From assembly GCA_043739185.1 (NCBI GenBank), contig JAYUEN010000155.1, forward strand, positions 30,732 to 94,731: 64,000 nucleotides of DNA, read 5' to 3'. The first letter of the stretch is position 1. Each line of letters starts with the position of its first letter. Below the pieces are notes generated by a model. That model was not told the DNA's origin. It made no database searches and worked only from the letters and a program-made list of their open reading frames with translations. Below are positions 1-64,000 of this stretch, one piece after another. This DNA is from Bdellovibrionales bacterium (GTDB lineage: Bacteria > Bdellovibrionota > Bdellovibrionia > Bdellovibrionales > JAMPXM01). The position numbers were made by a program, and so were the translations under genes.

Positions 1-2
1 GG

Positions 3-626
3 GTTGAGCTTAAAGCTAGTTATTCACCAGGAACCATCATTGAAGGTGAAGTAAAATCAATCACTGACTTTGGTATCTTTATTGGTATCGAAGAAGGCAT
101 TGACGGCTTGATTCACGTTTCTGACTTTTCATGGACAAAACGCATCAATCATCCCTCCGAAATGTTTACCAAGGGCCAAAATATCCGCGCAGTTGTTCTT
201 GGCGTTGATATTGAAAATGAGAGATTCTCGCTTGGAATTAAACAACTTGAGAGTGATCCTTGGGCAAATATTGACTCTAAATACAAAGTTGGAACTCAGC
301 ACATGGTTAAAGTTGTTAAAACTGCTGACTTCGGAGTATTTGTTGAGCTTGAAAGTGATATCGAAGGTCTTATTCATATCAGTGAAATCACAACTGAGCG
401 TATTGCAAAGCCAGAAGACGCCGTTAAAGTTGGCGATGAATTGAAAGCTGAAGTGATCACAATCGATAAAGAAGCTCGTAAAATCGGGCTCAGCGCTAAA
501 TTAGTGAAGCTAAGAGAAACCAAAGCTGATGTTGAAGATTATGTGAAAAAAGCAACTTCAACTTCGAAAACAAGTTTTGGGGATCTATTTGGCGACGCCC
601 TCAAAGGCATCAAACAAGACGAGTAG
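3..626 (+). CDS. rpsA: 30S ribosomal protein S1, C-terminal part (5' end lies upstream of the window)
   Basis: The frame is open from base 3. It contains repeated S1/OB-fold motifs (GEVKSITDFGIFIGIEEGIDGLIHVSD; GTQHMVKVVKTADFGVFVELESDIEGLIHISE; GDELKAEVITIDKEARKIGLS). ORF-track entry 108..626 is in the same frame. Confidence 0.9.
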   Translation, partial: VELKASYSPGTIIEGEVKSITDFGIFIGIEEGIDGLIHVSDFSWTKRINHPSEMFTKGQNIRAVVLGVDIENERFSLGIKQLESDPWANIDSKYKVGTQHMVKVVKTADFGVFVELESDIEGLIHISEITTERIAKPEDAVKVGDELKAEVITIDKEARKIGLSAKLVKLRETKADVEDYVKKATSTSKTSFGDLFGDALKGIKQDE

Positions 627-633
627 TTTTTGT

Positions 634-655
634 GCTGTCTCACTCGTGAGACAGC
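634..655 (+). terminator. GC-rich hairpin just after the rpsA stop (gctgtctcac-tc-gtgagacagc); it has no downstream T-tract
   Basis: A perfect 10-nt inverted repeat was read directly from the sequence. The T-run lies 5' of the stem rather than 3', so it is not a canonical intrinsic terminator. Confidence 0.35.
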
Positions 656-809
656 CAACAATGGGCATTGCGACTTTGAGCTAACTCTTCGTTGCGGCGC
701 TCTCGATCTTCCTGCGCTGTAGATTACTACAGCTCGGTCGTCTCGATTGCCGCGCCTCGATTTATCTCAAATTCACAACGCCGATCTGATACGAAGTAGG
801 GAAATTGAG

Positions 810-1394
810 ATGGGTAAAACTTCAAAGAAAAGCAAAACTCCAACTCGAAAAAAAAGCACAGCTCAATCAAAAAAAAGCTCAAATACTAAAGTGGATTGGC
901 CTAGAAAATCGGATGTTTTGTTTAGGCCCGATCGCTATCAATATGTAAAGTCTGATAAAAGTAATCACAAAAAAGAATGTGTTTTTTGTATGACGGCAAC
1001 TGGGCCGGTTGAAGCTCAAAGTCTGTGCTTATATAAGAATGCTCTCGCTCAAGTGGTAATGAATAAGTATCCATACAATGCGGGGCATCTTTTGATTCTT
1101 CCAATAAGACATGAAGGTGATTTTTTGGCTTTGAGAGATGATGAATTGAGTGAAATCTATAAATTAACTCGAAAATGTATTGCCGCTCTTAAAGAAGAAT
1201 ATCAACCGCAAGCTTTTAATTTGGGATCAAACTTAGGTTCAAATGCAGGAGCAGGTATCCCGGATCATCTGCATTTTCATATCGTACCTCGCTGGAATGG
1301 GGATACCAATTTTTTTCCGCTCATTGCCGAGACTAAGGTAATTGTTGAGGATCTAGAAAAGACTTATTCACGTTTACAAAAATATTTTTCTTGA
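810..1394 (+). CDS. HIT (histidine triad) family nucleotide hydrolase/transferase with a Lys/Ser-rich N-terminal tail
   Basis: It carries the histidine triad motif 'PDHLHFHIVPRW' and 'NKYPYNAGHLLILP'. The ATG at 810 is preferred over the 747 ORF start, which would run through a GC-rich intergenic element. Confidence 0.8.
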   Translation: MGKTSKKSKTPTRKKSTAQSKKSSNTKVDWPRKSDVLFRPDRYQYVKSDKSNHKKECVFCMTATGPVEAQSLCLYKNALAQVVMNKYPYNAGHLLILPIRHEGDFLALRDDELSEIYKLTRKCIAALKEEYQPQAFNLGSNLGSNAGAGIPDHLHFHIVPRWNGDTNFFPLIAETKVIVEDLEKTYSRLQKYFS

Positions 1395-1424
1395 GTCCCC
1401 GTTTGTTCAGAGTGAGGTTTTAGA

Positions 1425-1841
1425 ATGAAATTTGAATACGAGCTCGATCACATCGGTATTGCGGTTGAAAGTCTTGCTTCAGCAATGAAGTTTTACCAGG
1501 CCCTTGGTTTTGAAAGCTTGGGCGTAGAAGAAGTAGCCAGCGAGAAAGTTCGAACGCAATTTCTCAAGCTAGAAAATCAGGCGAATCTCGAATTATTAGA
1601 GCCCACTTCAGATGATAGCGTCATTAAAAAATTTCTTGAGAAGAGAGGCCCGGGCATTCATCATATATGTTTGAGGGTTTCTAATATTGATGAAGTGGTA
1701 TCTAATATGAAATCAAAAGGAATTCGACTCATCAATGAAGTTCCTAAAATGGGAGCTCATAATTGCCGAATCGTTTTTATTCATCCGGCTTCAACTGGGG
1801 GAGTTTTGATTGAACTTAGTGAACCTCAAAAAAAGAAATAA
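1425..1841 (+). CDS. mce: Methylmalonyl-CoA epimerase / VOC (glyoxalase-fold) family protein
   Basis: 138 aa. 'LDHIGIAV', 'GPGIHHICLRV' and 'GVLIELSE' are typical of the methylmalonyl-CoA epimerase subgroup of VOC proteins. Confidence 0.75.
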   Translation: MKFEYELDHIGIAVESLASAMKFYQALGFESLGVEEVASEKVRTQFLKLENQANLELLEPTSDDSVIKKFLEKRGPGIHHICLRVSNIDEVVSNMKSKGIRLINEVPKMGAHNCRIVFIHPASTGGVLIELSEPQKKK

Positions 1842-1853
1842 GAGGTAAGTAGC

Positions 1854-2618
1854 TTGGGCAATCGGGGTGGTTCAAGTCCAATGCAGGGAATGATTCCTTT
1901 CACTCCTGTGGTGAAAATTTTAGTCATTTCATGTGCTGCGATTTGGCTGATTGGCCAGCTGATTATTGATCGCTTCATTTTGAATGGTCAGTTCTTTGCG
2001 ACTTATTTTGCCCTGGTTCCAAATTTAGTTTTACAAAAATTCTTCATTTGGCAGTTGGTTACTTATGCTTTCTTACATAGTACCAGTCCATTTCACATTA
2101 TTCTGAATCTGCTAGCGCTTTGGTGGCTGGGTGCTGAACTCGAGCAGCGCTGGGGCTCGCGATTTTTTTTAACCTACTATTTGGTCTGTGCTATTGGGGC
2201 GGCATTTATTTATGTCACGATCGTACTCGTCTATGCGCTTTCGGGAGGCTCGGTTACGGTATTATTGACCCCGGTAATGGGGGCCTCTGGTGCTATTTTC
2301 GGCCTCCTCTTAGCTTATGGAATGCTTTTCGGAGAGCGCATTGTCTATTTTATGATGATGTTTCCGATGAAAGCGAAGCATTTTGTGATGATCTTGGGTG
2401 GGATTGAGGTCGTTAATCTTCTCAATACTGGAGTGGCTGGGAATGAAGTCGCAAGTTTGGCGCATTTGGGTGGGGTCGTTTCGGGTTATTTGTTTTTAGT
2501 TCTCAATAAGAAGCTTCAACAGAAAAAAGCGAAGCAAAAAACTTCGTCAAAAACCAGCAAGCTCAAGCTTGTTATCAATAACGAAAAGAAAAAAGAAGGC
2601 CCCAAATACTGGAACTAG
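1854..2618 (+). CDS. Rhomboid family intramembrane serine protease
   Basis: A multi-TM protein with the catalytic 'GASGAIFG' motif, a downstream 'AHLGG' His motif and an 'EQRWG' loop. It uses a TTG start 8 nt after AGAGG and has a Lys-rich C-terminal tail. Confidence 0.8.
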   Translation: MGNRGGSSPMQGMIPFTPVVKILVISCAAIWLIGQLIIDRFILNGQFFATYFALVPNLVLQKFFIWQLVTYAFLHSTSPFHIILNLLALWWLGAELEQRWGSRFFLTYYLVCAIGAAFIYVTIVLVYALSGGSVTVLLTPVMGASGAIFGLLLAYGMLFGERIVYFMMMFPMKAKHFVMILGGIEVVNLLNTGVAGNEVASLAHLGGVVSGYLFLVLNKKLQQKKAKQKTSSKTSKLKLVINNEKKKEGPKYWN

Positions 2619-2713
2619 AGCCTGAATGAGGGCCCGCCGCACAAGACGATTTATGAAGACTTTTTCGGCAATAAGAAATATAGTCGCATCTTCAAATTGA
2701 ATAGGGAGCCAAA

Positions 2714-2911
2714 ATGAGCCTCAAAAAAGAAATCGAGAATTTAAAGTTTGATAAGCGAATGATCGATTGGAATATTTCTCGCAACTTATTGACCCAAGAC
2801 GAACTCAAAAAATATCTTGGTGAATTGCCAGATTCTAGTCATAACCTTGCTAGTCTTGAACTAAACGAAGATGTTTCCGAGCAGGATATGTTTTCGTCTA
2901 GCGAATCTTAA
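2714..2911 (+). CDS. Small acidic hypothetical protein (65 aa)
   Basis: An ORF with an upstream GGGAG RBS. No motif was recognised. Confidence 0.4.
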   Translation: MSLKKEIENLKFDKRMIDWNISRNLLTQDELKKYLGELPDSSHNLASLELNEDVSEQDMFSSSES

Positions 2912-2962
2912 CTTTTCTCTTAATTTTTCTCTTAATTTTTTAAGCATTTGTAAAAGCTGCGT

Positions 2963-3970
2963 TTAGCGGCTTGCTTGTGATGGTACAATAACTTCAGATT
3001 TGGCCAGCTCATCATTTTCAATTTGCCATTCTTCACCAAGAATTTTATACGAATCGCCTCGCTTGACGAGGTAAATGAGCTTTTCTCCAAAATCTTCATG
3101 TTGGTCAGAACGATAAGATTGTAAAAAACGTGCGATTGCGTAGTTTTTGTATGCAAATATCATGGGCCTTGAAAGGCTCACCTTGATCTCTTTATAGGTT
3201 TGATTGAGTCCGGTTTTAAAACTCTTCCATTTTTTGACATTCATTCCCTGGGATGAAAAATCATTGTCGTAAAAGGCGATATATTCATCGATGTTTTTAT
3301 TTTGCCAGGCACTTCGCCATTCGTCGATCATTTTGGTCGCAGAGGCTGAGAGCTTTTTCATATCTTCTGGGCTAGATAATTCAAGCTCGTCTTGAATGAT
3401 CAGAGGTGTTCTTGAGAGCTTCACATATTGCGTAACTTCTTTGATTACTTCATTGCGAACGACCACGCAGCCGCGTGAACCACGGGTCAGAGGTACAGAG
3501 TCGGGAACCGCATGAAACCAAATTCCAGAGCCACCCTTGCCCTCGAGGCGATCAAAAAAATTGGGATAATTAGTGGTGAATGCACGATCACCATAAAGCT
3601 TATGATCGAGGCCATTTCCTTCAAGCTTCTTTTCTAAAAAATAAATACCGCTAGGAGTTTTCTTATCTCCATTGGTGCGCTTTTCGCCGTCGTTTTTTCC
3701 GAGATCAGCAGGATAATTGGCTACTTTTTTAAGGCTATCACTCTGCATCTCCCAGACACTTAATTCTCTGGCTTTTTTATCTACCAAAAAAACGTAAGGT
3801 GAATAATATTGGCTGGTGAAAAAATGCACAAGTGCCGAAGGAATTTTTGAGGTGGCCTCGACCCTCTCTGACTTTTCGGCCTTCTCAGATTGAGATGGTT
3901 CTTCGGCTTGGGAGAACTGGACCCCAAATAGGCAGATAGAAGAAAGAATGAGACATAATAGTTTAGGCAT
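2963..3970 (-). CDS. L,D-transpeptidase (YkuD fold) with a C-terminal SnoaL/NTF2-like domain
   Basis: It has a signal peptide and the catalytic 'GIWFHAVP...TRGSRGCVVV' H...GC motif. The C-terminal 'IDEWRSAWQNKNIDEYIAFYDNDF' resembles an NTF2-like module. Confidence 0.8.
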   Translation of the reverse strand: MPKLLCLILSSICLFGVQFSQAEEPSQSEKAEKSERVEATSKIPSALVHFFTSQYYSPYVFLVDKKARELSVWEMQSDSLKKVANYPADLGKNDGEKRTNGDKKTPSGIYFLEKKLEGNGLDHKLYGDRAFTTNYPNFFDRLEGKGGSGIWFHAVPDSVPLTRGSRGCVVVRNEVIKEVTQYVKLSRTPLIIQDELELSSPEDMKKLSASATKMIDEWRSAWQNKNIDEYIAFYDNDFSSQGMNVKKWKSFKTGLNQTYKEIKVSLSRPMIFAYKNYAIARFLQSYRSDQHEDFGEKLIYLVKRGDSYKILGEEWQIENDELAKSEVIVPSQASR

Positions 3971-4122
3971 ATCTCTTAATGATTTTCTCTAAACCGAGCT
4001 TTGTCAAGTTGGCTGGACTGCATTGAAAATAGACAAAATAATATGATTTTAAGAAATTAATAAGCGCGCTGGTTTCTTCTTCAATTTGGCTCAAAGTCGA
4101 GCTTTTGAGCGTCGATTATTAT

Positions 4123-4149
4123 TAAAGAGCCTTCACTTAAGTCCGATAA
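4123..4149 (+). promoter_or_regulatory. Candidate sigma-28 (FliA)-type promoter upstream of fliL
   Basis: The sequence reads TAAA-N15-TCCGATAA. The enterobacterial sigma-28 consensus is TAAA-N15-GCCGATAA, so the -10 element matches 7 of 8 positions. It lies 83 nt upstream of the fliL ATG. Confidence 0.5.
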
Positions 4150-4231
4150 GACCTTAGTGCCTGTGCAAAATTGTAACACTTATTTTTGCGTGGGCCCTTA
4201 GTAGGATATGACTCTTTTAAGGTGAGGTTTT

Positions 4232-4756
4232 ATGGCCGAAGAGAAAAAGGCAGACGAAGCTCCAGCCCCTAAAAAGAAACTCAATTTAGCAAAGTTTGCA
4301 GATCTAGGATTTGCGATCATCAATTTATGTGTATTGGGTGGCGGTGCATTTCTGACTTATAAAAATACAATAGGCTATAAGCCGCCTTCGGTTCGCGAGC
4401 CAGCCACACTTGAGGCGCTCAAGAAAGAAAAAGCAGAGATCGAAGCCCAAGTGACGGGACCAATTTTATATCGGATGGAAGTCTTCAATGTGAATCTTGC
4501 AGGTACGCCGCCGAAGGTGGTTCGCATGGAGCTTTCTCTTGAAATGCTTGATCAAGACGGCTTTGAAGATATCGTAAAAAACGTCTCGCACGAACGTGAT
4601 ATGATCGTGGCGCTCTTGAATAAGAAAGAGTTTTCAGAACTTGAAAGCCTTCAAGGCAAACTCTTTTTGAAAAATGAAATAGCGAGTGAAATAAATAAAT
4701 CACTTAAAACCGGACTGGTTAAAGACGTCTTCTTTGACAAATTTATAGTTCAGTAA
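4232..4756 (+). CDS. fliL: Flagellar basal-body-associated protein FliL
   Basis: It has a single N-terminal TM segment. The typical FliL core is present: 'FNVNLAG...VVRMELSLEM', 'RDMIVALLNKKEFSELES..GKLFLKNEI' and a C-terminal 'VFFDKFIVQ'. Confidence 0.8.
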   Translation: MAEEKKADEAPAPKKKLNLAKFADLGFAIINLCVLGGGAFLTYKNTIGYKPPSVREPATLEALKKEKAEIEAQVTGPILYRMEVFNVNLAGTPPKVVRMELSLEMLDQDGFEDIVKNVSHERDMIVALLNKKEFSELESLQGKLFLKNEIASEINKSLKTGLVKDVFFDKFIVQ

Positions 4757-4836
4757 TTGACATCCCCTCGCCATCACAGAGACAATTGTTGGGTCCGATG
4801 TTTGAATTGGACCATCTCACTTAGAGGAGAACATCT

Positions 4837-6222
4837 GTGGTGTGCAGCTTGCAATTATCCAAATTTGTTTTGTCGATAGGGCTCATCACATTTTCATCAA
4901 TAGGATTTGCCGCAGGTGCGGATTTTAAAGATCAAATTAGCTTCAAAGTTGAAAAGTATAAGCTTGCAAATGGCCTCAGTGTTTTACTTTATGAAGATCA
5001 TAGCACACCGATTATTAGCTATCACACCTGGTTTCGAGTGGGCTCTAAAAATGAAAAACTCGGCACCACCGGAATCGCGCATCTCTTTGAGCATATGATG
5101 TTTAAGGGAGCCAAAAGATACAGTGGCGATCAATTTGAAAATATTTTGCAAATGAATGGTGCCAGCAACAATGCCTTTACCACTCACGATTATACCGGCT
5201 ACTACGAAAATCTACCGAGCTCAAAATTAGAGTTGGTGATGGATGTTGAAAGCGATCGCATGGAGAATTTGCAAATCTCAGACGATAATTTGAAGTCTGA
5301 GCGAGAGGTGGTTAAAGAAGAGCGCCGAATGCGAGTCGAAAACTCGCCAGTTGGAGTATTGCAAGAAACGCTTTTTGGTGCGGCCTTTAAATCGAGCTCT
5401 TACCATTGGCCGGTTATAGGCTATATGCCTGATCTAGATAATATTGATTTGAAGGGCGCGCAAAACTTCAATCATACCTACTATGCTCCGAACAATGCAG
5501 TCATCGTTATTGCCGGCGACTTCAATCCCTTGCTAGCAAAAAAATTAGTCGATAAATACTATGGTAAATTAAAGGCACAAGAAATTCCGATCTTCGTTCC
5601 CATTGTCGAGGCAGAGCAAAAAATCGCACGAGTTGAAGTGGTTGAAAAAGCCATTCAAAATGTAACGGTTGCGGTCGGATATGCGGTCCCGAAAGCGGGT
5701 AGTTCAGAGTCTTATGCGCTTGATCTTTTAGCCAATATTATGGGACACGGCACGTCTTCGCGACTTTATAAGCGCTTGGTATACAAAGATCAAATTGCGA
5801 CCTCTGTAAATGTCGATAATTACACCTTACAACAAGGCGGTATATTTGAGACTTATGTAAGTTTGAAGCCTAATCTCGATTCGCGTAAAGCAAGCCGGGT
5901 GGTGATATCAGAAATGTGGCGCCCGAGAAATTTGGTGGTGACTCCACGTGAACTTGAGGTTGCTAAGAAACAGGTGATGAAATCTTATGTGGATGGCTTG
6001 AAGACCATTTTTGGAAAGGCAGAGGCACTGGCAATGAACGAAGTTTTGTTTGGTGATTTTTCTCAGCTCTTTTCTGACCTTCAAAAATATCAAGCCGTCA
6101 CGGCACTTGATATTAAACTTGCTGCCGCCAAATACTTAACTCCGCAACGAAGCATTGTGGCTGTCGTAAAACCTATCAAGACAAGTAAGCAGAGTGCGGC
6201 GTCTAAGAAGAAAGGAACTTAA
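4837..6222 (+). CDS. M16 (pitrilysin/insulinase) family zinc peptidase, catalytic subunit
   Basis: It has a signal peptide, the inverted zinc motif 'HLFEHMMFKG' (HxxEH) and a downstream 'EREVVKEERR'. A GTG start follows GAGGAG. Confidence 0.85.
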   Translation: MVCSLQLSKFVLSIGLITFSSIGFAAGADFKDQISFKVEKYKLANGLSVLLYEDHSTPIISYHTWFRVGSKNEKLGTTGIAHLFEHMMFKGAKRYSGDQFENILQMNGASNNAFTTHDYTGYYENLPSSKLELVMDVESDRMENLQISDDNLKSEREVVKEERRMRVENSPVGVLQETLFGAAFKSSSYHWPVIGYMPDLDNIDLKGAQNFNHTYYAPNNAVIVIAGDFNPLLAKKLVDKYYGKLKAQEIPIFVPIVEAEQKIARVEVVEKAIQNVTVAVGYAVPKAGSSESYALDLLANIMGHGTSSRLYKRLVYKDQIATSVNVDNYTLQQGGIFETYVSLKPNLDSRKASRVVISEMWRPRNLVVTPRELEVAKKQVMKSYVDGLKTIFGKAEALAMNEVLFGDFSQLFSDLQKYQAVTALDIKLAAAKYLTPQRSIVAVVKPIKTSKQSAASKKKGT

Positions 6223-6223
6223 A

Positions 6224-7693
6224 ATGAATAACTTTTTGTTTTTTGTTCGTTGGTCCGTGATTTCATTGATAACTTCCCAATTGGCAGCTTGCACTGCGAA
6301 TTCAACAAAGAATGATAATAAATTAGCAGTCCCTCCGCAAGCCAGCGCCGATCGAATGAAGCCAACTATTCGTAAATTGAATTCAAACGCTCGACTCAGA
6401 GCCTATGAGGAGCGCGAACTTCCGAATGGTTTAAAGCTTGTTTTGATCAATGATGTCAGCCTGCCTTACGTGAGTTTTTCGCTCACCTTGAAAACCGGCT
6501 CAAACGTCGACCCGAAAGAGTTTCCTGGTTTGAGTCATTTTGTAGCCGAATTGCTTGAAACCGGAACGGCCAAAAAGAATGCCACCCAAATTGCCTCTGA
6601 GCTTTCAATGCTTGCTTCTGATTTTGAAACCAGCGTTTCAAATGACTTTAGTTTTTTATCATCGAGCTGTTTGTCTGAAGATGCCGAACCCCTTCTTGAA
6701 ATTTTTCATGACATCATCACTCAAGCATCTTTTGCAAACCAAGAAATTGAGCGCCAGCGCAAGGACCTCATTGCCAATGCGATAAAGGCTGAGGACAATC
6801 CTGAATCTTTTACCGAAAAAGCCTGGGCCGAATATCTCTATGGAGATCATCCTTACAGTCATACTGCCATGGGGAAAATTTCAAGCTTACAGAAGATTTC
6901 TAAAAAACAAATCATTCAACATTATTTGAAATTTTATCGACCCAATAATGCCAGTTTGATTATAGTCGGAAAATACACTCCTGAATTGATTCAAAAGGCG
7001 GAAGCTTTGTTTGGCGCTTGGCAGGCGCGTGATTTGAGCCCGATTGTTTACCCCGCAACCGATAAAATCGAAGGCTTAAAGACATTGATCGTCGACAAAA
7101 AGGGCTTGGTTCAAGCGCAAATCCGCATCGGAAATTTTGGAATTAAGCGATCGAATGAGGATTTTTTAAATTTAAGAATTGCTAATACCATTTTAGGTGG
7201 CGCTTTTTCGAGCCGCTTAGTTGACCGGGTCAGAAAAGAATTGGGTTTGACCTATTCAATTAGCTCTGGCTTTGACGCCAAAGCCGATCGTGGTCCATTT
7301 GAAATTTCGACCTTTACAAAAGTTACAAGTGTCGGAAAAACCATTGAAGAGACTTTGGCAGTGCTTAAAAAGTTTCACAATCAAGGGGTCACGCCAGAAG
7401 AAGTTGAAATGGCAAAAGGTTATTTGAAGGGAATTTTTCCTACGGCAATTGAAACCGCCGAAAAATTCGCTCATAATTTGATTCTTCTCAAGCTTTATGG
7501 AATTGAAGACACTTATTTATCTCAATACATTTCAAATGTAGAGCGAACCACAACCAATGATATCAACTTGGTTATACGTAAATATTTTGACGAGAAGAAT
7601 CTCAAAATTTTAGTTTATGGCCCAGCGGATGAAATCAAAGATCAACTTAAGGAATTCAATCCGGAAATAAAGCCCGCAAGCGAATTCAAATGA
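6224..7693 (+). CDS. M16 family peptidase, non-catalytic partner subunit (HxxEH lost: 'SHFVAELLETG')
   Basis: It is paralogous to the upstream gene and has a lipoprotein-like N-terminus (LAAC). The ATG at 6224 directly follows the upstream stop. Confidence 0.8.
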   Translation: MNNFLFFVRWSVISLITSQLAACTANSTKNDNKLAVPPQASADRMKPTIRKLNSNARLRAYEERELPNGLKLVLINDVSLPYVSFSLTLKTGSNVDPKEFPGLSHFVAELLETGTAKKNATQIASELSMLASDFETSVSNDFSFLSSSCLSEDAEPLLEIFHDIITQASFANQEIERQRKDLIANAIKAEDNPESFTEKAWAEYLYGDHPYSHTAMGKISSLQKISKKQIIQHYLKFYRPNNASLIIVGKYTPELIQKAEALFGAWQARDLSPIVYPATDKIEGLKTLIVDKKGLVQAQIRIGNFGIKRSNEDFLNLRIANTILGGAFSSRLVDRVRKELGLTYSISSGFDAKADRGPFEISTFTKVTSVGKTIEETLAVLKKFHNQGVTPEEVEMAKGYLKGIFPTAIETAEKFAHNLILLKLYGIEDTYLSQYISNVERTTTNDINLVIRKYFDEKNLKILVYGPADEIKDQLKEFNPEIKPASEFK

Positions 7694-7714
7694 CAGAAAG
7701 CTTTAGACGGGCCC

Positions 7715-7996
7715 TTAGTGATTTATTTCGAACTGTTTTTTAGGGCTAGAAGTTGCCGGCGAATCTTGGCTATCAAATTCGCGGTTGCTCGAGAGCTGAT
7801 CGATTTTGCCTTCAATGTCTTCGAGACGATTTGAAATTTTAGAAAATTGCTTGGCAAGGGTGCCAGTTTTCATAAACCAAGAAAAAATCTCTCGAATAGC
7901 CAATACCAAAATAAACGAAATTACAAAGGCCGCTCCAAAAATTTTGGCGGTATTGAGTCCTAATTGGTCGAGAAATAAATAAAGTTCATTGAGCAT
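7715..7996 (-). CDS. Small membrane-anchored coiled-coil hypothetical protein
   Basis: 93 aa with one TM segment and a heptad-like C-terminal half. No motif was recognised. Confidence 0.4.
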   Translation of the reverse strand: MLNELYLFLDQLGLNTAKIFGAAFVISFILVLAIREIFSWFMKTGTLAKQFSKISNRLEDIEGKIDQLSSNREFDSQDSPATSSPKKQFEINH

Positions 7997-8117
7997 CTGG
8001 TACCAGTTTTATCGAAGATTTATGGTCTTTTCAATATCAATCACAATATTCAAATGCGCAAAGCAAGTGGGCTCCGCAAGTGTTCGATATTAGACATCTT
8101 TCAAATCTAGGCGTGAA

Positions 8118-8864
8118 TTATTTTTTCTTGGGCGGGCGTTTAACCGGTCTTTTTGCATAAATATAAAGGCCGATGGCCGCCAAAACAAAACCCAAAGCCA
8201 TCAAAGACTGCTTTAAATGGGTTCCGGAGCCAGAGCCTTCTTCAGGCGGGGCTTCATCATTGATTCCTATATTCGGATCAGTCGAAATATTAATGGGTGC
8301 TCCAAAGTTTCCTCCGCCGGTGCCAGTGGCAGTCGCGGCATTTAAACTCTGCGAAGTCACAAGAACTTTCAAACTCAAGACGGCTTTGAAAAAATCATCA
8401 GCGTATTTGCTGTAGTATTTCTTATGAGCTGAGAAGGTAACCAAGATACCGATTCGATCTTTAAGTGTGGCCATATAGCGAGTATAATAATTTGGAATTT
8501 CACTTCCCAGTTGAAGCCCGTCTACCCAGGGTTGGCCAGAAATATTGGTAATCTTAGGAGGGCTCACAACCTGACTCATTGTCGGAACACCTGTTAGCGA
8601 TGGCACTTGTTTGGGAGCTTTCAAATGCGCCTCATAGGCCGCTAAATTGTCGGCTGGCCCGGCCTCTTTAGCGGTTAGGATAATAACGGCTTCTTTGCTC
8701 TCTTGCCCGGGAGTTTGCGCTCTACATACATACTCGGTTTGTTCGAGCACGCATCCCCAGCGATTCGGAAGTTCAAAGCTGACGTAGGAGTTGCGAAAGG
8801 TCACTCCATGTGCAGAGAGGCTAGAAAAGAATAGAAACAGGCTGATTGTACAAGATGTTTTCAT
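8118..8864 (-). CDS. Secreted hypothetical protein with a C-terminal TM anchor and a basic tail
   Basis: The ATG at 8864 gives the signal peptide MKTSCTISLFLFFSSLSAHG. The C-terminus reads 'LMALGFVLAAIGLYIYAKRPVKRPPKKK'. Confidence 0.5.
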   Translation of the reverse strand: MKTSCTISLFLFFSSLSAHGVTFRNSYVSFELPNRWGCVLEQTEYVCRAQTPGQESKEAVIILTAKEAGPADNLAAYEAHLKAPKQVPSLTGVPTMSQVVSPPKITNISGQPWVDGLQLGSEIPNYYTRYMATLKDRIGILVTFSAHKKYYSKYADDFFKAVLSLKVLVTSQSLNAATATGTGGGNFGAPINISTDPNIGINDEAPPEEGSGSGTHLKQSLMALGFVLAAIGLYIYAKRPVKRPPKKK

Positions 8865-9073
8865 AGGGTTGTCTATATTGTGACAGGAATTTATCAAAAA
8901 TATAGTTTGAAATTCCTGATATTGTCGTTTGTCCTGCTTTCAGACCTTCGTCGTGCAGGGAGTCGTTAGTAAGAGGCTTCTATAGACTCACTTGATTTCG
9001 GAGTGAGACTTGATAATAATCGGCCCGGCAGTGCAGCTGAGTTTTAAGCACGTATTTCTAAGGGGGACTTCAG

Positions 9074-9973
9074 ATGAATTTACAGCAATTGGTTACGTTT
9101 ACGACCGTAATTTCTGAAGGGAGCATGACGGCTGCAGCCGAAAAACTTTATCTTACTCAGCCAGCTGTCAGCCAACAGATTCGCAACTTAGAAGAAGAAA
9201 CTGGGGTGGAGCTCTTGGTACGAGGCACGCGCCAAGCTCGTGCTACGATTCAAGGTCAGCTTTTATATGAATATGCTAAAAAAATTATTGCTCTTACTCA
9301 ACAAGCACAGGTTGCCATTCAGACGATCGGTGAAGGCGTACAAGGATCGCTTCGAATCGGAACCCTTAACTCCTTAGGCCTTTATTTATTGGGGCCCTTA
9401 GTTGGAACTTTTTTAAGACATAATGCCAAGATCAATATGGCCCTTATGTATGAAGATGGAGTTTCGATTTTCAAAGCACTTGAAAAAGGTGAATTAGATG
9501 CTGCCATTTTACCAGAAGTTGAAGCTGAGTATGGATTGAAGCCAATGGGACTCGAAGTTCGTGAACTCATGAAAGACGAAGTTTGGCTGGTTGCCTCGAA
9601 CAAAGAAATGGGCTTGCCTCAATCGATCACGGTGAAGGAATTGAATCTCAAGCCGTTCGTTCGATTTTCTGAACGCAACTCAAGTTTCAATGAAAAGCTT
9701 CGACTCGAATTGGTGAGACAGAATATTAAACTCAAGCCAGTTTTTGAGAGCAATAATGTCGGCACTGTAAAAAAAGTTGTTGAGAGTGGTTTGGGCTGGG
9801 GCTTTCTGCCATCTCATAGTATCAAAAAGCAAGTGCGTGCGGGCCGTTTGCTCAATGTTGAAGTGAGTGATCTCAAGTATTCGATTAATATTAATTATTA
9901 TTTACGTAAGACAGAGCAAAACTCGCATGTCAGTGAAATATTTTATCGCGCGCTCAAGCAGCCCAGTATCTAA
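9074..9973 (+). CDS. LysR family transcriptional regulator
   Basis: The N-terminal wHTH reads 'LQQLVTFTTVISEGSMTAAAEKLYLTQPAVSQQIRNLEEETGVELL'. It is about 300 aa with a LysR substrate-binding region. Confidence 0.85.
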   Translation: MNLQQLVTFTTVISEGSMTAAAEKLYLTQPAVSQQIRNLEEETGVELLVRGTRQARATIQGQLLYEYAKKIIALTQQAQVAIQTIGEGVQGSLRIGTLNSLGLYLLGPLVGTFLRHNAKINMALMYEDGVSIFKALEKGELDAAILPEVEAEYGLKPMGLEVRELMKDEVWLVASNKEMGLPQSITVKELNLKPFVRFSERNSSFNEKLRLELVRQNIKLKPVFESNNVGTVKKVVESGLGWGFLPSHSIKKQVRAGRLLNVEVSDLKYSININYYLRKTEQNSHVSEIFYRALKQPSI

Positions 9974-9982
9974 GGACGCGCT

Positions 9983-11194
9983 CTAAGTTAATCTGCGAAT
10001 CTGGGCGGCATAAAAGCCGTCGAAATCATTTTCTCCAGGCCAAAAGTGTTTTTCACTTTCGAGCTTATAATTCTTATTATTGGCTAAGAAGTTTTTGACC
10101 TGCAGTTCATTTTCACTCGGCAAAATACTGCAAGTGGCATAAAGGATCAAGCCTCCGGGCTTCACCATTGGAGTGTAGGTTTGCAAAATATCGGCCTGAA
10201 TTTGGCGAAGTTCTTCAACGCGCTCAAGAGTGAGCTTCCATTTGCTGTCGGGATTTCGCCTCAAAGCACCGAGTCCTGAGCAGGGAACATCGAGTAAAAC
10301 GCGATCCGCGGTGGCTTCTAAGCGTTTAATGGTTTTACTGCCTTCGATTAGTTTCATTTCAATGACATCACAGCCGGCACGGGCAGACCGTTTTTTGAGT
10401 TCCGCCAATTTTTTTTCATGGATATCAAGAGCAATGATACGGCCTTTATTTTTCATTAGGGCTGCCGCATGAAGGGTCTTGCCGCCGGCCCCTGCACAGG
10501 CATCAATTACGCGCATTCCGGGCTTGAGATCTAAAAGTGGGGCTATCATTTGGCTTGAGCCATCTTGAATTTCGAAATGACCAAGTTTAAAGGCTTCAGA
10601 AAGAAAAATATTTTTTCTCTGCAAAAGCTTCATGGCGCCGGGTGGATTTTTGAGGCTTTGAACTTCAAATTCTTCACTTATTAATTTGGCCTTCAATGCC
10701 TCAGGAGTGGTGCGAAGAGTATTGGTTCTGATAATCACTGGGGCCTGTAAATTGAGCGCTTCAAGAATCGAATTCCAGCGATTTCCGAGCTCTTCTTTTC
10801 CTAGATTGTAGAGCCACTCCGGAACCGAGTGAGTTTCGGCATCGGTGAAGTTTTTATTCTCAATTATGTTTTTGATTTTGCGCTCGTCTAATCGGAAGGC
10901 ATCGACAAAGGCATTGACCTCAAGATCTTTTTTAGAAATATAAAAATAAGTCAGCGCTAATTTTTTAAGTGAGTACTCGGTCAGGCTAACGGGTTCATCT
11001 AAAACCACCCAAATAAATCTCCACCAGCGAACGATTTCATAGACATTTTCAGCTATGAATTTGCGATCGCGGACGCCCCATTTTTTATTGGCTTTAAAGG
11101 CACGCTCAATAACTTTGTCGGCGTAATAACCCTCAGCAAAAATTTGTTCGAGGCAATGAGCAATTGCGGTGAGGAGGGGGGGGTGTATTTTCAA
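9983..11194 (-). CDS. rsmB: RsmB/NOL1/NOP2/Sun-family rRNA m5C methyltransferase
   Basis: It has a NusB-like N-terminal domain, the SAM motif 'VIDACAGAGGKT' and the catalytic 'DVPCSGLGALRRNPD' and 'LILYATCSI' Cys motifs. A TTG start overlaps the upstream stop (TTGA). Confidence 0.75.
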   Translation of the reverse strand: MKIHPPLLTAIAHCLEQIFAEGYYADKVIERAFKANKKWGVRDRKFIAENVYEIVRWWRFIWVVLDEPVSLTEYSLKKLALTYFYISKKDLEVNAFVDAFRLDERKIKNIIENKNFTDAETHSVPEWLYNLGKEELGNRWNSILEALNLQAPVIIRTNTLRTTPEALKAKLISEEFEVQSLKNPPGAMKLLQRKNIFLSEAFKLGHFEIQDGSSQMIAPLLDLKPGMRVIDACAGAGGKTLHAAALMKNKGRIIALDIHEKKLAELKKRSARAGCDVIEMKLIEGSKTIKRLEATADRVLLDVPCSGLGALRRNPDSKWKLTLERVEELRQIQADILQTYTPMVKPGGLILYATCSILPSENELQVKNFLANNKNYKLESEKHFWPGENDFDGFYAAQIRRLT

Positions 11195-11922
11195 AATGTA
11201 AACAGCGCGCCGATAGCAACAAAGCTTCCGTCGTATTGTCCGTTAGATAAAAGGTGAAAATGATTTTTAATGCCGGCTTCGACAAAAAAACCAGTGCTGT
11301 CTAATATATTAAAAAAGCGGGCGCCTAAAAAAAGTTGGTAATCAAAAGAGATTTGCGATTGCCCTGAAATTTGCTTTAAATAAAAACCAGGCCCCGCTCC
11401 TGCTCCAAAATAAAGAGGAAAGTGGCTTGAAGCATCGGGAAAAATAACCACTGGTAATAAGCTGAGTTTTGAGGCCGCACCTTCAGCAAGGTTGAAGGTC
11501 GAAAAGTCAGCGCGAAAGTCGAGATCGGCAGCATTGGCCCACTCGCCGAGACGGTAAGTGACTCCAATATTGAGTTTTCCGATATTGCTTTCGTGCTCAG
11601 AGCCCCATTTATAAGAGTCATCGCCTACAAAAGTTCCGATATGCACGGCCATATAATGAGATTCTTTTGCAATCGACGCCGGACCTCGTGAATCTGAGTC
11701 TTCAGGTCTTTGCCCCATATATTTGGCTGCGGCTTTATGCCCGGTTTTTGTCGGTAAACTTTTAGGGGGGGCTTTTTCGTGAGTAGATTCGATTTTTTCT
11801 GATTTATCGCTATAGTCAACCGCACCTAGGCCGTCTTCTTCTGCGTAAATTGCGTGAAAAGGGGTGCTTGAGATCAATAAAATCACTGCCAAATGTGCCG
11901 AAATTTTCGAGATCATCTTCAT
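11191..11922 (-). CDS. Putative outer-membrane beta-barrel protein
   Basis: It has a signal peptide, alternating-hydrophobic strands and a C-terminal aromatic residue ('AIGALFTF'). Confidence 0.5.
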   Translation of the reverse strand: MKMISKISAHLAVILLISSTPFHAIYAEEDGLGAVDYSDKSEKIESTHEKAPPKSLPTKTGHKAAAKYMGQRPEDSDSRGPASIAKESHYMAVHIGTFVGDDSYKWGSEHESNIGKLNIGVTYRLGEWANAADLDFRADFSTFNLAEGAASKLSLLPVVIFPDASSHFPLYFGAGAGPGFYLKQISGQSQISFDYQLFLGARFFNILDSTGFFVEAGIKNHFHLLSNGQYDGSFVAIGALFTF

Positions 11923-12064
11923 AATAGGCTCCTGACTTCAATTGAGGTCTAATATAATTTCTAGCCGATAACAAAGAAATCGAATGAATTTATTGACGCG
12001 GCTCGTTTGATATCTTAATGTCTGCCTTCGATTTAAGGATAATATAGTTCTTTGGAATTAGAGG

Positions 12065-12490
12065 ATGGTCATGGGTTCAAGGCGTGCTGCGCGTGAGTTG
12101 GCTTTACAATATTTGTTTGGCCATGAATTTCAAAATAAAATGACCCCTCGAGAGTGGCTAAATCAGTATTCTGAAGATTTTCAGGTTGAGGCTGATGTCG
12201 CAAGCTTTTCGCAAAACCTCTGCGAAGGTGTATTAAAACACAAATCCGAAATTGATCCCGTAATTCAAAGCCATAGCGCTCATTGGAAGCTCAGTCGCAT
12301 GTCCTTAGTAGACATCAATATCCTGCGCGTAGCCGTATTTGAGATGCATTTTAGTCCAAATCCAATTGCTCCAAAAATTATAATAAATGAGGCCATCGAT
12401 ATTGCCAAATTATATGGAAGCATTGATTCCGGCGCCTTTGTAAACGGGATCATTGATCAAATTGCGAAATCTTTGACTTTAAGAGCTTAA
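12065..12490 (+). CDS. nusB: Transcription antitermination factor NusB
   Basis: It contains 'RRAARELALQYLF', 'W.LSRM..VD..ILR.A.FE' and 'IINEAIDIAKLYG...SGAFVNGIID'. Confidence 0.9.
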   Translation: MVMGSRRAARELALQYLFGHEFQNKMTPREWLNQYSEDFQVEADVASFSQNLCEGVLKHKSEIDPVIQSHSAHWKLSRMSLVDINILRVAVFEMHFSPNPIAPKIIINEAIDIAKLYGSIDSGAFVNGIIDQIAKSLTLRA

Positions 12491-12561
12491 ACAGACTTAA
12501 GAGCCGGCTGGGAAGCAGCTTTCATCTTTTTTAGCGTCGGACTGGCGTTTACAATCAGAAA

Positions 12562-13062
12562 ATGATTCAATTCGAATCAATGAAACAATTGAACAGTCAA
12601 ACCGATGCTTTTTCGAGTGGATCAAATCTGTGGATTATCGCAGACCTTGAAAGTTCAAAATGGGCCCAAAAGCTAGATTGGTATCTGAATTTTCAATTGC
12701 GAAGAGCAAAGCTTCATACTCCAAAAAAGATTTCTGAGTCAGCACAAGAAAAGATAGCGAGTTGGGGCATTGACGTTCAGAAATTAACCAAAGGGGTTAG
12801 GAGCTTTGATCGCAAAAAAGCGGCCCTTATGATTGCAAGCCAAAAGCTTTTGCCAAATCAATTGACCATTCAAATTCCATTTCGCGACCTTACAGTGGGC
12901 GAATGGGCGCAAAACTGTTTGAAGCTGTTGCAAAATTTAAAACAGACGCAGGCACGTATTTTTTTGCCTCAAAAAATAAGTGCTAGCGAATTTTCAAAAG
13001 TATTGGGAAGTAAAAATTCAGAGTTCGAAATTGAAATGATTGAAGAGGCTCTGCTTGACTGA
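12562..13062 (+). CDS. Hypothetical protein (166 aa)
   Basis: An ORF in operon position between nusB and the PpsR-like gene. No motif was recognised. Confidence 0.45.
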   Translation: MIQFESMKQLNSQTDAFSSGSNLWIIADLESSKWAQKLDWYLNFQLRRAKLHTPKKISESAQEKIASWGIDVQKLTKGVRSFDRKKAALMIASQKLLPNQLTIQIPFRDLTVGEWAQNCLKLLQNLKQTQARIFLPQKISASEFSKVLGSKNSEFEIEMIEEALLD

Positions 13063-13897
13063 AGAAAAAAAAGCGACGGTTTATATTATTTCAGATGGTA
13101 CCGGTGAAACCGCAGCGACCATGATTCGGGCCGCTTTGGTGCAATACTCCGAAGTCGATTCTCATATAGTTCGGCATAAAAATGTGCGCAATGAAAATCA
13201 AGTTGAATCTTTAATTGACTCTGCGTTTGAAGCCAAAGCGATTATCGTTCACACCATGGCTTCGCCCCAGCTGCGCGAAAAAATTCGCGAATACTCGGCC
13301 GGCAAGGGCTTGCAGGCCGTTGATTTGTTGGGGCCATTATTAGACCAGCTCGATATTTATTTTGGCGTTAAATCTTCACATCAAGTCGGACTCCTTCATA
13401 CTGTCGATCTCAGATATTTTAGGCGAATTGAAGCAATTGAATATACGGTTAAACATGACGATGGGAAATGTCTCACAGATTTAGACGAAGCGGATATTAT
13501 CTTGGTCGGCGTGAGCCGAACCAGCAAGACTCCGCTTTCGATTTTTTTAAGTCACAAAGGTTGGAAGGTTGTCAATATTCCCCTGGTTTTGAATACGGCC
13601 TTGCCTCAGGAACTTTCGACTGTTGATCAGCGAAAAATAATTGGACTGATTATTGATCCCGATAGTTTGTCTCGAATTCGCCGGAATCGACTCGAGAAAT
13701 TTGGTCAGGATCCGGGCGGTGAGTATGCCCGCAGTAGTTATATCGCACAAGAAATTGAATTCGCGCAGGCGCTCTTCAAGCAAAATCAAAGATGGCCAGT
13801 TCTCAATGTTACCGAACGCGCGCTTGAAGAAACCGCCACCGAAATCACTCGTATCATTGCTTCACGTATGGGGCTGCCGGATAAATTACTGTTTTAA
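13040..13897 (+). CDS. Bifunctional kinase/pyrophosphorylase regulator of PEP synthase or PPDK (PpsR/PDRP, DUF299)
   Basis: It contains 'VYIISDGTGETAATM' and the P-loop 'ILVGVSRTSKTPLS', and has the typical length of about 280 aa. Confidence 0.85.
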   Translation: MKRLCLTEEKKATVYIISDGTGETAATMIRAALVQYSEVDSHIVRHKNVRNENQVESLIDSAFEAKAIIVHTMASPQLREKIREYSAGKGLQAVDLLGPLLDQLDIYFGVKSSHQVGLLHTVDLRYFRRIEAIEYTVKHDDGKCLTDLDEADIILVGVSRTSKTPLSIFLSHKGWKVVNIPLVLNTALPQELSTVDQRKIIGLIIDPDSLSRIRRNRLEKFGQDPGGEYARSSYIAQEIEFAQALFKQNQRWPVLNVTERALEETATEITRIIASRMGLPDKLLF

Positions 13898-14521
13898 AAC
13901 TGTCTTCTCATCCATGACATCAAGCAATTCAATTTCAAAAAGTAGGGCTTGATTGACTGGCACAACTCCGTCGCGAGTTCCGCGGCTACCATAAGCCAGA
14001 TCGGCGGGAATATAGAGCTTACGTTTGCCGCCAACTTTCATATTCACTAAGCCTTCGTCCCAACCTGCGATCACTTGCTTTTCTCCAAGAGTAAATTCGA
14101 AGGGTTCTTTGCCTTCGGAAGTATCCAATTGAAAGCCCTTCATCTGCGGCTGTTTGGGATCAAAAAACCAACCGGTATAATTGACCTTAACACTTTTGCC
14201 TTTTACAGCAGCTTTGCCACTGCCAGCATTTAAGTCTTCAACAATTAAATTTTTAAGGTCCGCAGGAATTTTCAAAACACTCTTTTCTTTTTTAGGTTCT
14301 GCAGTTTTTTTTCCTTTTTTATCTAGGCCCAGCAGACTTTTAGCTGAAATTCCTGTGGATTTGTTCGGATCATTTGCTGGCGCCGTAGCTGAAGCAGGTG
14401 TCATTTGAGATGGGGCGGCCGCGGGAGCTGAAGGAATTGGGGCTTGAGGCTCGGCACCTAGAGATTTAGAGGCCAAAACACAAAGTAAGAGAGTGAAGAT
14501 AAAACTATTTTTCAAACACAT
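13886..14521 (-). CDS. FKBP-type peptidyl-prolyl cis-trans isomerase, secreted
   Basis: It has a signal peptide, an Ala/Pro-rich linker and an FKBP core ('V.V.Y.GW', 'FDTS...PFEFTLG..QVI.GWDEG...MKVGGKRKL.IP..LAYG'). Confidence 0.85.
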   Translation of the reverse strand: MCLKNSFIFTLLLCVLASKSLGAEPQAPIPSAPAAAPSQMTPASATAPANDPNKSTGISAKSLLGLDKKGKKTAEPKKEKSVLKIPADLKNLIVEDLNAGSGKAAVKGKSVKVNYTGWFFDPKQPQMKGFQLDTSEGKEPFEFTLGEKQVIAGWDEGLVNMKVGGKRKLYIPADLAYGSRGTRDGVVPVNQALLFEIELLDVMDEKTVLKQ

Positions 14522-14907
14522 AAGAAATCTACTTTCGTTTCGGATTTGTGAGCAATATCAAATGCAGAGTACTGCAAGCAGATACAATCAAACAAACACA
14601 GAAACGCCGCATCAACCAGAAAAAGCTAAAAACTTAAGCAGTGGTTTTTAAGGCATTTTTAATTTTTTATTGACCTATGTGATACTATCCTGCAAGGAGA
14701 TTTGCCCCGCACGCTAATTTTTCTCGAGCTTTTGGTGAAAAATTTTAGAACTAGGCTCCAGATAAATTGTGTGAATTTCGGGCGTTTCAAAGTTTTTTGT
14801 TGAAATGAGAGGAAGAATGACGCTTGAATGTAATTTGAATTTATTTTTCAAAGCATGAAGGCTCTTCAGGCAAGCTGTCTCAAAGAGGCCGAGAAGGAAT
14901 AGGATCA

Positions 14908-16806
14908 GTGTCAAAAAAAATTACCAGCAGTAGTACCGCCGAATATTTTGCAAAGAATTTGCAACAGGTCGGATTTTCGTCACCTCTCAAAGCGGTTTTA
15001 ACCACACTCAAAGAAGCAGTCGATAATTCGTTAGATGCGTGCGAAGAAAATTCAATTTTGCCGGACTTAAAGGTTTCAATAACTAAAATTGGTGAAGGCA
15101 GTTCAAAGTCGACCGATTTAATCAAGATCGTAGTTGAAGACAATGGGCCAGGCATTGATCCCGATGATATTGCAAAAGTTTTTGGTGAATATTTAGCTTC
15201 AAGCAAATTTGGTAAAGGTCAATGTTCTAGAGGCCAACAAGGGATTGGTATTTCTGCAGCGACTACTTGGGCACAATTGACCAATGCCTCAGGAGTTCAA
15301 GTAACGACTATTCAAAAAAATATGCGAAAGGCAATTAGCTGCCTAGTAGATGTCGACATTAAAGCAAATAAAGGCGTGGTAAAGAAAAAAGAGAGCATTG
15401 ACTGGGATCGCCCTCATGGCACGCGAGTCGAGTTTCGCATTGATGGCCGAATTCAACTCAATGGTGACGGCGGATTATTGACCTATCTTGAAGGCACCAC
15501 ATTAGTGAATCCACATATGAGTTTGGATTATAAAGTAGTCGATCAAGACTGGGTAAAAGTGAAGCGTGTCACCGATGTCTGTCCAGAAATTCCTGAAAGT
15601 ACACTTCCACATCCGCATACGATGAAGCTTGGCGAATTCATGACACATGCTCATCTTTTTGGGAAAGTCGATTTCTCTAAATTTCTTAAAACCGGTTTTT
15701 CAAGAGTGAATGATCAGACCGTTAAGGAATTGGTGAAGATTGGTATGCCGAAGTCTTTGCTCAATATGCCAGTAATGAAAATGAAAGAGGGCGAGTTCAA
15801 AGCGGCCTTTCAAGTTATTCAAAAAGCTGAATTGCAAAGTCCGTCGACTAAATCGGTTTTGACAGTTGGTGAAGAAGCACTTTCAAAAAGTATTATGCGA
15901 TTAGGTGATATCGATTTCTTTTCGGTGGTTACACGTAAACCTCGCATTTGTGATTTCAAACCAGTAGTGGTCGAAGTAGCGCTGGCGCGTTTTTTAACTC
16001 GTGGAAGTATGGATGAATCTATTCAGCTTTTACGTTTTGCCAATCGTGTACCTCTTCAGTTTGATAAAAGCTCGTGCGCAATCACGCAGGCAGTTGAAAG
16101 TGTCAATTGGCGTTCTTATGGATTGGCTCAGGGTAAAGATAGTATTCCGGCAGGGCCATATGTTTTTGCCATCAGTGTGGTTTCGCCATTTATTAAATTT
16201 AAGAATGCTTCGAAAGAAACCATTGATGCCTCAGACGAATTGATTGAAGAAATTAGACGAACACTGATGCAAGCGGGGCAACAGCTTTCAAGACATATTC
16301 GCAAGGAAAATAAAGAAGCCGATCTTGAAAGAAAATTAGCCCATATTGAGCAATTTGGTCCGATTTTAGTTGAGGGCCTTGTGCGCATTACTGGCGCCAA
16401 TCAAACGCGTAAGAAAAATGCAGAGGACGGACTAAAGAAACTACTTGGACGGGATACTCGCGACGCTGAAAAAGATTTGTCAGTCGCTGAGGTAAGACTT
16501 CAAGCGCTTAAAGAAAAAGCTCTAAAAGCTGGAGTCAAATTTGATAAAAGGCATTCGCAAAGTGAATTGCTTGAAGCCGCTGAGCGCGGTGAAGAGTTAA
16601 CTGATTTTGAAGCACCAGGTGACGAGTCGGATGAAGCTTCTGACTCGAAAGAAAAATCCACACAAAAGGGCACAGGCAAGTCATCGACTGAGAAAGTGGC
16701 GCAAAGTACTGAGAAGTCAGCCACAACTAGCACTGAAAAAGCAGCTCAGGCGACGACTGCCAAGGCGACAACGGCCAAGGCCGCTCCTAAGAAAAAATCG
16801 AAATAA
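14908..16806 (+). CDS. top6B: DNA topoisomerase VI subunit B (GHKL ATPase) with a Lys/Thr/Ala-rich C-terminal tail
   Basis: The N-terminus 'AEYFAKNLQQVGF' is present, along with Bergerat-fold boxes 'EAVDNSLDACEE', 'VEDNGPGI' and 'GQQGIGISAA', and a transducer region. A GTG start follows AAGGA. Confidence 0.85.
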   Translation: MSKKITSSSTAEYFAKNLQQVGFSSPLKAVLTTLKEAVDNSLDACEENSILPDLKVSITKIGEGSSKSTDLIKIVVEDNGPGIDPDDIAKVFGEYLASSKFGKGQCSRGQQGIGISAATTWAQLTNASGVQVTTIQKNMRKAISCLVDVDIKANKGVVKKKESIDWDRPHGTRVEFRIDGRIQLNGDGGLLTYLEGTTLVNPHMSLDYKVVDQDWVKVKRVTDVCPEIPESTLPHPHTMKLGEFMTHAHLFGKVDFSKFLKTGFSRVNDQTVKELVKIGMPKSLLNMPVMKMKEGEFKAAFQVIQKAELQSPSTKSVLTVGEEALSKSIMRLGDIDFFSVVTRKPRICDFKPVVVEVALARFLTRGSMDESIQLLRFANRVPLQFDKSSCAITQAVESVNWRSYGLAQGKDSIPAGPYVFAISVVSPFIKFKNASKETIDASDELIEEIRRTLMQAGQQLSRHIRKENKEADLERKLAHIEQFGPILVEGLVRITGANQTRKKNAEDGLKKLLGRDTRDAEKDLSVAEVRLQALKEKALKAGVKFDKRHSQSELLEAAERGEELTDFEAPGDESDEASDSKEKSTQKGTGKSSTEKVAQSTEKSATTSTEKAAQATTAKATTAKAAPKKKSK

Positions 16807-16818
16807 AGGGTCAATTTC

Positions 16819-17982
16819 ATGGATAAAATCATTCGCATTCGAAAACTAACTAAAGATATTCCTGCTGAGGCCAAGGCCCTTTGCGATATGATGTTGAAGG
16901 AACTTGAAAACTCAAATCGCCCAGTTCTAGAGGCGGTTAAGTGTTCGCTTGATAATTCTCTTTACAATCCAAAAGTGGGTTATCTGACGCCTGGAAGTAA
17001 AAGAGTGCGAACCGAACTCAATGTCTCGAGTGTTCAAAAAATGGCCCGCGTGGTTTTCATGCTCGAAGTACTACTGCGAAATATTAAGACCGGCGCAGTC
17101 AATACCAAGCGCGAACTTTACTACATCGGAAAAGGTATGGTGAAGTCTTCAACCAATCTAAAGCCGCTCGATTTCACCGCGCAAGAAGAGAGCGATTCAA
17201 TTATAGATTTCATAGGTGATATGCTTGAAGTTTACCGCGAAGAGCTTAATTGTTTTGCCAATGATCGTGGTGGTCAAACTTACTCGCAGCATTTAGTGGT
17301 TACTGAAACCTTACCTGATGGTGATAAGGCGGTGGTCGATTTGAGCTCGCTCGGAACCACACCTTTTCAGCCTAAAAATAAGCCTCAAGCTTTGAGATTG
17401 AAAGCTAAGAAGAAAATTGAATTCTGTCTAGTTGTTGAGTCCGAAGGTACGGCGGGAACTCTCGTCGCAAATGGTATGACCAAGAGACATAATTGTATTG
17501 TCATGGGTGCTCAAGGAGTACCTTCAAATGGCGTGCGTGGCTGGTGTAAACTTATTCAGACAGAACTCAAGGTTCCAATTTTCTTTTTCGGAGATCTCGA
17601 CGCCTATACTTTACAAAATATCTTTCGAACTTTGAAAGCTGGTTCGGCGGCTTCTTTAATAAGAAACTCAGACTTTTCTGCTCCCTCGGTGCATTTCTTA
17701 GGTGTTTTGCCAGAAGACGTAAAAAAATATGATTTGGATTGTTATGAAGTGCGCGAAAAGGATCCGGTTGAATCGCGCTCACTTAAGAAGGCAAAAGACG
17801 CTTTGGCAAATGATCCGTTTTTTCAAGATAAGAAAAACCGCAAACTAGCTGATATTTTAAACTGGTTAGTAAAAAATAAATTGCGCTGCGAGCAACAGGC
17901 ATTGTTTGCGGTCAATCCAAACGATCCTTTGACGCCTGAAAAAATCATTGTGGATAAAATTCGCAGCGGCTCTTACGTTTAA
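16819..17982 (+). CDS. top6A: DNA topoisomerase VI subunit A (Spo11-type)
   Basis: The catalytic-Tyr motif 'KRELYYIGKG' is at Y101/Y102. Toprim residues 'LVVESEG' and 'FFFGDLDAYT' are present. The gene starts 12 nt after top6B. Confidence 0.85.
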   Translation: MDKIIRIRKLTKDIPAEAKALCDMMLKELENSNRPVLEAVKCSLDNSLYNPKVGYLTPGSKRVRTELNVSSVQKMARVVFMLEVLLRNIKTGAVNTKRELYYIGKGMVKSSTNLKPLDFTAQEESDSIIDFIGDMLEVYREELNCFANDRGGQTYSQHLVVTETLPDGDKAVVDLSSLGTTPFQPKNKPQALRLKAKKKIEFCLVVESEGTAGTLVANGMTKRHNCIVMGAQGVPSNGVRGWCKLIQTELKVPIFFFGDLDAYTLQNIFRTLKAGSAASLIRNSDFSAPSVHFLGVLPEDVKKYDLDCYEVREKDPVESRSLKKAKDALANDPFFQDKKNRKLADILNWLVKNKLRCEQQALFAVNPNDPLTPEKIIVDKIRSGSYV

Positions 17983-17985
17983 AGT

Positions 17986-18375
17986 CTAAGCTTTCAGTTT
18001 GCCGGACTTTAAATATTCTTCGAGTTCAGCATTTCCGCCTATAAGCTTTGAATCAATAAAGACCTGTGGGAAAGTGGGCCAGCCGCTCCAGAGTTTTACC
18101 GCAAGTCTTGGCTTCCACATTGAAAAATAACTGCCATACTCCAAGTATTTAAATTTGAGTCCGGCGCCATCTAAATTCTTTCTGGCTTTGGTGACCACTG
18201 GGTTTTGCGCCATTCCGACAACTACTATTTTATTGGCCTTTACGGCCCCTTCAACTTCTTTCACGATATCCGCATAAAATTTCTCGATGGCTTCGTGAGC
18301 TTTTGCATCTAGATTTTCAGTTCCTAGGACTTTTCTCATAAATTCTCCTTTAAATTTGGCTGAGCTGGCGCTCAA
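17986..18375 (-). CDS. Glutaredoxin-like (Grx4/monothiol type) protein lacking any cysteine
   Basis: 'KLWSGWPTFPQVFIDSKLIGGNAELEEY' matches the Grx C-terminal half. The CGFS loop position reads 'VVVGMAQNPVVTKA', and the whole ORF has zero Cys. The start may be the ATG at 18339. Confidence 0.65.
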   Translation of the reverse strand: MSASSAKFKGEFMRKVLGTENLDAKAHEAIEKFYADIVKEVEGAVKANKIVVVGMAQNPVVTKARKNLDGAGLKFKYLEYGSYFSMWKPRLAVKLWSGWPTFPQVFIDSKLIGGNAELEEYLKSGKLKA

Positions 18376-20104
18376 TTAGTTTTCGGTAAATTCCTTTTTC
18401 TTCTTTGATTAAATCTTGATGGGAGCCGAGTTGCATGATTTTGCCATTTTCAATGACGCAAATAATGTCGGCATTTTGTATGGTCGCAAGTCGATGCGCA
18501 ATGATCAGGGTTGTTCGGCCTTTCATCAAGCGCGTGAGTGCTTCTTGTACCAAAGCTTCACTTTCGGTATCAAGAGCACTCGTAGCTTCGTCAAGTATTA
18601 AGACCTTCGGATTTTTAAGCAATGCTCTGGCAATGGCGACTCTTTGTTTTTGACCGCCAGAAAGTTGTATCCCGCGCTCGCCGACTAATGTTGAATAGTT
18701 TTCGGGAAACTTCAAAATGAACTCTTCTGCATTTGCCTGTTTGGCTGCAAAAATGACTTCGTCTTTGGTGGCAAACTCATTGCCGTAACGAATATTTTCT
18801 TCAATGCTCGAGGAAATTAAGATGGGCTCTTGCGATACCAAGCCGATTTGTCCACGCATCCAGTGTGGCTCCAAACTTTTAATGTCTTCACCATCGAGCA
18901 GGATTTGGCCCTTTACCGGATCATAGAATCTTGAAACCAAGCTCGCTACGGTGGTTTTGCCACTTCCTGAGGGGCCAACGAGCGCCACCGTTTGACCGGG
19001 TCTTAAATGAAGATTGAAATCCTTGAGGACACTGGTTTCGAGTCTGCTCGGATAAGCGAAATCGACTTGCTTAAATTGCAGTTCGCCGGTGAGTCTCTCG
19101 ATTTTTTTACCAATGCTGTTTTGAACAAGGGGAGTTTTATCTAAAATTTCAAAAATTCTCTTGGCTGCTCCCACTGCCGACATAAAGTCTCCCCAAAGAC
19201 TTCCGAGAGCTCCTACGGCAAACGACATAATAAGCAAATAGAGCAAAAACTGGGTGAGGTCACCAATGCTCATTTGATTTAAGATAACGAGCTTGCCGCC
19301 AAACCATAGAACGCCGACAACTGCAAAAGAACCAATCATAGTGGCAATACCGGTGAAAAGAGCAATTTGTAAAACGCGGCCCCGAGCAGATGCGAGTGAC
19401 TGAACAAGGCTTGAGTTGTATCTCGCTTTTTCAAAATTCTCCTGCGCAAAAGATCTCACAGTTCGCATTCCTGAAATGGTTTCTTCGGCAACAGTTGATG
19501 CTTGAGCTAGGGCATCTTGAGATTTTTTTGAAAAACCACGAATGCGCCTGCCAAAAATACCTGCGCCAAAAGCAACGGGTGGTACCACGAGCAGCATGGT
19601 CAAAGCCAATTTGGGTGAGGTATAAATCATCATGGCAAGTCCGCCGATAGCACCAGCTACATTACGTAGGCCCATAGAAATATTTACGCTCACGGCGTTT
19701 TGCAAAATGGTGGCGTCGCTTGAAATACGACTCATCAATTCGCCCGTGCGATTGAAATCAAAGAAGGCAATTTCTTGTTCGAGAATATGGGAGTACAGAT
19801 TTTGCCTTAAGCGCAAAACTATTCTTTCACCGGCCATAGTAAATAAATAGTAGCGAAGAGCTGCAGCAATGGATTGTATGAAAAAGATTGCAAGCATCAG
19901 AGCTGCGACTTGATTGATTTTATCCATTTGCTTGGAGTTCAGTGCGCCATCGACCATATTTTTAATGAGCTGAGGATAAACTAAGTTGCTCGAGCTCCCA
20001 ATCGCCAAAAATACCGTAGCAATTAAAAGTGTTTTGAGTTCTGGACGCGCCAATTTTAAAATGCGCAACCACAGACTTTTAGAATCAATCGAATTCATGT
20101 TCAC
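18350..20104 (-). CDS. ABC transporter, fused permease/ATPase (ABCB/MsbA-like exporter)
   Basis: It has six N-terminal TM segments, Walker A 'GPSGSGKT', the signature 'LSGGQKQR', Walker B 'ILILDEATSALD' and an H-loop 'IAHRL'. Confidence 0.9.
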   Translation of the reverse strand: MNMNSIDSKSLWLRILKLARPELKTLLIATVFLAIGSSSNLVYPQLIKNMVDGALNSKQMDKINQVAALMLAIFFIQSIAAALRYYLFTMAGERIVLRLRQNLYSHILEQEIAFFDFNRTGELMSRISSDATILQNAVSVNISMGLRNVAGAIGGLAMMIYTSPKLALTMLLVVPPVAFGAGIFGRRIRGFSKKSQDALAQASTVAEETISGMRTVRSFAQENFEKARYNSSLVQSLASARGRVLQIALFTGIATMIGSFAVVGVLWFGGKLVILNQMSIGDLTQFLLYLLIMSFAVGALGSLWGDFMSAVGAAKRIFEILDKTPLVQNSIGKKIERLTGELQFKQVDFAYPSRLETSVLKDFNLHLRPGQTVALVGPSGSGKTTVASLVSRFYDPVKGQILLDGEDIKSLEPHWMRGQIGLVSQEPILISSSIEENIRYGNEFATKDEVIFAAKQANAEEFILKFPENYSTLVGERGIQLSGGQKQRVAIARALLKNPKVLILDEATSALDTESEALVQEALTRLMKGRTTLIIAHRLATIQNADIICVIENGKIMQLGSHQDLIKEEKGIYRKLIERQLSQI

Positions 20105-20109
20105 AGTCC

Positions 20110-20493
20110 TTAAATATCGAGTTCAATACTTCGGCCCACCGGTCGAATTGAAAGTGCAGCTAGCTTGAAATGCTGAACTCCAAATGGAATTCCAATGACG
20201 CTGATACAAAATAAAATACCAAGACCTAAATGACCCAAAGCTAGCCACCATCCCGCGACAATGAACCAAACAATATTGCCGAGCGTGCTGAGAGCACTGA
20301 GCGCAGGAGCAGATTCTCTTTTTTCAATTTTAGATCCGAATGGCCAGAGATTCATGAGCGCAATATTAAAACAAGCTTTCGCCCAAGGAATTCCGACGAT
20401 TGAAATGAGCATGATAAGACTTGCAATAAACCAACTGGTGGCCGTCGCAAAGCCACCTAAAAATAACCACAATAGATTGAGAATAATATTCAT
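20110..20493 (-). CDS. yccF: YccF-family inner membrane protein
   Basis: It contains 'LNLLWLFLGGF' and duplicated 'IVGIPW/VIGIPFG' motifs, is 127 aa, and is collinear with E. coli YccF as I remember it. Confidence 0.85.
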   Translation of the reverse strand: MNIILNLLWLFLGGFATATSWFIASLIMLISIVGIPWAKACFNIALMNLWPFGSKIEKRESAPALSALSTLGNIVWFIVAGWWLALGHLGLGILFCISVIGIPFGVQHFKLAALSIRPVGRSIELDI

Positions 20494-21377
20494 ATATGAC
20501 TCTTGGTTTTTAGAAGTTTGGATTTGAGTTGCTCAATAAGCCGATTTTCTTGGTCTTCAAGACCAATAGGCGTCCAGATGGAGTAGGGGATTTTCTTTTT
20601 TGTCAATTGAGCCTCTAACCCATGAAGGTGAAGTGCGCCAATGACCAGAACTTTTATTCCCTTGAGTTGCTCAAGCTGCAAAACAAAATTGTCGTTTCGC
20701 TGTTGTAAAAGATTTTCAAATTGGTCTAGAGATTTTGATATTTCAGAGTTTAGATTTTCAAGGACAAATTTAAGACTGGAATCTCGTGGTAGGCGCAAGA
20801 CCTCAGCAGCTTTATTTAAGTAGGACTCGCGATCTTGCGGACTAAGTTGGGGGTCCTCAAGGCGCATTTTAAAGCCTGCAAAGCCACGTAAATTTGAAAG
20901 TGCTAATAAGTTATCATGAATGAGCTGCTCGCGATCACCACAAGCCACGACTAAATTGTTTTTATATTTTGCTTTTATTTTATAGGCTATTGGCGCAAGA
21001 AGAGAATCGATATTGTGTTTTTGACTCAGTTCTCCTGTGAGATCATCAACAGACCAACCGTTAATTTTTACACTCGTTTGGTTTTCAATTGGCCCTTCGC
21101 AACCTTCGGCAAGCAGAGAGTCAATGGTATGCCCCTCTACCCAAGTAGAGAGCTGAGTGTAGATTGCCAATTGATTGGCCTCTTGTGGTGGATGCTCGCT
21201 CGGAATTGGACCTGAACCTAAATGCCATTGGGGAATTAAAATGACGCCTTCATCTTTTATCATTTGGGTGCGCGTCCAAGTGCCCAATTTCAAATTGCTA
21301 ATATTTGAAATTGGTTTTGGTGTCGAAACGCAGCCCACCAAGAGGTAAAAGAAAACATAGCAAATATTGAATTTCAT
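20490..21377 (-). CDS. Lipoprotein, hypothetical (possible TraB/GumN/Tiki-like fold)
   Basis: It has the lipobox 'LLVGC'. The C-terminal 'VLVIGALHLHGL' resembles the GAxHLxG motif of TraB/GumN proteins. This is a weak assignment. Confidence 0.45.
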   Translation of the reverse strand: MKFNICYVFFYLLVGCVSTPKPISNISNLKLGTWTRTQMIKDEGVILIPQWHLGSGPIPSEHPPQEANQLAIYTQLSTWVEGHTIDSLLAEGCEGPIENQTSVKINGWSVDDLTGELSQKHNIDSLLAPIAYKIKAKYKNNLVVACGDREQLIHDNLLALSNLRGFAGFKMRLEDPQLSPQDRESYLNKAAEVLRLPRDSSLKFVLENLNSEISKSLDQFENLLQQRNDNFVLQLEQLKGIKVLVIGALHLHGLEAQLTKKKIPYSIWTPIGLEDQENRLIEQLKSKLLKTKSHI

Positions 21378-21486
21378 TCGCAGATGCTAAACCAAAGAGC
21401 TGCCACCTGACAAGATTTCAATTTGAGTCTGCGTTAAAAAGCGCTGCCTTATTTGCTTTCTTGGTTAGGGAGGATTAGAAGATTTC

Positions 21487-22953
21487 ATGAAAATTGTAAT
21501 TCAGCTCGCTTTGTCCATTTTTTTGTTTACAGCCTGTTCGTCTCTAGTTAATCGCGCGGATAAGCTCTATGAAAACGAGTCATACGAAGAAGCTGCAGAG
21601 CTCTATGAGCAAGTACTAAAAACCTCTCCGAATAACGATGAGGTCTGCATTTCTCTTAATAAAACCCATTTAAAAATTATTGATCGCAAACTCATTCAAA
21701 TTCGAAAATATCGTTTGGCCGGTGATCAGTGGGAGAGTACAAAGCAACTTTTACAATTGGTCGAAAGTGAAAGCAAATGGCAACACTATCCAAAAGGGCC
21801 TGTGGCATTTACTCAAGGCGAGGAAGCGAGATTTTCGACGCAATTTATTGAACACCAAATGAATTTGGCTCTCGAGCAGGGCCTGGCTTTAAAAGCCCTT
21901 TCGCATTTACGAACTTATGCGCCAATCTTCGCTGACGTCAAGGACACAGAAATTGATAAGTTTGAAGGACGCATCAATCAAGCTGGTGAAAAGCAATGCC
22001 AAAAGCTCAGCGCGGATATTCGAAAGGATCACTTTTTTTACCAAGAATTCACCAAGAAGTTTTGCGACTTTTGGTCCGTGCAAATAGCAAAAAAGCAAAT
22101 TCGCATGATACAATTGCCAAATTATTTATATAAAGCATTGCAGCTCAATTTTTCTGTCAATTCATTTCCCCCTGACGAAATTTCATTTTTGACAGATGAA
22201 TTGGCTGCGGCTTTTAAGGCATCACCTTGGTTCTCTGTCGATAGTTCGAAAACGCTGTTGATGAATATCACGGGCGATTACAAGCACGATGAGCGCAAAG
22301 ATCAGGTTCACTTGAGTCACTCATATGAAGTTAAAATCCCATACACCGAAGTACATACCGAGAAGAAACGCGAGCCTCCGCACGATGTGCTTGGTCAGAC
22401 CCTTGCAGTCTTGGGCGCCTTTGCAGTTTTGGGTGATACCTATTCGACAAGCATCGATAACAAAGATGGAACTGAAACAATAACTGAGCATAAAGTGAGG
22501 CTTGAGCCTCGAATTTATGAATATTCAGCTACGCAATATTCACAGAGTTTTAAACTAGGCTTCAATACAGAGGCAACTTTAGAAAAAGCCAGATTTAGTT
22601 TCAACTATCAAAGCGAAAAGCAGAACAAAAGTATTGAACACCATAATGATTTGCCATCAATTGGATTGTTCCCTGCAGCGGCTAAGCTCCTAAGTAACCA
22701 TGACTTTATTTCAGAGAGTACAATCGCAATGAAAACGCAGTTTACTTTAAAAGCAAAAGATCAGTGGAAGGAACAATTTTGCAGGCTCACAAATTCAGAC
22801 TACAAGCTCACTGATTATTCTGAAGCAGTTTTACGTTGTTTGTATGCTGATTTGAATCCGGTGCCGGATTTTGTGGATGATTGGTTTTTAAAGAATTTTG
22901 GTCTTAAGACGGCAGAGGCGCGTAAACGAATGCAGATTGGCTTTGTGAATTAA
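21487..22953 (+). CDS. Lipoprotein, hypothetical, with an N-terminal TPR-like segment
   Basis: It has the lipobox 'LFTAC' and 'YENESYEEAAELYEQVLKTSPNNDE'. The rest is unrecognised. Confidence 0.5.
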   Translation: MKIVIQLALSIFLFTACSSLVNRADKLYENESYEEAAELYEQVLKTSPNNDEVCISLNKTHLKIIDRKLIQIRKYRLAGDQWESTKQLLQLVESESKWQHYPKGPVAFTQGEEARFSTQFIEHQMNLALEQGLALKALSHLRTYAPIFADVKDTEIDKFEGRINQAGEKQCQKLSADIRKDHFFYQEFTKKFCDFWSVQIAKKQIRMIQLPNYLYKALQLNFSVNSFPPDEISFLTDELAAAFKASPWFSVDSSKTLLMNITGDYKHDERKDQVHLSHSYEVKIPYTEVHTEKKREPPHDVLGQTLAVLGAFAVLGDTYSTSIDNKDGTETITEHKVRLEPRIYEYSATQYSQSFKLGFNTEATLEKARFSFNYQSEKQNKSIEHHNDLPSIGLFPAAAKLLSNHDFISESTIAMKTQFTLKAKDQWKEQFCRLTNSDYKLTDYSEAVLRCLYADLNPVPDFVDDWFLKNFGLKTAEARKRMQIGFVN

Positions 22954-22957
22954 AAAT

Positions 22958-22974
22958 TGGGCCCTTAGGGCCCA
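22958..22974. terminator. Bidirectional hairpin between convergent genes (tgggccc-tta-gggccca)
   Basis: A perfect 7-bp GC-rich stem, flanked by an A-run upstream and a T-rich stretch downstream. Confidence 0.5.
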
Positions 22975-22979
22975 GTGTT

Positions 22980-23477
22980 TTATCGGACGGCAGCTAAGGC
23001 TGCGGCGTAATTTGGCTCATCGGCAATTTCAGCCACCTGTTCAGTATGTAAGACTTTATTGTCTGTTGAAAGTACGACAATAGCGCGAGAAAGCAGGCCA
23101 TTGAGAACTGAATCTGTAAATTCAAGACCCCAATCTTTACCAAAAGTGCTGCGAAAGGTAGATAGAGAATCGCAGTTATTGATGCCTTCAGCACCGCAAA
23201 ATCTCTTCATTGCAAAAGGTAAATCAGCAGCGATATTAAGAACCACAACATTTTTAAGTTTAGTGGCTTCTTCGTTAAATTTACGCACAGAAGTGGCACA
23301 GGTTGGAGTGTCAATACTCGGGAAAATATTTAGGATTTTAAATTTTCCATCGTAGGTTTTTAAAGTGACTTCAGATAAATCAGTTTTTACTAATTTAAAA
23401 TCCTTAGCAGTCGTTCCTTTCGCCGGAAGTTGACCACTGGTATGCACAGGGCTGCCTTTAAGTGTGACGGTTGCCAT
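22980..23477 (-). CDS. tpx: Thiol peroxidase (atypical 2-Cys peroxiredoxin)
   Basis: It begins 'MATVTLKGSPVHTSG' and carries the peroxidatic 'PSIDTPTCA' and resolving 'FCGAEG'. It is 165 aa. Confidence 0.9.
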   Translation of the reverse strand: MATVTLKGSPVHTSGQLPAKGTTAKDFKLVKTDLSEVTLKTYDGKFKILNIFPSIDTPTCATSVRKFNEEATKLKNVVVLNIAADLPFAMKRFCGAEGINNCDSLSTFRSTFGKDWGLEFTDSVLNGLLSRAIVVLSTDNKVLHTEQVAEIADEPNYAAALAAVR

Positions 23478-23549
23478 TGAGACTCCTTTTTTTTGGTTTT
23501 AGGTTTTGCAAGCTTAACTGCGAAGAAGGAAGCCGTCTAGTTTTTAAAG

Positions 23550-23580
23550 CAAAAAAAAGGCAGACTTTGCAGTCTGCCTT
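23550..23580 (-). terminator. Rho-independent terminator of the 1096-aa gene
   Basis: The minus strand reads aaggcagact-gcaa-agtctgcctt followed by T8. Confidence 0.7.
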
Positions 23581-23606
23581 AACGGGATCTTCAAAATTTC
23601 TTAGAA

Positions 23607-26600
23607 TTACTTAGCGCCTGGACAATTTGCGATTGCAGTGCTTTCGCAAACTCCGAATCCATTTGGGTTAGCTCGTGCGCAAGCTTTTACTGCGATATTA
23701 TAAGCAGACTTCAAGTCTGACGCTGGACCGCTTGGGTATTGCTTACCATTCGGGCCGGTCGCTACACACGAAGCTGGTGGTGGCGGCGGTGGCGGAGGAG
23801 GTGGTGGCGCATTCACATAGTCACAGCTTAAGAAATCAGTATTGCTACAGTCGTTTACATCTGTTCCGTCAGCAGTCACACAATTTGAGATCGCGCGATT
23901 GCGAGCTTTATCTGTGTCAAAGCTTTGAAAGTTAAACGATGTAGATACGTTCGGTACTGTTACACTACACATCATTGGATTCAAAACTGAATTGTCCAAT
24001 GCAACACAAGTAACATTGTCTGGGCTTGAACAAGCGTCGACATCTGTTGTTGCGTCATCAGCAATACAAATTTGTTGCGCCATTTGTGAAGCGTAGTCAG
24101 CATCGCGACCTTTTCTGATAAAGGTCACAGGGTTTCCGTCAGCATCAGTACTGCTCGTTGAACAGCTTACGACTGGGGCATAAGAAATACCATCATCGCA
24201 AGACAAATTCGCTTTACACTCAGTCGCATTGGCACTTGTACTAGCCGTACAATGATTGATTGCCCTTTGCGAAGCAGTTCCCGAATCAGGAGCGACCCCA
24301 ACGAATTTAAGATCGCCACTGAAGGTACGGCAAGTCACATTTACAACTGGCATTGGCGGTGGAGCTGGTTCTTCGTAAACTATGTTTGAAGACACATGTT
24401 CGCGAACATCAGCCGCTTGCTCAAGAGCAACGATTGCATTTAAGATTGCAATCCCGGTAGCAACGGGCGAATAATCCGTAACCGTAGGTACGAATACATC
24501 TGAATTGTATGGGCTCTCAAGATCAAGACGACCTTTGAAGGCAACATGCAAGCTTCCACGATCTACGAAACCTTCAACCATAACTTGTCCGCCACCTAAA
24601 TTACGGTAGTGGTTGATTACGATATCATTTGGTCCGAAGTAGAATCGACCAGAAACATAGTTTGAGATTTGCGCATTGAGTTTATCTGTTAAAACCTCAA
24701 GAGCAGTTCGGTAGTAAGTGTGGCGATAGTAGCTCATTCCACTCACTTCAATTGCTAAGTCACGCATTGTATCGGTAGGATAAAATACGCGAGCATAACG
24801 GAATGGGCGGATTGGATAGCTATAGCAATATGAATCGCCATAGTACTGACAATAGAAAGCATGATTATCAGAGTCGTCAAACATCCATAAAACCAGTGGG
24901 TTCCAGAAATGTTCATGGATTCGGATGTCAACGCGTACTGGGTAAGCGTATCCACCACGAAAACCGTGATCGTAATAACTGCTGTAATATTGACGATAAG
25001 TTTTTGTTGGTTCGTTGTAATAGTTATTGTAAACACGTGAACGCTCAACAACTACGTTTTGATAATTATTTACATAAACATTAGTCACATGCGTAATGTT
25101 TTTTGTGATGGTAACACTGGTCACATCGGTCTTATTGATAATGCGATTGTGCATTTCTTCAGAGCGAATATGTCCATCATGAATATTTTGTTGAGTTTCA
25201 TGATTGGCCATATGACTTGGTACCGCGACACCTGCAACTACGATAACTGGCTTTTCAATAATTTTAACAGGTACGACAACTTTAACTCGAACATTTGGAT
25301 CAAATCCAATTCTCACTCCGCCTACAACTTTCAATTCAACTACTGGAGCCGAATGAACAGGGGCCGCAATAACTGGCTTGTCTTCGCGTCTTGCTTGTCG
25401 GTTTTCATATTCTTTTTTGTTGTGCTCAATTACTTTAGCTTGAGCAGCACTTACAGTTTGATTTGGGTTTTGGCTCGCTTGAATGATTTGAGTTTTTTGC
25501 AAAACTATCACTTCTCTTTGCTTTTGAACTGCAACTACTTCTTTTTTCTGAACAGCAGCAACTTCAACTTCAGCAGCTTTTACTTCTTTTGCTTGCTTTA
25601 CTTCAGCTGATTTTACGGGCTCAGCAATGCGTGTTTTTGCTTTCGCTCGCTCCTGATCAGCTTTTGCTCTTTCTTCTGCAATTTGCTGAGGTGTCTTAAC
25701 CACTACTGGGTTTTGCGATTGAGCTTGAACTTGAATAGCCTTGCGTTCTTGGGCTTTTTGAGCCGCAATTTGCTTAGCTTTTTCGTCCGCAGCTTTTTGC
25801 GCAGCCTCTTCTTTTGCGCGCTGAGCTTCGATGGTTTTTGCATCATTGGCTCTTTGTGCAGCTTCATGCGCTATTTTTTGAGCTTCTTGATCCTTTTGTG
25901 CACGTTCAATTGCCGCTTGTGCTGGTGTTTGGTTTTGTGCAGTTTTTAATTTATCTGCAACACTGGCTTTGTCTTCAGCTTTAGCAACGATTACTGGCGG
26001 TGGTCCTACTGGATTCTGCGGAGCAGGCTTACGATTTGCCTTATCCTGTGCTTCTCGAGCAGCTTTGTCAGCAACAGCTTTATCAGCAGCAGCTTTATCA
26101 GCTTTAGCTTTTGCTTCTTGAGCAATCTTGTCTTTTGCAGCTTGTTCAGCTTTCACTTTATCTTGCGCGGCTTTATCTGAAGCGGCCTTATCAGCGGCAG
26201 CTTTATCTTTAGCAGCTTGTTCAGCTTTCACTCTATCTTGAGCGGCTTTATCTGAAGCGGCCTTATCAGAGGCAGCTTTATCTTTAGCAGCTTGTTCAGC
26301 TTTCAATTTATCTTGCGCGGCTTTGTCTGAAGCGGCCTTATCAGAGGCAGCTTTAGCTTGTGCGTCTGCTTGAGCTTTACGTTGAGCTTCGGCTTGGGCT
26401 TGAGCTTGGGCCTTGGCTTGTGCATCTTGTTGGGCTTTAGCTTGCGCTTCGGCTTGGGCTTTACGTTGCGCTTCGGCTTGAGCTTGTGCTTGAGCCTTAG
26501 CCTGTGCGTCTTGTTGGGCTTTAGCTTGCGCTTCGGCTTGGGCTTTACGTTGCGCTTCGGCTTGAGCTTGTGCTTGAGCACGAGCCTGTGCATCTGCTTG

Positions 26601-26897
26601 AGCACGTGCTTGTGCATCTGCTTGAGCTTTGCGTTGTGCTTCTGCCTGGGCTTGTGCTTGGGCGCGAGCCTGTGCTTCGGCCTGAGCTTTAGCTTGTGCT
26701 TGAGCTTCGGCCTGTGCCTTCGCTCTTGCTTCGGCTTCAGCTTTCGCTTTGGCTTCGGCTTCAGCTTTCGCTTTTGCGGCGGCCTGGTCTTGCGCCGGAG
26801 TAGTAGCTCCAAATGCTGAGCTTGATGGCAGAGATGATGCGATCATCGAAACTGCAATCAAGGCTATCAGAAATGGAGATTTTAAGTTTTTCTTCAT
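23607..26897 (-). CDS. Large secreted repeat protein (1096 aa): signal peptide, Ala/Gln/Lys/Glu repeat region, Tyr/Asn-rich core, four 4-Cys modules, Pro11 linker
   Basis: The single long ORF starts with the signal peptide '[30 protein letters not shown]'. It has its own terminator. The architecture was read directly from the translation. Confidence 0.8.
26131..26360 (-). repeat. Coding tandem repeat, 75-bp period, about 3 copies (25-aa unit [16 protein letters not shown][LV]KAEQAAKD)
   Basis: Near-identical units start at 26161, 26236 and 26311 on the plus strand. Confidence 0.85.
26357..26600 (-). repeat. Coding tandem repeat, 84-bp period, about 3 copies (28-aa unit [28 protein letters not shown])
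   Basis: A stretch of about 70 nt starting at 26425 recurs at 26509, an offset of 84. Degenerate GCTTGx periodicity continues to about 26790. Confidence 0.85.
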
Positions 26898-27339
26898 TTT
26901 CGTATCCTTTTCTTTGTTAGGTTTGTGAACGCGAAAATAAATTAAATCTGAAAAAATTCAGATTCCATTTTGTCTCCACATTCGATCTCGTGTGGGTCTC
27001 ATAGCAGGATCTGTACCAAAGCTTTTTTGCCATTAAAAGTGGCTTGGAATGGCTGGCGACAAATATAAGCGGGAATGGGCTCTCGATTTGTAAAAAATGC
27101 ATGGGCTTCAAAACTGGTGGCAAAAAGAAATTTTGGTGCAATGAATTCATGAAAGGTGTCAATTTGGAATCAGATTATCAGTGATTCATTTTGGGGATTC
27201 TTTTTAAAGATTTTTGAATTTCGTGATAACTATAAGCTGGATCATTAGACTGTAAGATTTGAAAAACATCAGTATAAAGAGTGCAGTTTTTGAATTTGCA
27301 CAGTGTAGTACCCCATTTTTTAGTTGTCGAGGAAACCAA

Positions 27340-28401
27340 ATGAATTCAATTCCAAGCTCCACTATAGCTCTCACTCAAACTGTGCAAAAAGGTGGTTGTG
27401 CCGCCAAAGTTGCCGCCAGCGAACTCAGAAAAATTTTAAAACAAGTTAAATTCCCGAAAGCTCATCCAGCTTTATTGATAGATGGCGGGCTATTTGATGA
27501 TGCCGCCATTTACAAAGTCACAGATGAAATTGCCTTAGTTCAGACTTTGGATTTCTTTACTCCTATATTAGATACTCCAAAATATTTTGGTGCAGTTGCC
27601 GCGGCCAATGCTCTGAGTGATGTTTATGCGATGGGAGGACGACCTAAAACTGCAATGGGCATTTTAGCCTTTCCGGTAGCAAGCATGAGTGATCAAATTA
27701 TCGTTGATATTATGCAGGCCGCGAGTGACAAAATTGCAGAAGCCGGCGCTAATTTTGTAGGTGGGCATTCAATAGATGATGATACTTTGAAGTTTGGTTT
27801 ATCAGTAACCGGTTTTGTACATCCAAATAAAGTATGGAGTAATGCCGGTGCAAAAGTAGGTGACCATTTGATTTTAACCAAAGCCTTAGGTACGGGAGCG
27901 ATGACTGCGGGCCTTAAGCGCCAAGCACTGCGAGAAAGTGAAATCCTTGAAGCAATTGAAAGTATGTCCCTCTTGAATAATTGCGTTGATTTTATAACTC
28001 CAAATTTAGAAGCTGCAATTCATGCAGCAACTGACATAACTGGCTTCGGAATTTCAGGCCACAGTATGCAGCTTGCCATCGCAAGTAAAGTGAGCTTGAA
28101 CCTAAAGCTAAGCGCGATGCCAGTGTTTTCAAAAACCAGATATTGCTTAGAGCAGGGATTTATCACCAAAGCACATCGTACCAATCGTGAATACACTGAG
28201 AAGCATATCAAGCTTAATACTCTCGATAAGATTTCAGAACTGATTATACATGATCCGCAAACCAGCGGAGGAATGTTGCTTGCCGTAGACCCAACAATGA
28301 GTTCTCAAATTTTGGCTGCCCTTAAAAAACAATTTAAAGTTGCCGAATTGGTCGGCGAAGTCATTTCACTGCAAGAGTTTAAGGTGAATTTTGAAGCTTG
28401 A
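27340..28401 (+). CDS. selD: Selenide, water dikinase (selenophosphate synthetase), Cys-type
   Basis: It contains the N-terminal 'LTQTVQKGGCAAKV', 'DDAAIY' and 'DFFTPI.D.P..FG..AA.NALSDVYAMGG'. The ATG at 27340 follows GAGGA. Confidence 0.9.
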   Translation: MNSIPSSTIALTQTVQKGGCAAKVAASELRKILKQVKFPKAHPALLIDGGLFDDAAIYKVTDEIALVQTLDFFTPILDTPKYFGAVAAANALSDVYAMGGRPKTAMGILAFPVASMSDQIIVDIMQAASDKIAEAGANFVGGHSIDDDTLKFGLSVTGFVHPNKVWSNAGAKVGDHLILTKALGTGAMTAGLKRQALRESEILEAIESMSLLNNCVDFITPNLEAAIHAATDITGFGISGHSMQLAIASKVSLNLKLSAMPVFSKTRYCLEQGFITKAHRTNREYTEKHIKLNTLDKISELIIHDPQTSGGMLLAVDPTMSSQILAALKKQFKVAELVGEVISLQEFKVNFEA

Positions 28402-29497
28402 GACTTTGGGTGAATCGCATTTTGAAAAACTCATTAGGGAAAAGACTCCTTTAATTGATGTTCGGGCGCCGGTTGAGTTTGCATTGGGTAGTATTCCAAA
28501 TGCTATCAATATTCCAATCTTAGATGATGAACAGAGAGCATTGGTTGGAACCGAATACAAAGTGAATGGATCTGAAGCAGCACTTCGTTTAGGACATGAA
28601 CTTGTTTCGGGTGATTTGAAGAAGCAGAGATTAAACGCCTGGAGTGAATTTGTTGGTTCAAACCCAAGCAGTATTCTCTTTTGTTTTCGGGGAGGAAAGC
28701 GTTCACAAATTTCTCAGGAATGGTTGGCAGAAGCTGGCGTAAATCTGGCACGTATTGAGGGCGGATATAAGAAATTTCGCAACTATCTGATGCAGGCAAT
28801 TGAGGACTTTTCTGTAGCACAAAATTTTTTGCCAGTAGCTGGCCCCACTGGAAGTGGAAAAACCATTCTGATAAATGAGTTGCGAGGGCTTTATCCAGCC
28901 ATTGACCTTGAGGGTCTAGCCAATCATCGCGGATCGGCCTTTGGCTCGATGAATTCGCCTCAACCCACGCAAATTAATTTTGAAAATAATCTGGGTGCTG
29001 AATTGATTATACTCAAGCATCGATGGGGCAATAAAGCGACGCCATTGTTCGAAGACGAAAGTCGACTCATAGGAAAAAGCGTTTTGCCCAAACTATTTTT
29101 TGAAAAATTAAACGCCTCACCAATTATTTTAGTCGAAGAAGAGTTGCGTGTTCGGGTGCAAAATATTTTTAAGGATTATATTTTGGATTCAGCGATTGCA
29201 GGGGAGGACAGCGGGAAGGCCCAGTCAGTTTTTGCGAGGTATCGCAAATCTCTCTTGGCAATTAGTAAGAAATTAGGCGGCGAAAGAACCACTGAAGTTC
29301 TTGGGCTATTAAATTTTAGTGAGAGCCAATTTCTACAAAATAAATCTCTTGAATCCAATCGAGCATGGATAGAAAAACTCTTGATCTACTATTACGATCC
29401 ACTTTATCTTGCGAGTTTGGAGCGCAGAAAATTGCAAATCGTTTTCAAAGGAAAGCGCAAAGACTGTTTTGATTATTTGAAAAATCAAATCAAGTAA
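28391..29497 (+). CDS. selU: tRNA 2-selenouridine synthase
   Basis: It has a rhodanese domain ('PLIDVRAPVEFALGSIPNAINIP', active loop 'CFRGGKRS') and a P-loop 'GPTGSGKT'. A TTG start overlaps selD by 11 nt. Confidence 0.85.
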   Translation: MKLETLGESHFEKLIREKTPLIDVRAPVEFALGSIPNAINIPILDDEQRALVGTEYKVNGSEAALRLGHELVSGDLKKQRLNAWSEFVGSNPSSILFCFRGGKRSQISQEWLAEAGVNLARIEGGYKKFRNYLMQAIEDFSVAQNFLPVAGPTGSGKTILINELRGLYPAIDLEGLANHRGSAFGSMNSPQPTQINFENNLGAELIILKHRWGNKATPLFEDESRLIGKSVLPKLFFEKLNASPIILVEEELRVRVQNIFKDYILDSAIAGEDSGKAQSVFARYRKSLLAISKKLGGERTTEVLGLLNFSESQFLQNKSLESNRAWIEKLLIYYYDPLYLASLERRKLQIVFKGKRKDCFDYLKNQIK

Positions 29498-29525
29498 AGG
29501 CCTTAGATAAAATATTAATGATCAC

Positions 29526-30620
29526 TTAGGGATGCCCTTGTCTACTTTTTTGCGAGGCCGTGTTTAAAGGGCGAACAGGTGCGTGTTCATCTTCATCATT
29601 TAGCCCTGAGCAATTCATAATTCCGTGAGGCATAACCAAAGGAACATTGATATCATCAAGCGCGAGGCCCCGATCTATGGCGTCTACACCAGTGCGTCCT
29701 TCAAACAGATTACTAATTAAAAAGCTTAACACGCCAATTCCGTCGGGCGGCTCTTCTTTGCTCTTTAAGAGAAAATCCATAATCAAATAAAAATATCTTA
29801 AAGTGGCAGAGCGTGCGAGTACTGCAGTTGACTTCAAGGCATCTTCTTTAAATTCTTCACTGGGCAAAAACTGTGCAATCACGCGCTTTATGAGATCAAG
29901 AGGATTGCCGATCCAAATGTCATCGCGAAAGTCTGCGATCGCATGCGTACAAGTAGGAATTCGAGTGTCTCGCGAGCGTCCATAGTAGCAAACATTAATT
30001 AGATTGTGATCTTCGTTGTCGTCTTCGCGTTTTGTATGTGCATTTGAAAAAGAGTCCTGAATGGTATGAGAAGCATGGCCAAAGAGAAACAGGGCGCTTC
30101 GAATTTTACCAAGATGCCAAAGGTTGAGACCGTCGACGCTGCTTTTAATAATGTTTGCGCGTGCCGTTTCGCAGGTTTTTCTCTGAGAAACTAAGATGTC
30201 GCCATCATCTATATTACGTAAGAAATGCAATACCTGAACGCTTGGATTATTGGTCCAGCTTCCTTTGTAATCGTGATACCAGTTTGGTAAATTGAAATAT
30301 TCGACCAAATTAAAAGGTAGGTCTGTTGCATAATTCCCTCTGATAATTGCATTTTCGGTGGTCAAACCACTGGCGCCGATGAAACTGACTTCTTTCTCGG
30401 TTAGTATTTCGGGGCTTAAGTTATCTAGATTGATGTTTTTTGATTTGAAATACTTGTCCAAAAGGACCAAGCTTTGCCGGGTGATTTCCTCGTGGCCACT
30501 GGTGACTCCGGTCACTATTCCTATTGGTAAAATCGGAATGTCCACTGGGATAGACACGGTAAATGCAGAGGCAAACTGGCAAAAAACCAAAACACAAAAC
30601 AATATTGAAAAGGATCTCAT
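29526..30620 (-). CDS. Secreted protein, possibly of the zinc-dependent phospholipase C / P1 nuclease superfamily
   Basis: The ATG at 30620 gives the signal peptide MRSFSILFCVLVFCQFASA. 'SGHEEITRQSL' and 'GHASHTIQDSFSNAH' (H-x3-D-x5-H) have the same spacing as the H-x3-D-x5-H zinc motif of that superfamily. Confidence 0.45.
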   Translation of the reverse strand: MRSFSILFCVLVFCQFASAFTVSIPVDIPILPIGIVTGVTSGHEEITRQSLVLLDKYFKSKNINLDNLSPEILTEKEVSFIGASGLTTENAIIRGNYATDLPFNLVEYFNLPNWYHDYKGSWTNNPSVQVLHFLRNIDDGDILVSQRKTCETARANIIKSSVDGLNLWHLGKIRSALFLFGHASHTIQDSFSNAHTKREDDNEDHNLINVCYYGRSRDTRIPTCTHAIADFRDDIWIGNPLDLIKRVIAQFLPSEEFKEDALKSTAVLARSATLRYFYLIMDFLLKSKEEPPDGIGVLSFLISNLFEGRTGVDAIDRGLALDDINVPLVMPHGIMNCSGLNDEDEHAPVRPLNTASQKSRQGHP

Positions 30621-30812
30621 GCTAGGATTCCTAGCAGGCCTTGTGCCACTGGATCTTAGGATTAGTGGCTTTTTAACTGCCCTTAATATAAAGCCAATTC
30701 TCTTTTTCAATAACCTCAGCTTTTATTACTATGAAAGGATTATAATCCAGGTGACTATATATGTAATTTCGGCATGGTTTCTGTCGTCGGCTTTAAGTTA
30801 AGGGAGAATCTT

Positions 30813-31154
30813 ATGGGAAGTATTTTTTTACTCTTCGGATCTAATATTTTTATGACATTTGCATGGTACGGACATTTAAAAAACCTAAGGGATAAGCCAC
30901 TTTATATTGCCATTTTGGTTAGTTGGGGAATTGCACTTTTTGAGTATGTATTGCAAGTCCCGGCAAATCGTATGGGCGCAAAGATTTTTAATTTGGGACA
31001 ACTCAAAATCACGCAGGAAATTATCACCATGATTGTCTTTGCTTTGTTTTCTTATTTTTATATGAAAAAGCCTCTGACTATAAATTATCTGTGGGCCGGA
31101 CTTTGTTTAATGGGGGCTGCGTTTTTTATTTTTCGCGATGGGTTGAACTCTTAA
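30813..31154 (+). CDS. Small DMT-superfamily membrane protein (DUF486-like)
   Basis: It has 4 TM segments and 'MTFAWYGHLK...FEY.LQVPANR'. An ATG follows AGGGAG. Confidence 0.65.
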   Translation: MGSIFLLFGSNIFMTFAWYGHLKNLRDKPLYIAILVSWGIALFEYVLQVPANRMGAKIFNLGQLKITQEIITMIVFALFSYFYMKKPLTINYLWAGLCLMGAAFFIFRDGLNS

Positions 31155-31232
31155 AACTGAGTCCTTAGATTGTAAAGCTTAGATCACTATTTGGCCTTTA
31201 CAGTTTAAGGGCCCAGTTTTATAATTTTAAGA

Positions 31233-31916
31233 ATGAAAAATAACCTCATCGCCCTTCTTCTCTTCTTAAGCTCTTTAAGCCTATACGCAGCCGATATCAA
31301 AACCAATGCGGTTCATATGGCTGATGCACCGGATTGGGTTACTCCCGGAAGAATCAATTCGGTAGTTGAACATATCCAAAGTATTTTAGAGTGGGATATT
31401 CGCCGAATTGAAGTCACCTGGTACAAAGACCAGGGCGCCTTCGAAAGAGTTCATGGTCTAGGGCCCTTGGTTTTGGCGATGTCGCGAAAATCTGATAATA
31501 GTGTTCACCTAGGTCCGAAAATCAAAAAAGAAAATTTCGAAGCAGTGTTTGGACATGAATTGGTGCATATTATTTCCTATCAAAAGTATAAAGAGGCTAT
31601 ACCCAAATGGTTAGAAGAGGGGCTGGCAAATCATTTAAGTCATCTTGCAAAGGTTGACTACAAATGGCTTGCTGCCCATCCTGCGCCCAGCGATGTTCGT
31701 GATTTAACCCATCCATTCAGCGGGTCTGAAGATCATGTTCATTATCACTATATGGCTTCGCAAGCTTTGATGGAGATGATTGCAAGTAAATGTGATTTGG
31801 CCAACCTCTTGCGCCTAAGTGTTCGCCGAAAACTTGAAGACAAGCTCGATACGCTTTGTGGAATAAAGGATATCACGAAGGAATTTAATTTATGGGTAAC
31901 GAAACGGAATCACTAA
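31233..31916 (+). CDS. Secreted MA-clan zinc metallopeptidase-like protein
   Basis: It has a signal peptide. 'FGHELVHIISY...IPKWLEEGLANHL' shows HExxH plus a downstream Glu, in the style of the Peptidase_MA_2 family. Confidence 0.6.
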   Translation: MKNNLIALLLFLSSLSLYAADIKTNAVHMADAPDWVTPGRINSVVEHIQSILEWDIRRIEVTWYKDQGAFERVHGLGPLVLAMSRKSDNSVHLGPKIKKENFEAVFGHELVHIISYQKYKEAIPKWLEEGLANHLSHLAKVDYKWLAAHPAPSDVRDLTHPFSGSEDHVHYHYMASQALMEMIASKCDLANLLRLSVRRKLEDKLDTLCGIKDITKEFNLWVTKRNH

Positions 31917-31989
31917 ATCAGGTTTTTTTGTATGTTCATCGAAGAATCTCGGCACATTTTTAGAGTGCAAGGGCTTCTTGCTGTTCTCG

Positions 31990-32451
31990 CTAATCTTGTT
32001 TGGCTTTAGATTCGAGCTCTTTGATGCGTTTAACAACTTTGTTATAAGAAGCCGCTACTTCTAAAAAATAATCGCCTTTGCGAAAGCGAAGTTCCTTAAG
32101 TTCTTCGTTGTCCTGCAGAGACTCCATATGGCGAACAAGTCTATAAATAGGTCCGACGACCCTGTTCGAGATGACAATACCAAAAAAAATCAAAAGTCCT
32201 ACTAAAATCATGAACATAAAGAACGCACCAATGTCGAATTTTGAAAGTGGATCCTCACCGGCAGCATTGAGTGCGACGATTCGATCAAAAAAACTCGATG
32301 CTAAAATTCCTGACGAGAAAAATAATATCCCCATGGCCAAAGCATAACCAACAAAGACTTTTTGGATCTTTGAATTTACGATCAGTTGCCGTTTCGTCCA
32401 ATTCTGACGAGATGGTTTTTTCGATTTCACTACATTGCTATGGTCGTTCAT
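31990..32451 (-). CDS. Two-TM membrane protein with a HAMP-like juxtamembrane helix
   Basis: Two hydrophobic segments are followed by 'ISNRVVGPIYRLVRHMESL' and a coiled-coil tail. Confidence 0.5.
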   Translation of the reverse strand: MNDHSNVVKSKKPSRQNWTKRQLIVNSKIQKVFVGYALAMGILFFSSGILASSFFDRIVALNAAGEDPLSKFDIGAFFMFMILVGLLIFFGIVISNRVVGPIYRLVRHMESLQDNEELKELRFRKGDYFLEVAASYNKVVKRIKELESKAKQD

Positions 32452-32573
32452 TTGTCACCCGCGTATTTCTCATATTATAAACGCATTTAAACTAAAATAC
32501 TTTCAAAATCTTTTTCTACATTCTTTCAGTTAATTCTTATTGACACAGTTATCTATATAATTACTCTGAAACG

Positions 32574-33170
32574 ATGCTAATAAGAAATCTATTCTATCTA
32601 TTGATCGCTTTTGTGGTTTTTTCCTCGCTGGATTCACATGCTGAGTCAAAGTCCAGTCCGATAACAAAGAAGTTAATAAAGCATCCTGTTGAAACCCAAA
32701 ATCAGGTTATTTTTTTGCAAAATGATATCGATGATATCGGGCCCGACCTAAAAAAAATTAGTTTAGCTGCAGAAGAACTAATGACCAAAAATGGATTTAA
32801 ATTTGATCTACATGCGCAGGTGGCGATTCCAAAGTCCAAAAACTTCCGTCCACGTCTAAATACGAATAAAGTGGTCACTGAAAAATTGAATGTCGTAAAG
32901 TTCTTACCAGACGAGGTATCTACTATTGATACATACTATCTTTTAACCCTTAAGTGGACTGAACCAAAGCTTGAGAATGTTTATTATACCGCCAACCTGA
33001 GGTTTGTCTCAAAAAATCCAATTATCCCAAGTAGAACAATTTTTGAAAAAAAGTTGAGCCTGCCCATGAGTCAGCTCCCAAGCTCCGGAATGAATCAGTT
33101 TCCCCACCAGGCAATGGCTCAAAAGGTTTATTTTGAGACCCTAGAAAGTCTTTCTGGAGAATGGAAATAA
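32574..33170 (+). CDS. Secreted hypothetical protein
   Basis: It has the signal peptide 'LLIAFVVFSSLDSHA'. No motif was recognised. Confidence 0.5.
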   Translation: MLIRNLFYLLIAFVVFSSLDSHAESKSSPITKKLIKHPVETQNQVIFLQNDIDDIGPDLKKISLAAEELMTKNGFKFDLHAQVAIPKSKNFRPRLNTNKVVTEKLNVVKFLPDEVSTIDTYYLLTLKWTEPKLENVYYTANLRFVSKNPIIPSRTIFEKKLSLPMSQLPSSGMNQFPHQAMAQKVYFETLESLSGEWK

Positions 33171-33277
33171 GAATTCTTATTTTGAGATATATTTAGATAG
33201 TTTCTTAATTGCATCCAATTTTGAACATTTAAATGAAATAACTATTGAGTGCGATCACACAATGTTATCATATTGCT

Positions 33278-34387
33278 ATGGAACGTGGGTTGACACTTAA
33301 GAATAAGAGAGAGCTTTTCGCAATTTCTCGAAATGAGATTGGCTTTACTTTAATTGAGACCATGATCTCGCTCGCAATTACGCTCATTGCGGTTGCGACC
33401 TTTTCAACTATTATTCCTAACTCTATAAAAATTCAAAACCGCTTTGACGGCCTTGCAAACCTTTTGGTTGCTGGCAGCTTCAATGCCTATGATTTTTCTC
33501 AAATACTTAAGTCCGTAGGCGGCAATCAAATACCCGTTTGGCAATCAATTTTAGTTGATAACAATTGTACGGCAAAGTGGGGTCTGCCAGATTGTGCGGG
33601 CTCGGATCGCATTCATATTCTTGAAATTCTTTTTGATAATTCTGTTAATTTTGTTTTAGCACCGTTGACAATTGCGGCTCCCGGATACGATCCCACTAGC
33701 GGAAATATTAAAATTGACAATTCAACTGGTTGCCCATTGAATACAAAATATCAAAATGTAAATTTAGCACTTGTCAGTGGCACAACACTCTTAATTGTAT
33801 TCTCCATAGGATTTGATTCCACTCAATGTATTATCCAATCCAGGCTTTCAAACCAGGGAAGCATTTTTTCAAATTTTGATCCAGCGAGTGCCGAACGATT
33901 TGTAGGGAGGAGTGCCATTGGTGTCCGAGCTAAGACTTATTTTTGGGACAGTCAAAATTTTACAGTTAACCGATTTATTGATGACACAAATGCCGGCTCC
34001 TCATCGGCGTCCAATACAATTGTAGAATATAGAAATATATATGATCTGCAGGTTGCATTAGGATACTTTTCTCCAGTTGATGCTAACGGAGGAGCCTTTG
34101 TGGGTGACTTATCTATGAAAGATACTGCTGACAATAATGATAGTTGGTATCACAACTCTCCTTTGGATGTATGGGGGCAAGGCGGATTAAAATACGCAAA
34201 TGCAAATCAGCTAAAAATGATCGCTGTTAAATTTGCAGTAGGAAGTAGTCAAAATACAACTCTTGCTGATTCGTCTGGGCAATTTCAATTGTATGATGGC
34301 CCCATAAGACAATACCCGACAAATAAATCAATACGGATAACGGAGCGAAGAATTTATTTCAGAAATGAAGGACTGTTTCTTAACTAA
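33278..34387 (+). CDS. Type IV pilin-like minor pilin (PilW-like size)
   Basis: The prepilin-type N-terminus is 'NEIG|FTLIETMISLAITLIAVATF', with Gly-1, Phe+1 and Glu+5. The start is ambiguous (TTG at 33245 or ATG at 33278). Confidence 0.7.
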   Translation: MERGLTLKNKRELFAISRNEIGFTLIETMISLAITLIAVATFSTIIPNSIKIQNRFDGLANLLVAGSFNAYDFSQILKSVGGNQIPVWQSILVDNNCTAKWGLPDCAGSDRIHILEILFDNSVNFVLAPLTIAAPGYDPTSGNIKIDNSTGCPLNTKYQNVNLALVSGTTLLIVFSIGFDSTQCIIQSRLSNQGSIFSNFDPASAERFVGRSAIGVRAKTYFWDSQNFTVNRFIDDTNAGSSSASNTIVEYRNIYDLQVALGYFSPVDANGGAFVGDLSMKDTADNNDSWYHNSPLDVWGQGGLKYANANQLKMIAVKFAVGSSQNTTLADSSGQFQLYDGPIRQYPTNKSIRITERRIYFRNEGLFLN

Positions 34388-34404
34388 AAAGGATTAAGCC
34401 GACT

Positions 34405-34857
34405 ATGCCATCACTTTTCAAAAAGAAGTTGAAATTGAATCAAGCCGGATTCGGGATTGTTGAGTCTATGGCCAGTATTGGCATTTTAGTTACTGCAACC
34501 TTTGGTTTCATGGCTTGCTATAGATTTAGCATTGACTCATTTACCGAGGTTAAGAAAAGGGCCGCAGCTGTCGAACGGCTGAATAACGTTATTGAAACTT
34601 TTCGATTTAGAGGTCAGGCCGATCTTGTTGTCTATGATATAGCGGGGAATATAGTTGTGAATTTGAAAAGCGCATACGATCAAAACGGGAATCTCCTACC
34701 GGGATATTTTCAGGTCGGACCTGATGCCGATGCGGATACCCTTGCTTACAATCTCAATCCTGATAACAAACAGTTTGGCACGAAATACAAATATGCGGTC
34801 ACTTGGGTGGGTGTGTCGGGTCAGTTAAAAACAATCTCATACGAGGTATTTAAATGA
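34405..34857 (+). CDS. Type IV pilin-like minor pilin (small, PilV/FimT-like)
   Basis: The N-terminus is 'LNQAG|FGIVESMASIGILVTATFGF', with Glu+5. It overlaps the next gene by 4 nt. Confidence 0.6.
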   Translation: MPSLFKKKLKLNQAGFGIVESMASIGILVTATFGFMACYRFSIDSFTEVKKRAAAVERLNNVIETFRFRGQADLVVYDIAGNIVVNLKSAYDQNGNLLPGYFQVGPDADADTLAYNLNPDNKQFGTKYKYAVTWVGVSGQLKTISYEVFK

Positions 34858-37352
34858 TCAAAATTCATAAAGACAATCGAGGTTTTGTTTTACTTTGGAG
34901 CCTAGCAATGTCAGTCGTTGTAGCGAGCATCGGACTAGCACTTCTTGGAAGTGCCATTATGGTTACGAATTCGGCTTCTAGTACACTACAAAAAGACATG
35001 ACTCAGATCGAAGCAGAAAATCTTTCTCGCATCGCCTTCAACTTGATGAAATCGACGCTTCAAGAAAACAGCGACCTCACGTCTGATCAATTGACCGTTA
35101 TTTTGAACGACAAATTAGTTTCTATACTCAAACCAGGTTATAGTATAAATAATTTTTCGGTTAATATTGACCCGAATCTGTTTATATCACAAATCCCAGG
35201 GGGACCCTTTCGCGGATTGCAGTCTCAAAATCGTGCATTGACAATGGATTTGGTTTTGTATCACAACCCTTCTCGTACGACAGCCAAGTTTGACTTAAGT
35301 GCCTACCTTGGCAATATTTATCCGACACAATTTAACTTTTTCTCGTTTGCGGATTTGCAAAACTTAAACGCTATTCGAAGTGTCAATACCTCTGGACGTA
35401 TTTTCGCGAACGATTTTGCCTATATTGGTAATTATGGTGGTTACTCGCCCTTTACTATGGATTTCTTTGCGACCGCCGGAAATTTTTATAATATCCCAGG
35501 TTGGAATACGCGGGTAGCAAAGGTTCAAAATCCAAGCGCAAGTACTGACTATGTAATTGTACCTGATCCCATTGATAATAATTGTACGAACTGTTCTGGT
35601 TCTGGATTGGGTTTTTATAAATGGGCAAGCAATACCTGGAATGGCCAATTTCAAGATAGTCATTTCGGCGTTCAAAGACTTGATTACTGGTTTGGCAACG
35701 ATACTTTTCTCAATATTCCTAGAATCAGTAGCCCACCGGGAGAACTCGTTAAGTATCAACTTGCATATCAAGCCGATATTCGAATCATAAATGGCGTTTG
35801 GTATCTTAAGAATCCGAATAGTGTTTCGCAGTGGCCAGGACTACCCATTTGGTCGGATCATCCCGGAAGTATGACGGCTTGGAATGAAAATGATCACGAG
35901 GGATCACAAGCTGTGGGACAAGATGATATCGCCGCAAACTTAACGGCGCTTGCGCTTTCAACTGCCTGGCCGGCAGGAACAATGCCGCAAAAATTTAGTT
36001 ATTATAAAGTGAATCCGGCAACAGGCGCTATAGATACTGCCAATTTTCAAGGTATTGTATCTTACGGAAACCTTCAAAATACCACCACTACGGGTGCGGG
36101 CAATTGGCTTCCAGGAGACTTTGTCGGAGACCCCCTCTGTAACGCAGGATTTACCTGCCAGAATTGTGGCGGCGGAGGAGTAGTTAAAACAAAAAGCATC
36201 GCGAACTTCACGCCTCAGTGTGCGAACGCTCTTGGTGTCGCAGGCCTTTCACCAAATAGGGGCGCACGCCTTCTCAATGCCACACGCAGTGGTTTTAAAT
36301 TTGGATTTGCCAACTATATTGCTACCAACCACGCATCTACCTCAAAAATTTGGCCAATGAATTTTGATCTCGTTCAATTTCAAAATGCACTAACTTGTGG
36401 TGCGGGACATCCCGGAGAGCTCGGCTGCTACTTTGGGGCAGGAAAATACATGGGCAGAGAGTTTAATGGCATTGTTTATATTAACAATACCTGGAAGAAC
36501 CAACTGCAAAAGACCCAGTATCCATTTATGCAAAATGATGCTCAAGTCGACGCAGTATTTGCGGGTGCGACCAATAACGATCCCTGGCAGCCCGCAGTAA
36601 CTCGGGGTGGCTCGGGTCCAATTCAAAATCAAATTTTGCCAATGCAGTTATGCTCAGACTCCCAAAAGGGTTTAGGATTCGATTCCCCTTTGGGTACAAA
36701 TCTTTTTAAAATTCCGGACTGTGCGAAGTACAAAGATCATTCGACCTTTGCCGCTCGCACCAATGCCTTGCGAGTTATAAATGGTGGAATTGATCCTACG
36801 AAATTCACAAAAGGTCTTACTATTTATAGTCCCGTGCAAATTTATGCGACTGGTGATTTGAATCCAAACTCTGATGTGACGACAGTGACATCAACCCCTT
36901 GGATGCCGCTCTTTCTGGCCTCGGCATCAATCATACCATTGTCAAATGCATGGGATGACTCAAATGCACCGTGGGACCAGTCTCCGGGCGCCATTTACCG
37001 ACAAGCAAGAAATACCAAACAAATAATGACTGCAACCTATGGGCACGATACTGGTCCCGATTTTGATGAGGTTTGGTCTGGAACTCAATACGAAAAGCGC
37101 GGTGGTAATATTGTATTTCCGACGCTCTTGGGCGCAGATGATTACAGTAATTTTTATTGGCGAGAAGATCCCAATATTCAAGTCGTTTATTTAGGACCTG
37201 GAGTTTTTGTGAATCCGGACACAATGAATTATTTGGAGGACCCACACTATCAAGTCTACAACAATCAGCCTGCCGGAATGATGCCTGTAAATGTAGTATC
37301 TATTAATTCATGGATCAAAAAGACAAGAGAGACGGCAAGTACGGGGCCGTAA
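34854..37352 (+). CDS. Large pilus-associated protein (832 aa) with a PilX-like pseudopilin N-terminus; candidate tip adhesin
   Basis: The N-terminus is 'KDNRG|FVLLWSLAMSVVVASIGLALLGSAIMV', with no Glu+5. The long Asn/Gly/Trp-rich body matches no family I recognise. Confidence 0.55.
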   Translation: MIKIHKDNRGFVLLWSLAMSVVVASIGLALLGSAIMVTNSASSTLQKDMTQIEAENLSRIAFNLMKSTLQENSDLTSDQLTVILNDKLVSILKPGYSINNFSVNIDPNLFISQIPGGPFRGLQSQNRALTMDLVLYHNPSRTTAKFDLSAYLGNIYPTQFNFFSFADLQNLNAIRSVNTSGRIFANDFAYIGNYGGYSPFTMDFFATAGNFYNIPGWNTRVAKVQNPSASTDYVIVPDPIDNNCTNCSGSGLGFYKWASNTWNGQFQDSHFGVQRLDYWFGNDTFLNIPRISSPPGELVKYQLAYQADIRIINGVWYLKNPNSVSQWPGLPIWSDHPGSMTAWNENDHEGSQAVGQDDIAANLTALALSTAWPAGTMPQKFSYYKVNPATGAIDTANFQGIVSYGNLQNTTTTGAGNWLPGDFVGDPLCNAGFTCQNCGGGGVVKTKSIANFTPQCANALGVAGLSPNRGARLLNATRSGFKFGFANYIATNHASTSKIWPMNFDLVQFQNALTCGAGHPGELGCYFGAGKYMGREFNGIVYINNTWKNQLQKTQYPFMQNDAQVDAVFAGATNNDPWQPAVTRGGSGPIQNQILPMQLCSDSQKGLGFDSPLGTNLFKIPDCAKYKDHSTFAARTNALRVINGGIDPTKFTKGLTIYSPVQIYATGDLNPNSDVTTVTSTPWMPLFLASASIIPLSNAWDDSNAPWDQSPGAIYRQARNTKQIMTATYGHDTGPDFDEVWSGTQYEKRGGNIVFPTLLGADDYSNFYWREDPNIQVVYLGPGVFVNPDTMNYLEDPHYQVYNNQPAGMMPVNVVSINSWIKKTRETASTGP

Positions 37353-37390
37353 ATTTACATTGATCGGTTCGCTATTTGGCGGGCATACTG

Positions 37391-37422
37391 AAAAAAATGG
37401 GAGCTCGATTTCGCGAACTCCC
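37391..37422 (-). terminator. Hairpin plus T7 (on the minus strand) between convergent genes
   Basis: The stem gggag(c)tcg...cga(a)ctccc is followed by TTTTTTT on the minus strand. Confidence 0.5.
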
Positions 37423-37448
37423 AGTCTTTAATTTCTAAAAATTTAAAT

Positions 37449-38135
37449 CTAGTTGTGACGGCGCTTATCGTACTCATTTGACGTCGTCGTGCGCTGAGTT
37501 TCGCGCGTCGTAGTTTGGCGACTCACTTGTTGCTCGCGACCATGTTGAACTTGAGTGTGTTGAACTTCAGTGCGTTGAACTTGAGTGCGTTGAACTTGAG
37601 TTGTTTGGCGAGTGCGCGTCTCATAAGTCGTTCTGTGTACTTCAACTTGGGAGATCCTCTCTCGGCGAACTTCACGGTACTGAATGACGCCTGGGCGTGT
37701 GTAATGAACGCCTACTGGATAATAACCGTAATTGTGATAGTGATAGGCGCTGTACAATCCAAGATACGCGTCTCCAACCACTAAAAATGGGTACATGGTT
37801 TCCCATTGTTGAGGAATCATAACTTCGCGGCCAAAGAATTCTTCCATTGGAGAAACACCACGATTGTAGTCATAAATATACTGGGCAGTTGTCACAACTT
37901 CTACTGATCCAGAGTAATTGCTGGATTTAACGAAGTCCGCAGTTTGTTGACCTTTGCGATAGCAATCAGCAACACCTTGGTTTGATTCTTCGTTGAGAAC
38001 AGGAAAACGTGTTACTTCGCCAGTATAGATATAAGTCTCTACTGTATTAATTTGGCAAATTCCTGCAAGCGCACCTTGCGCGACAAAAATAGTTAAAAGC
38101 GCTATCAATTTATTCATTGTGGGTCCTCGTTTCAT
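37449..38135 (-). CDS. Secreted Tyr/His-rich protein with a C-terminal (T/E)QVQ(R/H) pentapeptide repeat
   Basis: It has the signal peptide 'LIALLTIFVAQGALAG'. The C-terminus reads 'TTQVQRTQVQRTEVQHTQVQHGREQQ'. Confidence 0.55.
   Translation of the reverse strand: MKRGPTMNKLIALLTIFVAQGALAGICQINTVETYIYTGEVTRFPVLNEESNQGVADCYRKGQQTADFVKSSNYSGSVEVVTTAQYIYDYNRGVSPMEEFFGREVMIPQQWETMYPFLVVGDAYLGLYSAYHYHNYGYYPVGVHYTRPGVIQYREVRRERISQVEVHRTTYETRTRQTTQVQRTQVQRTEVQHTQVQHGREQQVSRQTTTRETQRTTTSNEYDKRRHN
37544..37603 (-). repeat. 15-bp coding tandem repeat x4 (gttgaacttgagtgy)
   Basis: Four consecutive units were read directly from the plus strand. Confidence 0.85.
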
Positions 38136-38305
38136 ATTGATTTAACTACGCCAATAAATTCAGGCCGCCGAACATCGGTGGCCAATAAGAGTAGTAGGTT
38201 ATGGGGCAGGTCATATGCAGAACATATGCCGAGGATTTTTGGGGGATATAGCTTCGTATTTGAGTTGATTCATTGAGAGTGTCGTTTTCGAGCATGGCTG
38301 GGCCC

Positions 38306-38409
38306 CGAAATGTACCTGCTTAGTTTTGGAGGCGCTCCGCGTAGGTGCTTTTTTATCGAGAAGCATGGTTATACGCGGGGCGCCTCCAAAACTAAGCAGG
38401 TACATTTCG
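38306..38409. repeat. Long near-perfect inverted repeat (37/38 bp arms, 28-nt loop) 30 nt upstream of the MFS start codon
   Basis: Arms 38306-38343 and 38372-38409 were checked base by base. 29 consecutive pairs are perfect, and the single mismatch at 38336/38379 is a T/G. The repeat produces mirrored 'MYLLSFGGAP' ORFs on both strands in the ORF track. Confidence 0.9.
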
Positions 38410-38438
38410 AAAAAACTTGCGTAGCCTTGAATATAGAT

Positions 38439-39872
38439 ATGCCAGACAGTCACGTTGAAAAACTATCGCCGCGAATTAAAAAATTGCTTCCTTGGTTGGT
38501 GGCCATTGCATTTTTTATGGAGTCACTTGATACCACGATCCTCAATACAGCTATGCCTATAATGGCAAAAGCTTTGGGTGTAGTTCCTTTAAGTATGAAA
38601 TCAGTTTTAAGTAGCTATACTTTGAGTTTGGCGGTTTTCATTCCGGTGAGCAGCTGGATGGCTGATCGTTTTGGTACCAGAAAGGTTTTTAGCGGAGCCA
38701 TCGCGACCTTTACCTTGGGGTCTCTCTTATGTGGGCTTGCAAGCAATATTCATTTTTTAGTTTTATGTCGCATCATTCAAGGTTGTGGTGGCGCGATGAT
38801 GGTACCTGTGGGCCGCCTGACATTGGTGCGTTCGTTTGCAAGATCAGAGTTGGTTCGTGCGATGAGCTTCGTTGCAATTCCGGCTTTGATCGGACCCATG
38901 CTCGGCCCACTGGCCGGCGGCTTTATCGTGGGATATCTCAATTGGCGCATGATATTTTTTGTGAATCTTCCTATTGGGATTTTGGGTTTTGTTTGGGTTC
39001 AGAAATATTTGCCAGATTATCTAGAAGAAAAAACTAAAAAATTAGATTTGGTAGGACTGGTCCTTTTTGGTACTGGAGTGGGACTGCTTTCTTATATTTT
39101 AGAGGTCTTTGGTGAACACACACTTACCAGTCGTGAAATTTTAAGCCTGCTTGGACTATCAGTAGCCCTACTGGGAGCCTATGTTTACCATGCATTTAAT
39201 TATCCCAATCCCGTACTTCGTCTGCGCATTTTAAAAATTCGCACTCTGCGTGCGACTGTATTTGGTAATTTTTTTACCCGTATCGGAGTCGGCGGAATGC
39301 CGTTTCTCTTGCCACTTTTATATCAAGTGGGATTGGGATTCTCTCCGATTCAGTCGGGCCTTTTGATTGTTCCTCAAACTATTACTTCAATTTTTTTTCG
39401 ATTTTGGATTTTGAAAATCATTGCGCGGTTTGGATTTCGCAATTTACTGCTCGCAAATACCATCGTAATGGGCTTGGTCATTATGCATTTTGCAAGTATC
39501 GACAGCCAAACAAAGATTTGGTTGATTGTCATACAGGCCTGCGCCTTTGGTGCGGTTTCGTCGCTACAATTTACCAGTATGAATTGTTTAGCTTATGCCG
39601 ATGTCAGCGAAAAAAATACCGGCATGGCCAATACCATGATCAGTACAGTTCAACAAATGTCCTTAAGCTTTGGGGTTGCGGCCGCGTCTTTGGTGACGAG
39701 CTTTTTCGTAGAAGATCGATTTCATGCAAGTTCGGTCGAGATGATTTCAGGAATTCATAAGGCATTTATGGTCTTGGGCATTCTAACTATATTTTCGGCT
39801 ATTGGATTTTCAGAACTCAAAGTGGATGATGGAGAGAATGTTAGCAATCATCACCACCAACATCACCACTGA
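38439..39872 (+). CDS. MFS transporter, 14-TM DHA2/EmrB-like drug:H+ antiporter family, with a C-terminal HHHQHHH tail
   Basis: It contains 'FMESLDTTILNTAMP', 'SWMADRFGTRKV' and 'RIIQGCGGAMMVP'. The ATG at 38439 is preferred because the 38310 start lies inside the palindrome. Confidence 0.85.
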   Translation: MPDSHVEKLSPRIKKLLPWLVAIAFFMESLDTTILNTAMPIMAKALGVVPLSMKSVLSSYTLSLAVFIPVSSWMADRFGTRKVFSGAIATFTLGSLLCGLASNIHFLVLCRIIQGCGGAMMVPVGRLTLVRSFARSELVRAMSFVAIPALIGPMLGPLAGGFIVGYLNWRMIFFVNLPIGILGFVWVQKYLPDYLEEKTKKLDLVGLVLFGTGVGLLSYILEVFGEHTLTSREILSLLGLSVALLGAYVYHAFNYPNPVLRLRILKIRTLRATVFGNFFTRIGVGGMPFLLPLLYQVGLGFSPIQSGLLIVPQTITSIFFRFWILKIIARFGFRNLLLANTIVMGLVIMHFASIDSQTKIWLIVIQACAFGAVSSLQFTSMNCLAYADVSEKNTGMANTMISTVQQMSLSFGVAAASLVTSFFVEDRFHASSVEMISGIHKAFMVLGILTIFSAIGFSELKVDDGENVSNHHHQHHH

Positions 39873-39880
39873 GTGGAAAT

Positions 39881-40000
39881 GAGCCCAAAAGGAATGGGAT
39901 CTTCGTTGCCTTCGTCGTTCGCTTTTTCGGCCTACCCGAAGTAGGCCGCCGCGCTCTCTCCTCGGGTGCCTCGATCGCATTCATTTTGGACTCATCTCAA
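39881..40000. repeat. GC-rich palindromic intergenic element between convergent genes
   Basis: The 21-nt terminal inverted repeats at 39881-39901 and 39973-39993 are 18/21 complementary. A central hairpin cggcctac-ccgaa-gtaggccg lies at 39928-39948. It shares ordered k-mers with the element at 660-770. Confidence 0.6.
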
Positions 40001-40014
40001 TATGAGAATATTAG

Positions 40015-40857
40015 TTATTGTAGGCCGTTTCCGCGAAGTATTCTGAGGGTCATTTCTTTCGCCTGCTCGCCGCCTGGGCGCTTCAAACTTTGTGCATCAT
40101 TGTCGAGAAATTTTAATACAGTTAAGAGTTGAAAGCCGTGGCCCTCGATGTGGCCAAGAAACCACCCAATACGAGTTCGCCCACGTTCACCAACAAAGCC
40201 AGAGCCGGTCTTGCCACTTAAAAAGAATCCGTGAGGGAGACTTTCAAGTTGAGTAATCATTTTGGTTTTTTTATAGGCTTCTAATGAAATTTTAAAACTT
40301 TGCTTCCAGTAGCCTTTCATAAATTCAAGTTGCTCTTTCGGGGAAATCAGAAGACTCGCAGCACCTGGTCCCTTCGATTTTGTACTGAGCCAAGCCGTGG
40401 TGAGCCCTGCAGAGAAATCTTGATTCCCGTAATTGAACATTTTCAAATATTCGGAGATTTTCTCTTTGCCAAGTTCTGGAGTTAAAGTTTGGGAAACCCA
40501 GACGACTGAATCCTTCATCCAACTCTCGGGGTTTTGATCTTGATTCCATGAACTGATCGGGCGATTCACGCCATCCCACTTGAAATTGGTCTTCTCATCT
40601 GCAATTAAATTTGCATCAAAGGCCATCAATGCAAGCGGAATCTTAAAGGTCGATGTTGCCGGCGCACGTTCGGTGCAATTACTTCCGCCACGTTCGGCTA
40701 CTATCTTTTCGGTATTGAGATCGTAAGCAATAAAACAAGCTTCAAGATCGCGAAAAATTTCATCTTTAACTTTGAGTTTACCTGAGCCTGGCTTTCTCAA
40801 TGAAGCACAGCTTGAAAGTGTCATGAGCAGCAGGAGAAAGAGAGTAAAAAATTTCAT
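40015..40857 (-). CDS. Class D (OXA-type) beta-lactamase-like / penicillin-binding-domain lipoprotein
   Basis: It has the lipobox 'LSSC' and the class D motif set 'STFK', 'YGNQDFS' and 'SGKTGSG'. The ATG at 40857 follows GAGG, which overlaps the upstream stop. Confidence 0.8.
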   Translation of the reverse strand: MKFFTLFLLLLMTLSSCASLRKPGSGKLKVKDEIFRDLEACFIAYDLNTEKIVAERGGSNCTERAPATSTFKIPLALMAFDANLIADEKTNFKWDGVNRPISSWNQDQNPESWMKDSVVWVSQTLTPELGKEKISEYLKMFNYGNQDFSAGLTTAWLSTKSKGPGAASLLISPKEQLEFMKGYWKQSFKISLEAYKKTKMITQLESLPHGFFLSGKTGSGFVGERGRTRIGWFLGHIEGHGFQLLTVLKFLDNDAQSLKRPGGEQAKEMTLRILRGNGLQ

Positions 40858-40865
40858 ATTCAACC

Positions 40866-42116
40866 TCAAAACCTTTCATCTATAATTCGTTTTAACTTTC
40901 CGGTGCGTAGATTCGAAAGCAATTCATGTGGCGCCACAAATTCAATAAGAACAGGGTGCATTTTTTTGTTCTGAACGAGATCGCGACAGACGGGTCGTTC
41001 TCGCTCGAGGTGTCTTTGCAGTTCTTCGGCGGTAATTTTGCCGATACTGGTTTTGGCAATGCGAATGACCAGTTGATCTAGTTTCTCAAAATGTTTGATA
41101 ATGAGTTGAAAACCAGAAGACTTTAGTTCATTTTGAAATGGATGCAGAAAGCTTGCAAGATCGTCATAGTAAAGTGTTGTAGGGCCAACACGCGCGCCCT
41201 CTTCAGAGCGGCCGAGGATTCTAAATTTACGTTCATTTTGAACGGACTCAGAATCGATCCATTCTCCCATATCGCCAACAGGATAGCGAATGATGGGCAT
41301 CAATCTTCGAGTCAGATTGGTTAGAATTATTTTGCCTCGCTGGCCGGTCTTGTGAATGGGTAGACCTGTATCTGGATCAATAATTTCAAGAATTGAATGT
41401 TTTGAAAATACTCGGTGTTCTTCAGGAGAACAACTGGCGTCAGCAAAGCCAATGTGGCCGCCATCTACGCTGGCATATCCGATCGATCGAATTTGCACTC
41501 CGGGAAAAAGTGAAGTCAAATGCTCGCGTTGATCGGGATAAAAACTTTCGCCTCCAAAAAGAACTTTACTTGGTGGCTGGGCATTGGCTTTGGAGACACT
41601 CTCGGCAATTTTCATTAGAGTTGTTGGCGGGCCGGCCCAAACATCTACTTTAAATTCATTTAAAATTTTCAAGATGCTTTCGATTTCGGCCATTCCACTC
41701 AGTGGCAATTGTATAGTTTGGCAGTTTGAACTTTCAATAGCCTTCATAATAAAAATAAAAGAAGCATAAAGATCACCGGCGTAAAAAAAATTAGCAATGC
41801 GTTCGCCGTTTTGAATGGCCATGCGACTCATTCCTTGGCCAAAGATATCAGCAAGGACTTGCCATTCGTCCCTTGAGAAATACGAAAATTTGGCATTGCC
41901 TGAGGTGCCACCACTTTTAAATACGATGCCATCTTTTTGTGGACCGGTTAAAACTTGGTTCTTGATCGGAGCGTTCATAGGCCAAAACTGACTGCTATCA
42001 ATAAGGGGCAATTCTTCGATTTTGGGCTGCGCTGAAAGATTTTTATAAAGATCCTTATAAAAAGGCGAATTCTTTTTGGCAAATTGATAAAGGATTAAAA
42101 ACGTATCGGGCTGCAT
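40866..42116 (-). CDS. PaaK/coenzyme-F390-synthetase-like adenylate-forming ligase
   Basis: It contains 'FKSGGTSGNAKFSYFSRDEW', 'YPVGDMGEW' and C-terminal 'GKLKRIIDER'. The ATG at 42116 lies 1 nt after the upstream stop and follows AGAGG. Confidence 0.75.
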   Translation of the reverse strand: MQPDTFLILYQFAKKNSPFYKDLYKNLSAQPKIEELPLIDSSQFWPMNAPIKNQVLTGPQKDGIVFKSGGTSGNAKFSYFSRDEWQVLADIFGQGMSRMAIQNGERIANFFYAGDLYASFIFIMKAIESSNCQTIQLPLSGMAEIESILKILNEFKVDVWAGPPTTLMKIAESVSKANAQPPSKVLFGGESFYPDQREHLTSLFPGVQIRSIGYASVDGGHIGFADASCSPEEHRVFSKHSILEIIDPDTGLPIHKTGQRGKIILTNLTRRLMPIIRYPVGDMGEWIDSESVQNERKFRILGRSEEGARVGPTTLYYDDLASFLHPFQNELKSSGFQLIIKHFEKLDQLVIRIAKTSIGKITAEELQRHLERERPVCRDLVQNKKMHPVLIEFVAPHELLSNLRTGKLKRIIDERF

Positions 42117-42117
42117 T

Positions 42118-44649
42118 TCAATGTCCTCTTTGGTCAATAATTCTTAAGAGTTTACCGCTACCGGCTGATCTTACAAATTGAGTTTTGTCTGCGGGTTTAA
42201 TTATAAGTTCAAGCGACTTCTCATCGGTCACAAGTTCGAAAAGATCAGGATACTTAACCAGCAGTGCATTTTTGATTTCTTCAATGCTAAGCTTTGGATT
42301 GGCTGCAAGCACTGAATGATCAAGAACCAAAGTCAATTGATCGAGAGTTTTGGGCTTGGTTAAAATAATTTGATACTCATGAGAGTATGAAAACTCATTG
42401 GCTAGCACTTGGCCAAATTTATTGTAATTTAAAAAAGCTCCGGCAGCGCGAAAGATGTCTCCATGGCGTCCTAGCAGCTCAAATCTGGGAGAAAGACGCC
42501 CGCATTTGCAAGGTTCTTTCACCCAAGTACCTAAGTCGCCTAGATCGTAGCGTAGCAGATTGAGTCCTTGGCGACCATAGCTCGTAAATACCAGGCGACC
42601 TGGTTCAGAGGCTTTTACTGGAAGCTCATTTTCTAAATTGAGTATCTCGAGATGATGAAGATATTGATGGAGGTGATGAACTCCCGGCTCACAATAAAGA
42701 CATTGATAGCCGAGAGGGCCCATATCAACGCTACCATAAGTGGCCGAAATAATCGACTGAATGCCAAAGTCCTTTTTAAATCTCTCAATTTGCTTTTTAT
42801 TAAAAGCTTCGCCGCCATAAAATATCTTTTCGACAACCGGATGCTTTTTAAATAGTGCAGCTTGGGAATCAAAAAGCAGGGTGAGGTAGGAGGGCATTCC
42901 CATTAAAACATTCACTTTATTTTTGACGATGATATTTGCGACATATTCAAAATCCATATGAGCAGTCATCGGAAACTGCACCGCCTTTAAATCTTCAAGA
43001 ACTGAAAAGATACTCAAAAAACTTCCGTACAAACCGCCACTGAAAAAAAGATTCATACATTTATCAGTTGCGGGATTGAGACCAGCAGCAAGCAGGCCGT
43101 CAGAGGCAAAGCGCATTTGTCGGTGATAATCGAGATAGGTAAAAACTGATATCTTGGGCTCGCCTGAGCTTCCGCCGCTTTTGAAATACAATTCGGCGGC
43201 ATCAGCAGGTGGAGTCATTTTCTGAAAATCTTCTTTGGTCATCAGGCGATTTGGCAAATTGATGAGCTCAATTTTATTGAGATGCAAATCATCAAGAGTG
43301 GCATATTGATTGATTTCGACATTCTGTTGCAGGCTGACCTTTTTCATATAGCGGGTTAATGCAGAAACTCCGTCGTGTGGCTCGCCAGCATAACTATCGA
43401 GCATTTCACCAAGGGGACGAATACGTGTGACGCCAGCTTTAAAGAGAATTTGCATGAGTTCAAAGAGTTCATTTCTTTCACAGGAAAGTCCTGCGGTTTG
43501 CAAATATTGACTCAAAGGTCGTAAATGTGAAAGCAACTGCTGGCGCTTTATAGGCTTTAGCCAAATGCTGCGATACAGAGGTGATGCCCTAAGCCCCGGG
43601 CGACTGTCAATTAAGATACGCCATTTGCGATCAGGATCTTCAATGACCTTAGTGAAGTTTCGCGAAAGCGCACTCTCGGTTTCATTCACCAATACGACTC
43701 TTGAGATTTCGGCACTCTCAAGACCCTCTGGCATATTGAGCTTTTGAAGTTTCGCTCGCTTTTCAAAAGCCAATTTTAAAACCTGTGCGAATTCTTCGAG
43801 CTGTTCAAAACTTGCATCTTCAATAAAAACGCACTGTGGAGAAGAGCAGGCTTGTTGATCAAAGAGAAAAACATCGGTTGCAATGAGCTCGGCTAAATTC
43901 GCATCTGTTAGTTTTTTCTGGGTCAGATAAGAAAAAGAAATGCGATGGCCCCATTCAATTAGGCGTGCTCTCGCTGGCGTCATTTTTCGAATTTCAATCA
44001 AAGACTCTTCTCCGCCCCAGGCGACGACGCCATCTGCTTCGTCCAATATAGATTGAAGAAGTGTTTTTTCAGAGGACGAGATTTTGGCAATAATCAGTAA
44101 CTGTTGCCAGCATTTTGCGACCGGGTCTCTGAAAAATTCTTCAAAAAATAAAATTGTGAAATCACTGCTACTTTTACTGAGTTTAATAAAATTAATATTT
44201 CCGGTTAGGAGACCTTCAAAGGCGCTGAGAACTGCTAGCGAAGGAGAGTTTGCAGCTAGAAACTGCACTAGGAAACCAAGCGGGCACCAGGCTTCAAAGA
44301 TGGGAAATTGCCGAGAGACTTTTTGCGAGCGAAAAGGGTTGTCTGAGCCGAACTCTGAATACATTTTTGCGCGAAGTGCTTTTTCTTCGATGAATTGCTT
44401 GATTTCATTTAGGGCTATAGTGGCATCTTCAGAATTGCATTCACCTGAATCGACCAATGATTTGACCAAATGATTTCGCAGCTTTTGATCGGAAATTAAT
44501 TTTTGTGAAAAGCGATCGCAGGCGCGATAAAATTCGTCAATATTAAATGCAACATCGTGACCTTTAAAAATATATTCGTTAAGGCGAACGCAGCGCTTTT
44601 CAAGTTCAATATTTGATATGAGGTCGCCTTGCCAGAAGTTTTGACTCAT
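42118..44649 (-). CDS. Fusion protein: N-terminal LuxC-like acyl-CoA reductase (ALDH fold) plus C-terminal PaaK-like adenylate-forming ligase
   Basis: The N-terminal half has the 'FDQQACSSPQCVFIED' catalytic-Cys motif typical of LuxC. The C-terminal half has 'FKSGGSSGEPKISVFT', 'YDLGDLGTW' and 'GKLLRIIDQR', and is paralogous to the next gene. An ATGA overlap links it to the upstream gene. Confidence 0.7.
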   Translation of the reverse strand: MSQNFWQGDLISNIELEKRCVRLNEYIFKGHDVAFNIDEFYRACDRFSQKLISDQKLRNHLVKSLVDSGECNSEDATIALNEIKQFIEEKALRAKMYSEFGSDNPFRSQKVSRQFPIFEAWCPLGFLVQFLAANSPSLAVLSAFEGLLTGNINFIKLSKSSSDFTILFFEEFFRDPVAKCWQQLLIIAKISSSEKTLLQSILDEADGVVAWGGEESLIEIRKMTPARARLIEWGHRISFSYLTQKKLTDANLAELIATDVFLFDQQACSSPQCVFIEDASFEQLEEFAQVLKLAFEKRAKLQKLNMPEGLESAEISRVVLVNETESALSRNFTKVIEDPDRKWRILIDSRPGLRASPLYRSIWLKPIKRQQLLSHLRPLSQYLQTAGLSCERNELFELMQILFKAGVTRIRPLGEMLDSYAGEPHDGVSALTRYMKKVSLQQNVEINQYATLDDLHLNKIELINLPNRLMTKEDFQKMTPPADAAELYFKSGGSSGEPKISVFTYLDYHRQMRFASDGLLAAGLNPATDKCMNLFFSGGLYGSFLSIFSVLEDLKAVQFPMTAHMDFEYVANIIVKNKVNVLMGMPSYLTLLFDSQAALFKKHPVVEKIFYGGEAFNKKQIERFKKDFGIQSIISATYGSVDMGPLGYQCLYCEPGVHHLHQYLHHLEILNLENELPVKASEPGRLVFTSYGRQGLNLLRYDLGDLGTWVKEPCKCGRLSPRFELLGRHGDIFRAAGAFLNYNKFGQVLANEFSYSHEYQIILTKPKTLDQLTLVLDHSVLAANPKLSIEEIKNALLVKYPDLFELVTDEKSLELIIKPADKTQFVRSAGSGKLLRIIDQRGH

Positions 44650-45806
44650 GAAAAACTCCTGAGCATTTCAGATGCCGCAATGGCACAGCTCTTATTTTTT
44701 GAAATGCCTGCGCGTCCTAGAATGCTGAACCAATCGGTCGCAATATCGCAGCCACAATCTTGGGGCGGATGCAATATAGCCAAGTCACCCATCATGATAG
44801 AGTGCGCTGGGATCGAAGTTATGTAGGGGGAAATAAAATGCAAAAAGCCTTGCTTGCCATAGCCGAGAGGTTTCAGAGTTGAGAGGTCGCGAATGATGAC
44901 TTTCGAATAGACGGGCACATGAAAGTTGTGATTGCGACATTCTACATAGGGGATTGAATGTTCGACACTGCCAAACCCATCGCGTAGGCGTTCATTGGGA
45001 ATACCAAGTTGGGCCTCTGTAATTTTGTAAAAGTCCCGTTTATTGATTTCTTGATTGCTATGACCCTTCCAGCCGCCTCCTAAAAATACCAATGAATCAG
45101 AATGAAGTTTGAGTGCCGGGAGGCCAAGGTCAATCATGCGTTGAATGGTAAAATAAAAAAATGCCGGAAAGCCAAATATGCGAACTGGTAATGATTGCTC
45201 GGCAAAACTTTGAAGCGCTCGTATGCAGCCATACAAATCAAAATCATGTCCGCCTTTGCCATTTGATTTCAGTGCATAAACGACTTCTTGAGGAGGGGAA
45301 TATTTTAGAAGAAAGTTGTCGGTATAAGACGTCCCCAATTTGAGATTTGGCTGGGGCTCGTATGAGTAGAGCAAATAATTGGATGGCTGCTTGGTTGTCC
45401 ATTTGTATTCTGCGAAGATGGCATCGACCATGAGTTGCGCACAACCGAGGCTCCACTCATCAAAAAAAATCTGAGATTTTTGGCCAGTGGTTCCTGAAGA
45501 AGTTAAATGAAGGATGACATCTTGATCTGGAATAGATTTGACTTCGTGAAGTTTGAAAAAATCTGCCGGAATTATTGGAATATTTTCTAGATCTCCTTGC
45601 CAGTTCTCAATGCTGAAATTGAGTTTCTTAAGCAGGCTTGCATAGAAGCTCGATTTTTCTCGATGCCAAGTCATGATTTCTTTCATGGATTCTCGAAAAA
45701 TCTCTTCATATTTTTCAGGCTGCGAATAAGGGCGCTCAAGCGTACAAAGTAACTGTGTATTTTTAAGTTTTAGTGGGGCCGGGGTTTTTAGCTCAGCTTT
45801 CTTCAT
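44646..45806 (-). CDS. LuxE-like acyl-protein synthetase
   Basis: It contains 'LHLTSSGTTGQKSQIFFDEWS' and 'LVFLGGGWK', and its size is typical of LuxE. The ATG at 45806 follows GGAG and overlaps the GNAT 3' end by 14 nt. Confidence 0.7.
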   Translation of the reverse strand: MKKAELKTPAPLKLKNTQLLCTLERPYSQPEKYEEIFRESMKEIMTWHREKSSFYASLLKKLNFSIENWQGDLENIPIIPADFFKLHEVKSIPDQDVILHLTSSGTTGQKSQIFFDEWSLGCAQLMVDAIFAEYKWTTKQPSNYLLYSYEPQPNLKLGTSYTDNFLLKYSPPQEVVYALKSNGKGGHDFDLYGCIRALQSFAEQSLPVRIFGFPAFFYFTIQRMIDLGLPALKLHSDSLVFLGGGWKGHSNQEINKRDFYKITEAQLGIPNERLRDGFGSVEHSIPYVECRNHNFHVPVYSKVIIRDLSTLKPLGYGKQGFLHFISPYITSIPAHSIMMGDLAILHPPQDCGCDIATDWFSILGRAGISKNKSCAIAASEMLRSFS

Positions 45807-46971
45807 CAAAAACTCCAAGGACTTCAAGATGCATGGTTTTCCAAAGTTTTACATATTGGTCAATGTATGGCCGGAAGGACTTTTCAAGATGCATGCCGCG
45901 AAAATTAAGTGGCTCCATACTTCGAGACATCAGTACCATATCGATCAAATTTTCTTTGTCCTGAACCATGGCGGGATAAATTGCAGAAGGTAAAAAATTA
46001 ACATCAAGTAGAGCTTCAAGACCCAAAATATTATCTACTTTAGTGAGAACTTCGACATACGAAACACCGTAATCTGAAAGTTGTTGCATAAGAGGTCTAA
46101 GTCGGCCGGCCATACTAAAAAGCGGCTGAGTATTGGCAACCCACGCACAATAACCGTCGGCTTCACTGAGGTAGCCAAAGATATCGACTTCACCATTCTT
46201 TGCACTCATAAGAAAATTTGGCATATGAAAGGGATAGAAGCGATCTAGCGGCTCTGAAAACGCCTCATAAAATTTGCGCTTCACATATTTAGGTGCATGA
46301 ATAAATTCAAATTCAAGTTTTTCACCCGTCGGCTGAGGTTTAACCATTTTGAGAAGTTTTGGGGCGGGATGTTTGCTTTTAATGAGCTTGCCCATTGCTT
46401 TGATAATGGGACCCAAGGCCTCTGGAACTTCTTTGACTGCACTTCTTCGATCTAAAATTTTTGGCCGAAATTTAGCCATCAAAGTAAGAGTTTCATAAAT
46501 GGCAAGTCGATGTGCGTTTGGGAATATGCCCAAAGGAATATAGCCATCTCTTAGCACTGCCAATTGCGGAGCAAGGTTAAGTGTTCGAGTGGTGGTATAG
46601 ACAGAATTGATCCCGCTTTTTTCACTGAGCAGAAAAGTCGAGCCGTAGTTTAATAAGGCAAAACCAATTCCTCTTTTTTGATGATCTTGGCTTACGACCA
46701 AGCCTTCGGTTCTTGCTATTTTATAAAAGCGATCCACTTCAAATACGCAAGACCCACAAATTTCCTTTGTCTTATTATCGACAGCGAGAATCCAAAGATC
46801 ATCAGGATCAATTATAATTCGAGTCATTTCATTGCGGTCTGTCCCGAGGGCGAGCGGATAAGTTGAGCCATAAATTTGAAAGTACAGAGTCAAAAGTTCT
46901 TGAGTATCATCGAGCTCGGCTCGTCTGATAAAATAACCCTTCCCTGAATCAATTTGTTCACCATGTTCCAT
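45793..46971 (-). CDS. GNAT-family N-acyltransferase, double-length (a probable degenerate second GNAT-like half)
   Basis: It contains 'YFIRRAELDD', 'LAVDNKTKEICGSCVFE' and the acyl-CoA pocket 'VVSQDHQKRGIGFALL'. The ATG at 46971 overlaps the MFS stop as TAATG. Confidence 0.7.
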   Translation of the reverse strand: MEHGEQIDSGKGYFIRRAELDDTQELLTLYFQIYGSTYPLALGTDRNEMTRIIIDPDDLWILAVDNKTKEICGSCVFEVDRFYKIARTEGLVVSQDHQKRGIGFALLNYGSTFLLSEKSGINSVYTTTRTLNLAPQLAVLRDGYIPLGIFPNAHRLAIYETLTLMAKFRPKILDRRSAVKEVPEALGPIIKAMGKLIKSKHPAPKLLKMVKPQPTGEKLEFEFIHAPKYVKRKFYEAFSEPLDRFYPFHMPNFLMSAKNGEVDIFGYLSEADGYCAWVANTQPLFSMAGRLRPLMQQLSDYGVSYVEVLTKVDNILGLEALLDVNFLPSAIYPAMVQDKENLIDMVLMSRSMEPLNFRGMHLEKSFRPYIDQYVKLWKTMHLEVLGVFDEES

Positions 46972-48182
46972 TACAAAAGCTCCTTGCCCCATTTTTGAAA
47001 TGGCAGCCAACTCAATAGACATACTGAAGTTAAAGCGTAGGCACTGATTTTACAGATCTCACTAATTGTAAAAGTGGCTTGAAGTGCGCCTGCTAAAATT
47101 AGAGAAATGGGCACTGCAGCTGAGCTAATGAGATTTACATAACTCATAATCTGCGGAACGAATTCGGGACGGGGCTGACTTTGAAAAATATTGAGAATTA
47201 AAATATTAGCAAGCCCTACAAAAAGCCCGAGTAAACCGAGAAGAATAGCGGCTAACCAAAGATTGAGAGAATATTGAAAAGCCAAAAAAGTGAGTGCCAC
47301 TCCGACTAAAAAAAGCCATGTAAAAAAAAGTGTCCGCTTTGAAATTGTAAATATGCTCAGCAAAATCCCGCCTGCTGAAATCCCAAAACCGAGCCCGCCC
47401 TCCATGGTAGCAAGAGCATTGAAGCTCCCAGAAAAAAGATTGCGGGCCATTGAGGGCACCAATATTTGCAGCGGAATCGTAAGCAAATTCATTAGCAAAA
47501 AAACCACAAGCATCGAATAAATAAGCGGCGAGATTCCGACGTTCTTTTTTGCTGGAGGCTCTTGAACAATGTGCGAAGTTTCGGGGTTTACAAGTTCTGG
47601 TTTTAAAATTCTTGATCTTAAAAGCCAACCACAGAAACCTGAAGTTAAATAAAAAATACTTGCCAAAATAAAGAGGCCGCGAAGACCTAAGATTTGAAAA
47701 CAAAAAATTCCGGCGATGGGCCCGAGGACACTTGTTAAAGAGCCAATAGCAGAAAGTTTTGCTGTTAGCTTTTGAATTTGTACTCCACGAGCAATTTCAA
47801 GCGGCAGGCTAAAAATCGCAGGATTGAAAAAGGCAGCCATCGAATTGCTAGCAAAAATTATCGCCATGACCTGATAGAGCTCGCTTGGCTGGGCAATTCC
47901 AGTCAAAAGCATACTCGCAATACCATAAATGATGGAGCGTATCCAATCAGACGCAATGACGACATTTAAGGCTCCAAAGATTTGAATTATTTTTGCATTT
48001 AAGGCGAAGAATAAGAGGTGCGGAATTCCGCCTATAACTAAATACCAAGTCACCCATGTGTCACCAAAGTTTTTTGAGATGATCCAGATGAGTCCGATGC
48101 TGAGCATGCGATCCGAGAGTTGCGCAAGCAATTGCCCGATGAGTAAAATCCAATTTGGAGAGGCTCGAAATTTTATTCGCAT
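46971..48182 (-). CDS. MFS transporter, EntS/MFS_3-like exporter
   Basis: It has about 12 TM segments and the N-terminal 'FRASPNWILLIGQLLAQLSDRMLSIGLIWI'. The start is the ATG at 48182 or the TTG at 48188. Confidence 0.8.
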   Translation of the reverse strand: MRIKFRASPNWILLIGQLLAQLSDRMLSIGLIWIISKNFGDTWVTWYLVIGGIPHLLFFALNAKIIQIFGALNVVIASDWIRSIIYGIASMLLTGIAQPSELYQVMAIIFASNSMAAFFNPAIFSLPLEIARGVQIQKLTAKLSAIGSLTSVLGPIAGIFCFQILGLRGLFILASIFYLTSGFCGWLLRSRILKPELVNPETSHIVQEPPAKKNVGISPLIYSMLVVFLLMNLLTIPLQILVPSMARNLFSGSFNALATMEGGLGFGISAGGILLSIFTISKRTLFFTWLFLVGVALTFLAFQYSLNLWLAAILLGLLGLFVGLANILILNIFQSQPRPEFVPQIMSYVNLISSAAVPISLILAGALQATFTISEICKISAYALTSVCLLSWLPFQKWGKELL

Positions 48183-48297
48183 TCCCAATATTTTAGCTTA
48201 CTTAGAGCCGGTGGCAATGAGTATACTAAGGCCACGATTTTTGACGGCCTTAGGTCGAGGTCATTTTATTGAGTCGATCGCTCTGCCGATCGGCAGT

Positions 48298-49506
48298 CTA
48301 GCTGGCGCTAAATTTAAAATTGTGGCGAAATTTAATGAGTCCGGTTGCGCCAATTAAAATCCAAATACTTCCGGCTAAAGCGAATACCACTTGAACGCTC
48401 AATAGACGAAAAATGAGAGGGGAAAACAGCATCAGTAAAAGTGTGGCCATCGTATCTGTAACAATTCGCAGGCGAAAAACTCGACTGATTTCATCAATCG
48501 GAAAACGCGCTTGAATCATATCTGAAAAAGTCACTTCATTCATAGTGCCGCTAAAGGCAGTGATCGCAGTAGCTATCATGATGGTATAAATATTTTCGCA
48601 ATTCGCAATACAAACAAAGCCGATTCCCAACCAAATATAGCCTGCAAACATCATAAGTGCTGGACGCAGTCTCTGAAGATTTCCGAAATAAAGCGCACCC
48701 AAAAAATTGCCAATTCCATAGGAGGCAACAACCAGACCGAAAGACCTGGCGCTATTAGGTGCGAGTGATTGAACGCGCAAAGCAAAGCCAAGAGCGTAGA
48801 CCAAATTCCAAGTGCTGCCGGTGACTGCCTTAGAGAAAATGATAAAGCCCATATCTTTTTGCTTTTGAACCGCATGCACACCAGACAAAATGGCTTGTAA
48901 ATAAGTTCCTCGAGAAGATTTTTTGACTGCGTGAGGGGCGGCGGCTCCTAGACTTCGAACTGATGCGGCTGAAAAAATAAAACTTAATGAATCAAGACTA
49001 AAGAAATGAATCGGCGGCACAATACCAGCAAGAATGCCAACGATGGCAGGACCAAGCATACGTGCCATGCGAAGAGTTGTTGTCATCAAGCCAGTGGCAG
49101 CTCTTAATAGTTGCATATCAGGACAAAACTGCGGAAGTAAAGTTTGCAGGGCAGGATCAAAAAAAGCTCCAAGGCCTGAAACAATGATAGCAACAACCAC
49201 TAAGAGCGAAAACGGAACTTGGGTAAAAAAAGAAACGACAACGGGAATTAAAATAATAAGAGCGCGAATGAGGTCAACGCGAATCATGGTCTTAAGCGGG
49301 TCCCAATGATCCGCCCACTTCCCGCCTATAAAACTTAGTATCATGAGTGCTGCGTATTGCGCGGCATTTAGATAGCCAGTATCGGCGCCAATAAGACCTA
49401 CTGCTAGCCACGTAAGTCCGACTCGGTAAATTTCGTCTCCAACGGCTGAGAGGGCTTGGCCGAGCCAGAGTCGTAAAATGGCGGCGTCTTTTAACGCCCT
49501 AAGCAT
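48298..49506 (-). CDS. MFS transporter, EntS/MFS_3-like exporter (paralog)
   Basis: It has about 12 TM segments and the N-terminal 'LRALKDAAILRLWLGQALSAVGDEIYRVGLTWLAV'. The start is the ATG at 49506 or the GTG at 49512. Confidence 0.8.
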   Translation of the reverse strand: MLRALKDAAILRLWLGQALSAVGDEIYRVGLTWLAVGLIGADTGYLNAAQYAALMILSFIGGKWADHWDPLKTMIRVDLIRALIILIPVVVSFFTQVPFSLLVVVAIIVSGLGAFFDPALQTLLPQFCPDMQLLRAATGLMTTTLRMARMLGPAIVGILAGIVPPIHFFSLDSLSFIFSAASVRSLGAAAPHAVKKSSRGTYLQAILSGVHAVQKQKDMGFIIFSKAVTGSTWNLVYALGFALRVQSLAPNSARSFGLVVASYGIGNFLGALYFGNLQRLRPALMMFAGYIWLGIGFVCIANCENIYTIMIATAITAFSGTMNEVTFSDMIQARFPIDEISRVFRLRIVTDTMATLLLMLFSPLIFRLLSVQVVFALAGSIWILIGATGLIKFRHNFKFSAS

Positions 49507-49531
49507 GAGCACAACGAAACTTAACTTATTT

Positions 49532-49831
49532 TCAACTGCCTACTTTCCCGCTGCCAAATTTTGGATGTTTTGCTTTGCATGCCGAAATAGTTTTGGCGTC
49601 AATTATTGGTAAAGGCTTACTAGCGCCCGGAACACTGGTTACTCCCTGAATGATTGGGTCGACACAGTCCCTCCAGAGTCCGTCACCCTTTTTCCAATCG
49701 CCTTTTATAAAGCCGGCCGCGGTGCAGGCATCGGCAATTTGTTTGCAGGCACCCGGAAGGGCAGTAGCTTCACCAGCAGCAAAAGAAAGGCTTGAACAAA
49801 AAATCAGTGTCAAAACGAATATTGTTTTCAT
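49532..49831 (-). CDS. Small secreted 4-Cys protein (99 aa)
   Basis: The ATG at 49831 follows a strong AGGAG. It has the signal peptide 'MKTIFVLTLIFCSSLSFA' and four Cys in the mature part. It ends 19 nt upstream of the first MFS gene. Confidence 0.55.
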   Translation of the reverse strand: MKTIFVLTLIFCSSLSFAAGEATALPGACKQIADACTAAGFIKGDWKKGDGLWRDCVDPIIQGVTSVPGASKPLPIIDAKTISACKAKHPKFGSGKVGS

Positions 49832-50037
49832 AATAATTTCTCCTGTTATATGAGGGCACACCTTGTTGTTAGATTAAAATAAAATTAATATTTTTGGCAA
49901 TGAGATTCTAATTTGCCCCCTTGTGACCAATTTTACCCCCTTTTGCAGTGTCTGGGATAAACAGTTGCGATCTATCTTGGCATGAGCGATGCACCGATAT
50001 TGGTAAGCAATTCGAGCGTAAATTGAGGAGGTGGCAA

Positions 50038-50559
50038 ATGGCTGAGTTATCTGCGCAGAACTTCATGTCCGAGCACTTGATTTCAGTTTTGTGGAGTGCG
50101 GACCTTCAAAGTTCATTTGAAAAAATGAAGAGCCGTAATTTTCGCCACCTGCCTGTCGTCTCAGAGAATAATGAAGTGGTCGGTATAATTTCAGATCGCG
50201 ACTTTCAAAGAGCAATGCAAATCGACGAAGCTGACTACTTTTCGAGTCGAGTCGCCTGCGCCAGTTTTGATCCCCAGGCAAAAGTTCGCGATTATATGTG
50301 TTGGCCGGTTCAGACGATTTCAGAAGAGTGCTCGATTGTCGAAGTCGCGCATATGATGATAGCGAAGAAAATTTCTGCAGTTCTGGTTTCACGTCAGAGC
50401 ACAATAATTGGCATTTTAACTACCGAAGATATGCTTCGCGCCCTCATCGAGAATCTAGAGTCAAAAAGCTCACATCCTGTTCAAGAGAGGCTCACGTCAA
50501 TGTTTTTTAATTCTCCGGCAAGGGGACTCGCGGATCTGGCGGGTCAGACCGGCATTTAG
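50038..50559 (+). CDS. CBS-domain pair protein
   Basis: It has two CBS repeats ('FRHLPVVSENNEVVGIISDRDF', 'ISAVLVSRQSTIIGILTTEDMLRAL'). The ATG at 50038 follows GAGGAGG. Confidence 0.8.
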   Translation: MAELSAQNFMSEHLISVLWSADLQSSFEKMKSRNFRHLPVVSENNEVVGIISDRDFQRAMQIDEADYFSSRVACASFDPQAKVRDYMCWPVQTISEECSIVEVAHMMIAKKISAVLVSRQSTIIGILTTEDMLRALIENLESKSSHPVQERLTSMFFNSPARGLADLAGQTGI

Positions 50560-50768
50560 GAGAATTGCCTATGGAGCCTCTATCAGGGGTGCGGCGCTAA
50601 AAGAGGCCGCACTTCCTGGTAAAGTTAGGGGTGTGGACTTTGTATATAATTTCTTAATGAAAATTTACTTTTTGTTAATTGTCTTAAGCTAACTTTAATA
50701 AATAGTTGGTTATTGAGTTTCGACGGGAAAATTTTATTTTGAAAGCTTAAATTCACTGGATTTTTGGA

Positions 50769-52733
50769 TTGCTAGCGAGTACTGTGAATTTTGTGAAAAA
50801 TGAGCAAAAGAGCATGAATCAATATTTGGAATGTTTCTTCATTGTAGAATTCAATGGCTTTGTTCGCGCCTGGAGTTCTGCAGCTGAAAACATTTTAGGT
50901 TGGCGAAAAGAAGAAATTGAAGGCCAGAGTTTTTTTGAAAAATTGGTCGCGAAATCATCAATATCAGACGGCAAAAAAATATTAAGAGGTTTTTCAAATC
51001 TTAAGCCTGGCTGCATTTTCTCCCAAACTGATAAGCTTAAGCTCGTGCATTCAAGTGGCAGCGAAATTGGCTTTAATATGGTTTTGAGTTATGGCGGCAT
51101 TCAGCCTGAAATTCATATCGTAGCAAAGAGGGCTTTGGGCTTTCAAAGCGATTCAACTTATAAAGATCAAAATGAGTTCAGCGTCGAAACTATTTTAAAT
51201 GCGCTTCCGATCTCGGTCTCATATGTTGATAAAGATTATTGTTTTCGCTATGTAAATTCAAATTATTCAAAATGGCGAAACTTAAGTAAGGAACAAATTG
51301 TTGGAAGGAGTGTCTTCGAACACATGGATCCTGAAACCTACAAAGTCGCAAAATCTCAGATGGAAAGAGTCCTCGCGGGTCAAGTTGTAAATTATGAATT
51401 CCAACTCGAATACTTTGATGGGCCGAGATATCTCGATGCGACCTTACTTCCTGATTTTGACCAAGAGCAAAAGGTAAGAGGATATACGGCCGTTCTCATT
51501 GATATTTCGGAACGCCAAAACAGAATTGATTCACTTCGCAAGAGCAAGCTTGAAAATGAAGTTGCAAATAATGCCAAAGATACATTTTTGGCAAATATGT
51601 CGCATGAATTTCGCAGCCCACTTGGAGTTATTTTGGGTTTTTCTGAATTGCTCGCAAAGCCTGATCTGCAAGCGGCAGAGAGAATGCAATATATTGAAAG
51701 CATCAAGCGCAACGGCCGCTTCCTGTCTAAAATCATCGAGGATATTTTAGATCTATCAAAGGTGGAGGCCGGAAAGCTTGAAATCAATAAGACCAATGTG
51801 AAGCTTGGTGAAATTATTGAAGACATTCATTCAATGATTCAATTGAAAGCCAAAGATAAAAACTTGATCCTTGATTTCAAAATTGATCCGGATGTTCCTG
51901 AATTTGTTTTTACTGATTCTTTGCGCTTGGTTCAGATTTTATTGAATATCATTGGCAATGCCATCAAGTTCACAGAATCGGGGGGCGTATCAGTTCGTGT
52001 CGGCTATGAAAAGCTCAATGAGCAACACGAGGAACTATGCTTTATTGTTGAAGATACCGGCTGTGGCATTTGCCCAAGTAAAGTTTCGAATTTGTTTTTA
52101 CCTTTTTCGCAGGTAGATGATTCGATAGTACGCAAAGCTTCTGGTACGGGGCTTGGATTGGTTTTATCAAAAAAACTTGCTCACCTTCTCGGCGGAAATC
52201 TTATTTTGGAGAAAAGTGTTTTAGGTAGAGGTAGTATTTTTAAAATCAGCATTGATCCCGAACTCAACAAGCTTTTGAATATTGAGCGCACAGAAGCTGA
52301 AATAGGCGCCGGCTTATCTGATAAGCTAAAAAAAACGCAGCATCGCCTTAAGGGTTTCAATATACTGCTTGCTGAAGACAATTTGGACAACCAAGTATTA
52401 CTTCGAAGCTTTTTAGGCCAAGAGGGTGGCCAACTCGATATCGCTGAAAACGGGAAAGTTGCTTTAAGGAAATTGCGTGAAAAGAAATATGATGTCATCA
52501 TTATGGATGTGCAAATGCCCATTTTGTGTGGCGACGAAGCCATTGTGATTGCTCGTGCCGAAGGTACTCAGACACCAGCCCTTGCTTTAACGGCTCATTC
52601 GTTGCGAAATACTCAAAAGCATCTTTTGGATATTGGCTTTAACGAATTTTGCGCTAAACCATTTAATAAAGAAGAACTCATCGAAAAAATTGCTTTTCTT
52701 TGTCAAAATAATATGAGCCATATGAGCTTGTGA
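50769..52733 (+). CDS. Hybrid sensor histidine kinase (PAS-PAS-HisKA-HATPase-REC)
   Basis: It has the H-box 'MSHEFRSPL', the N-box 'NIIGNAIKFT', 'EDTGCGI', 'GTGLGL' and the receiver 'ILLAEDN...YDVIIMDVQMP'. The start is the TTG at 50769 or the ATG at 50814. Confidence 0.9.
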   Translation: MLASTVNFVKNEQKSMNQYLECFFIVEFNGFVRAWSSAAENILGWRKEEIEGQSFFEKLVAKSSISDGKKILRGFSNLKPGCIFSQTDKLKLVHSSGSEIGFNMVLSYGGIQPEIHIVAKRALGFQSDSTYKDQNEFSVETILNALPISVSYVDKDYCFRYVNSNYSKWRNLSKEQIVGRSVFEHMDPETYKVAKSQMERVLAGQVVNYEFQLEYFDGPRYLDATLLPDFDQEQKVRGYTAVLIDISERQNRIDSLRKSKLENEVANNAKDTFLANMSHEFRSPLGVILGFSELLAKPDLQAAERMQYIESIKRNGRFLSKIIEDILDLSKVEAGKLEINKTNVKLGEIIEDIHSMIQLKAKDKNLILDFKIDPDVPEFVFTDSLRLVQILLNIIGNAIKFTESGGVSVRVGYEKLNEQHEELCFIVEDTGCGICPSKVSNLFLPFSQVDDSIVRKASGTGLGLVLSKKLAHLLGGNLILEKSVLGRGSIFKISIDPELNKLLNIERTEAEIGAGLSDKLKKTQHRLKGFNILLAEDNLDNQVLLRSFLGQEGGQLDIAENGKVALRKLREKKYDVIIMDVQMPILCGDEAIVIARAEGTQTPALALTAHSLRNTQKHLLDIGFNEFCAKPFNKEELIEKIAFLCQNNMSHMSL

Positions 52734-53179
52734 TTAAGAGCCATGAAAGTCAAAATTCGCCAATCGTAAATCTTAAGATGAAAGGACCGTTTTATATTTG
52801 GCTAGGTATGATATTAGTATCGGCTTATTTCACCTGGCAGGCTTATGCGATGACGGACTCAAGTTTTAAGCCTCAATTTCCGGTGTTTGATAGTTCAAAT
52901 TCAATGATGATGGGACTTGGCCTGTGCGCAGTTTTAAATGCCTTTTTGGCTTGGGTGATCCCGAGTTATTTGTTTAAGTTGGGCAGAGCTCAGGCGCCAA
53001 AGATGAGTATTTGTTTTCTTGCTTTTGTCGTACGACTTTCTCTGGTTGGTTCGATTAATATCTATGGCTTGGTCTTAGCCGTTTCAAATCACGATGCCAA
53101 TCTCGTTCTGCCATTTTCGATTCTGAGCTTTCTAGGCTATTTAAAAAGCTTTCCCCGGCCAGAGTCCTTTGGCTATTAA
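52730..53179 (+). CDS. Hypothetical 4-TM membrane protein
   Basis: A hydrophobic ORF whose start overlaps the kinase stop by 4 nt (GTGA). Confidence 0.5.
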   Translation: MIKSHESQNSPIVNLKMKGPFYIWLGMILVSAYFTWQAYAMTDSSFKPQFPVFDSSNSMMMGLGLCAVLNAFLAWVIPSYLFKLGRAQAPKMSICFLAFVVRLSLVGSINIYGLVLAVSNHDANLVLPFSILSFLGYLKSFPRPESFGY

Positions 53180-54092
53180 AATGAAGGAAACTCAGGGCCG
53201 GGCGTTCTGGATTCTGCTATCGTAAGCTGTTACGGACCCACAGACAGATACTGAGACCGCCAAACAGCCAACCGCTGCTGCTGCCTTTAAAACTTTTGAT
53301 TTCTAGAGATGAAGCCGTCCTAACCAAAAGAAGCCTATACCTCAGTGATCCCCATCCCACGGCTCCTAATATGCCCTTTTCCTTGCGCCATAAGTACATG
53401 AAATAATTAGATTATGTTAATTGTTTCAATTTGATAAAAAAGTCAAAATTCGCATAAATAATTGACAAATGTTTGAGCCTTTTACTGTTGAAATGCTTCA
53501 ACTCAAATGTATAAGTTTTTAGGCTGGAAGGGGGTTTGCAATACATATAAGTGTATTCATTAAAATGATTGGGGGTTTTATGGAGAAATTTTTTTACGAC
53601 TACCGGCCACATCTTTGTTTGGGCTTTTCTTTATTCGCTTTTTACTTTGCTCCACATTCGCAGTTCCAAATGATGTGTTCAAGTACGCTATTTGCCTGTT
53701 CTGTTTATGTTTATTTTATGCGAAATCGAGCTCGCATTGTGCAAGCGCTTAGACTACGTCGCTAATTAAATTAGTAAAATTGCCACTTTAATTCTGTTCG
53801 AATAGGCCCTATCTCTTTAATTGGGAGGGGTTTGAGAAGAAAAAAACCTATTGTTTTTTTTGCCTTCCATGCAGATGCAAATCAATTTCGGCGAAATCTT
53901 CCTTCCCTAATTCGTGCCCTAAATTGTTACCGGGCCAGCATCGTCTATAATGCAGCTTCTTTAAAATTCAGAGATTTCGATCTAAAAACCAGTAAATTTT
54001 TCACAAAACGAACTCAATTTAGGGTAAAGTGGCCGAGGCGTGAAGTTTTTCGTAAAGAATTTTAACTCAGTATTGCGAAGGCGAATTTAACA

Positions 54093-55526
54093 ATGAAATG
54101 CATTTTAAGTTTGTCTCTGGCAACTCTCATTTCATTTCAGGCGTGGGCGCGTACGAACGCTACACCACCAATTAATCGTAGGGATCTTGTTTTAGCACCA
54201 ACGCAAATCTCCGCTGACTTCGATGTGCTTAGTAAGGGACTCCCAAGTGGAGAACTGCAAAATTCTTTTTGTTATGCTCCAAATAAAGTTACTGATCCAG
54301 ATCAGCTTGATATCGTAGGCACCAATATTGATGCTCCGGTTCGACTTGCATCGGTTTCAAAAATTATCACTAGCTTCTGGGCACTCTCAGTTCTAGGTCC
54401 GAACTTTCGCTATGAAACGCAACTCAGTTGGAATCCTAAGTCCAAACATCTTCATATCAAGGGAATGCAAGATCCGTTTATGGGTCAGCACAGCCTCATG
54501 TTTTTGGCCAGTGCACTTGATGAACTTGGTATTCACGATATTTCTTTGGTGAGTTTCGATTCAAATTTTTTCGTATATGAATTTGCAGATACCAGATCAA
54601 GCTATGAAAGCTCGGTCGGGGCCCAAAGTAATCCGCCACTTCAAGATTCGCAGATCGCAGTGCTTAAGTATTTCAATACCGCTCAATGGCCAAAGAATTT
54701 AGTAAATTTATATAAAGCCCTGAGGGACAAAGCGGGTCTTTTAAAAATTAAAATGCAAGTGGCGCCCAAAATTGCGGTTCGAAATGTGATTTTGAGCGAT
54801 GTCGACGGCGTGAATGATGAACCTGGTACAATTCATTTTAGTTATTTGTCTTCAACACTTTTGCAATATCTAAAGCATATCAATACAATGTCGATCAATT
54901 ATCCCCCAGGAATGATGTTTCGAAGTCTTGGCGGTTCAGATGCACTTTCAAAGTTTTTGGCTGATAGATTGAGGATGAGGGCCGATGATGTGAGCATGTA
55001 TACCGGCTCCGGAATCGAATACTATTTGGATGGCGAAATAACCAAACAGCGAAGAGTCGACAACGAAAGCAGCTGTAAGAATATTTTAAAAATAATTATG
55101 TCTTTAGATTTGCTTCTCGATAAGTACACTAAGAATTTGCAAGACATCTTTTTGGTCGCGGGAGTCGATCAGGGCACTTGGAATGGGAGCAAAGAAATTG
55201 CGGGCGCCGTAACCGCTAAAACCGGGACTTTGGTGCAAATTCCCGTTTCAAACCTTGCAGGCTTGGCAAGTACCATGTCTGGCGAATACTATTTCGGAAT
55301 ATTTTTTCAGCTTAAAGATCGAAATGAAATTCAAAAGGCCCATGAGGCCGCAAATACCATGGTCGATGATATTGTTATAAAAAATGGCGGTAAAGCTAAA
55401 GATCCTCTCGCGACCGAAGCCAAAAGCTTTGTGCCTTTTGATTCGGTTGTGGGTCACGATGCTCAGCTCTTAATGGCGCATCGTTTATGCTTCGGGAAGC
55501 ATTGTCGAAACCCACTTGAGAAGTGA
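54093..55526 (+). CDS. PBP4-like D-alanyl-D-alanine carboxypeptidase/endopeptidase (S13 family) candidate
   Basis: It has a signal peptide and SxxK 'LASVSKIITS', an SxN-like 'MSINY' and 'AKTGTL', in the order and spacing expected for PBP4. It is 477 aa. Confidence 0.6.
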   Translation: MKCILSLSLATLISFQAWARTNATPPINRRDLVLAPTQISADFDVLSKGLPSGELQNSFCYAPNKVTDPDQLDIVGTNIDAPVRLASVSKIITSFWALSVLGPNFRYETQLSWNPKSKHLHIKGMQDPFMGQHSLMFLASALDELGIHDISLVSFDSNFFVYEFADTRSSYESSVGAQSNPPLQDSQIAVLKYFNTAQWPKNLVNLYKALRDKAGLLKIKMQVAPKIAVRNVILSDVDGVNDEPGTIHFSYLSSTLLQYLKHINTMSINYPPGMMFRSLGGSDALSKFLADRLRMRADDVSMYTGSGIEYYLDGEITKQRRVDNESSCKNILKIIMSLDLLLDKYTKNLQDIFLVAGVDQGTWNGSKEIAGAVTAKTGTLVQIPVSNLAGLASTMSGEYYFGIFFQLKDRNEIQKAHEAANTMVDDIVIKNGGKAKDPLATEAKSFVPFDSVVGHDAQLLMAHRLCFGKHCRNPLEK

Positions 55527-56135
55527 CTCAACTTCTGTAAAGCAAAAATCATCTGTGTGCTCGTTTGATTTTAGTTGCGGATTATTCCAATTGGCACGAA
55601 TGGCCTTTGCGCCACAGGCCTTGGCTGCGAGCATATCGTTGTCATGGTCTCCTACCATTAAAAGCTCTTTGGTTTCACATTGAAATGCATATGCAATTCT
55701 TTCAAGGCCTTCGGGTGAGGGCTTGCAGTTGGCCACACAAGATCCGCTCATATGATAAGAAAAGTAAGGCGCCAGCTCGGTGCTATTTAAAACTCTTTTA
55801 GCAGAGCTCATTTCTCTTGCTGTCCAAATTCCGATTTTGCAGTTTTGAGATTTCAATTTTTCAAGTAAAGCGGGAATACCCTTAAAAACTTCAATGCGCT
55901 GATCATCCGATAGCAAACGGGTTTCGAAGGCTGCGAGTGCTTTATGTGAATTCTCTTGGCCTAATTTTTTATCGAAAAACAGTTGTCGACTCTTTACCGG
56001 AATACTTAAAACTTCTTTTTCATCCTGGAGACTTAAGTCCGCATTGAAGTCATTTAGGATGAGTCTCAAGGAGTCAAAGTAGACTTTGTGCGAATCAACC
56101 AGAGTGCCGTCTAAATCAAATACCCAATGCTTCAT
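55485..56135 (-). CDS. HAD-superfamily hydrolase (phosphoglycolate phosphatase-like)
   Basis: It has motif I 'VFDLDGTLVDS', motif II 'IWTA' and motif IV 'VGDHDNDMLAA'. Confidence 0.85.
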   Translation of the reverse strand: MKHWVFDLDGTLVDSHKVYFDSLRLILNDFNADLSLQDEKEVLSIPVKSRQLFFDKKLGQENSHKALAAFETRLLSDDQRIEVFKGIPALLEKLKSQNCKIGIWTAREMSSAKRVLNSTELAPYFSYHMSGSCVANCKPSPEGLERIAYAFQCETKELLMVGDHDNDMLAAKACGAKAIRANWNNPQLKSNEHTDDFCFTEVESLLKWVSTMLPEA

Positions 56136-56202
56136 GATTCAAGGATCTATTTCAAAATCTCGGTTCTGTCAAATTTCTTAGGCGGTGCTTCTAAGCTGGT
56201 TC

Positions 56203-58077
56203 TTAGCGAGGCCGAGCACTTTCAAGGCGCTTTTCGCCGAGTTCTTGCAGAGCTTTCGCCAGATTGAGATTTTTGGCCATAAGCTCCCAGATATGTAGCG
56301 CTGAGATTTTTAAAAATATGCTAGATTCGATAGTCAGAACGCTGCTGGTCCTTGACGTATTCCACAAAACACCGATTTCGCCAAAGACTTCTCTTGAGCC
56401 CATTTCACGAACTTCGTTTTGATCGACCAGCACCTTGCATCTACCTTGAACAATGATCCACAGTGAATCCGAAGCCTCACCTTGCCTGACCACCAAAGCC
56501 TTGGGCGCAAGCTCAAGAATACTTCCGTGCGTGATTAGCGACATCAGGCTTTCACTTGGTAAATCTTTAAAGAGTTCTGATTGAGAGAGTGCTTGAAAGG
56601 CCCAGATTTTTTTTTGAAATTGGGTTAGATTAAATGTTTCGGTGCGATCCGTTTCAAGAAAAGCTTGTGGGCGGCTCATTCTTAGTAGCTTTGAGTTTTC
56701 TAATGCATAAGCGCTACCTACTCGAGGTCGATTAAGTAAAAATGCGCCTTCTCCGAAAATGGCCCCTGCATTGATTTCAATAATCTTGGTTTGGTTTTTA
56801 TAAATTGCGATTTGTCCCTTGATCACAATATAGAGTTCACTGCTTTTGTCGCCATTTTTAAATAGCCTTGCGCCAGCCTTGATATCAATAAGGCGAGACA
56901 CCTCGGCCATTTGTTTGAAACTTTTTTCGGATAGTCCTTCAAAAATGGGGATCGCTCGTAGCAAGCGAAAAACATCGGCCTCTTCAATGAATTTCGAAAT
57001 GAAGGGGCTAAAACCTTTGGCGGAATTTATTGGTAATGCAAATTCAAATTGATCAACTAAGTCGACGAATGCGGCCAAGGCAGCAATGTCGAAAATGATT
57101 TGAAAGACTAAGTATTCGTAGTTTTTTGCTTTTAAAAACTGCAGACTTAAAACTCCGCAGTAAGCAAAAAACCCCAGGCTTATAAGATGGTAAATGATAT
57201 TCATTTTGATAAGTGAAATTTTTGCTATTTGATCTAAAATGCTTGGACTAATTGAAAGAGACTTGAGACGCCGCAAATGAGCTAAAATAAAATATCTGAA
57301 ATTTGAAAGATCGGTGTTTTGAAAGGGTGAAAGCTGAATGACAAAAACTAAAATGACAGAAAGCGGGCCGAGTTTGTGCAACAAAGGATCTTGTATCTGA
57401 TAAAAATAAAAGAAACCAGCCACCCCAAGGCAGAAAAGTATGGTGAGATGAACCAAATACTGTGAAATTGAAATCGCAGTGCGCTTACCTGAAGACAAAT
57501 GAAAATAGGGGCCTAAAGGAGAGAAGTAGAGGCTCATGGGTTCAGGATTATCAAAGATGAACCGACTTGCAGCCATTGATATTAGGGCTTTGAGACAAAG
57601 AAAAATTTGCGGAAAAAATAAAATATAAAATGCATAAAGATGTTCACTGAGAAATAGTTTCGCGAAAATAATTGTGCAAAGAATTGGAATCATGAGAACT
57701 AGTAAATGAATGTCCCGATCTAGTGAAAATTCAATGATGGGAGAACTTATCAGGCTGTCAAAAGCAGGCGGGCCTTCGAGCGCCGCAAAGCTTCTTGAGA
57801 ATTCTTTTTCGTTTACGAGTTGATGGCTCCAATATAGATTGGAGAGGATTTCCTTTAATAAAATAAAATCAACATGCCTTCGGCTTTTATTTTCTTGCAA
57901 GACAATTTCTTGAATACTGAGTCCTTGAATAAATGAAATCAAATAGAGTTCAGAGCTAAGACTAAACTGAACCGGGTTTTCATTTTGTTGAGTGCTGAAT
58001 TCAAGTCGATCGTTATTCCGAACGAGGCGCGGTTGATCAAATTTAGGTTTTATTACTTCAAGAGCTTTCGCTGGCAT
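56203..58077 (-). CDS. Polytopic membrane protein with two C-terminal cyclic-nucleotide-binding (CAP/CNB) domains
   Basis: The N-terminal region of about 370 aa has multiple TM segments. It is followed by two CNB domains with 'FGEGAFLLNRPRVGSAYA' and 'FGEIGVLWNTSRTSSVLT'. Confidence 0.8.
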   Translation of the reverse strand: MPAKALEVIKPKFDQPRLVRNNDRLEFSTQQNENPVQFSLSSELYLISFIQGLSIQEIVLQENKSRRHVDFILLKEILSNLYWSHQLVNEKEFSRSFAALEGPPAFDSLISSPIIEFSLDRDIHLLVLMIPILCTIIFAKLFLSEHLYAFYILFFPQIFLCLKALISMAASRFIFDNPEPMSLYFSPLGPYFHLSSGKRTAISISQYLVHLTILFCLGVAGFFYFYQIQDPLLHKLGPLSVILVFVIQLSPFQNTDLSNFRYFILAHLRRLKSLSISPSILDQIAKISLIKMNIIYHLISLGFFAYCGVLSLQFLKAKNYEYLVFQIIFDIAALAAFVDLVDQFEFALPINSAKGFSPFISKFIEEADVFRLLRAIPIFEGLSEKSFKQMAEVSRLIDIKAGARLFKNGDKSSELYIVIKGQIAIYKNQTKIIEINAGAIFGEGAFLLNRPRVGSAYALENSKLLRMSRPQAFLETDRTETFNLTQFQKKIWAFQALSQSELFKDLPSESLMSLITHGSILELAPKALVVRQGEASDSLWIIVQGRCKVLVDQNEVREMGSREVFGEIGVLWNTSRTSSVLTIESSIFLKISALHIWELMAKNLNLAKALQELGEKRLESARPR

Positions 58078-58116
58078 TTCAGTCCTTCTTGTAGCTTAAC
58101 TATGCCTAGCTTAAAT

Positions 58117-59214
58117 CTAATCTGACAAATTTAGAATATATAGAATTTGCGAGCTCCGGCCAATATCAGCATATTGGACTAAAGTCTTAGCATCTATCCA
58201 GCCGTCATTATTTGCTGCTTGCCATTCCGGTCCCCAGGAGTTTTGAACCTGTAAAAGATCTCTGCAATCGCCGCGCGCATTGCAAACTTTTTTATAGCCG
58301 GTAACTAAAACTTCATGTCCTCCTCCTGGGCATTCATCTATATCTCCCTTCGGCAAATCATAGGGGCAGAACTCGACTCCAAAGGACATTTTGTCGGTCA
58401 AGAGCTGCTTAAATTTTCCCAACACTTCGTCATATTTTGCGGGCTCGTTTGTTGTTTTTTCGGGCCACATCCGGTAGTTAATTGAGCGAATGTGAAATGC
58501 ATCTTGGCAGCTACCTAGCAGAACGCGGTGAAGGAATTTTTCGAAACTATCCTGTTGCAGGGCAAATGTGATTTTTTGTATATCTGAACCAATGCCGAAG
58601 TCTTGCTGCATTTCTTTGTCTAAACACTCGATACAGGGGCTTGATTCCAGTTTCGCTTTGTCGTATGCCCTCCGAAGCTTTAGAAAAACTTCTCGTTGGG
58701 CTTTTACTTTTTCAAATCGATTGCCTTTTGTGAATCGGGCGACAAATTGATCCATCGAAAAACATGAGTTTGCAAATACATTTCCGGCATCTTCGGCCCT
58801 TTTGAGAATGCTTTTAAGTTTAAACATTTTATCTATGGGCAATGGATTATTCTTTTTGTAAGGGCCAGAATGCGGCTCCATTGTAACGGCTAAAAGCGAC
58901 AGTGCAGATGGGATTTGATTTGGTTTTAAATTTGCGCAATCGACTTCCGGATTTTCTCTGCAAGCTGTTTGAAGGTAAAGATTAACTGCAACGTTTGCCG
59001 TACAGGTGGGTAGCCCATCTTGAGAATGTAAAACAGGCAAATTTGGAATTTGGATCAGAGAGTCATTCACCAGTTGATAGTCGGACGACGGATAGGCTAT
59101 CGAAGGAGTCGGTTGCGTATTTAAGAGTGCGCCAGCAGCGTATGCTGTCTGGATGTTCGACAGCAATACCAAGTCCGCAGCAAATATCAGGACTACAAAA
59201 CATCTTAAAACCAT
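58117..59214 (-). CDS. Secreted papain-like (C1 family-like) cysteine peptidase candidate
   Basis: It has a signal peptide. Gln lies 6 residues before Cys in 'SQDGLPTCTA'. The His motif 'GGGHEVLVTGY' and the 'VQNSWGPEW' motif are present. Confidence 0.6.
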   Translation of the reverse strand: MVLRCFVVLIFAADLVLLSNIQTAYAAGALLNTQPTPSIAYPSSDYQLVNDSLIQIPNLPVLHSQDGLPTCTANVAVNLYLQTACRENPEVDCANLKPNQIPSALSLLAVTMEPHSGPYKKNNPLPIDKMFKLKSILKRAEDAGNVFANSCFSMDQFVARFTKGNRFEKVKAQREVFLKLRRAYDKAKLESSPCIECLDKEMQQDFGIGSDIQKITFALQQDSFEKFLHRVLLGSCQDAFHIRSINYRMWPEKTTNEPAKYDEVLGKFKQLLTDKMSFGVEFCPYDLPKGDIDECPGGGHEVLVTGYKKVCNARGDCRDLLQVQNSWGPEWQAANNDGWIDAKTLVQYADIGRSSQILYILNLSD

Positions 59215-59285
59215 GGATATAATTTACAGCAATGAAAGCAGCTTGGGCTACAAAAAAGAATGGGCTTCCCAGACTCGACCTAACG

Positions 59286-61151
59286 ATGGGAGTAAGGATT
59301 ATTTTATGTATGCCTTTCATTTTCTACCAAGAGTCTTTTGCGCTTCAATATTCTACACCGAGCTCTGGGGCCATTAATGTTCATGGCTTTCAGCGAACTT
59401 CCTATTTTTTTTCGAAGCAAAACGAGATGTCCCCTTCTTTTTTGGTACGTGAATCTAACGGCGACTATCTTCTCTTGTTAAAAAGGCCTTTAGATTCCTA
59501 TCAGTTTAAAATTAGAAACGGCATAATCGAAGAAGCTACGATAGAAAGGCATATCAAGAGCTTTCGAAGCCTCACAACATTTCAAATAATAAATCAAAAG
59601 TATAAATTGAAAAGGTTCGCGATAACGAATCACAATTTATTCGCAGCAGATGCGAGTTGTCCTAGCGAAAGTGAAACTGTATCCGTGGCAAACCTTGCTG
59701 GAATTGGAACTGTTAGTGAAGCCCTTGAGCGGCACGATTTAGGTCGAGAGGAATTTGTATCAGCTTCGTGTAAAGACTTAAATTCATTGGACCTTCAAAA
59801 TCTTTCTAAGCTTAAAAAAATTTTTGAAGAAAAGGATCACGCGAGTTCAGATTTGAAAGCTTGTTTGAATGATACCGGCTTAATTGACAAAATTTCAAAA
59901 ATTGACAAAGCTATTTTAGAAAAATCCACAAGTAGCCCTTCTAGAATCGAATTATTAAGAGATGCTATTTCATTGGTCGGAAAGTCCTTTGAAGGTCGCA
60001 TTGAAAAGACGAATCGAAATCTGATCCCGCTGACTATAGAGTGTAAGATCAATTCAAATCCGCAAAATAAGAGTCCTGCCATTTATGATGCAAATAGCGG
60101 TAGAATCATATTTTATTTAAAAGCAGAAAAAGATTCCGGCGGGAAAGACCAATTGCTAAGCAAGCTTGATTTGAAACATACTTTTACCCATGAATTTGTA
60201 CACCTTTCCCTAGCAAGGCCCAATAAATGTTCGGCCCAATTAGAGGACGAATTTGCAGAGGACATCGCGAGAGTATGCGAGCCGATTAGTGAGAGTCTTG
60301 CTAAGATAGGCGTTACAGAAATCGACAATCCTTTCGCGCCGGAGCCAAGCCTTTCGGATACAAAAAGGGTTGAGCAAGTAACGGCCATAAAAATTGCTGA
60401 AGTCGCAAATTCGATTCCGATTCAGAGAGTAGATCCGGCCTCACTTGATTTTGTCGGAGAATTGCCGAACACAGCTTCATCACCACGGGCGGTAAATAAT
60501 TCTTTGCAGGCGTCGGTTGCGGGACCTATTTCTAACTTTGCTAGGGCCGCAGATCAAGTGGCGGCACTGATGATTCCGAAAGCTGAGGCAAAAGTTAAAG
60601 TAGCCGCTGGCAAGGCGCCCACAATTATCGAGGATACAGTATACCCTGACCCAGGTTCTTCAGACCCAAACCGCTTTTTAATGCAAACCACCGTAAGTAA
60701 ATCTATACCCACAGCATTAGTTCAAGCTTCATCTGAAGGGGAGTCACTAATTCAATCGAATTTGGCTACCATGAATCCTAAGTCGCCAAGGATAGCACGT
60801 GGCCCTGCAAGTGAAGGCCTTGGGATTGAGTCGACAGGCGGTCAAACTCTCGGCTCAATCAGCGTTGGCAGTGGCTCTGGGCAACAAATGTCGCAGGGGC
60901 GAGCCAGAATGAATTCGAATATTCCGCAAACTTTTCAAGTCGGAGGAATCAACTTTTCAAACAGCAGCTTGTCCGGAGAAGAATACAAAAAGTATTTTCT
61001 CAAAATGAAATCAAATGATCAGGCATTTAAAAGCGCGCTTGAGCAAAATGGCATTCTTATTTCTCGAAATGGAAGTGTTTTAACCAAACCTAAGCAAGTG
61101 GCGCTCTTATATATCGACACTGGTCGATCTCTCGAATTTGGAGATTATTAG
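59286..61151 (+). CDS. Hypothetical secreted protein with an HExxH motif and a Ser/Gly/Gln-rich C-terminal region
   Basis: It contains 'LKHTFTHEFVHLSLA...EDEFAEDIA'. The start is uncertain: the ORF opens at 59232, and the ATG at 59286 gives a hydrophobic N-terminus. Confidence 0.5.
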   Translation: MGVRIILCMPFIFYQESFALQYSTPSSGAINVHGFQRTSYFFSKQNEMSPSFLVRESNGDYLLLLKRPLDSYQFKIRNGIIEEATIERHIKSFRSLTTFQIINQKYKLKRFAITNHNLFAADASCPSESETVSVANLAGIGTVSEALERHDLGREEFVSASCKDLNSLDLQNLSKLKKIFEEKDHASSDLKACLNDTGLIDKISKIDKAILEKSTSSPSRIELLRDAISLVGKSFEGRIEKTNRNLIPLTIECKINSNPQNKSPAIYDANSGRIIFYLKAEKDSGGKDQLLSKLDLKHTFTHEFVHLSLARPNKCSAQLEDEFAEDIARVCEPISESLAKIGVTEIDNPFAPEPSLSDTKRVEQVTAIKIAEVANSIPIQRVDPASLDFVGELPNTASSPRAVNNSLQASVAGPISNFARAADQVAALMIPKAEAKVKVAAGKAPTIIEDTVYPDPGSSDPNRFLMQTTVSKSIPTALVQASSEGESLIQSNLATMNPKSPRIARGPASEGLGIESTGGQTLGSISVGSGSGQQMSQGRARMNSNIPQTFQVGGINFSNSSLSGEEYKKYFLKMKSNDQAFKSALEQNGILISRNGSVLTKPKQVALLYIDTGRSLEFGDY

Positions 61152-63202
61152 TGAAATTTCTTAAGTTTAAAAATCTTCCTCTCAGTTTCAAGATTAGCCT
61201 CATGGCTCTTTTTTCAATCGCGGGAATTAGTTTACTGACTAATATTTTCGTTAAGGCTAAAATTATTGCGGAAAATTCGCTTTTCTTTCAAGTTTCTGCA
61301 GAGCAATGTTTGGATTCAATTGTCGAGTCCTTGAACTCGGGTAATATTGCAAGCGCGTGCGAACTTATGAAGAAAGCAAGCGAGCGCAATTTGACTTCAT
61401 TCTTTATTATTCAGGCCGGAGGAGTGCCAGTATGCTTTGCGCCACTTGATCAGGCAGATGCTTTTAACAAGAGATATCAACAATTCAACGAAGTCGTACA
61501 TAGTGCAAATGATAATTACGACTACAAAAGTCTAAAGGTAAATAAATTTGTCGCAACCGCTGGTTGGCTCAATACTTCACGCGCCAATTTGGCCAATATT
61601 TTTCTATTAAAATTGCCAACTCTGTTATTGGGAATATTAATTTCAGTCTTGGTCATTGCATTGATTGTATTTCGGGAAACCAGGCCGATAAAAAAACTTC
61701 TCTTGATTTTCAAGAAGTCTGAAAAAGTTTCAGATAATATTGAAAATCAAAAGGCTGGACTTTCAAGTGCCGCCATCGAAATTCAACAGCTCTGGAATTC
61801 AGCCAAAGAATATGAGCAGGCCGCTGAAGAATTGAAGTCTGAAGTCCGCTACGTTGCCAGCGATATTCAAAATATATTGCGTAGAGAAATTGCTAAAAAA
61901 GATGAGAAAATTCCCTATCGGTTTTTATCAAGCGTATTACGCTTTGATATGAATAATTATACTAAAACCTATTTAGAAAATCCGGAAGCGACCCAGTTGA
62001 TGATCACTCGTCTAAGTGTAGAGGTTGATGAATTGGTGCACCGTTATCAGGGAGCCCATTATGGTTTCGGTGGAGATGAATTCATTATTGTCTTTCGTGA
62101 TTCTGAAGGCTTATTTTCTAGATATCTCGCATTTGCCTGTATGCGAGATATCTTTTTAAGAATTGACGAGATTTTTAACTCAAGCGACTTAGCCAAAAGG
62201 CTGACCCTAAAGGCCGCAATTCATCAAAGTGAAAACGTACTATTTGAATTGCCCAATGGCTTATTCTTGCGAGGCCTCAACTTAATATTGAGTCAGCGCC
62301 TACTTACGACCATTGCAACCAAAGATGAGCATAAATTGGTTGTTGAAAGTCGAGACAGCATAAGTCTTAAAGACTTGTGTGAATTTGCACCCGCGCATTC
62401 TGTTCAGTTAAAAGGATTCTCTGACGCCTTTGAAATTTGTGAGCCAATTCGTTATGAAGCGTTAGGGAGCATTCTAGAGAGAAGAGCTTTCGATAAAGTT
62501 CCCTACTTCAGGTCTGACCTTGATGTCATGACGCTGTTTTCAGTACTGTCGCAAGATGAAATTTCTAAACAAGAGAAAATGAAAATTCTAGATTGTCTTA
62601 AAAGTTTTCAAATTTCACAAGGGCGCTCTGCCCTTTTAGAGTCCTTCATGAGTTGCTTTTTAAAGCTAGACCGAAATGTCTCAGAAAATAAAGCGATTTT
62701 GTCAAGCTTACTCATTTCAGCGGAAAATCTCATTCCAAAGGAGCTTTGGACGGAAGAGGCCAGCGATTTGCTACTCAATTCAAATTGCAAAGAAGATTCG
62801 CGTTGCAATAGCAATATTTTGCAGCTCTTAGCTCAAAAAGTTCCAGCCGAGAAATTTGATGCTTATGCAGAAAAGATTTTGATGAATGCGAAAGGCCCTG
62901 ACTTTAGAGCTGTGGGCAATTACCTCATTGTAAAAGCCAATAACGGCCTCACTGATCAAATTCTAAACGAATGTATTACGATGCTTAAATCCAAAAATGA
63001 TTTAGAAATTGCAACTGGAATTTATGCCTCCTCGCGAATCATACAAAGCCAAAAATTGAAAGATCCCGTGGCGCTCTCTCAATTTGGCTTGGTTCAAGAT
63101 TTGATTTCAAGAATTCGTAACTTGCAATTTCACGATGATAATATGATAAGTACGCGCGCGCTTTTTGAAATGCGAGAACTGACCCAAATCGAAAATAACT
63201 AG
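61151..63202 (+). CDS. Membrane-anchored palm-domain nucleotide cyclase (class III cyclase-like or GGDEF-like) with a long helical C-terminal domain
   Basis: Two TM segments flank a roughly 120-aa extracytoplasmic segment. It has a coiled coil, 'VLRFDMNNYTKTYLENPEATQLM' and 'YGFGGDEFIIVF' (D266 to D309, 43 aa apart). The GTG start overlaps the upstream stop (TAGTG). Confidence 0.6.
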   Translation: MKFLKFKNLPLSFKISLMALFSIAGISLLTNIFVKAKIIAENSLFFQVSAEQCLDSIVESLNSGNIASACELMKKASERNLTSFFIIQAGGVPVCFAPLDQADAFNKRYQQFNEVVHSANDNYDYKSLKVNKFVATAGWLNTSRANLANIFLLKLPTLLLGILISVLVIALIVFRETRPIKKLLLIFKKSEKVSDNIENQKAGLSSAAIEIQQLWNSAKEYEQAAEELKSEVRYVASDIQNILRREIAKKDEKIPYRFLSSVLRFDMNNYTKTYLENPEATQLMITRLSVEVDELVHRYQGAHYGFGGDEFIIVFRDSEGLFSRYLAFACMRDIFLRIDEIFNSSDLAKRLTLKAAIHQSENVLFELPNGLFLRGLNLILSQRLLTTIATKDEHKLVVESRDSISLKDLCEFAPAHSVQLKGFSDAFEICEPIRYEALGSILERRAFDKVPYFRSDLDVMTLFSVLSQDEISKQEKMKILDCLKSFQISQGRSALLESFMSCFLKLDRNVSENKAILSSLLISAENLIPKELWTEEASDLLLNSNCKEDSRCNSNILQLLAQKVPAEKFDAYAEKILMNAKGPDFRAVGNYLIVKANNGLTDQILNECITMLKSKNDLEIATGIYASSRIIQSQKLKDPVALSQFGLVQDLISRIRNLQFHDDNMISTRALFEMRELTQIENN

Positions 63203-63212
63203 GGAGTTCATA

Positions 63213-63635
63213 TTGGGAATTTCAAAGTTCGTGATATTGTTTTGCTTGGAATTTGCATTTTCAAAAGAGATTTTGAAGCCTGTTCCCGTGCCAACATTGG
63301 CAGACGGGGAGCTCGCAGTATTTGACGGGCAGAAATATAAAAAATTTAGAAGCTATGAAGAAGATGCTTTGGTTCTGAGTTCAGATTGCCAGAGCACTTC
63401 AGGTAAAAGGAAATGTGAGGCAAAATTGGCGGTAGCTCGGGCAACAGAAAAAACTTTTGTGCCTGAGCCAAATATAAGTCCGGCCGCTCACCTCTGTAAT
63501 GTGGTAGCCGGAACTAGTTTGATTGTTCTAGATCAAAAGAAACAAGAGCTCAACTTTTGCCAATTTTCTGATGGCTCGATGGTCGGATCGTGGTCGCTCT
63601 TTTATAAAATATTTCCCAAGAATATTATCAAATAA
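63213..63635 (+). CDS. Small secreted Cys-containing protein (DUF333-like C-terminal motif)
   Basis: It has a signal peptide. 'PAAHLCNVVAGTSLIV......NFCQFSDGSMV' resembles the DUF333 pattern. This is a weak assignment. Confidence 0.4.
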   Translation: MGISKFVILFCLEFAFSKEILKPVPVPTLADGELAVFDGQKYKKFRSYEEDALVLSSDCQSTSGKRKCEAKLAVARATEKTFVPEPNISPAAHLCNVVAGTSLIVLDQKKQELNFCQFSDGSMVGSWSLFYKIFPKNIIK

Positions 63636-63637
63636 TT

Positions 63638-64000
63638 TTATTGTGTCTTTTCTTGCTCTTTGATTTTGTTTGGCAGATGTCGTCTTTTCATTTTGCGGCG
63701 TTGGCGAGAAATGGCAAAAAGAGCGACGTCAGATAAAAATCGAATATAGTATTTAATACCCATTGGATATTTTACAGGTAGCCTAAAGCGATTCATAAAT
63801 TTAATTGTTGGTTTGGCAATTTTGAACCATCCGAAAGAATTCATTTCCTTCATAAAAAAATGCTCAGTATCAAAATAGTAGAGCCGAAGATAGCCATCTT
63901 TCAGCTGGGGGTGAGCCACTTCTTCAGAGATGGCGTTGGCACCAAAAGCCATATAATACTTTGCGAGATCTCTTGTAGCTAAGCAAACTGAATATTTAAC
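63638..64000 (-). CDS. Hypothetical protein, 3' portion (the frame stays open to the window edge)
   Basis: I translated the minus frame upstream of the ATG at 63952 and found no stop up to base 64000. The gene therefore probably starts outside the window. Confidence 0.4.
   Translation of the reverse strand, partial: VKYSVCLATRDLAKYYMAFGANAISEEVAHPQLKDGYLRLYYFDTEHFFMKEMNSFGWFKIAKPTIKFMNRFRLPVKYPMGIKYYIRFLSDVALFAISRQRRKMKRRHLPNKIKEQEKTQ

Follow-up and report, generated by a model that had tools for sequence, protein, structure and literature searches.

The best-studied type IIB DNA topoisomerase is the topoisomerase VI (topo VI) of M. mazei (PDB 2Q2E, 9O0G), in which mutation of the KGRR loop abolishes strand passage (PMC5922973). 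Other bacterial versions, from Myxococcota, Planctomycetota, Nitrospirota, Alphaproteobacteria and further lineages, are chromosomal, two-subunit enzymes whose hosts always possess gyrase, and those bacteria with topo VI that fall outside Pseudomonadota and Terrabacteria are without topo IV (Allen & Maxwell 2024, PMC11302465). Published trees have been taken to imply transfers of topo VI from archaea to bacteria, and the B subunit of B. bacteriovorus lies outside both of the bacterial clusters in the published tree. Topo VI in Bdellovibrionales is already known from the NCBI/RefSeq annotation, the 2023 review of the Bdellovibrio chromosome (PMC11318664) and the 2024 phylogeny (Allen & Maxwell, PMC11302465). 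In the literature searched we found no biochemical or genetic data on any bacterial topo VI; more widely, type IIB enzymes matter as Spo11 models and as targets for drugs or herbicides.

The locus under study is part of a 64,000-nucleotide stretch of DNA from a Bdellovibrionales bacterium (hereafter the window), and it codes for a genuine, intact archaeal-type topo VI with the gene for the B subunit preceding that for the A subunit:

14768 to 14856, + strand: conserved non-coding block of 89 nt upstream of top6B, delineated by identity across relatives
14908 to 16806, + strand: top6B, encoding Top6B (632 aa, GTG start; stop codon inside the end coordinate)
16819 to 17982, + strand: top6A, encoding Top6A (387 aa, ATG start; stop codon inside the end coordinate)

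The two genes are adjacent and co-oriented, an arrangement suited to A2B2 assembly, and are separated by a 12-nt spacer containing an AGGG ribosome-binding site. We consider it very probable that this operon encodes a functional A2B2 type IIB topo VI native to Bdellovibrionales, which most likely takes the role of topo IV and in which the tail of Top6B acts as a DNA tether or self-regulator; what we infer in this reading is that the enzyme is active, that it works as a decatenase and how its tail functions. The 89-nt block is about 90% identical to its counterparts in L001 and L002, though synonymous sites are saturated over this distance; it is confined to the closest relatives (L001–L003), has no match in an Rfam search, and probably serves top6B as promoter or leader. 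Flanking the operon are genes for RsmB, NusB, a PEP-synthase regulatory kinase, an FKBP, a glutaredoxin-like protein, an ABC exporter and YccF, and among these neighbors we found no integrase, transposase, conjugation or SMC-like genes. The codon-usage distances of the topo VI genes (0.098 and 0.118) compare with a window background of 0.102 +/- 0.022, and their GC fraction of 0.42 is likewise inside the background range; the codon usage is native and fully ameliorated to the host genome.

Top6B displays the H2TH insertion between the GHKL and transducer domains that is a hallmark of type IIB enzymes, and its folded part is organized as follows:

14908 to 15603, + strand: GHKL/Bergerat ATPase domain, about residues 1–232 (Pfam, PDB alignment, motifs)
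15604 to 15840, + strand: H2TH domain, about residues 233–311 (continuous alignment to M. mazei 235–311)
15841 to 16527, + strand: transducer domain and C-terminal helical stalk, residues 312–540 (PF09239, NF003218, AF2)

The NCBIfam model NF003218 recovers this protein with 510.7 bits (cut-off 274, E 4e-153), its match running to residue 536, and TIGR01052 falls slightly short of its own cut-off (377.0 against 380.7). Pfam searches detected HATPase_c (7.6e-11) and Topo-VIb_trans (PF09239, 5.5e-46, residues 312–475), and the PDB sequence search retrieved M. mazei 2q2e_B at 2.8e-80; across the two subunits, the PDB sequence matches are to the topo VI of M. mazei, S. shibatae and M. jannaschii. 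The AF2 model of Top6B is of moderate quality (mean pLDDT 61.7, with a weak transducer), with values mostly of 70–92 in the GHKL domain, a predicted helical bundle at residues 241–306 in the H2TH domain and long helices predicted at 443–495 and 499–540. In a Foldseek search of the PDB with this model, the best 16 matches are all Top6B (E 7e-36 to 5e-27), full-length matches are to Top6B only, and MutL, GyrB, MORC and Hsp90 appear at 1e-8 or worse. The limits of the GHKL domain are carried over from those of M. mazei in PMC13040014. Its motifs comprise the N-box E36 and N40, the G1 box D78-G80-G82 and the G2 box SRGQQGIGIS at 107–116 (G109–G114), of which E36, N40 and the G-boxes align with E44, N48 and the matching boxes of M. 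mazei. In the transducer domain, the switch lysine K436 sits in a conserved NASKETID motif and the WKxY equivalent reads W401-R402-S403-Y404, a conservative K-to-R substitution that is invariant in the clade. MutL and histidine kinases were rejected as identities for this protein, their models reaching only E ~1e-3 on the common GHKL core versus 4e-153 (MutL TIGR00585 at 16.2 bits, its cut-off being 180; histidine kinases below 20 bits), as was Hsp90, with fold-search E values of at least 1e-8 versus 1e-27 to 1e-36 for Top6B.

Two regions of Top6A carry its catalytic residues:

17035 to 17250, + strand: winged-helix/5Y-CAP region, residues 73–144 (Pfam, 1d3y alignment, motif)
17422 to 17916, + strand: Toprim domain, residues 202–366 (Pfam, 1d3y alignment, motifs)

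Both Pfam matches, TP6A_N (PF04406, 1.5e-13, residues 73–144) and TOP6A-Spo11_Toprim (PF21180, 7.1e-36), are comfortably past their cut-offs; the best NCBIfam model, NF003335, spans the full length (residues 3–387) with 400.2 bits, marginally under its cut-off of 424, and the PDB sequence search found M. jannaschii 1d3y at 8e-33. The motif RELYYIGKG occupies residues 98–106, its RELYY (98–102) aligning with REAYY of M. jannaschii, and we take the second tyrosine of R98-E-L-Y101-Y102 to be at the catalytic position, as in Spo11/Top6A proteins. The Toprim domain supplies a glutamate in VVESEG (205–210) and the DxD in FGDLDAY (257–263), with E207, D259 and D261 aligning to 1d3y. The initial annotation, made from the letters of the window, is thus upheld on several counts: the profile, PDB and fold searches agree with its call of a Top6B with Bergerat and transducer features; the TP6A_N and Toprim domains and their residues match the Spo11/Top6A with a YY motif and intact Toprim that it had described; and both reading frames, which it had thought intact, are so at exactly the coordinates that it gave, with all catalytic motifs in place. 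The identities that it had named as refuting its reading, a MutL, Hsp90 or kinase for the B gene and a JetD or Toprim-only protein for the A gene, do not hold. The housekeeping surroundings free of mobile-element scars were also correctly noted, and the comparison of composition and codon usage that it had proposed places the topo VI genes within the window background.

By homology to the archaeal enzymes, the Top6A dimer would bind and cleave the G-segment via the catalytic tyrosine and Toprim-bound Mg2+, while ATP-driven dimerization of the Top6B GHKL domains would capture the T-segment and pass it through the break. Such strand passage would decatenate replicated chromosomes and relax supercoils, and most likely serves to unlink the several chromosome copies of the growing Bdellovibrio filament ahead of division. 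For B. bacteriovorus, Allen & Maxwell 2024 (PMC11302465) list GyrA but no ParC; they also state that topo VI can replace topo IV, citing their own unpublished complementation of E. coli parE-ts by M. mazei topo VI. A review (PMC11318664) lists a ‘Top IV (Bd0005)’ in the same species. Since the lineage is reported, in one paper, to have gyrase and to lack ParC/ParE, topo VI is most likely its decatenase, doing the job of topo IV. A core housekeeping role is supported by the genes being order-wide, ameliorated and among the most constrained of their neighborhood.

Two parts of Top6B set the clade apart, namely a loop of the ATPase domain and the C-terminal tail:

15457 to 15468, + strand: loop L184-N185-G186-D187, placed by ungapped HMMER alignment to the M. 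mazei KGRR186–189 DNA-crossing sensor
16528 to 16647, + strand: acidic tail block, residues 541–580 (40 aa, net charge -9), from composition and D/E-rich clade homologues
16648 to 16803, + strand: basic Lys/Thr/Ala-rich tail block, residues 581–632 (52 aa, net charge +9), from composition and clade homologues

The KGRR-type loop belongs to the T-segment cavity. All seven clade representatives (7/7) have the neutral to acidic sequence QLNG[DE][GA]G at this loop, invariantly devoid of lysine or arginine, whereas lysine or arginine occurs in the corresponding stretch of 102 of 109 outgroup Top6Bs. Moreover, of the three basic stalk/WKxY residues of M. mazei only K401 is conserved, as R402; K399 is replaced by N400 and R457 by Q458. 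The enzyme may therefore go through a catalytic cycle unlike that of its archaeal counterparts; since the loop is a functional element and no formal criterion of the family, its non-basic character lowers confidence in an M. mazei-like mode of working, not in Top6B membership. The topo VI literature searched yielded no description of a non-basic KGRR-equivalent loop.

The tail (residues 541–632) extends beyond both the NCBIfam profile match and the solved structures. Its basic block is composed of 25% K, 21% T and 19% A, includes a tandem repeat (15 bp x 2.3, positions 16748–16781), and returned no family in a Pfam search; the AF2 model gives it a pLDDT of 25–35 and no predicted secondary structure, and the acidic block a pLDDT below 50. 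With a dN of 0.28–0.31 against 0.03 for the core, the tail evolves about 10 times faster, and yet the clade homologues keep its composition, first acidic and then rich in K/T/A. The tail is hence predicted to be a disordered, fast-evolving extension with a conserved composition. The additional K/T/A-rich tail of about 90 aa pointed out in the initial annotation is real, but it is a property of the clade rather than of this genome. Some outgroup Top6Bs (e.g., P0165 and P0169) end in basic, H1-like tails, and no account of the order-specific acidic-then-K/T/A tail was found in the topo VI literature searched. By analogy with the lysine repeats of actinobacterial topoisomerase I, it would serve to tether the enzyme non-specifically to DNA or to regulate it from within, increasing the affinity for DNA locally.

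These features raise the possibility, in our view a rather unlikely one, that the protein is a real topo VI that is specialized or re-wired instead of a simple substitute for topo IV, having lost the KGRR sensor and gained the bipartite tail, with altered substrate recognition and regulation; it could, for example, be tethered to the nucleoid of the attack phase, whose chromosome is highly compacted, or show DNA-relieved autoinhibition. The replacement of the loop throughout the clade and its rarity outside it are consistent with this, as are the order-wide retention of the tail composition in the face of rapid sequence turnover, the placement of the B subunit, called ‘anomalous’ in the published tree, and the unusual biology of the Bdellovibrio chromosome (PMC11318664). 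However, the ATPase and cleavage motifs are all canonical, low-complexity tails can be nearly neutral, and loss of the loop and presence of a basic tail are not linked across the family, for outgroup proteins with non-basic loops have no basic tails and the basic-tailed ones keep basic loops. A bolder form, in which the re-wired enzyme of Bdellovibrionales dispenses with KGRR, uses the tail for gating or for tethering to DNA or the nucleoid, and is the sole dedicated decatenase of the filament, strikes us as somewhat less likely still. Were a re-wired enzyme nonetheless the case, it would offer a tractable bacterial model for DNA recognition by type IIB (and Spo11-like) proteins.

Returning to the favored reading of a native, functional topo VI, we recovered 352 relatives from the Bdellovibrionales genomes of the collection searched, complete B. 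bacteriovorus chromosomes among them. Of the 17 loci examined, 16 have the B and A genes side by side; in the remaining one (L059, the cultured strain Bd5), the B gene is split by a frameshift and still borders the A gene. The dN values versus L001 and L002 are 0.020–0.023 for Top6A and 0.030–0.035 for the Top6B core, the lowest of nine neighboring genes, and dN/dS is about 0.01 where dS can be estimated, placing the pair under strong purifying selection. Outside the clade, the closest Top6B is 39% identical and named archaeal representatives 33–37%; among the nearest with names, archaea predominate (Methanolinea, Marine Group III and Nanobsidianus), and a single Deltaproteobacteria MAG is similarly distant. 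Topo VI is thus an order-wide, vertically inherited native feature of the predatory Bdellovibrionales. The initial annotation had presented it as an unusual, sporadic occurrence in a bacterium, a view contradicted by the 352 order relatives, the NCBI annotation and the published coverage.

That the genes are decaying or dispensable remnants, redundant beside gyrase and possibly topo IV, is very improbable. The apparent frameshift in strain Bd5 and the ‘Top IV’ gene of the review (PMC11318664) would speak for it; against it are the constraint on both genes and the state of the reading frames, which are intact here and at 13 out of 14 further loci checked for their top6B ORF. Moreover, both halves of the Bd5 gene are conserved like intact orthologues, and so the frameshift would be either very recent or an assembly error; if real, it speaks against the essentiality of topo VI.

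More improbable still is that the pair was recently gained from an archaeon, or is a binning or assembly contaminant, and is a passive passenger outside host physiology. The typically archaeal distribution of topo VI, the predominance of archaea among the nearest named Top6Bs beyond the clade and the archaea-to-bacteria transfers in published trees lend it some color, but the numerous Bdellovibrionales relatives include closed chromosomes of cultured strains, close relatives have the pair in synteny with housekeeping genes of bacteria, its codon usage and GC fraction are native, the dN is the lowest in the neighborhood, and no sequence outside the clade exceeds 39% identity. A “recent” acquisition is effectively refuted, and any horizontal transfer is ancient, predating the diversification of the order.

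It is barely conceivable that the pair is instead a GHKL ATPase and Toprim nuclease of a defense system or mobile element (Wadjet JetD/MksG, Gabija, topo VIII of an integrated plasmid or Mini-A). In its favor, Wadjet and Gabija employ Toprim/Top6A-like nucleases (PMC13040014), mobile elements of bacteria include carriers of topo VIII and Mini-A (PMC4117785) and the nearest outgroup Top6B (P0128) is placed in a phage-like replication module. Yet no PADLOC model, JetD included, matched either protein at E <= 0.01, and no JetABC or MksBEF genes are seen with the pair. Both subunits are full-length, H2TH and transducer included, and score above or just short of the cut-offs of the topo VI equivalog models; the WHD of Top6A is complete and contains the catalytic tyrosine. 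The two canonical genes are separate and not fused into one polypeptide, no integrase, conjugation, SMC-like or other mobile-element genes adjoin them, and the chromosomal pair is stable throughout the order.

What this locus adds to the topo VI of bacteria is an enzyme that is order-wide, ameliorated and highly constrained in bacteria that grow, unusually, as filaments with multiple chromosomes, and the non-basic loop and acidic, then K/T/A-rich tail provide concrete handles for work on a purified bacterial topo VI. With topo VIII and Mini-A it has in common the Bergerat ATPase and the Top6A-like WHD/Toprim core (PMC4117785); however, topo VIII joins both parts in one polypeptide and is encoded on mobile elements, and Mini-A is without a B subunit, whereas the window pair consists of two canonical genes in a stable chromosomal context that match topo VI-specific models. 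For the tail, a parallel is seen in actinobacterial topoisomerase I, likewise a topoisomerase with a low-complexity Lys-rich C-terminal extension: the C-terminal lysine repeats of Streptomyces TopA stabilize the enzyme–DNA complex and confer processivity (PMC5714199). That enzyme is of the unrelated type IA class and shows no homology with the Top6B tail, which alone has Thr-rich repeats and an acidic block before them.

Other bacterial topo VI differ in being at most 39% identical to the window enzyme and in retaining a basic KGRR-type loop. M. mazei topo VI is about 31–37% identical and shares the GHKL, H2TH, transducer and stalk elements of B, the WHD and Toprim domains of A and the same ATPase and cleavage residues (E36 = E44, N40 = N48, G-boxes, switch lysine, catalytic tyrosine, Toprim glutamate and DxD). 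It differs in its KGRR186–189 loop, which is LNGD in the window Top6B, and in its Ig-like C-terminal domain, in place of which the window protein has a disordered, charged tail of about 90 aa. The B. bacteriovorus topo VI (Bd2864/Bd2865; NCBI ‘DNA topoisomerase VI subunit A/B’) is an orthologue, 75–78% identical in Top6A and 69–73% in the Top6B core, with matching B–A order and spacing, the non-basic QLNG(D/E)xG loop and an acidic, then K/T-rich tail. Its flanking genes are unlike those of the window, and its K/T-rich tail end is about 20 aa long (TKKTTTKKETTKKTTGKKK) versus about 52 aa of K/T/A repeats here. Overall, this is an already known system, in which the clade-specific loop and tail are minor new features.

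The adjacent B and A ORFs encode a DNA topoisomerase VI (topo VI), an identity proposed in the initial annotation and borne out by domain-family, solved-structure and fold matches alike. They are arranged as follows:

14908-16806, + strand: top6B ORF, GTG start, 632 aa
16819-17982, + strand: top6A ORF, ATG start, 387 aa

The B protein combines in Pfam a HATPase_c domain with the Top6B transducer domain (PF09239; 5.5e-46), scores 510.7 bits against the NCBIfam equivalog NF003218 (cut-off 274), and finds its best match among solved structures in the Top6B of M. mazei (2.8e-80, residues 2-470). It retains the N-box (E36, N40) of the Bergerat fold, the G1 (D78xG80xG82) and G2 (SRGQQGIGIS, 107-116) motifs and the switch-lysine region (K436). 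An AlphaFold model built with 40 homologues (mean pLDDT 61.7), which is good for the GHKL domain and weak for the transducer, recovers Top6B chains as all of its 16 best matches in the PDB (E-values 7e-36 to 5e-27), with MutL, GyrB, MORC and Hsp90 at 1e-8 or worse. The A protein matches the Pfam families TP6A_N (1.5e-13) and Top6A/Spo11 Toprim (7.1e-36); its best NCBIfam model, NF003335, aligns over the full length at 400.2 bits, slightly below the cut-off of 424, and its best solved-structure match is the Top6A of M. jannaschii (8e-33). The RELYYIGKG (98-106) and Toprim E...DxD motifs quoted in the initial annotation, which had also placed both ORFs correctly, are present, the latter as E207 in VVESEG and D259/D261 in FGDLDAY.

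The readings that had been named as counting against topo VI were both examined, and neither stands in the face of the Pfam, NCBIfam and PDB matches and the lack of a PADLOC match. The B ORF shares only the GHKL core with MutL (16 bits) and histidine kinases (<20 bits), which, together with the fold matches, rules out an assignment to these proteins or to Hsp90. Likewise, a JetD/MksG/Gabija-like defense nuclease or a JetD-type Toprim protein is ruled out, as neither protein matches any PADLOC model. Topo VIII and Mini-A are dismissed by domain architecture and gene context.

The two co-oriented ORFs are separated by a 12-nt spacer (TAA-AGGGTCAATTTC-ATG) containing a ribosome-binding site, and hence display an operon layout. 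Promoter and terminator consensus matches in the window do not exceed chance expectation, and neither Rfam nor tRNA searches of it returned a match. Upstream of top6B lies an 89-nt intergenic block (14768-14856) that is ~90% conserved with the three nearest genomes (L001-L003), at a divergence where synonymous sites are saturated; it was not found in relatives further away and gave no Rfam match. An inverted repeat comes next, GGCTCTT...AAGAGGCC (14860-14890), kept in L002 and deleted in L001.

In comparisons with the two nearest genomes, L001 and L002, Top6A has the lowest dN of nine neighboring genes (0.020-0.023) and the Top6B core the second lowest (0.030-0.035). As dS is saturated in most comparisons, only the dN ranks and two dN/dS estimates are usable; where dS is estimable, the dN/dS of Top6A is ~0.01. 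Together with the intact catalytic residues, these low rates indicate, at the level of sequence, that the pair encodes a functional enzyme under strong selection, in line with the earlier remark that both ORFs look intact, which suggests function. An apparent frameshift was seen in B. bacteriovorus Bd5 (L059:9290-9370, NZ_CP168968.1): in a comparison with strains s4 and kdesi, its top6B has a 4-nt gap that shifts the frame after approximately codon 365. Both halves of this gene are as well conserved as the intact orthologs, which leaves a fault in the assembly or a lesion of very recent origin. A real frameshift would count against a strict essentiality of topo VI.

Scanning prokaryotic genomes, one for each species, recovered 352 Top6A relatives. 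The best 80 of these are nearly all labeled Bdellovibrionales, Pseudobdellovibrionaceae or Bdellovibrio, with identities ranging from 99% (MAG GFS_7426) down to 75-78%, the latter in cultured B. bacteriovorus strains and Bdellovibrio sp. HCB isolates with closed chromosomes. For Top6B, the 120 nearest clusters show 66-92% identity, derive from Bdellovibrionaceae wherever an organism is given, and are already annotated at NCBI as "DNA topoisomerase VI subunit B". The B gene is directly upstream of the A gene in 16 of 17 loci examined, and in the 17th, that of Bd5, the frameshift-split B still adjoins A. The wider neighborhood, comprising rsmB, nusB, a PEP-synthase regulatory kinase, an FKBP, a glutaredoxin-like protein, an ABC exporter and yccF, is common only to the closest relatives, with the FKBP flank conserved slightly beyond them.

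Both genes match the window background in composition and codon usage: their GC content is 0.42 (window 0.423) and their codon-usage distances are 0.098 (B) and 0.118 (A), against 0.102 +/- 0.022 for the background. The flanks are housekeeping genes and no mobile-element-like genes were seen there among the window ORFs, in agreement with the reported lack of mobile-element scars. When 1.84 billion representatives were searched exhaustively, a sharp identity gap emerged, with members of the clade at 57% or more and the next full-length protein at 39%; the organism-labeled relatives outside the clade (33-37%) come from the archaea Methanolinea, Marine Group III and Nanobsidianus, and from one Deltaproteobacteria MAG. 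Recent horizontal transfer or contamination is ruled out by codon usage, synteny and order-wide presence. Thus, the order-wide presence, native codon usage and GC content, and identity gap establish the pair as an ancient, fully ameliorated and vertically inherited feature of the Bdellovibrionales; the 352 relatives and the recurrent B-A adjacency do not fit the initial picture of a sporadic bacterial oddity.

The nearest Top6B outside the clade, P0128 (L081:8001-9659; also L082; 39% identity), is a 552-aa protein with a short K-rich end, encoded on a metagenomic contig of 36% GC. Its gene lies within a phage-like replication and recombination module that also holds RuvC, RecA, an SF2 helicase (phrog_16) and a DnaB-like helicase (phrog_19), together with numerous ORFans. 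On the 17.4 kb around the gene a Top6A partner was not detectable, and the 391-aa gene just upstream has neither detectable Top6A similarity nor a Pfam match. P0128 may represent a virus- or mobile element-borne Top6B with a non-canonical partner.

The presence of topo VI in this bacterial group is already known. A review of the Bdellovibrio chromosome from 2023 names Bd2864 of B. bacteriovorus as topoisomerase VI, an unusual enzyme of the archaeal/plant type (PMC11318664), and Allen & Maxwell 2024 include this species in their set of 17 bacterial families that have topo VI (PMC11302465). These accounts precede ours, and the novelty implied by the initial annotation does not hold. The published tree places the B. 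bacteriovorus B subunit outside both bacterial clusters, terming it "anomalous" (PMC11302465). That study found GyrA in all these topo VI bacteria and ParC in only seven species, B. bacteriovorus not being among them, and rationalized topo VI as a specialized decatenase in bacteria lacking topo IV (PMC11302465). In the review, a "Top II (Bd2865)" and a "Top IV (Bd0005)" appear apart from topo VI Bd2864 (PMC11318664), in conflict with the absence of ParC (PMC11302465); the probable identities are the B subunit of topo VI for Bd2865 and a gyrase subunit for Bd0005. No gyrase or topo IV genes were found among the 20 window ORFs screened (10 flanking the pair and 10 other large ones). By homology, the enzyme would follow the two-gate cycle of type IIB topoisomerases, with the Top6A dimer cleaving the G-segment and ATP-dependent dimerization of Top6B capturing the T-segment for passage through the break. 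Since topo IV is reportedly absent from the lineage, the most likely role would be to decatenate DNA and relax positive supercoils while the polyploid Bdellovibrio filament replicates, and topo VI is probably the decatenase of the Bdellovibrionales. Our literature search found no biochemical characterization of any bacterial topo VI.

Elsewhere in the window, lineage-specific proteins without an assigned function are plentiful. The gene at 23607-26897 (- strand) codes for a protein of 1096 aa that is predicted to be secreted and has no Pfam match. Ala/Gln/Lys repeats of the AQAKAEA/AASDKAA type make up ~300 aa of it; its middle is rich in Tyr and Asn, its C-terminal repeats are rich in Cys, and it contains an 11-proline run. 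This gene accounts for the strong AT-skew and the GC anomaly of the 25-27 kb region. At 42118-44649 (- strand) an 843-aa protein fuses a LuxC-type acyl-CoA reductase (3.8e-74) to an AMP-binding (acyl-adenylate-forming) domain, and the surrounding co-oriented gene run (40015-49512) looks like a fatty-aldehyde or lipid-modification cluster. Pfam searches (1e-5 or 1e-4) returned no match for the ORFs at 34854-37352 (+), 59232-61151 (+), 61151-63202 (+), 21487-22953 (+) and 20490-21377 (-); such Pfam-less large ORFs of the window encode proteins of 295-832 aa.

Two features set the clade apart from other Top6Bs. The first is the C-terminal tail (residues 541-632), which had been singled out as an extra Lys/Thr/Ala-rich extension, a description that its composition and clade-wide plan confirm: residues 541-580 form an acidic stretch of net charge -9 (E 20%, D 12%), and residues 581-632, of net charge +9, consist largely of K (25%), T (21%) and A (19%). 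All 120 closest homologs (median ~100 aa past residue 540) share this plan of an acidic block followed by TAKAATT-type K/T/A-rich repeats and a K or R end; in cultured B. bacteriovorus the tail is short (...EDLVEEASEPIGTKKTTTKKETTKKTTGKKK). The coding region of the tail contains a 15-bp tandem repeat, and the tail, with a dN of 0.28-0.31, evolves at ~10 times the rate of the core with its composition kept. It matches no Pfam family, which rules out a known domain, and its predicted disorder (pLDDT 25-35, without secondary structure) rules out a folded Ig-like CTD of the M. mazei type; published AlphaFold models of bacterial Top6Bs also lack the Ig-like CTD (PMC11302465). By analogy with Streptomyces TopA, whose lysine repeats stabilize DNA binding and confer processivity (PMC5714199), we infer that the tail might serve as a DNA tether or a self-regulation element. 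Outgroup Top6Bs mostly end in folded CTDs of ~100-140 aa, in acidic tails, or in none; a minority have H1-like basic tails (e.g., P0165 and P0169), and the only organism label among the ten basic-tailed outgroup proteins queried is Deltaproteobacteria.

The second feature concerns the basic loop KGRR186-189 of M. mazei Top6B, which senses DNA crossings and whose mutation abolishes strand passage (PMC5922973). This loop aligns without gaps to L184-N185-G186-D187 (window 15457-15468), and all seven clade representatives examined show QLNG(D/E)(G/A)G, a sequence free of Lys and Arg, whereas the same 9-residue window contains at least one K/R in 102 of 109 outgroup proteins and at least two in 75. 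Hence, the non-basic loop is invariant across the Bdellovibrionales clade and rare among other Top6Bs. Relative to the stalk/WKxY trio of M. mazei, K401 is kept as R402, but K399 and R457 are replaced by N400 and Q458. That the tail compensates for the loss of KGRR is speculation unsupported by any correlation outside the clade: outgroup proteins that lack the basic loop do not carry a basic tail either, and those with a basic tail retain the loop. Neither variant was found described in the topo VI literature searched. Both the tail and the non-basic sensor loop are real variants specific to this clade and merit a line in biochemical work, but the locus itself remains a known topo VI and not a new type of system.
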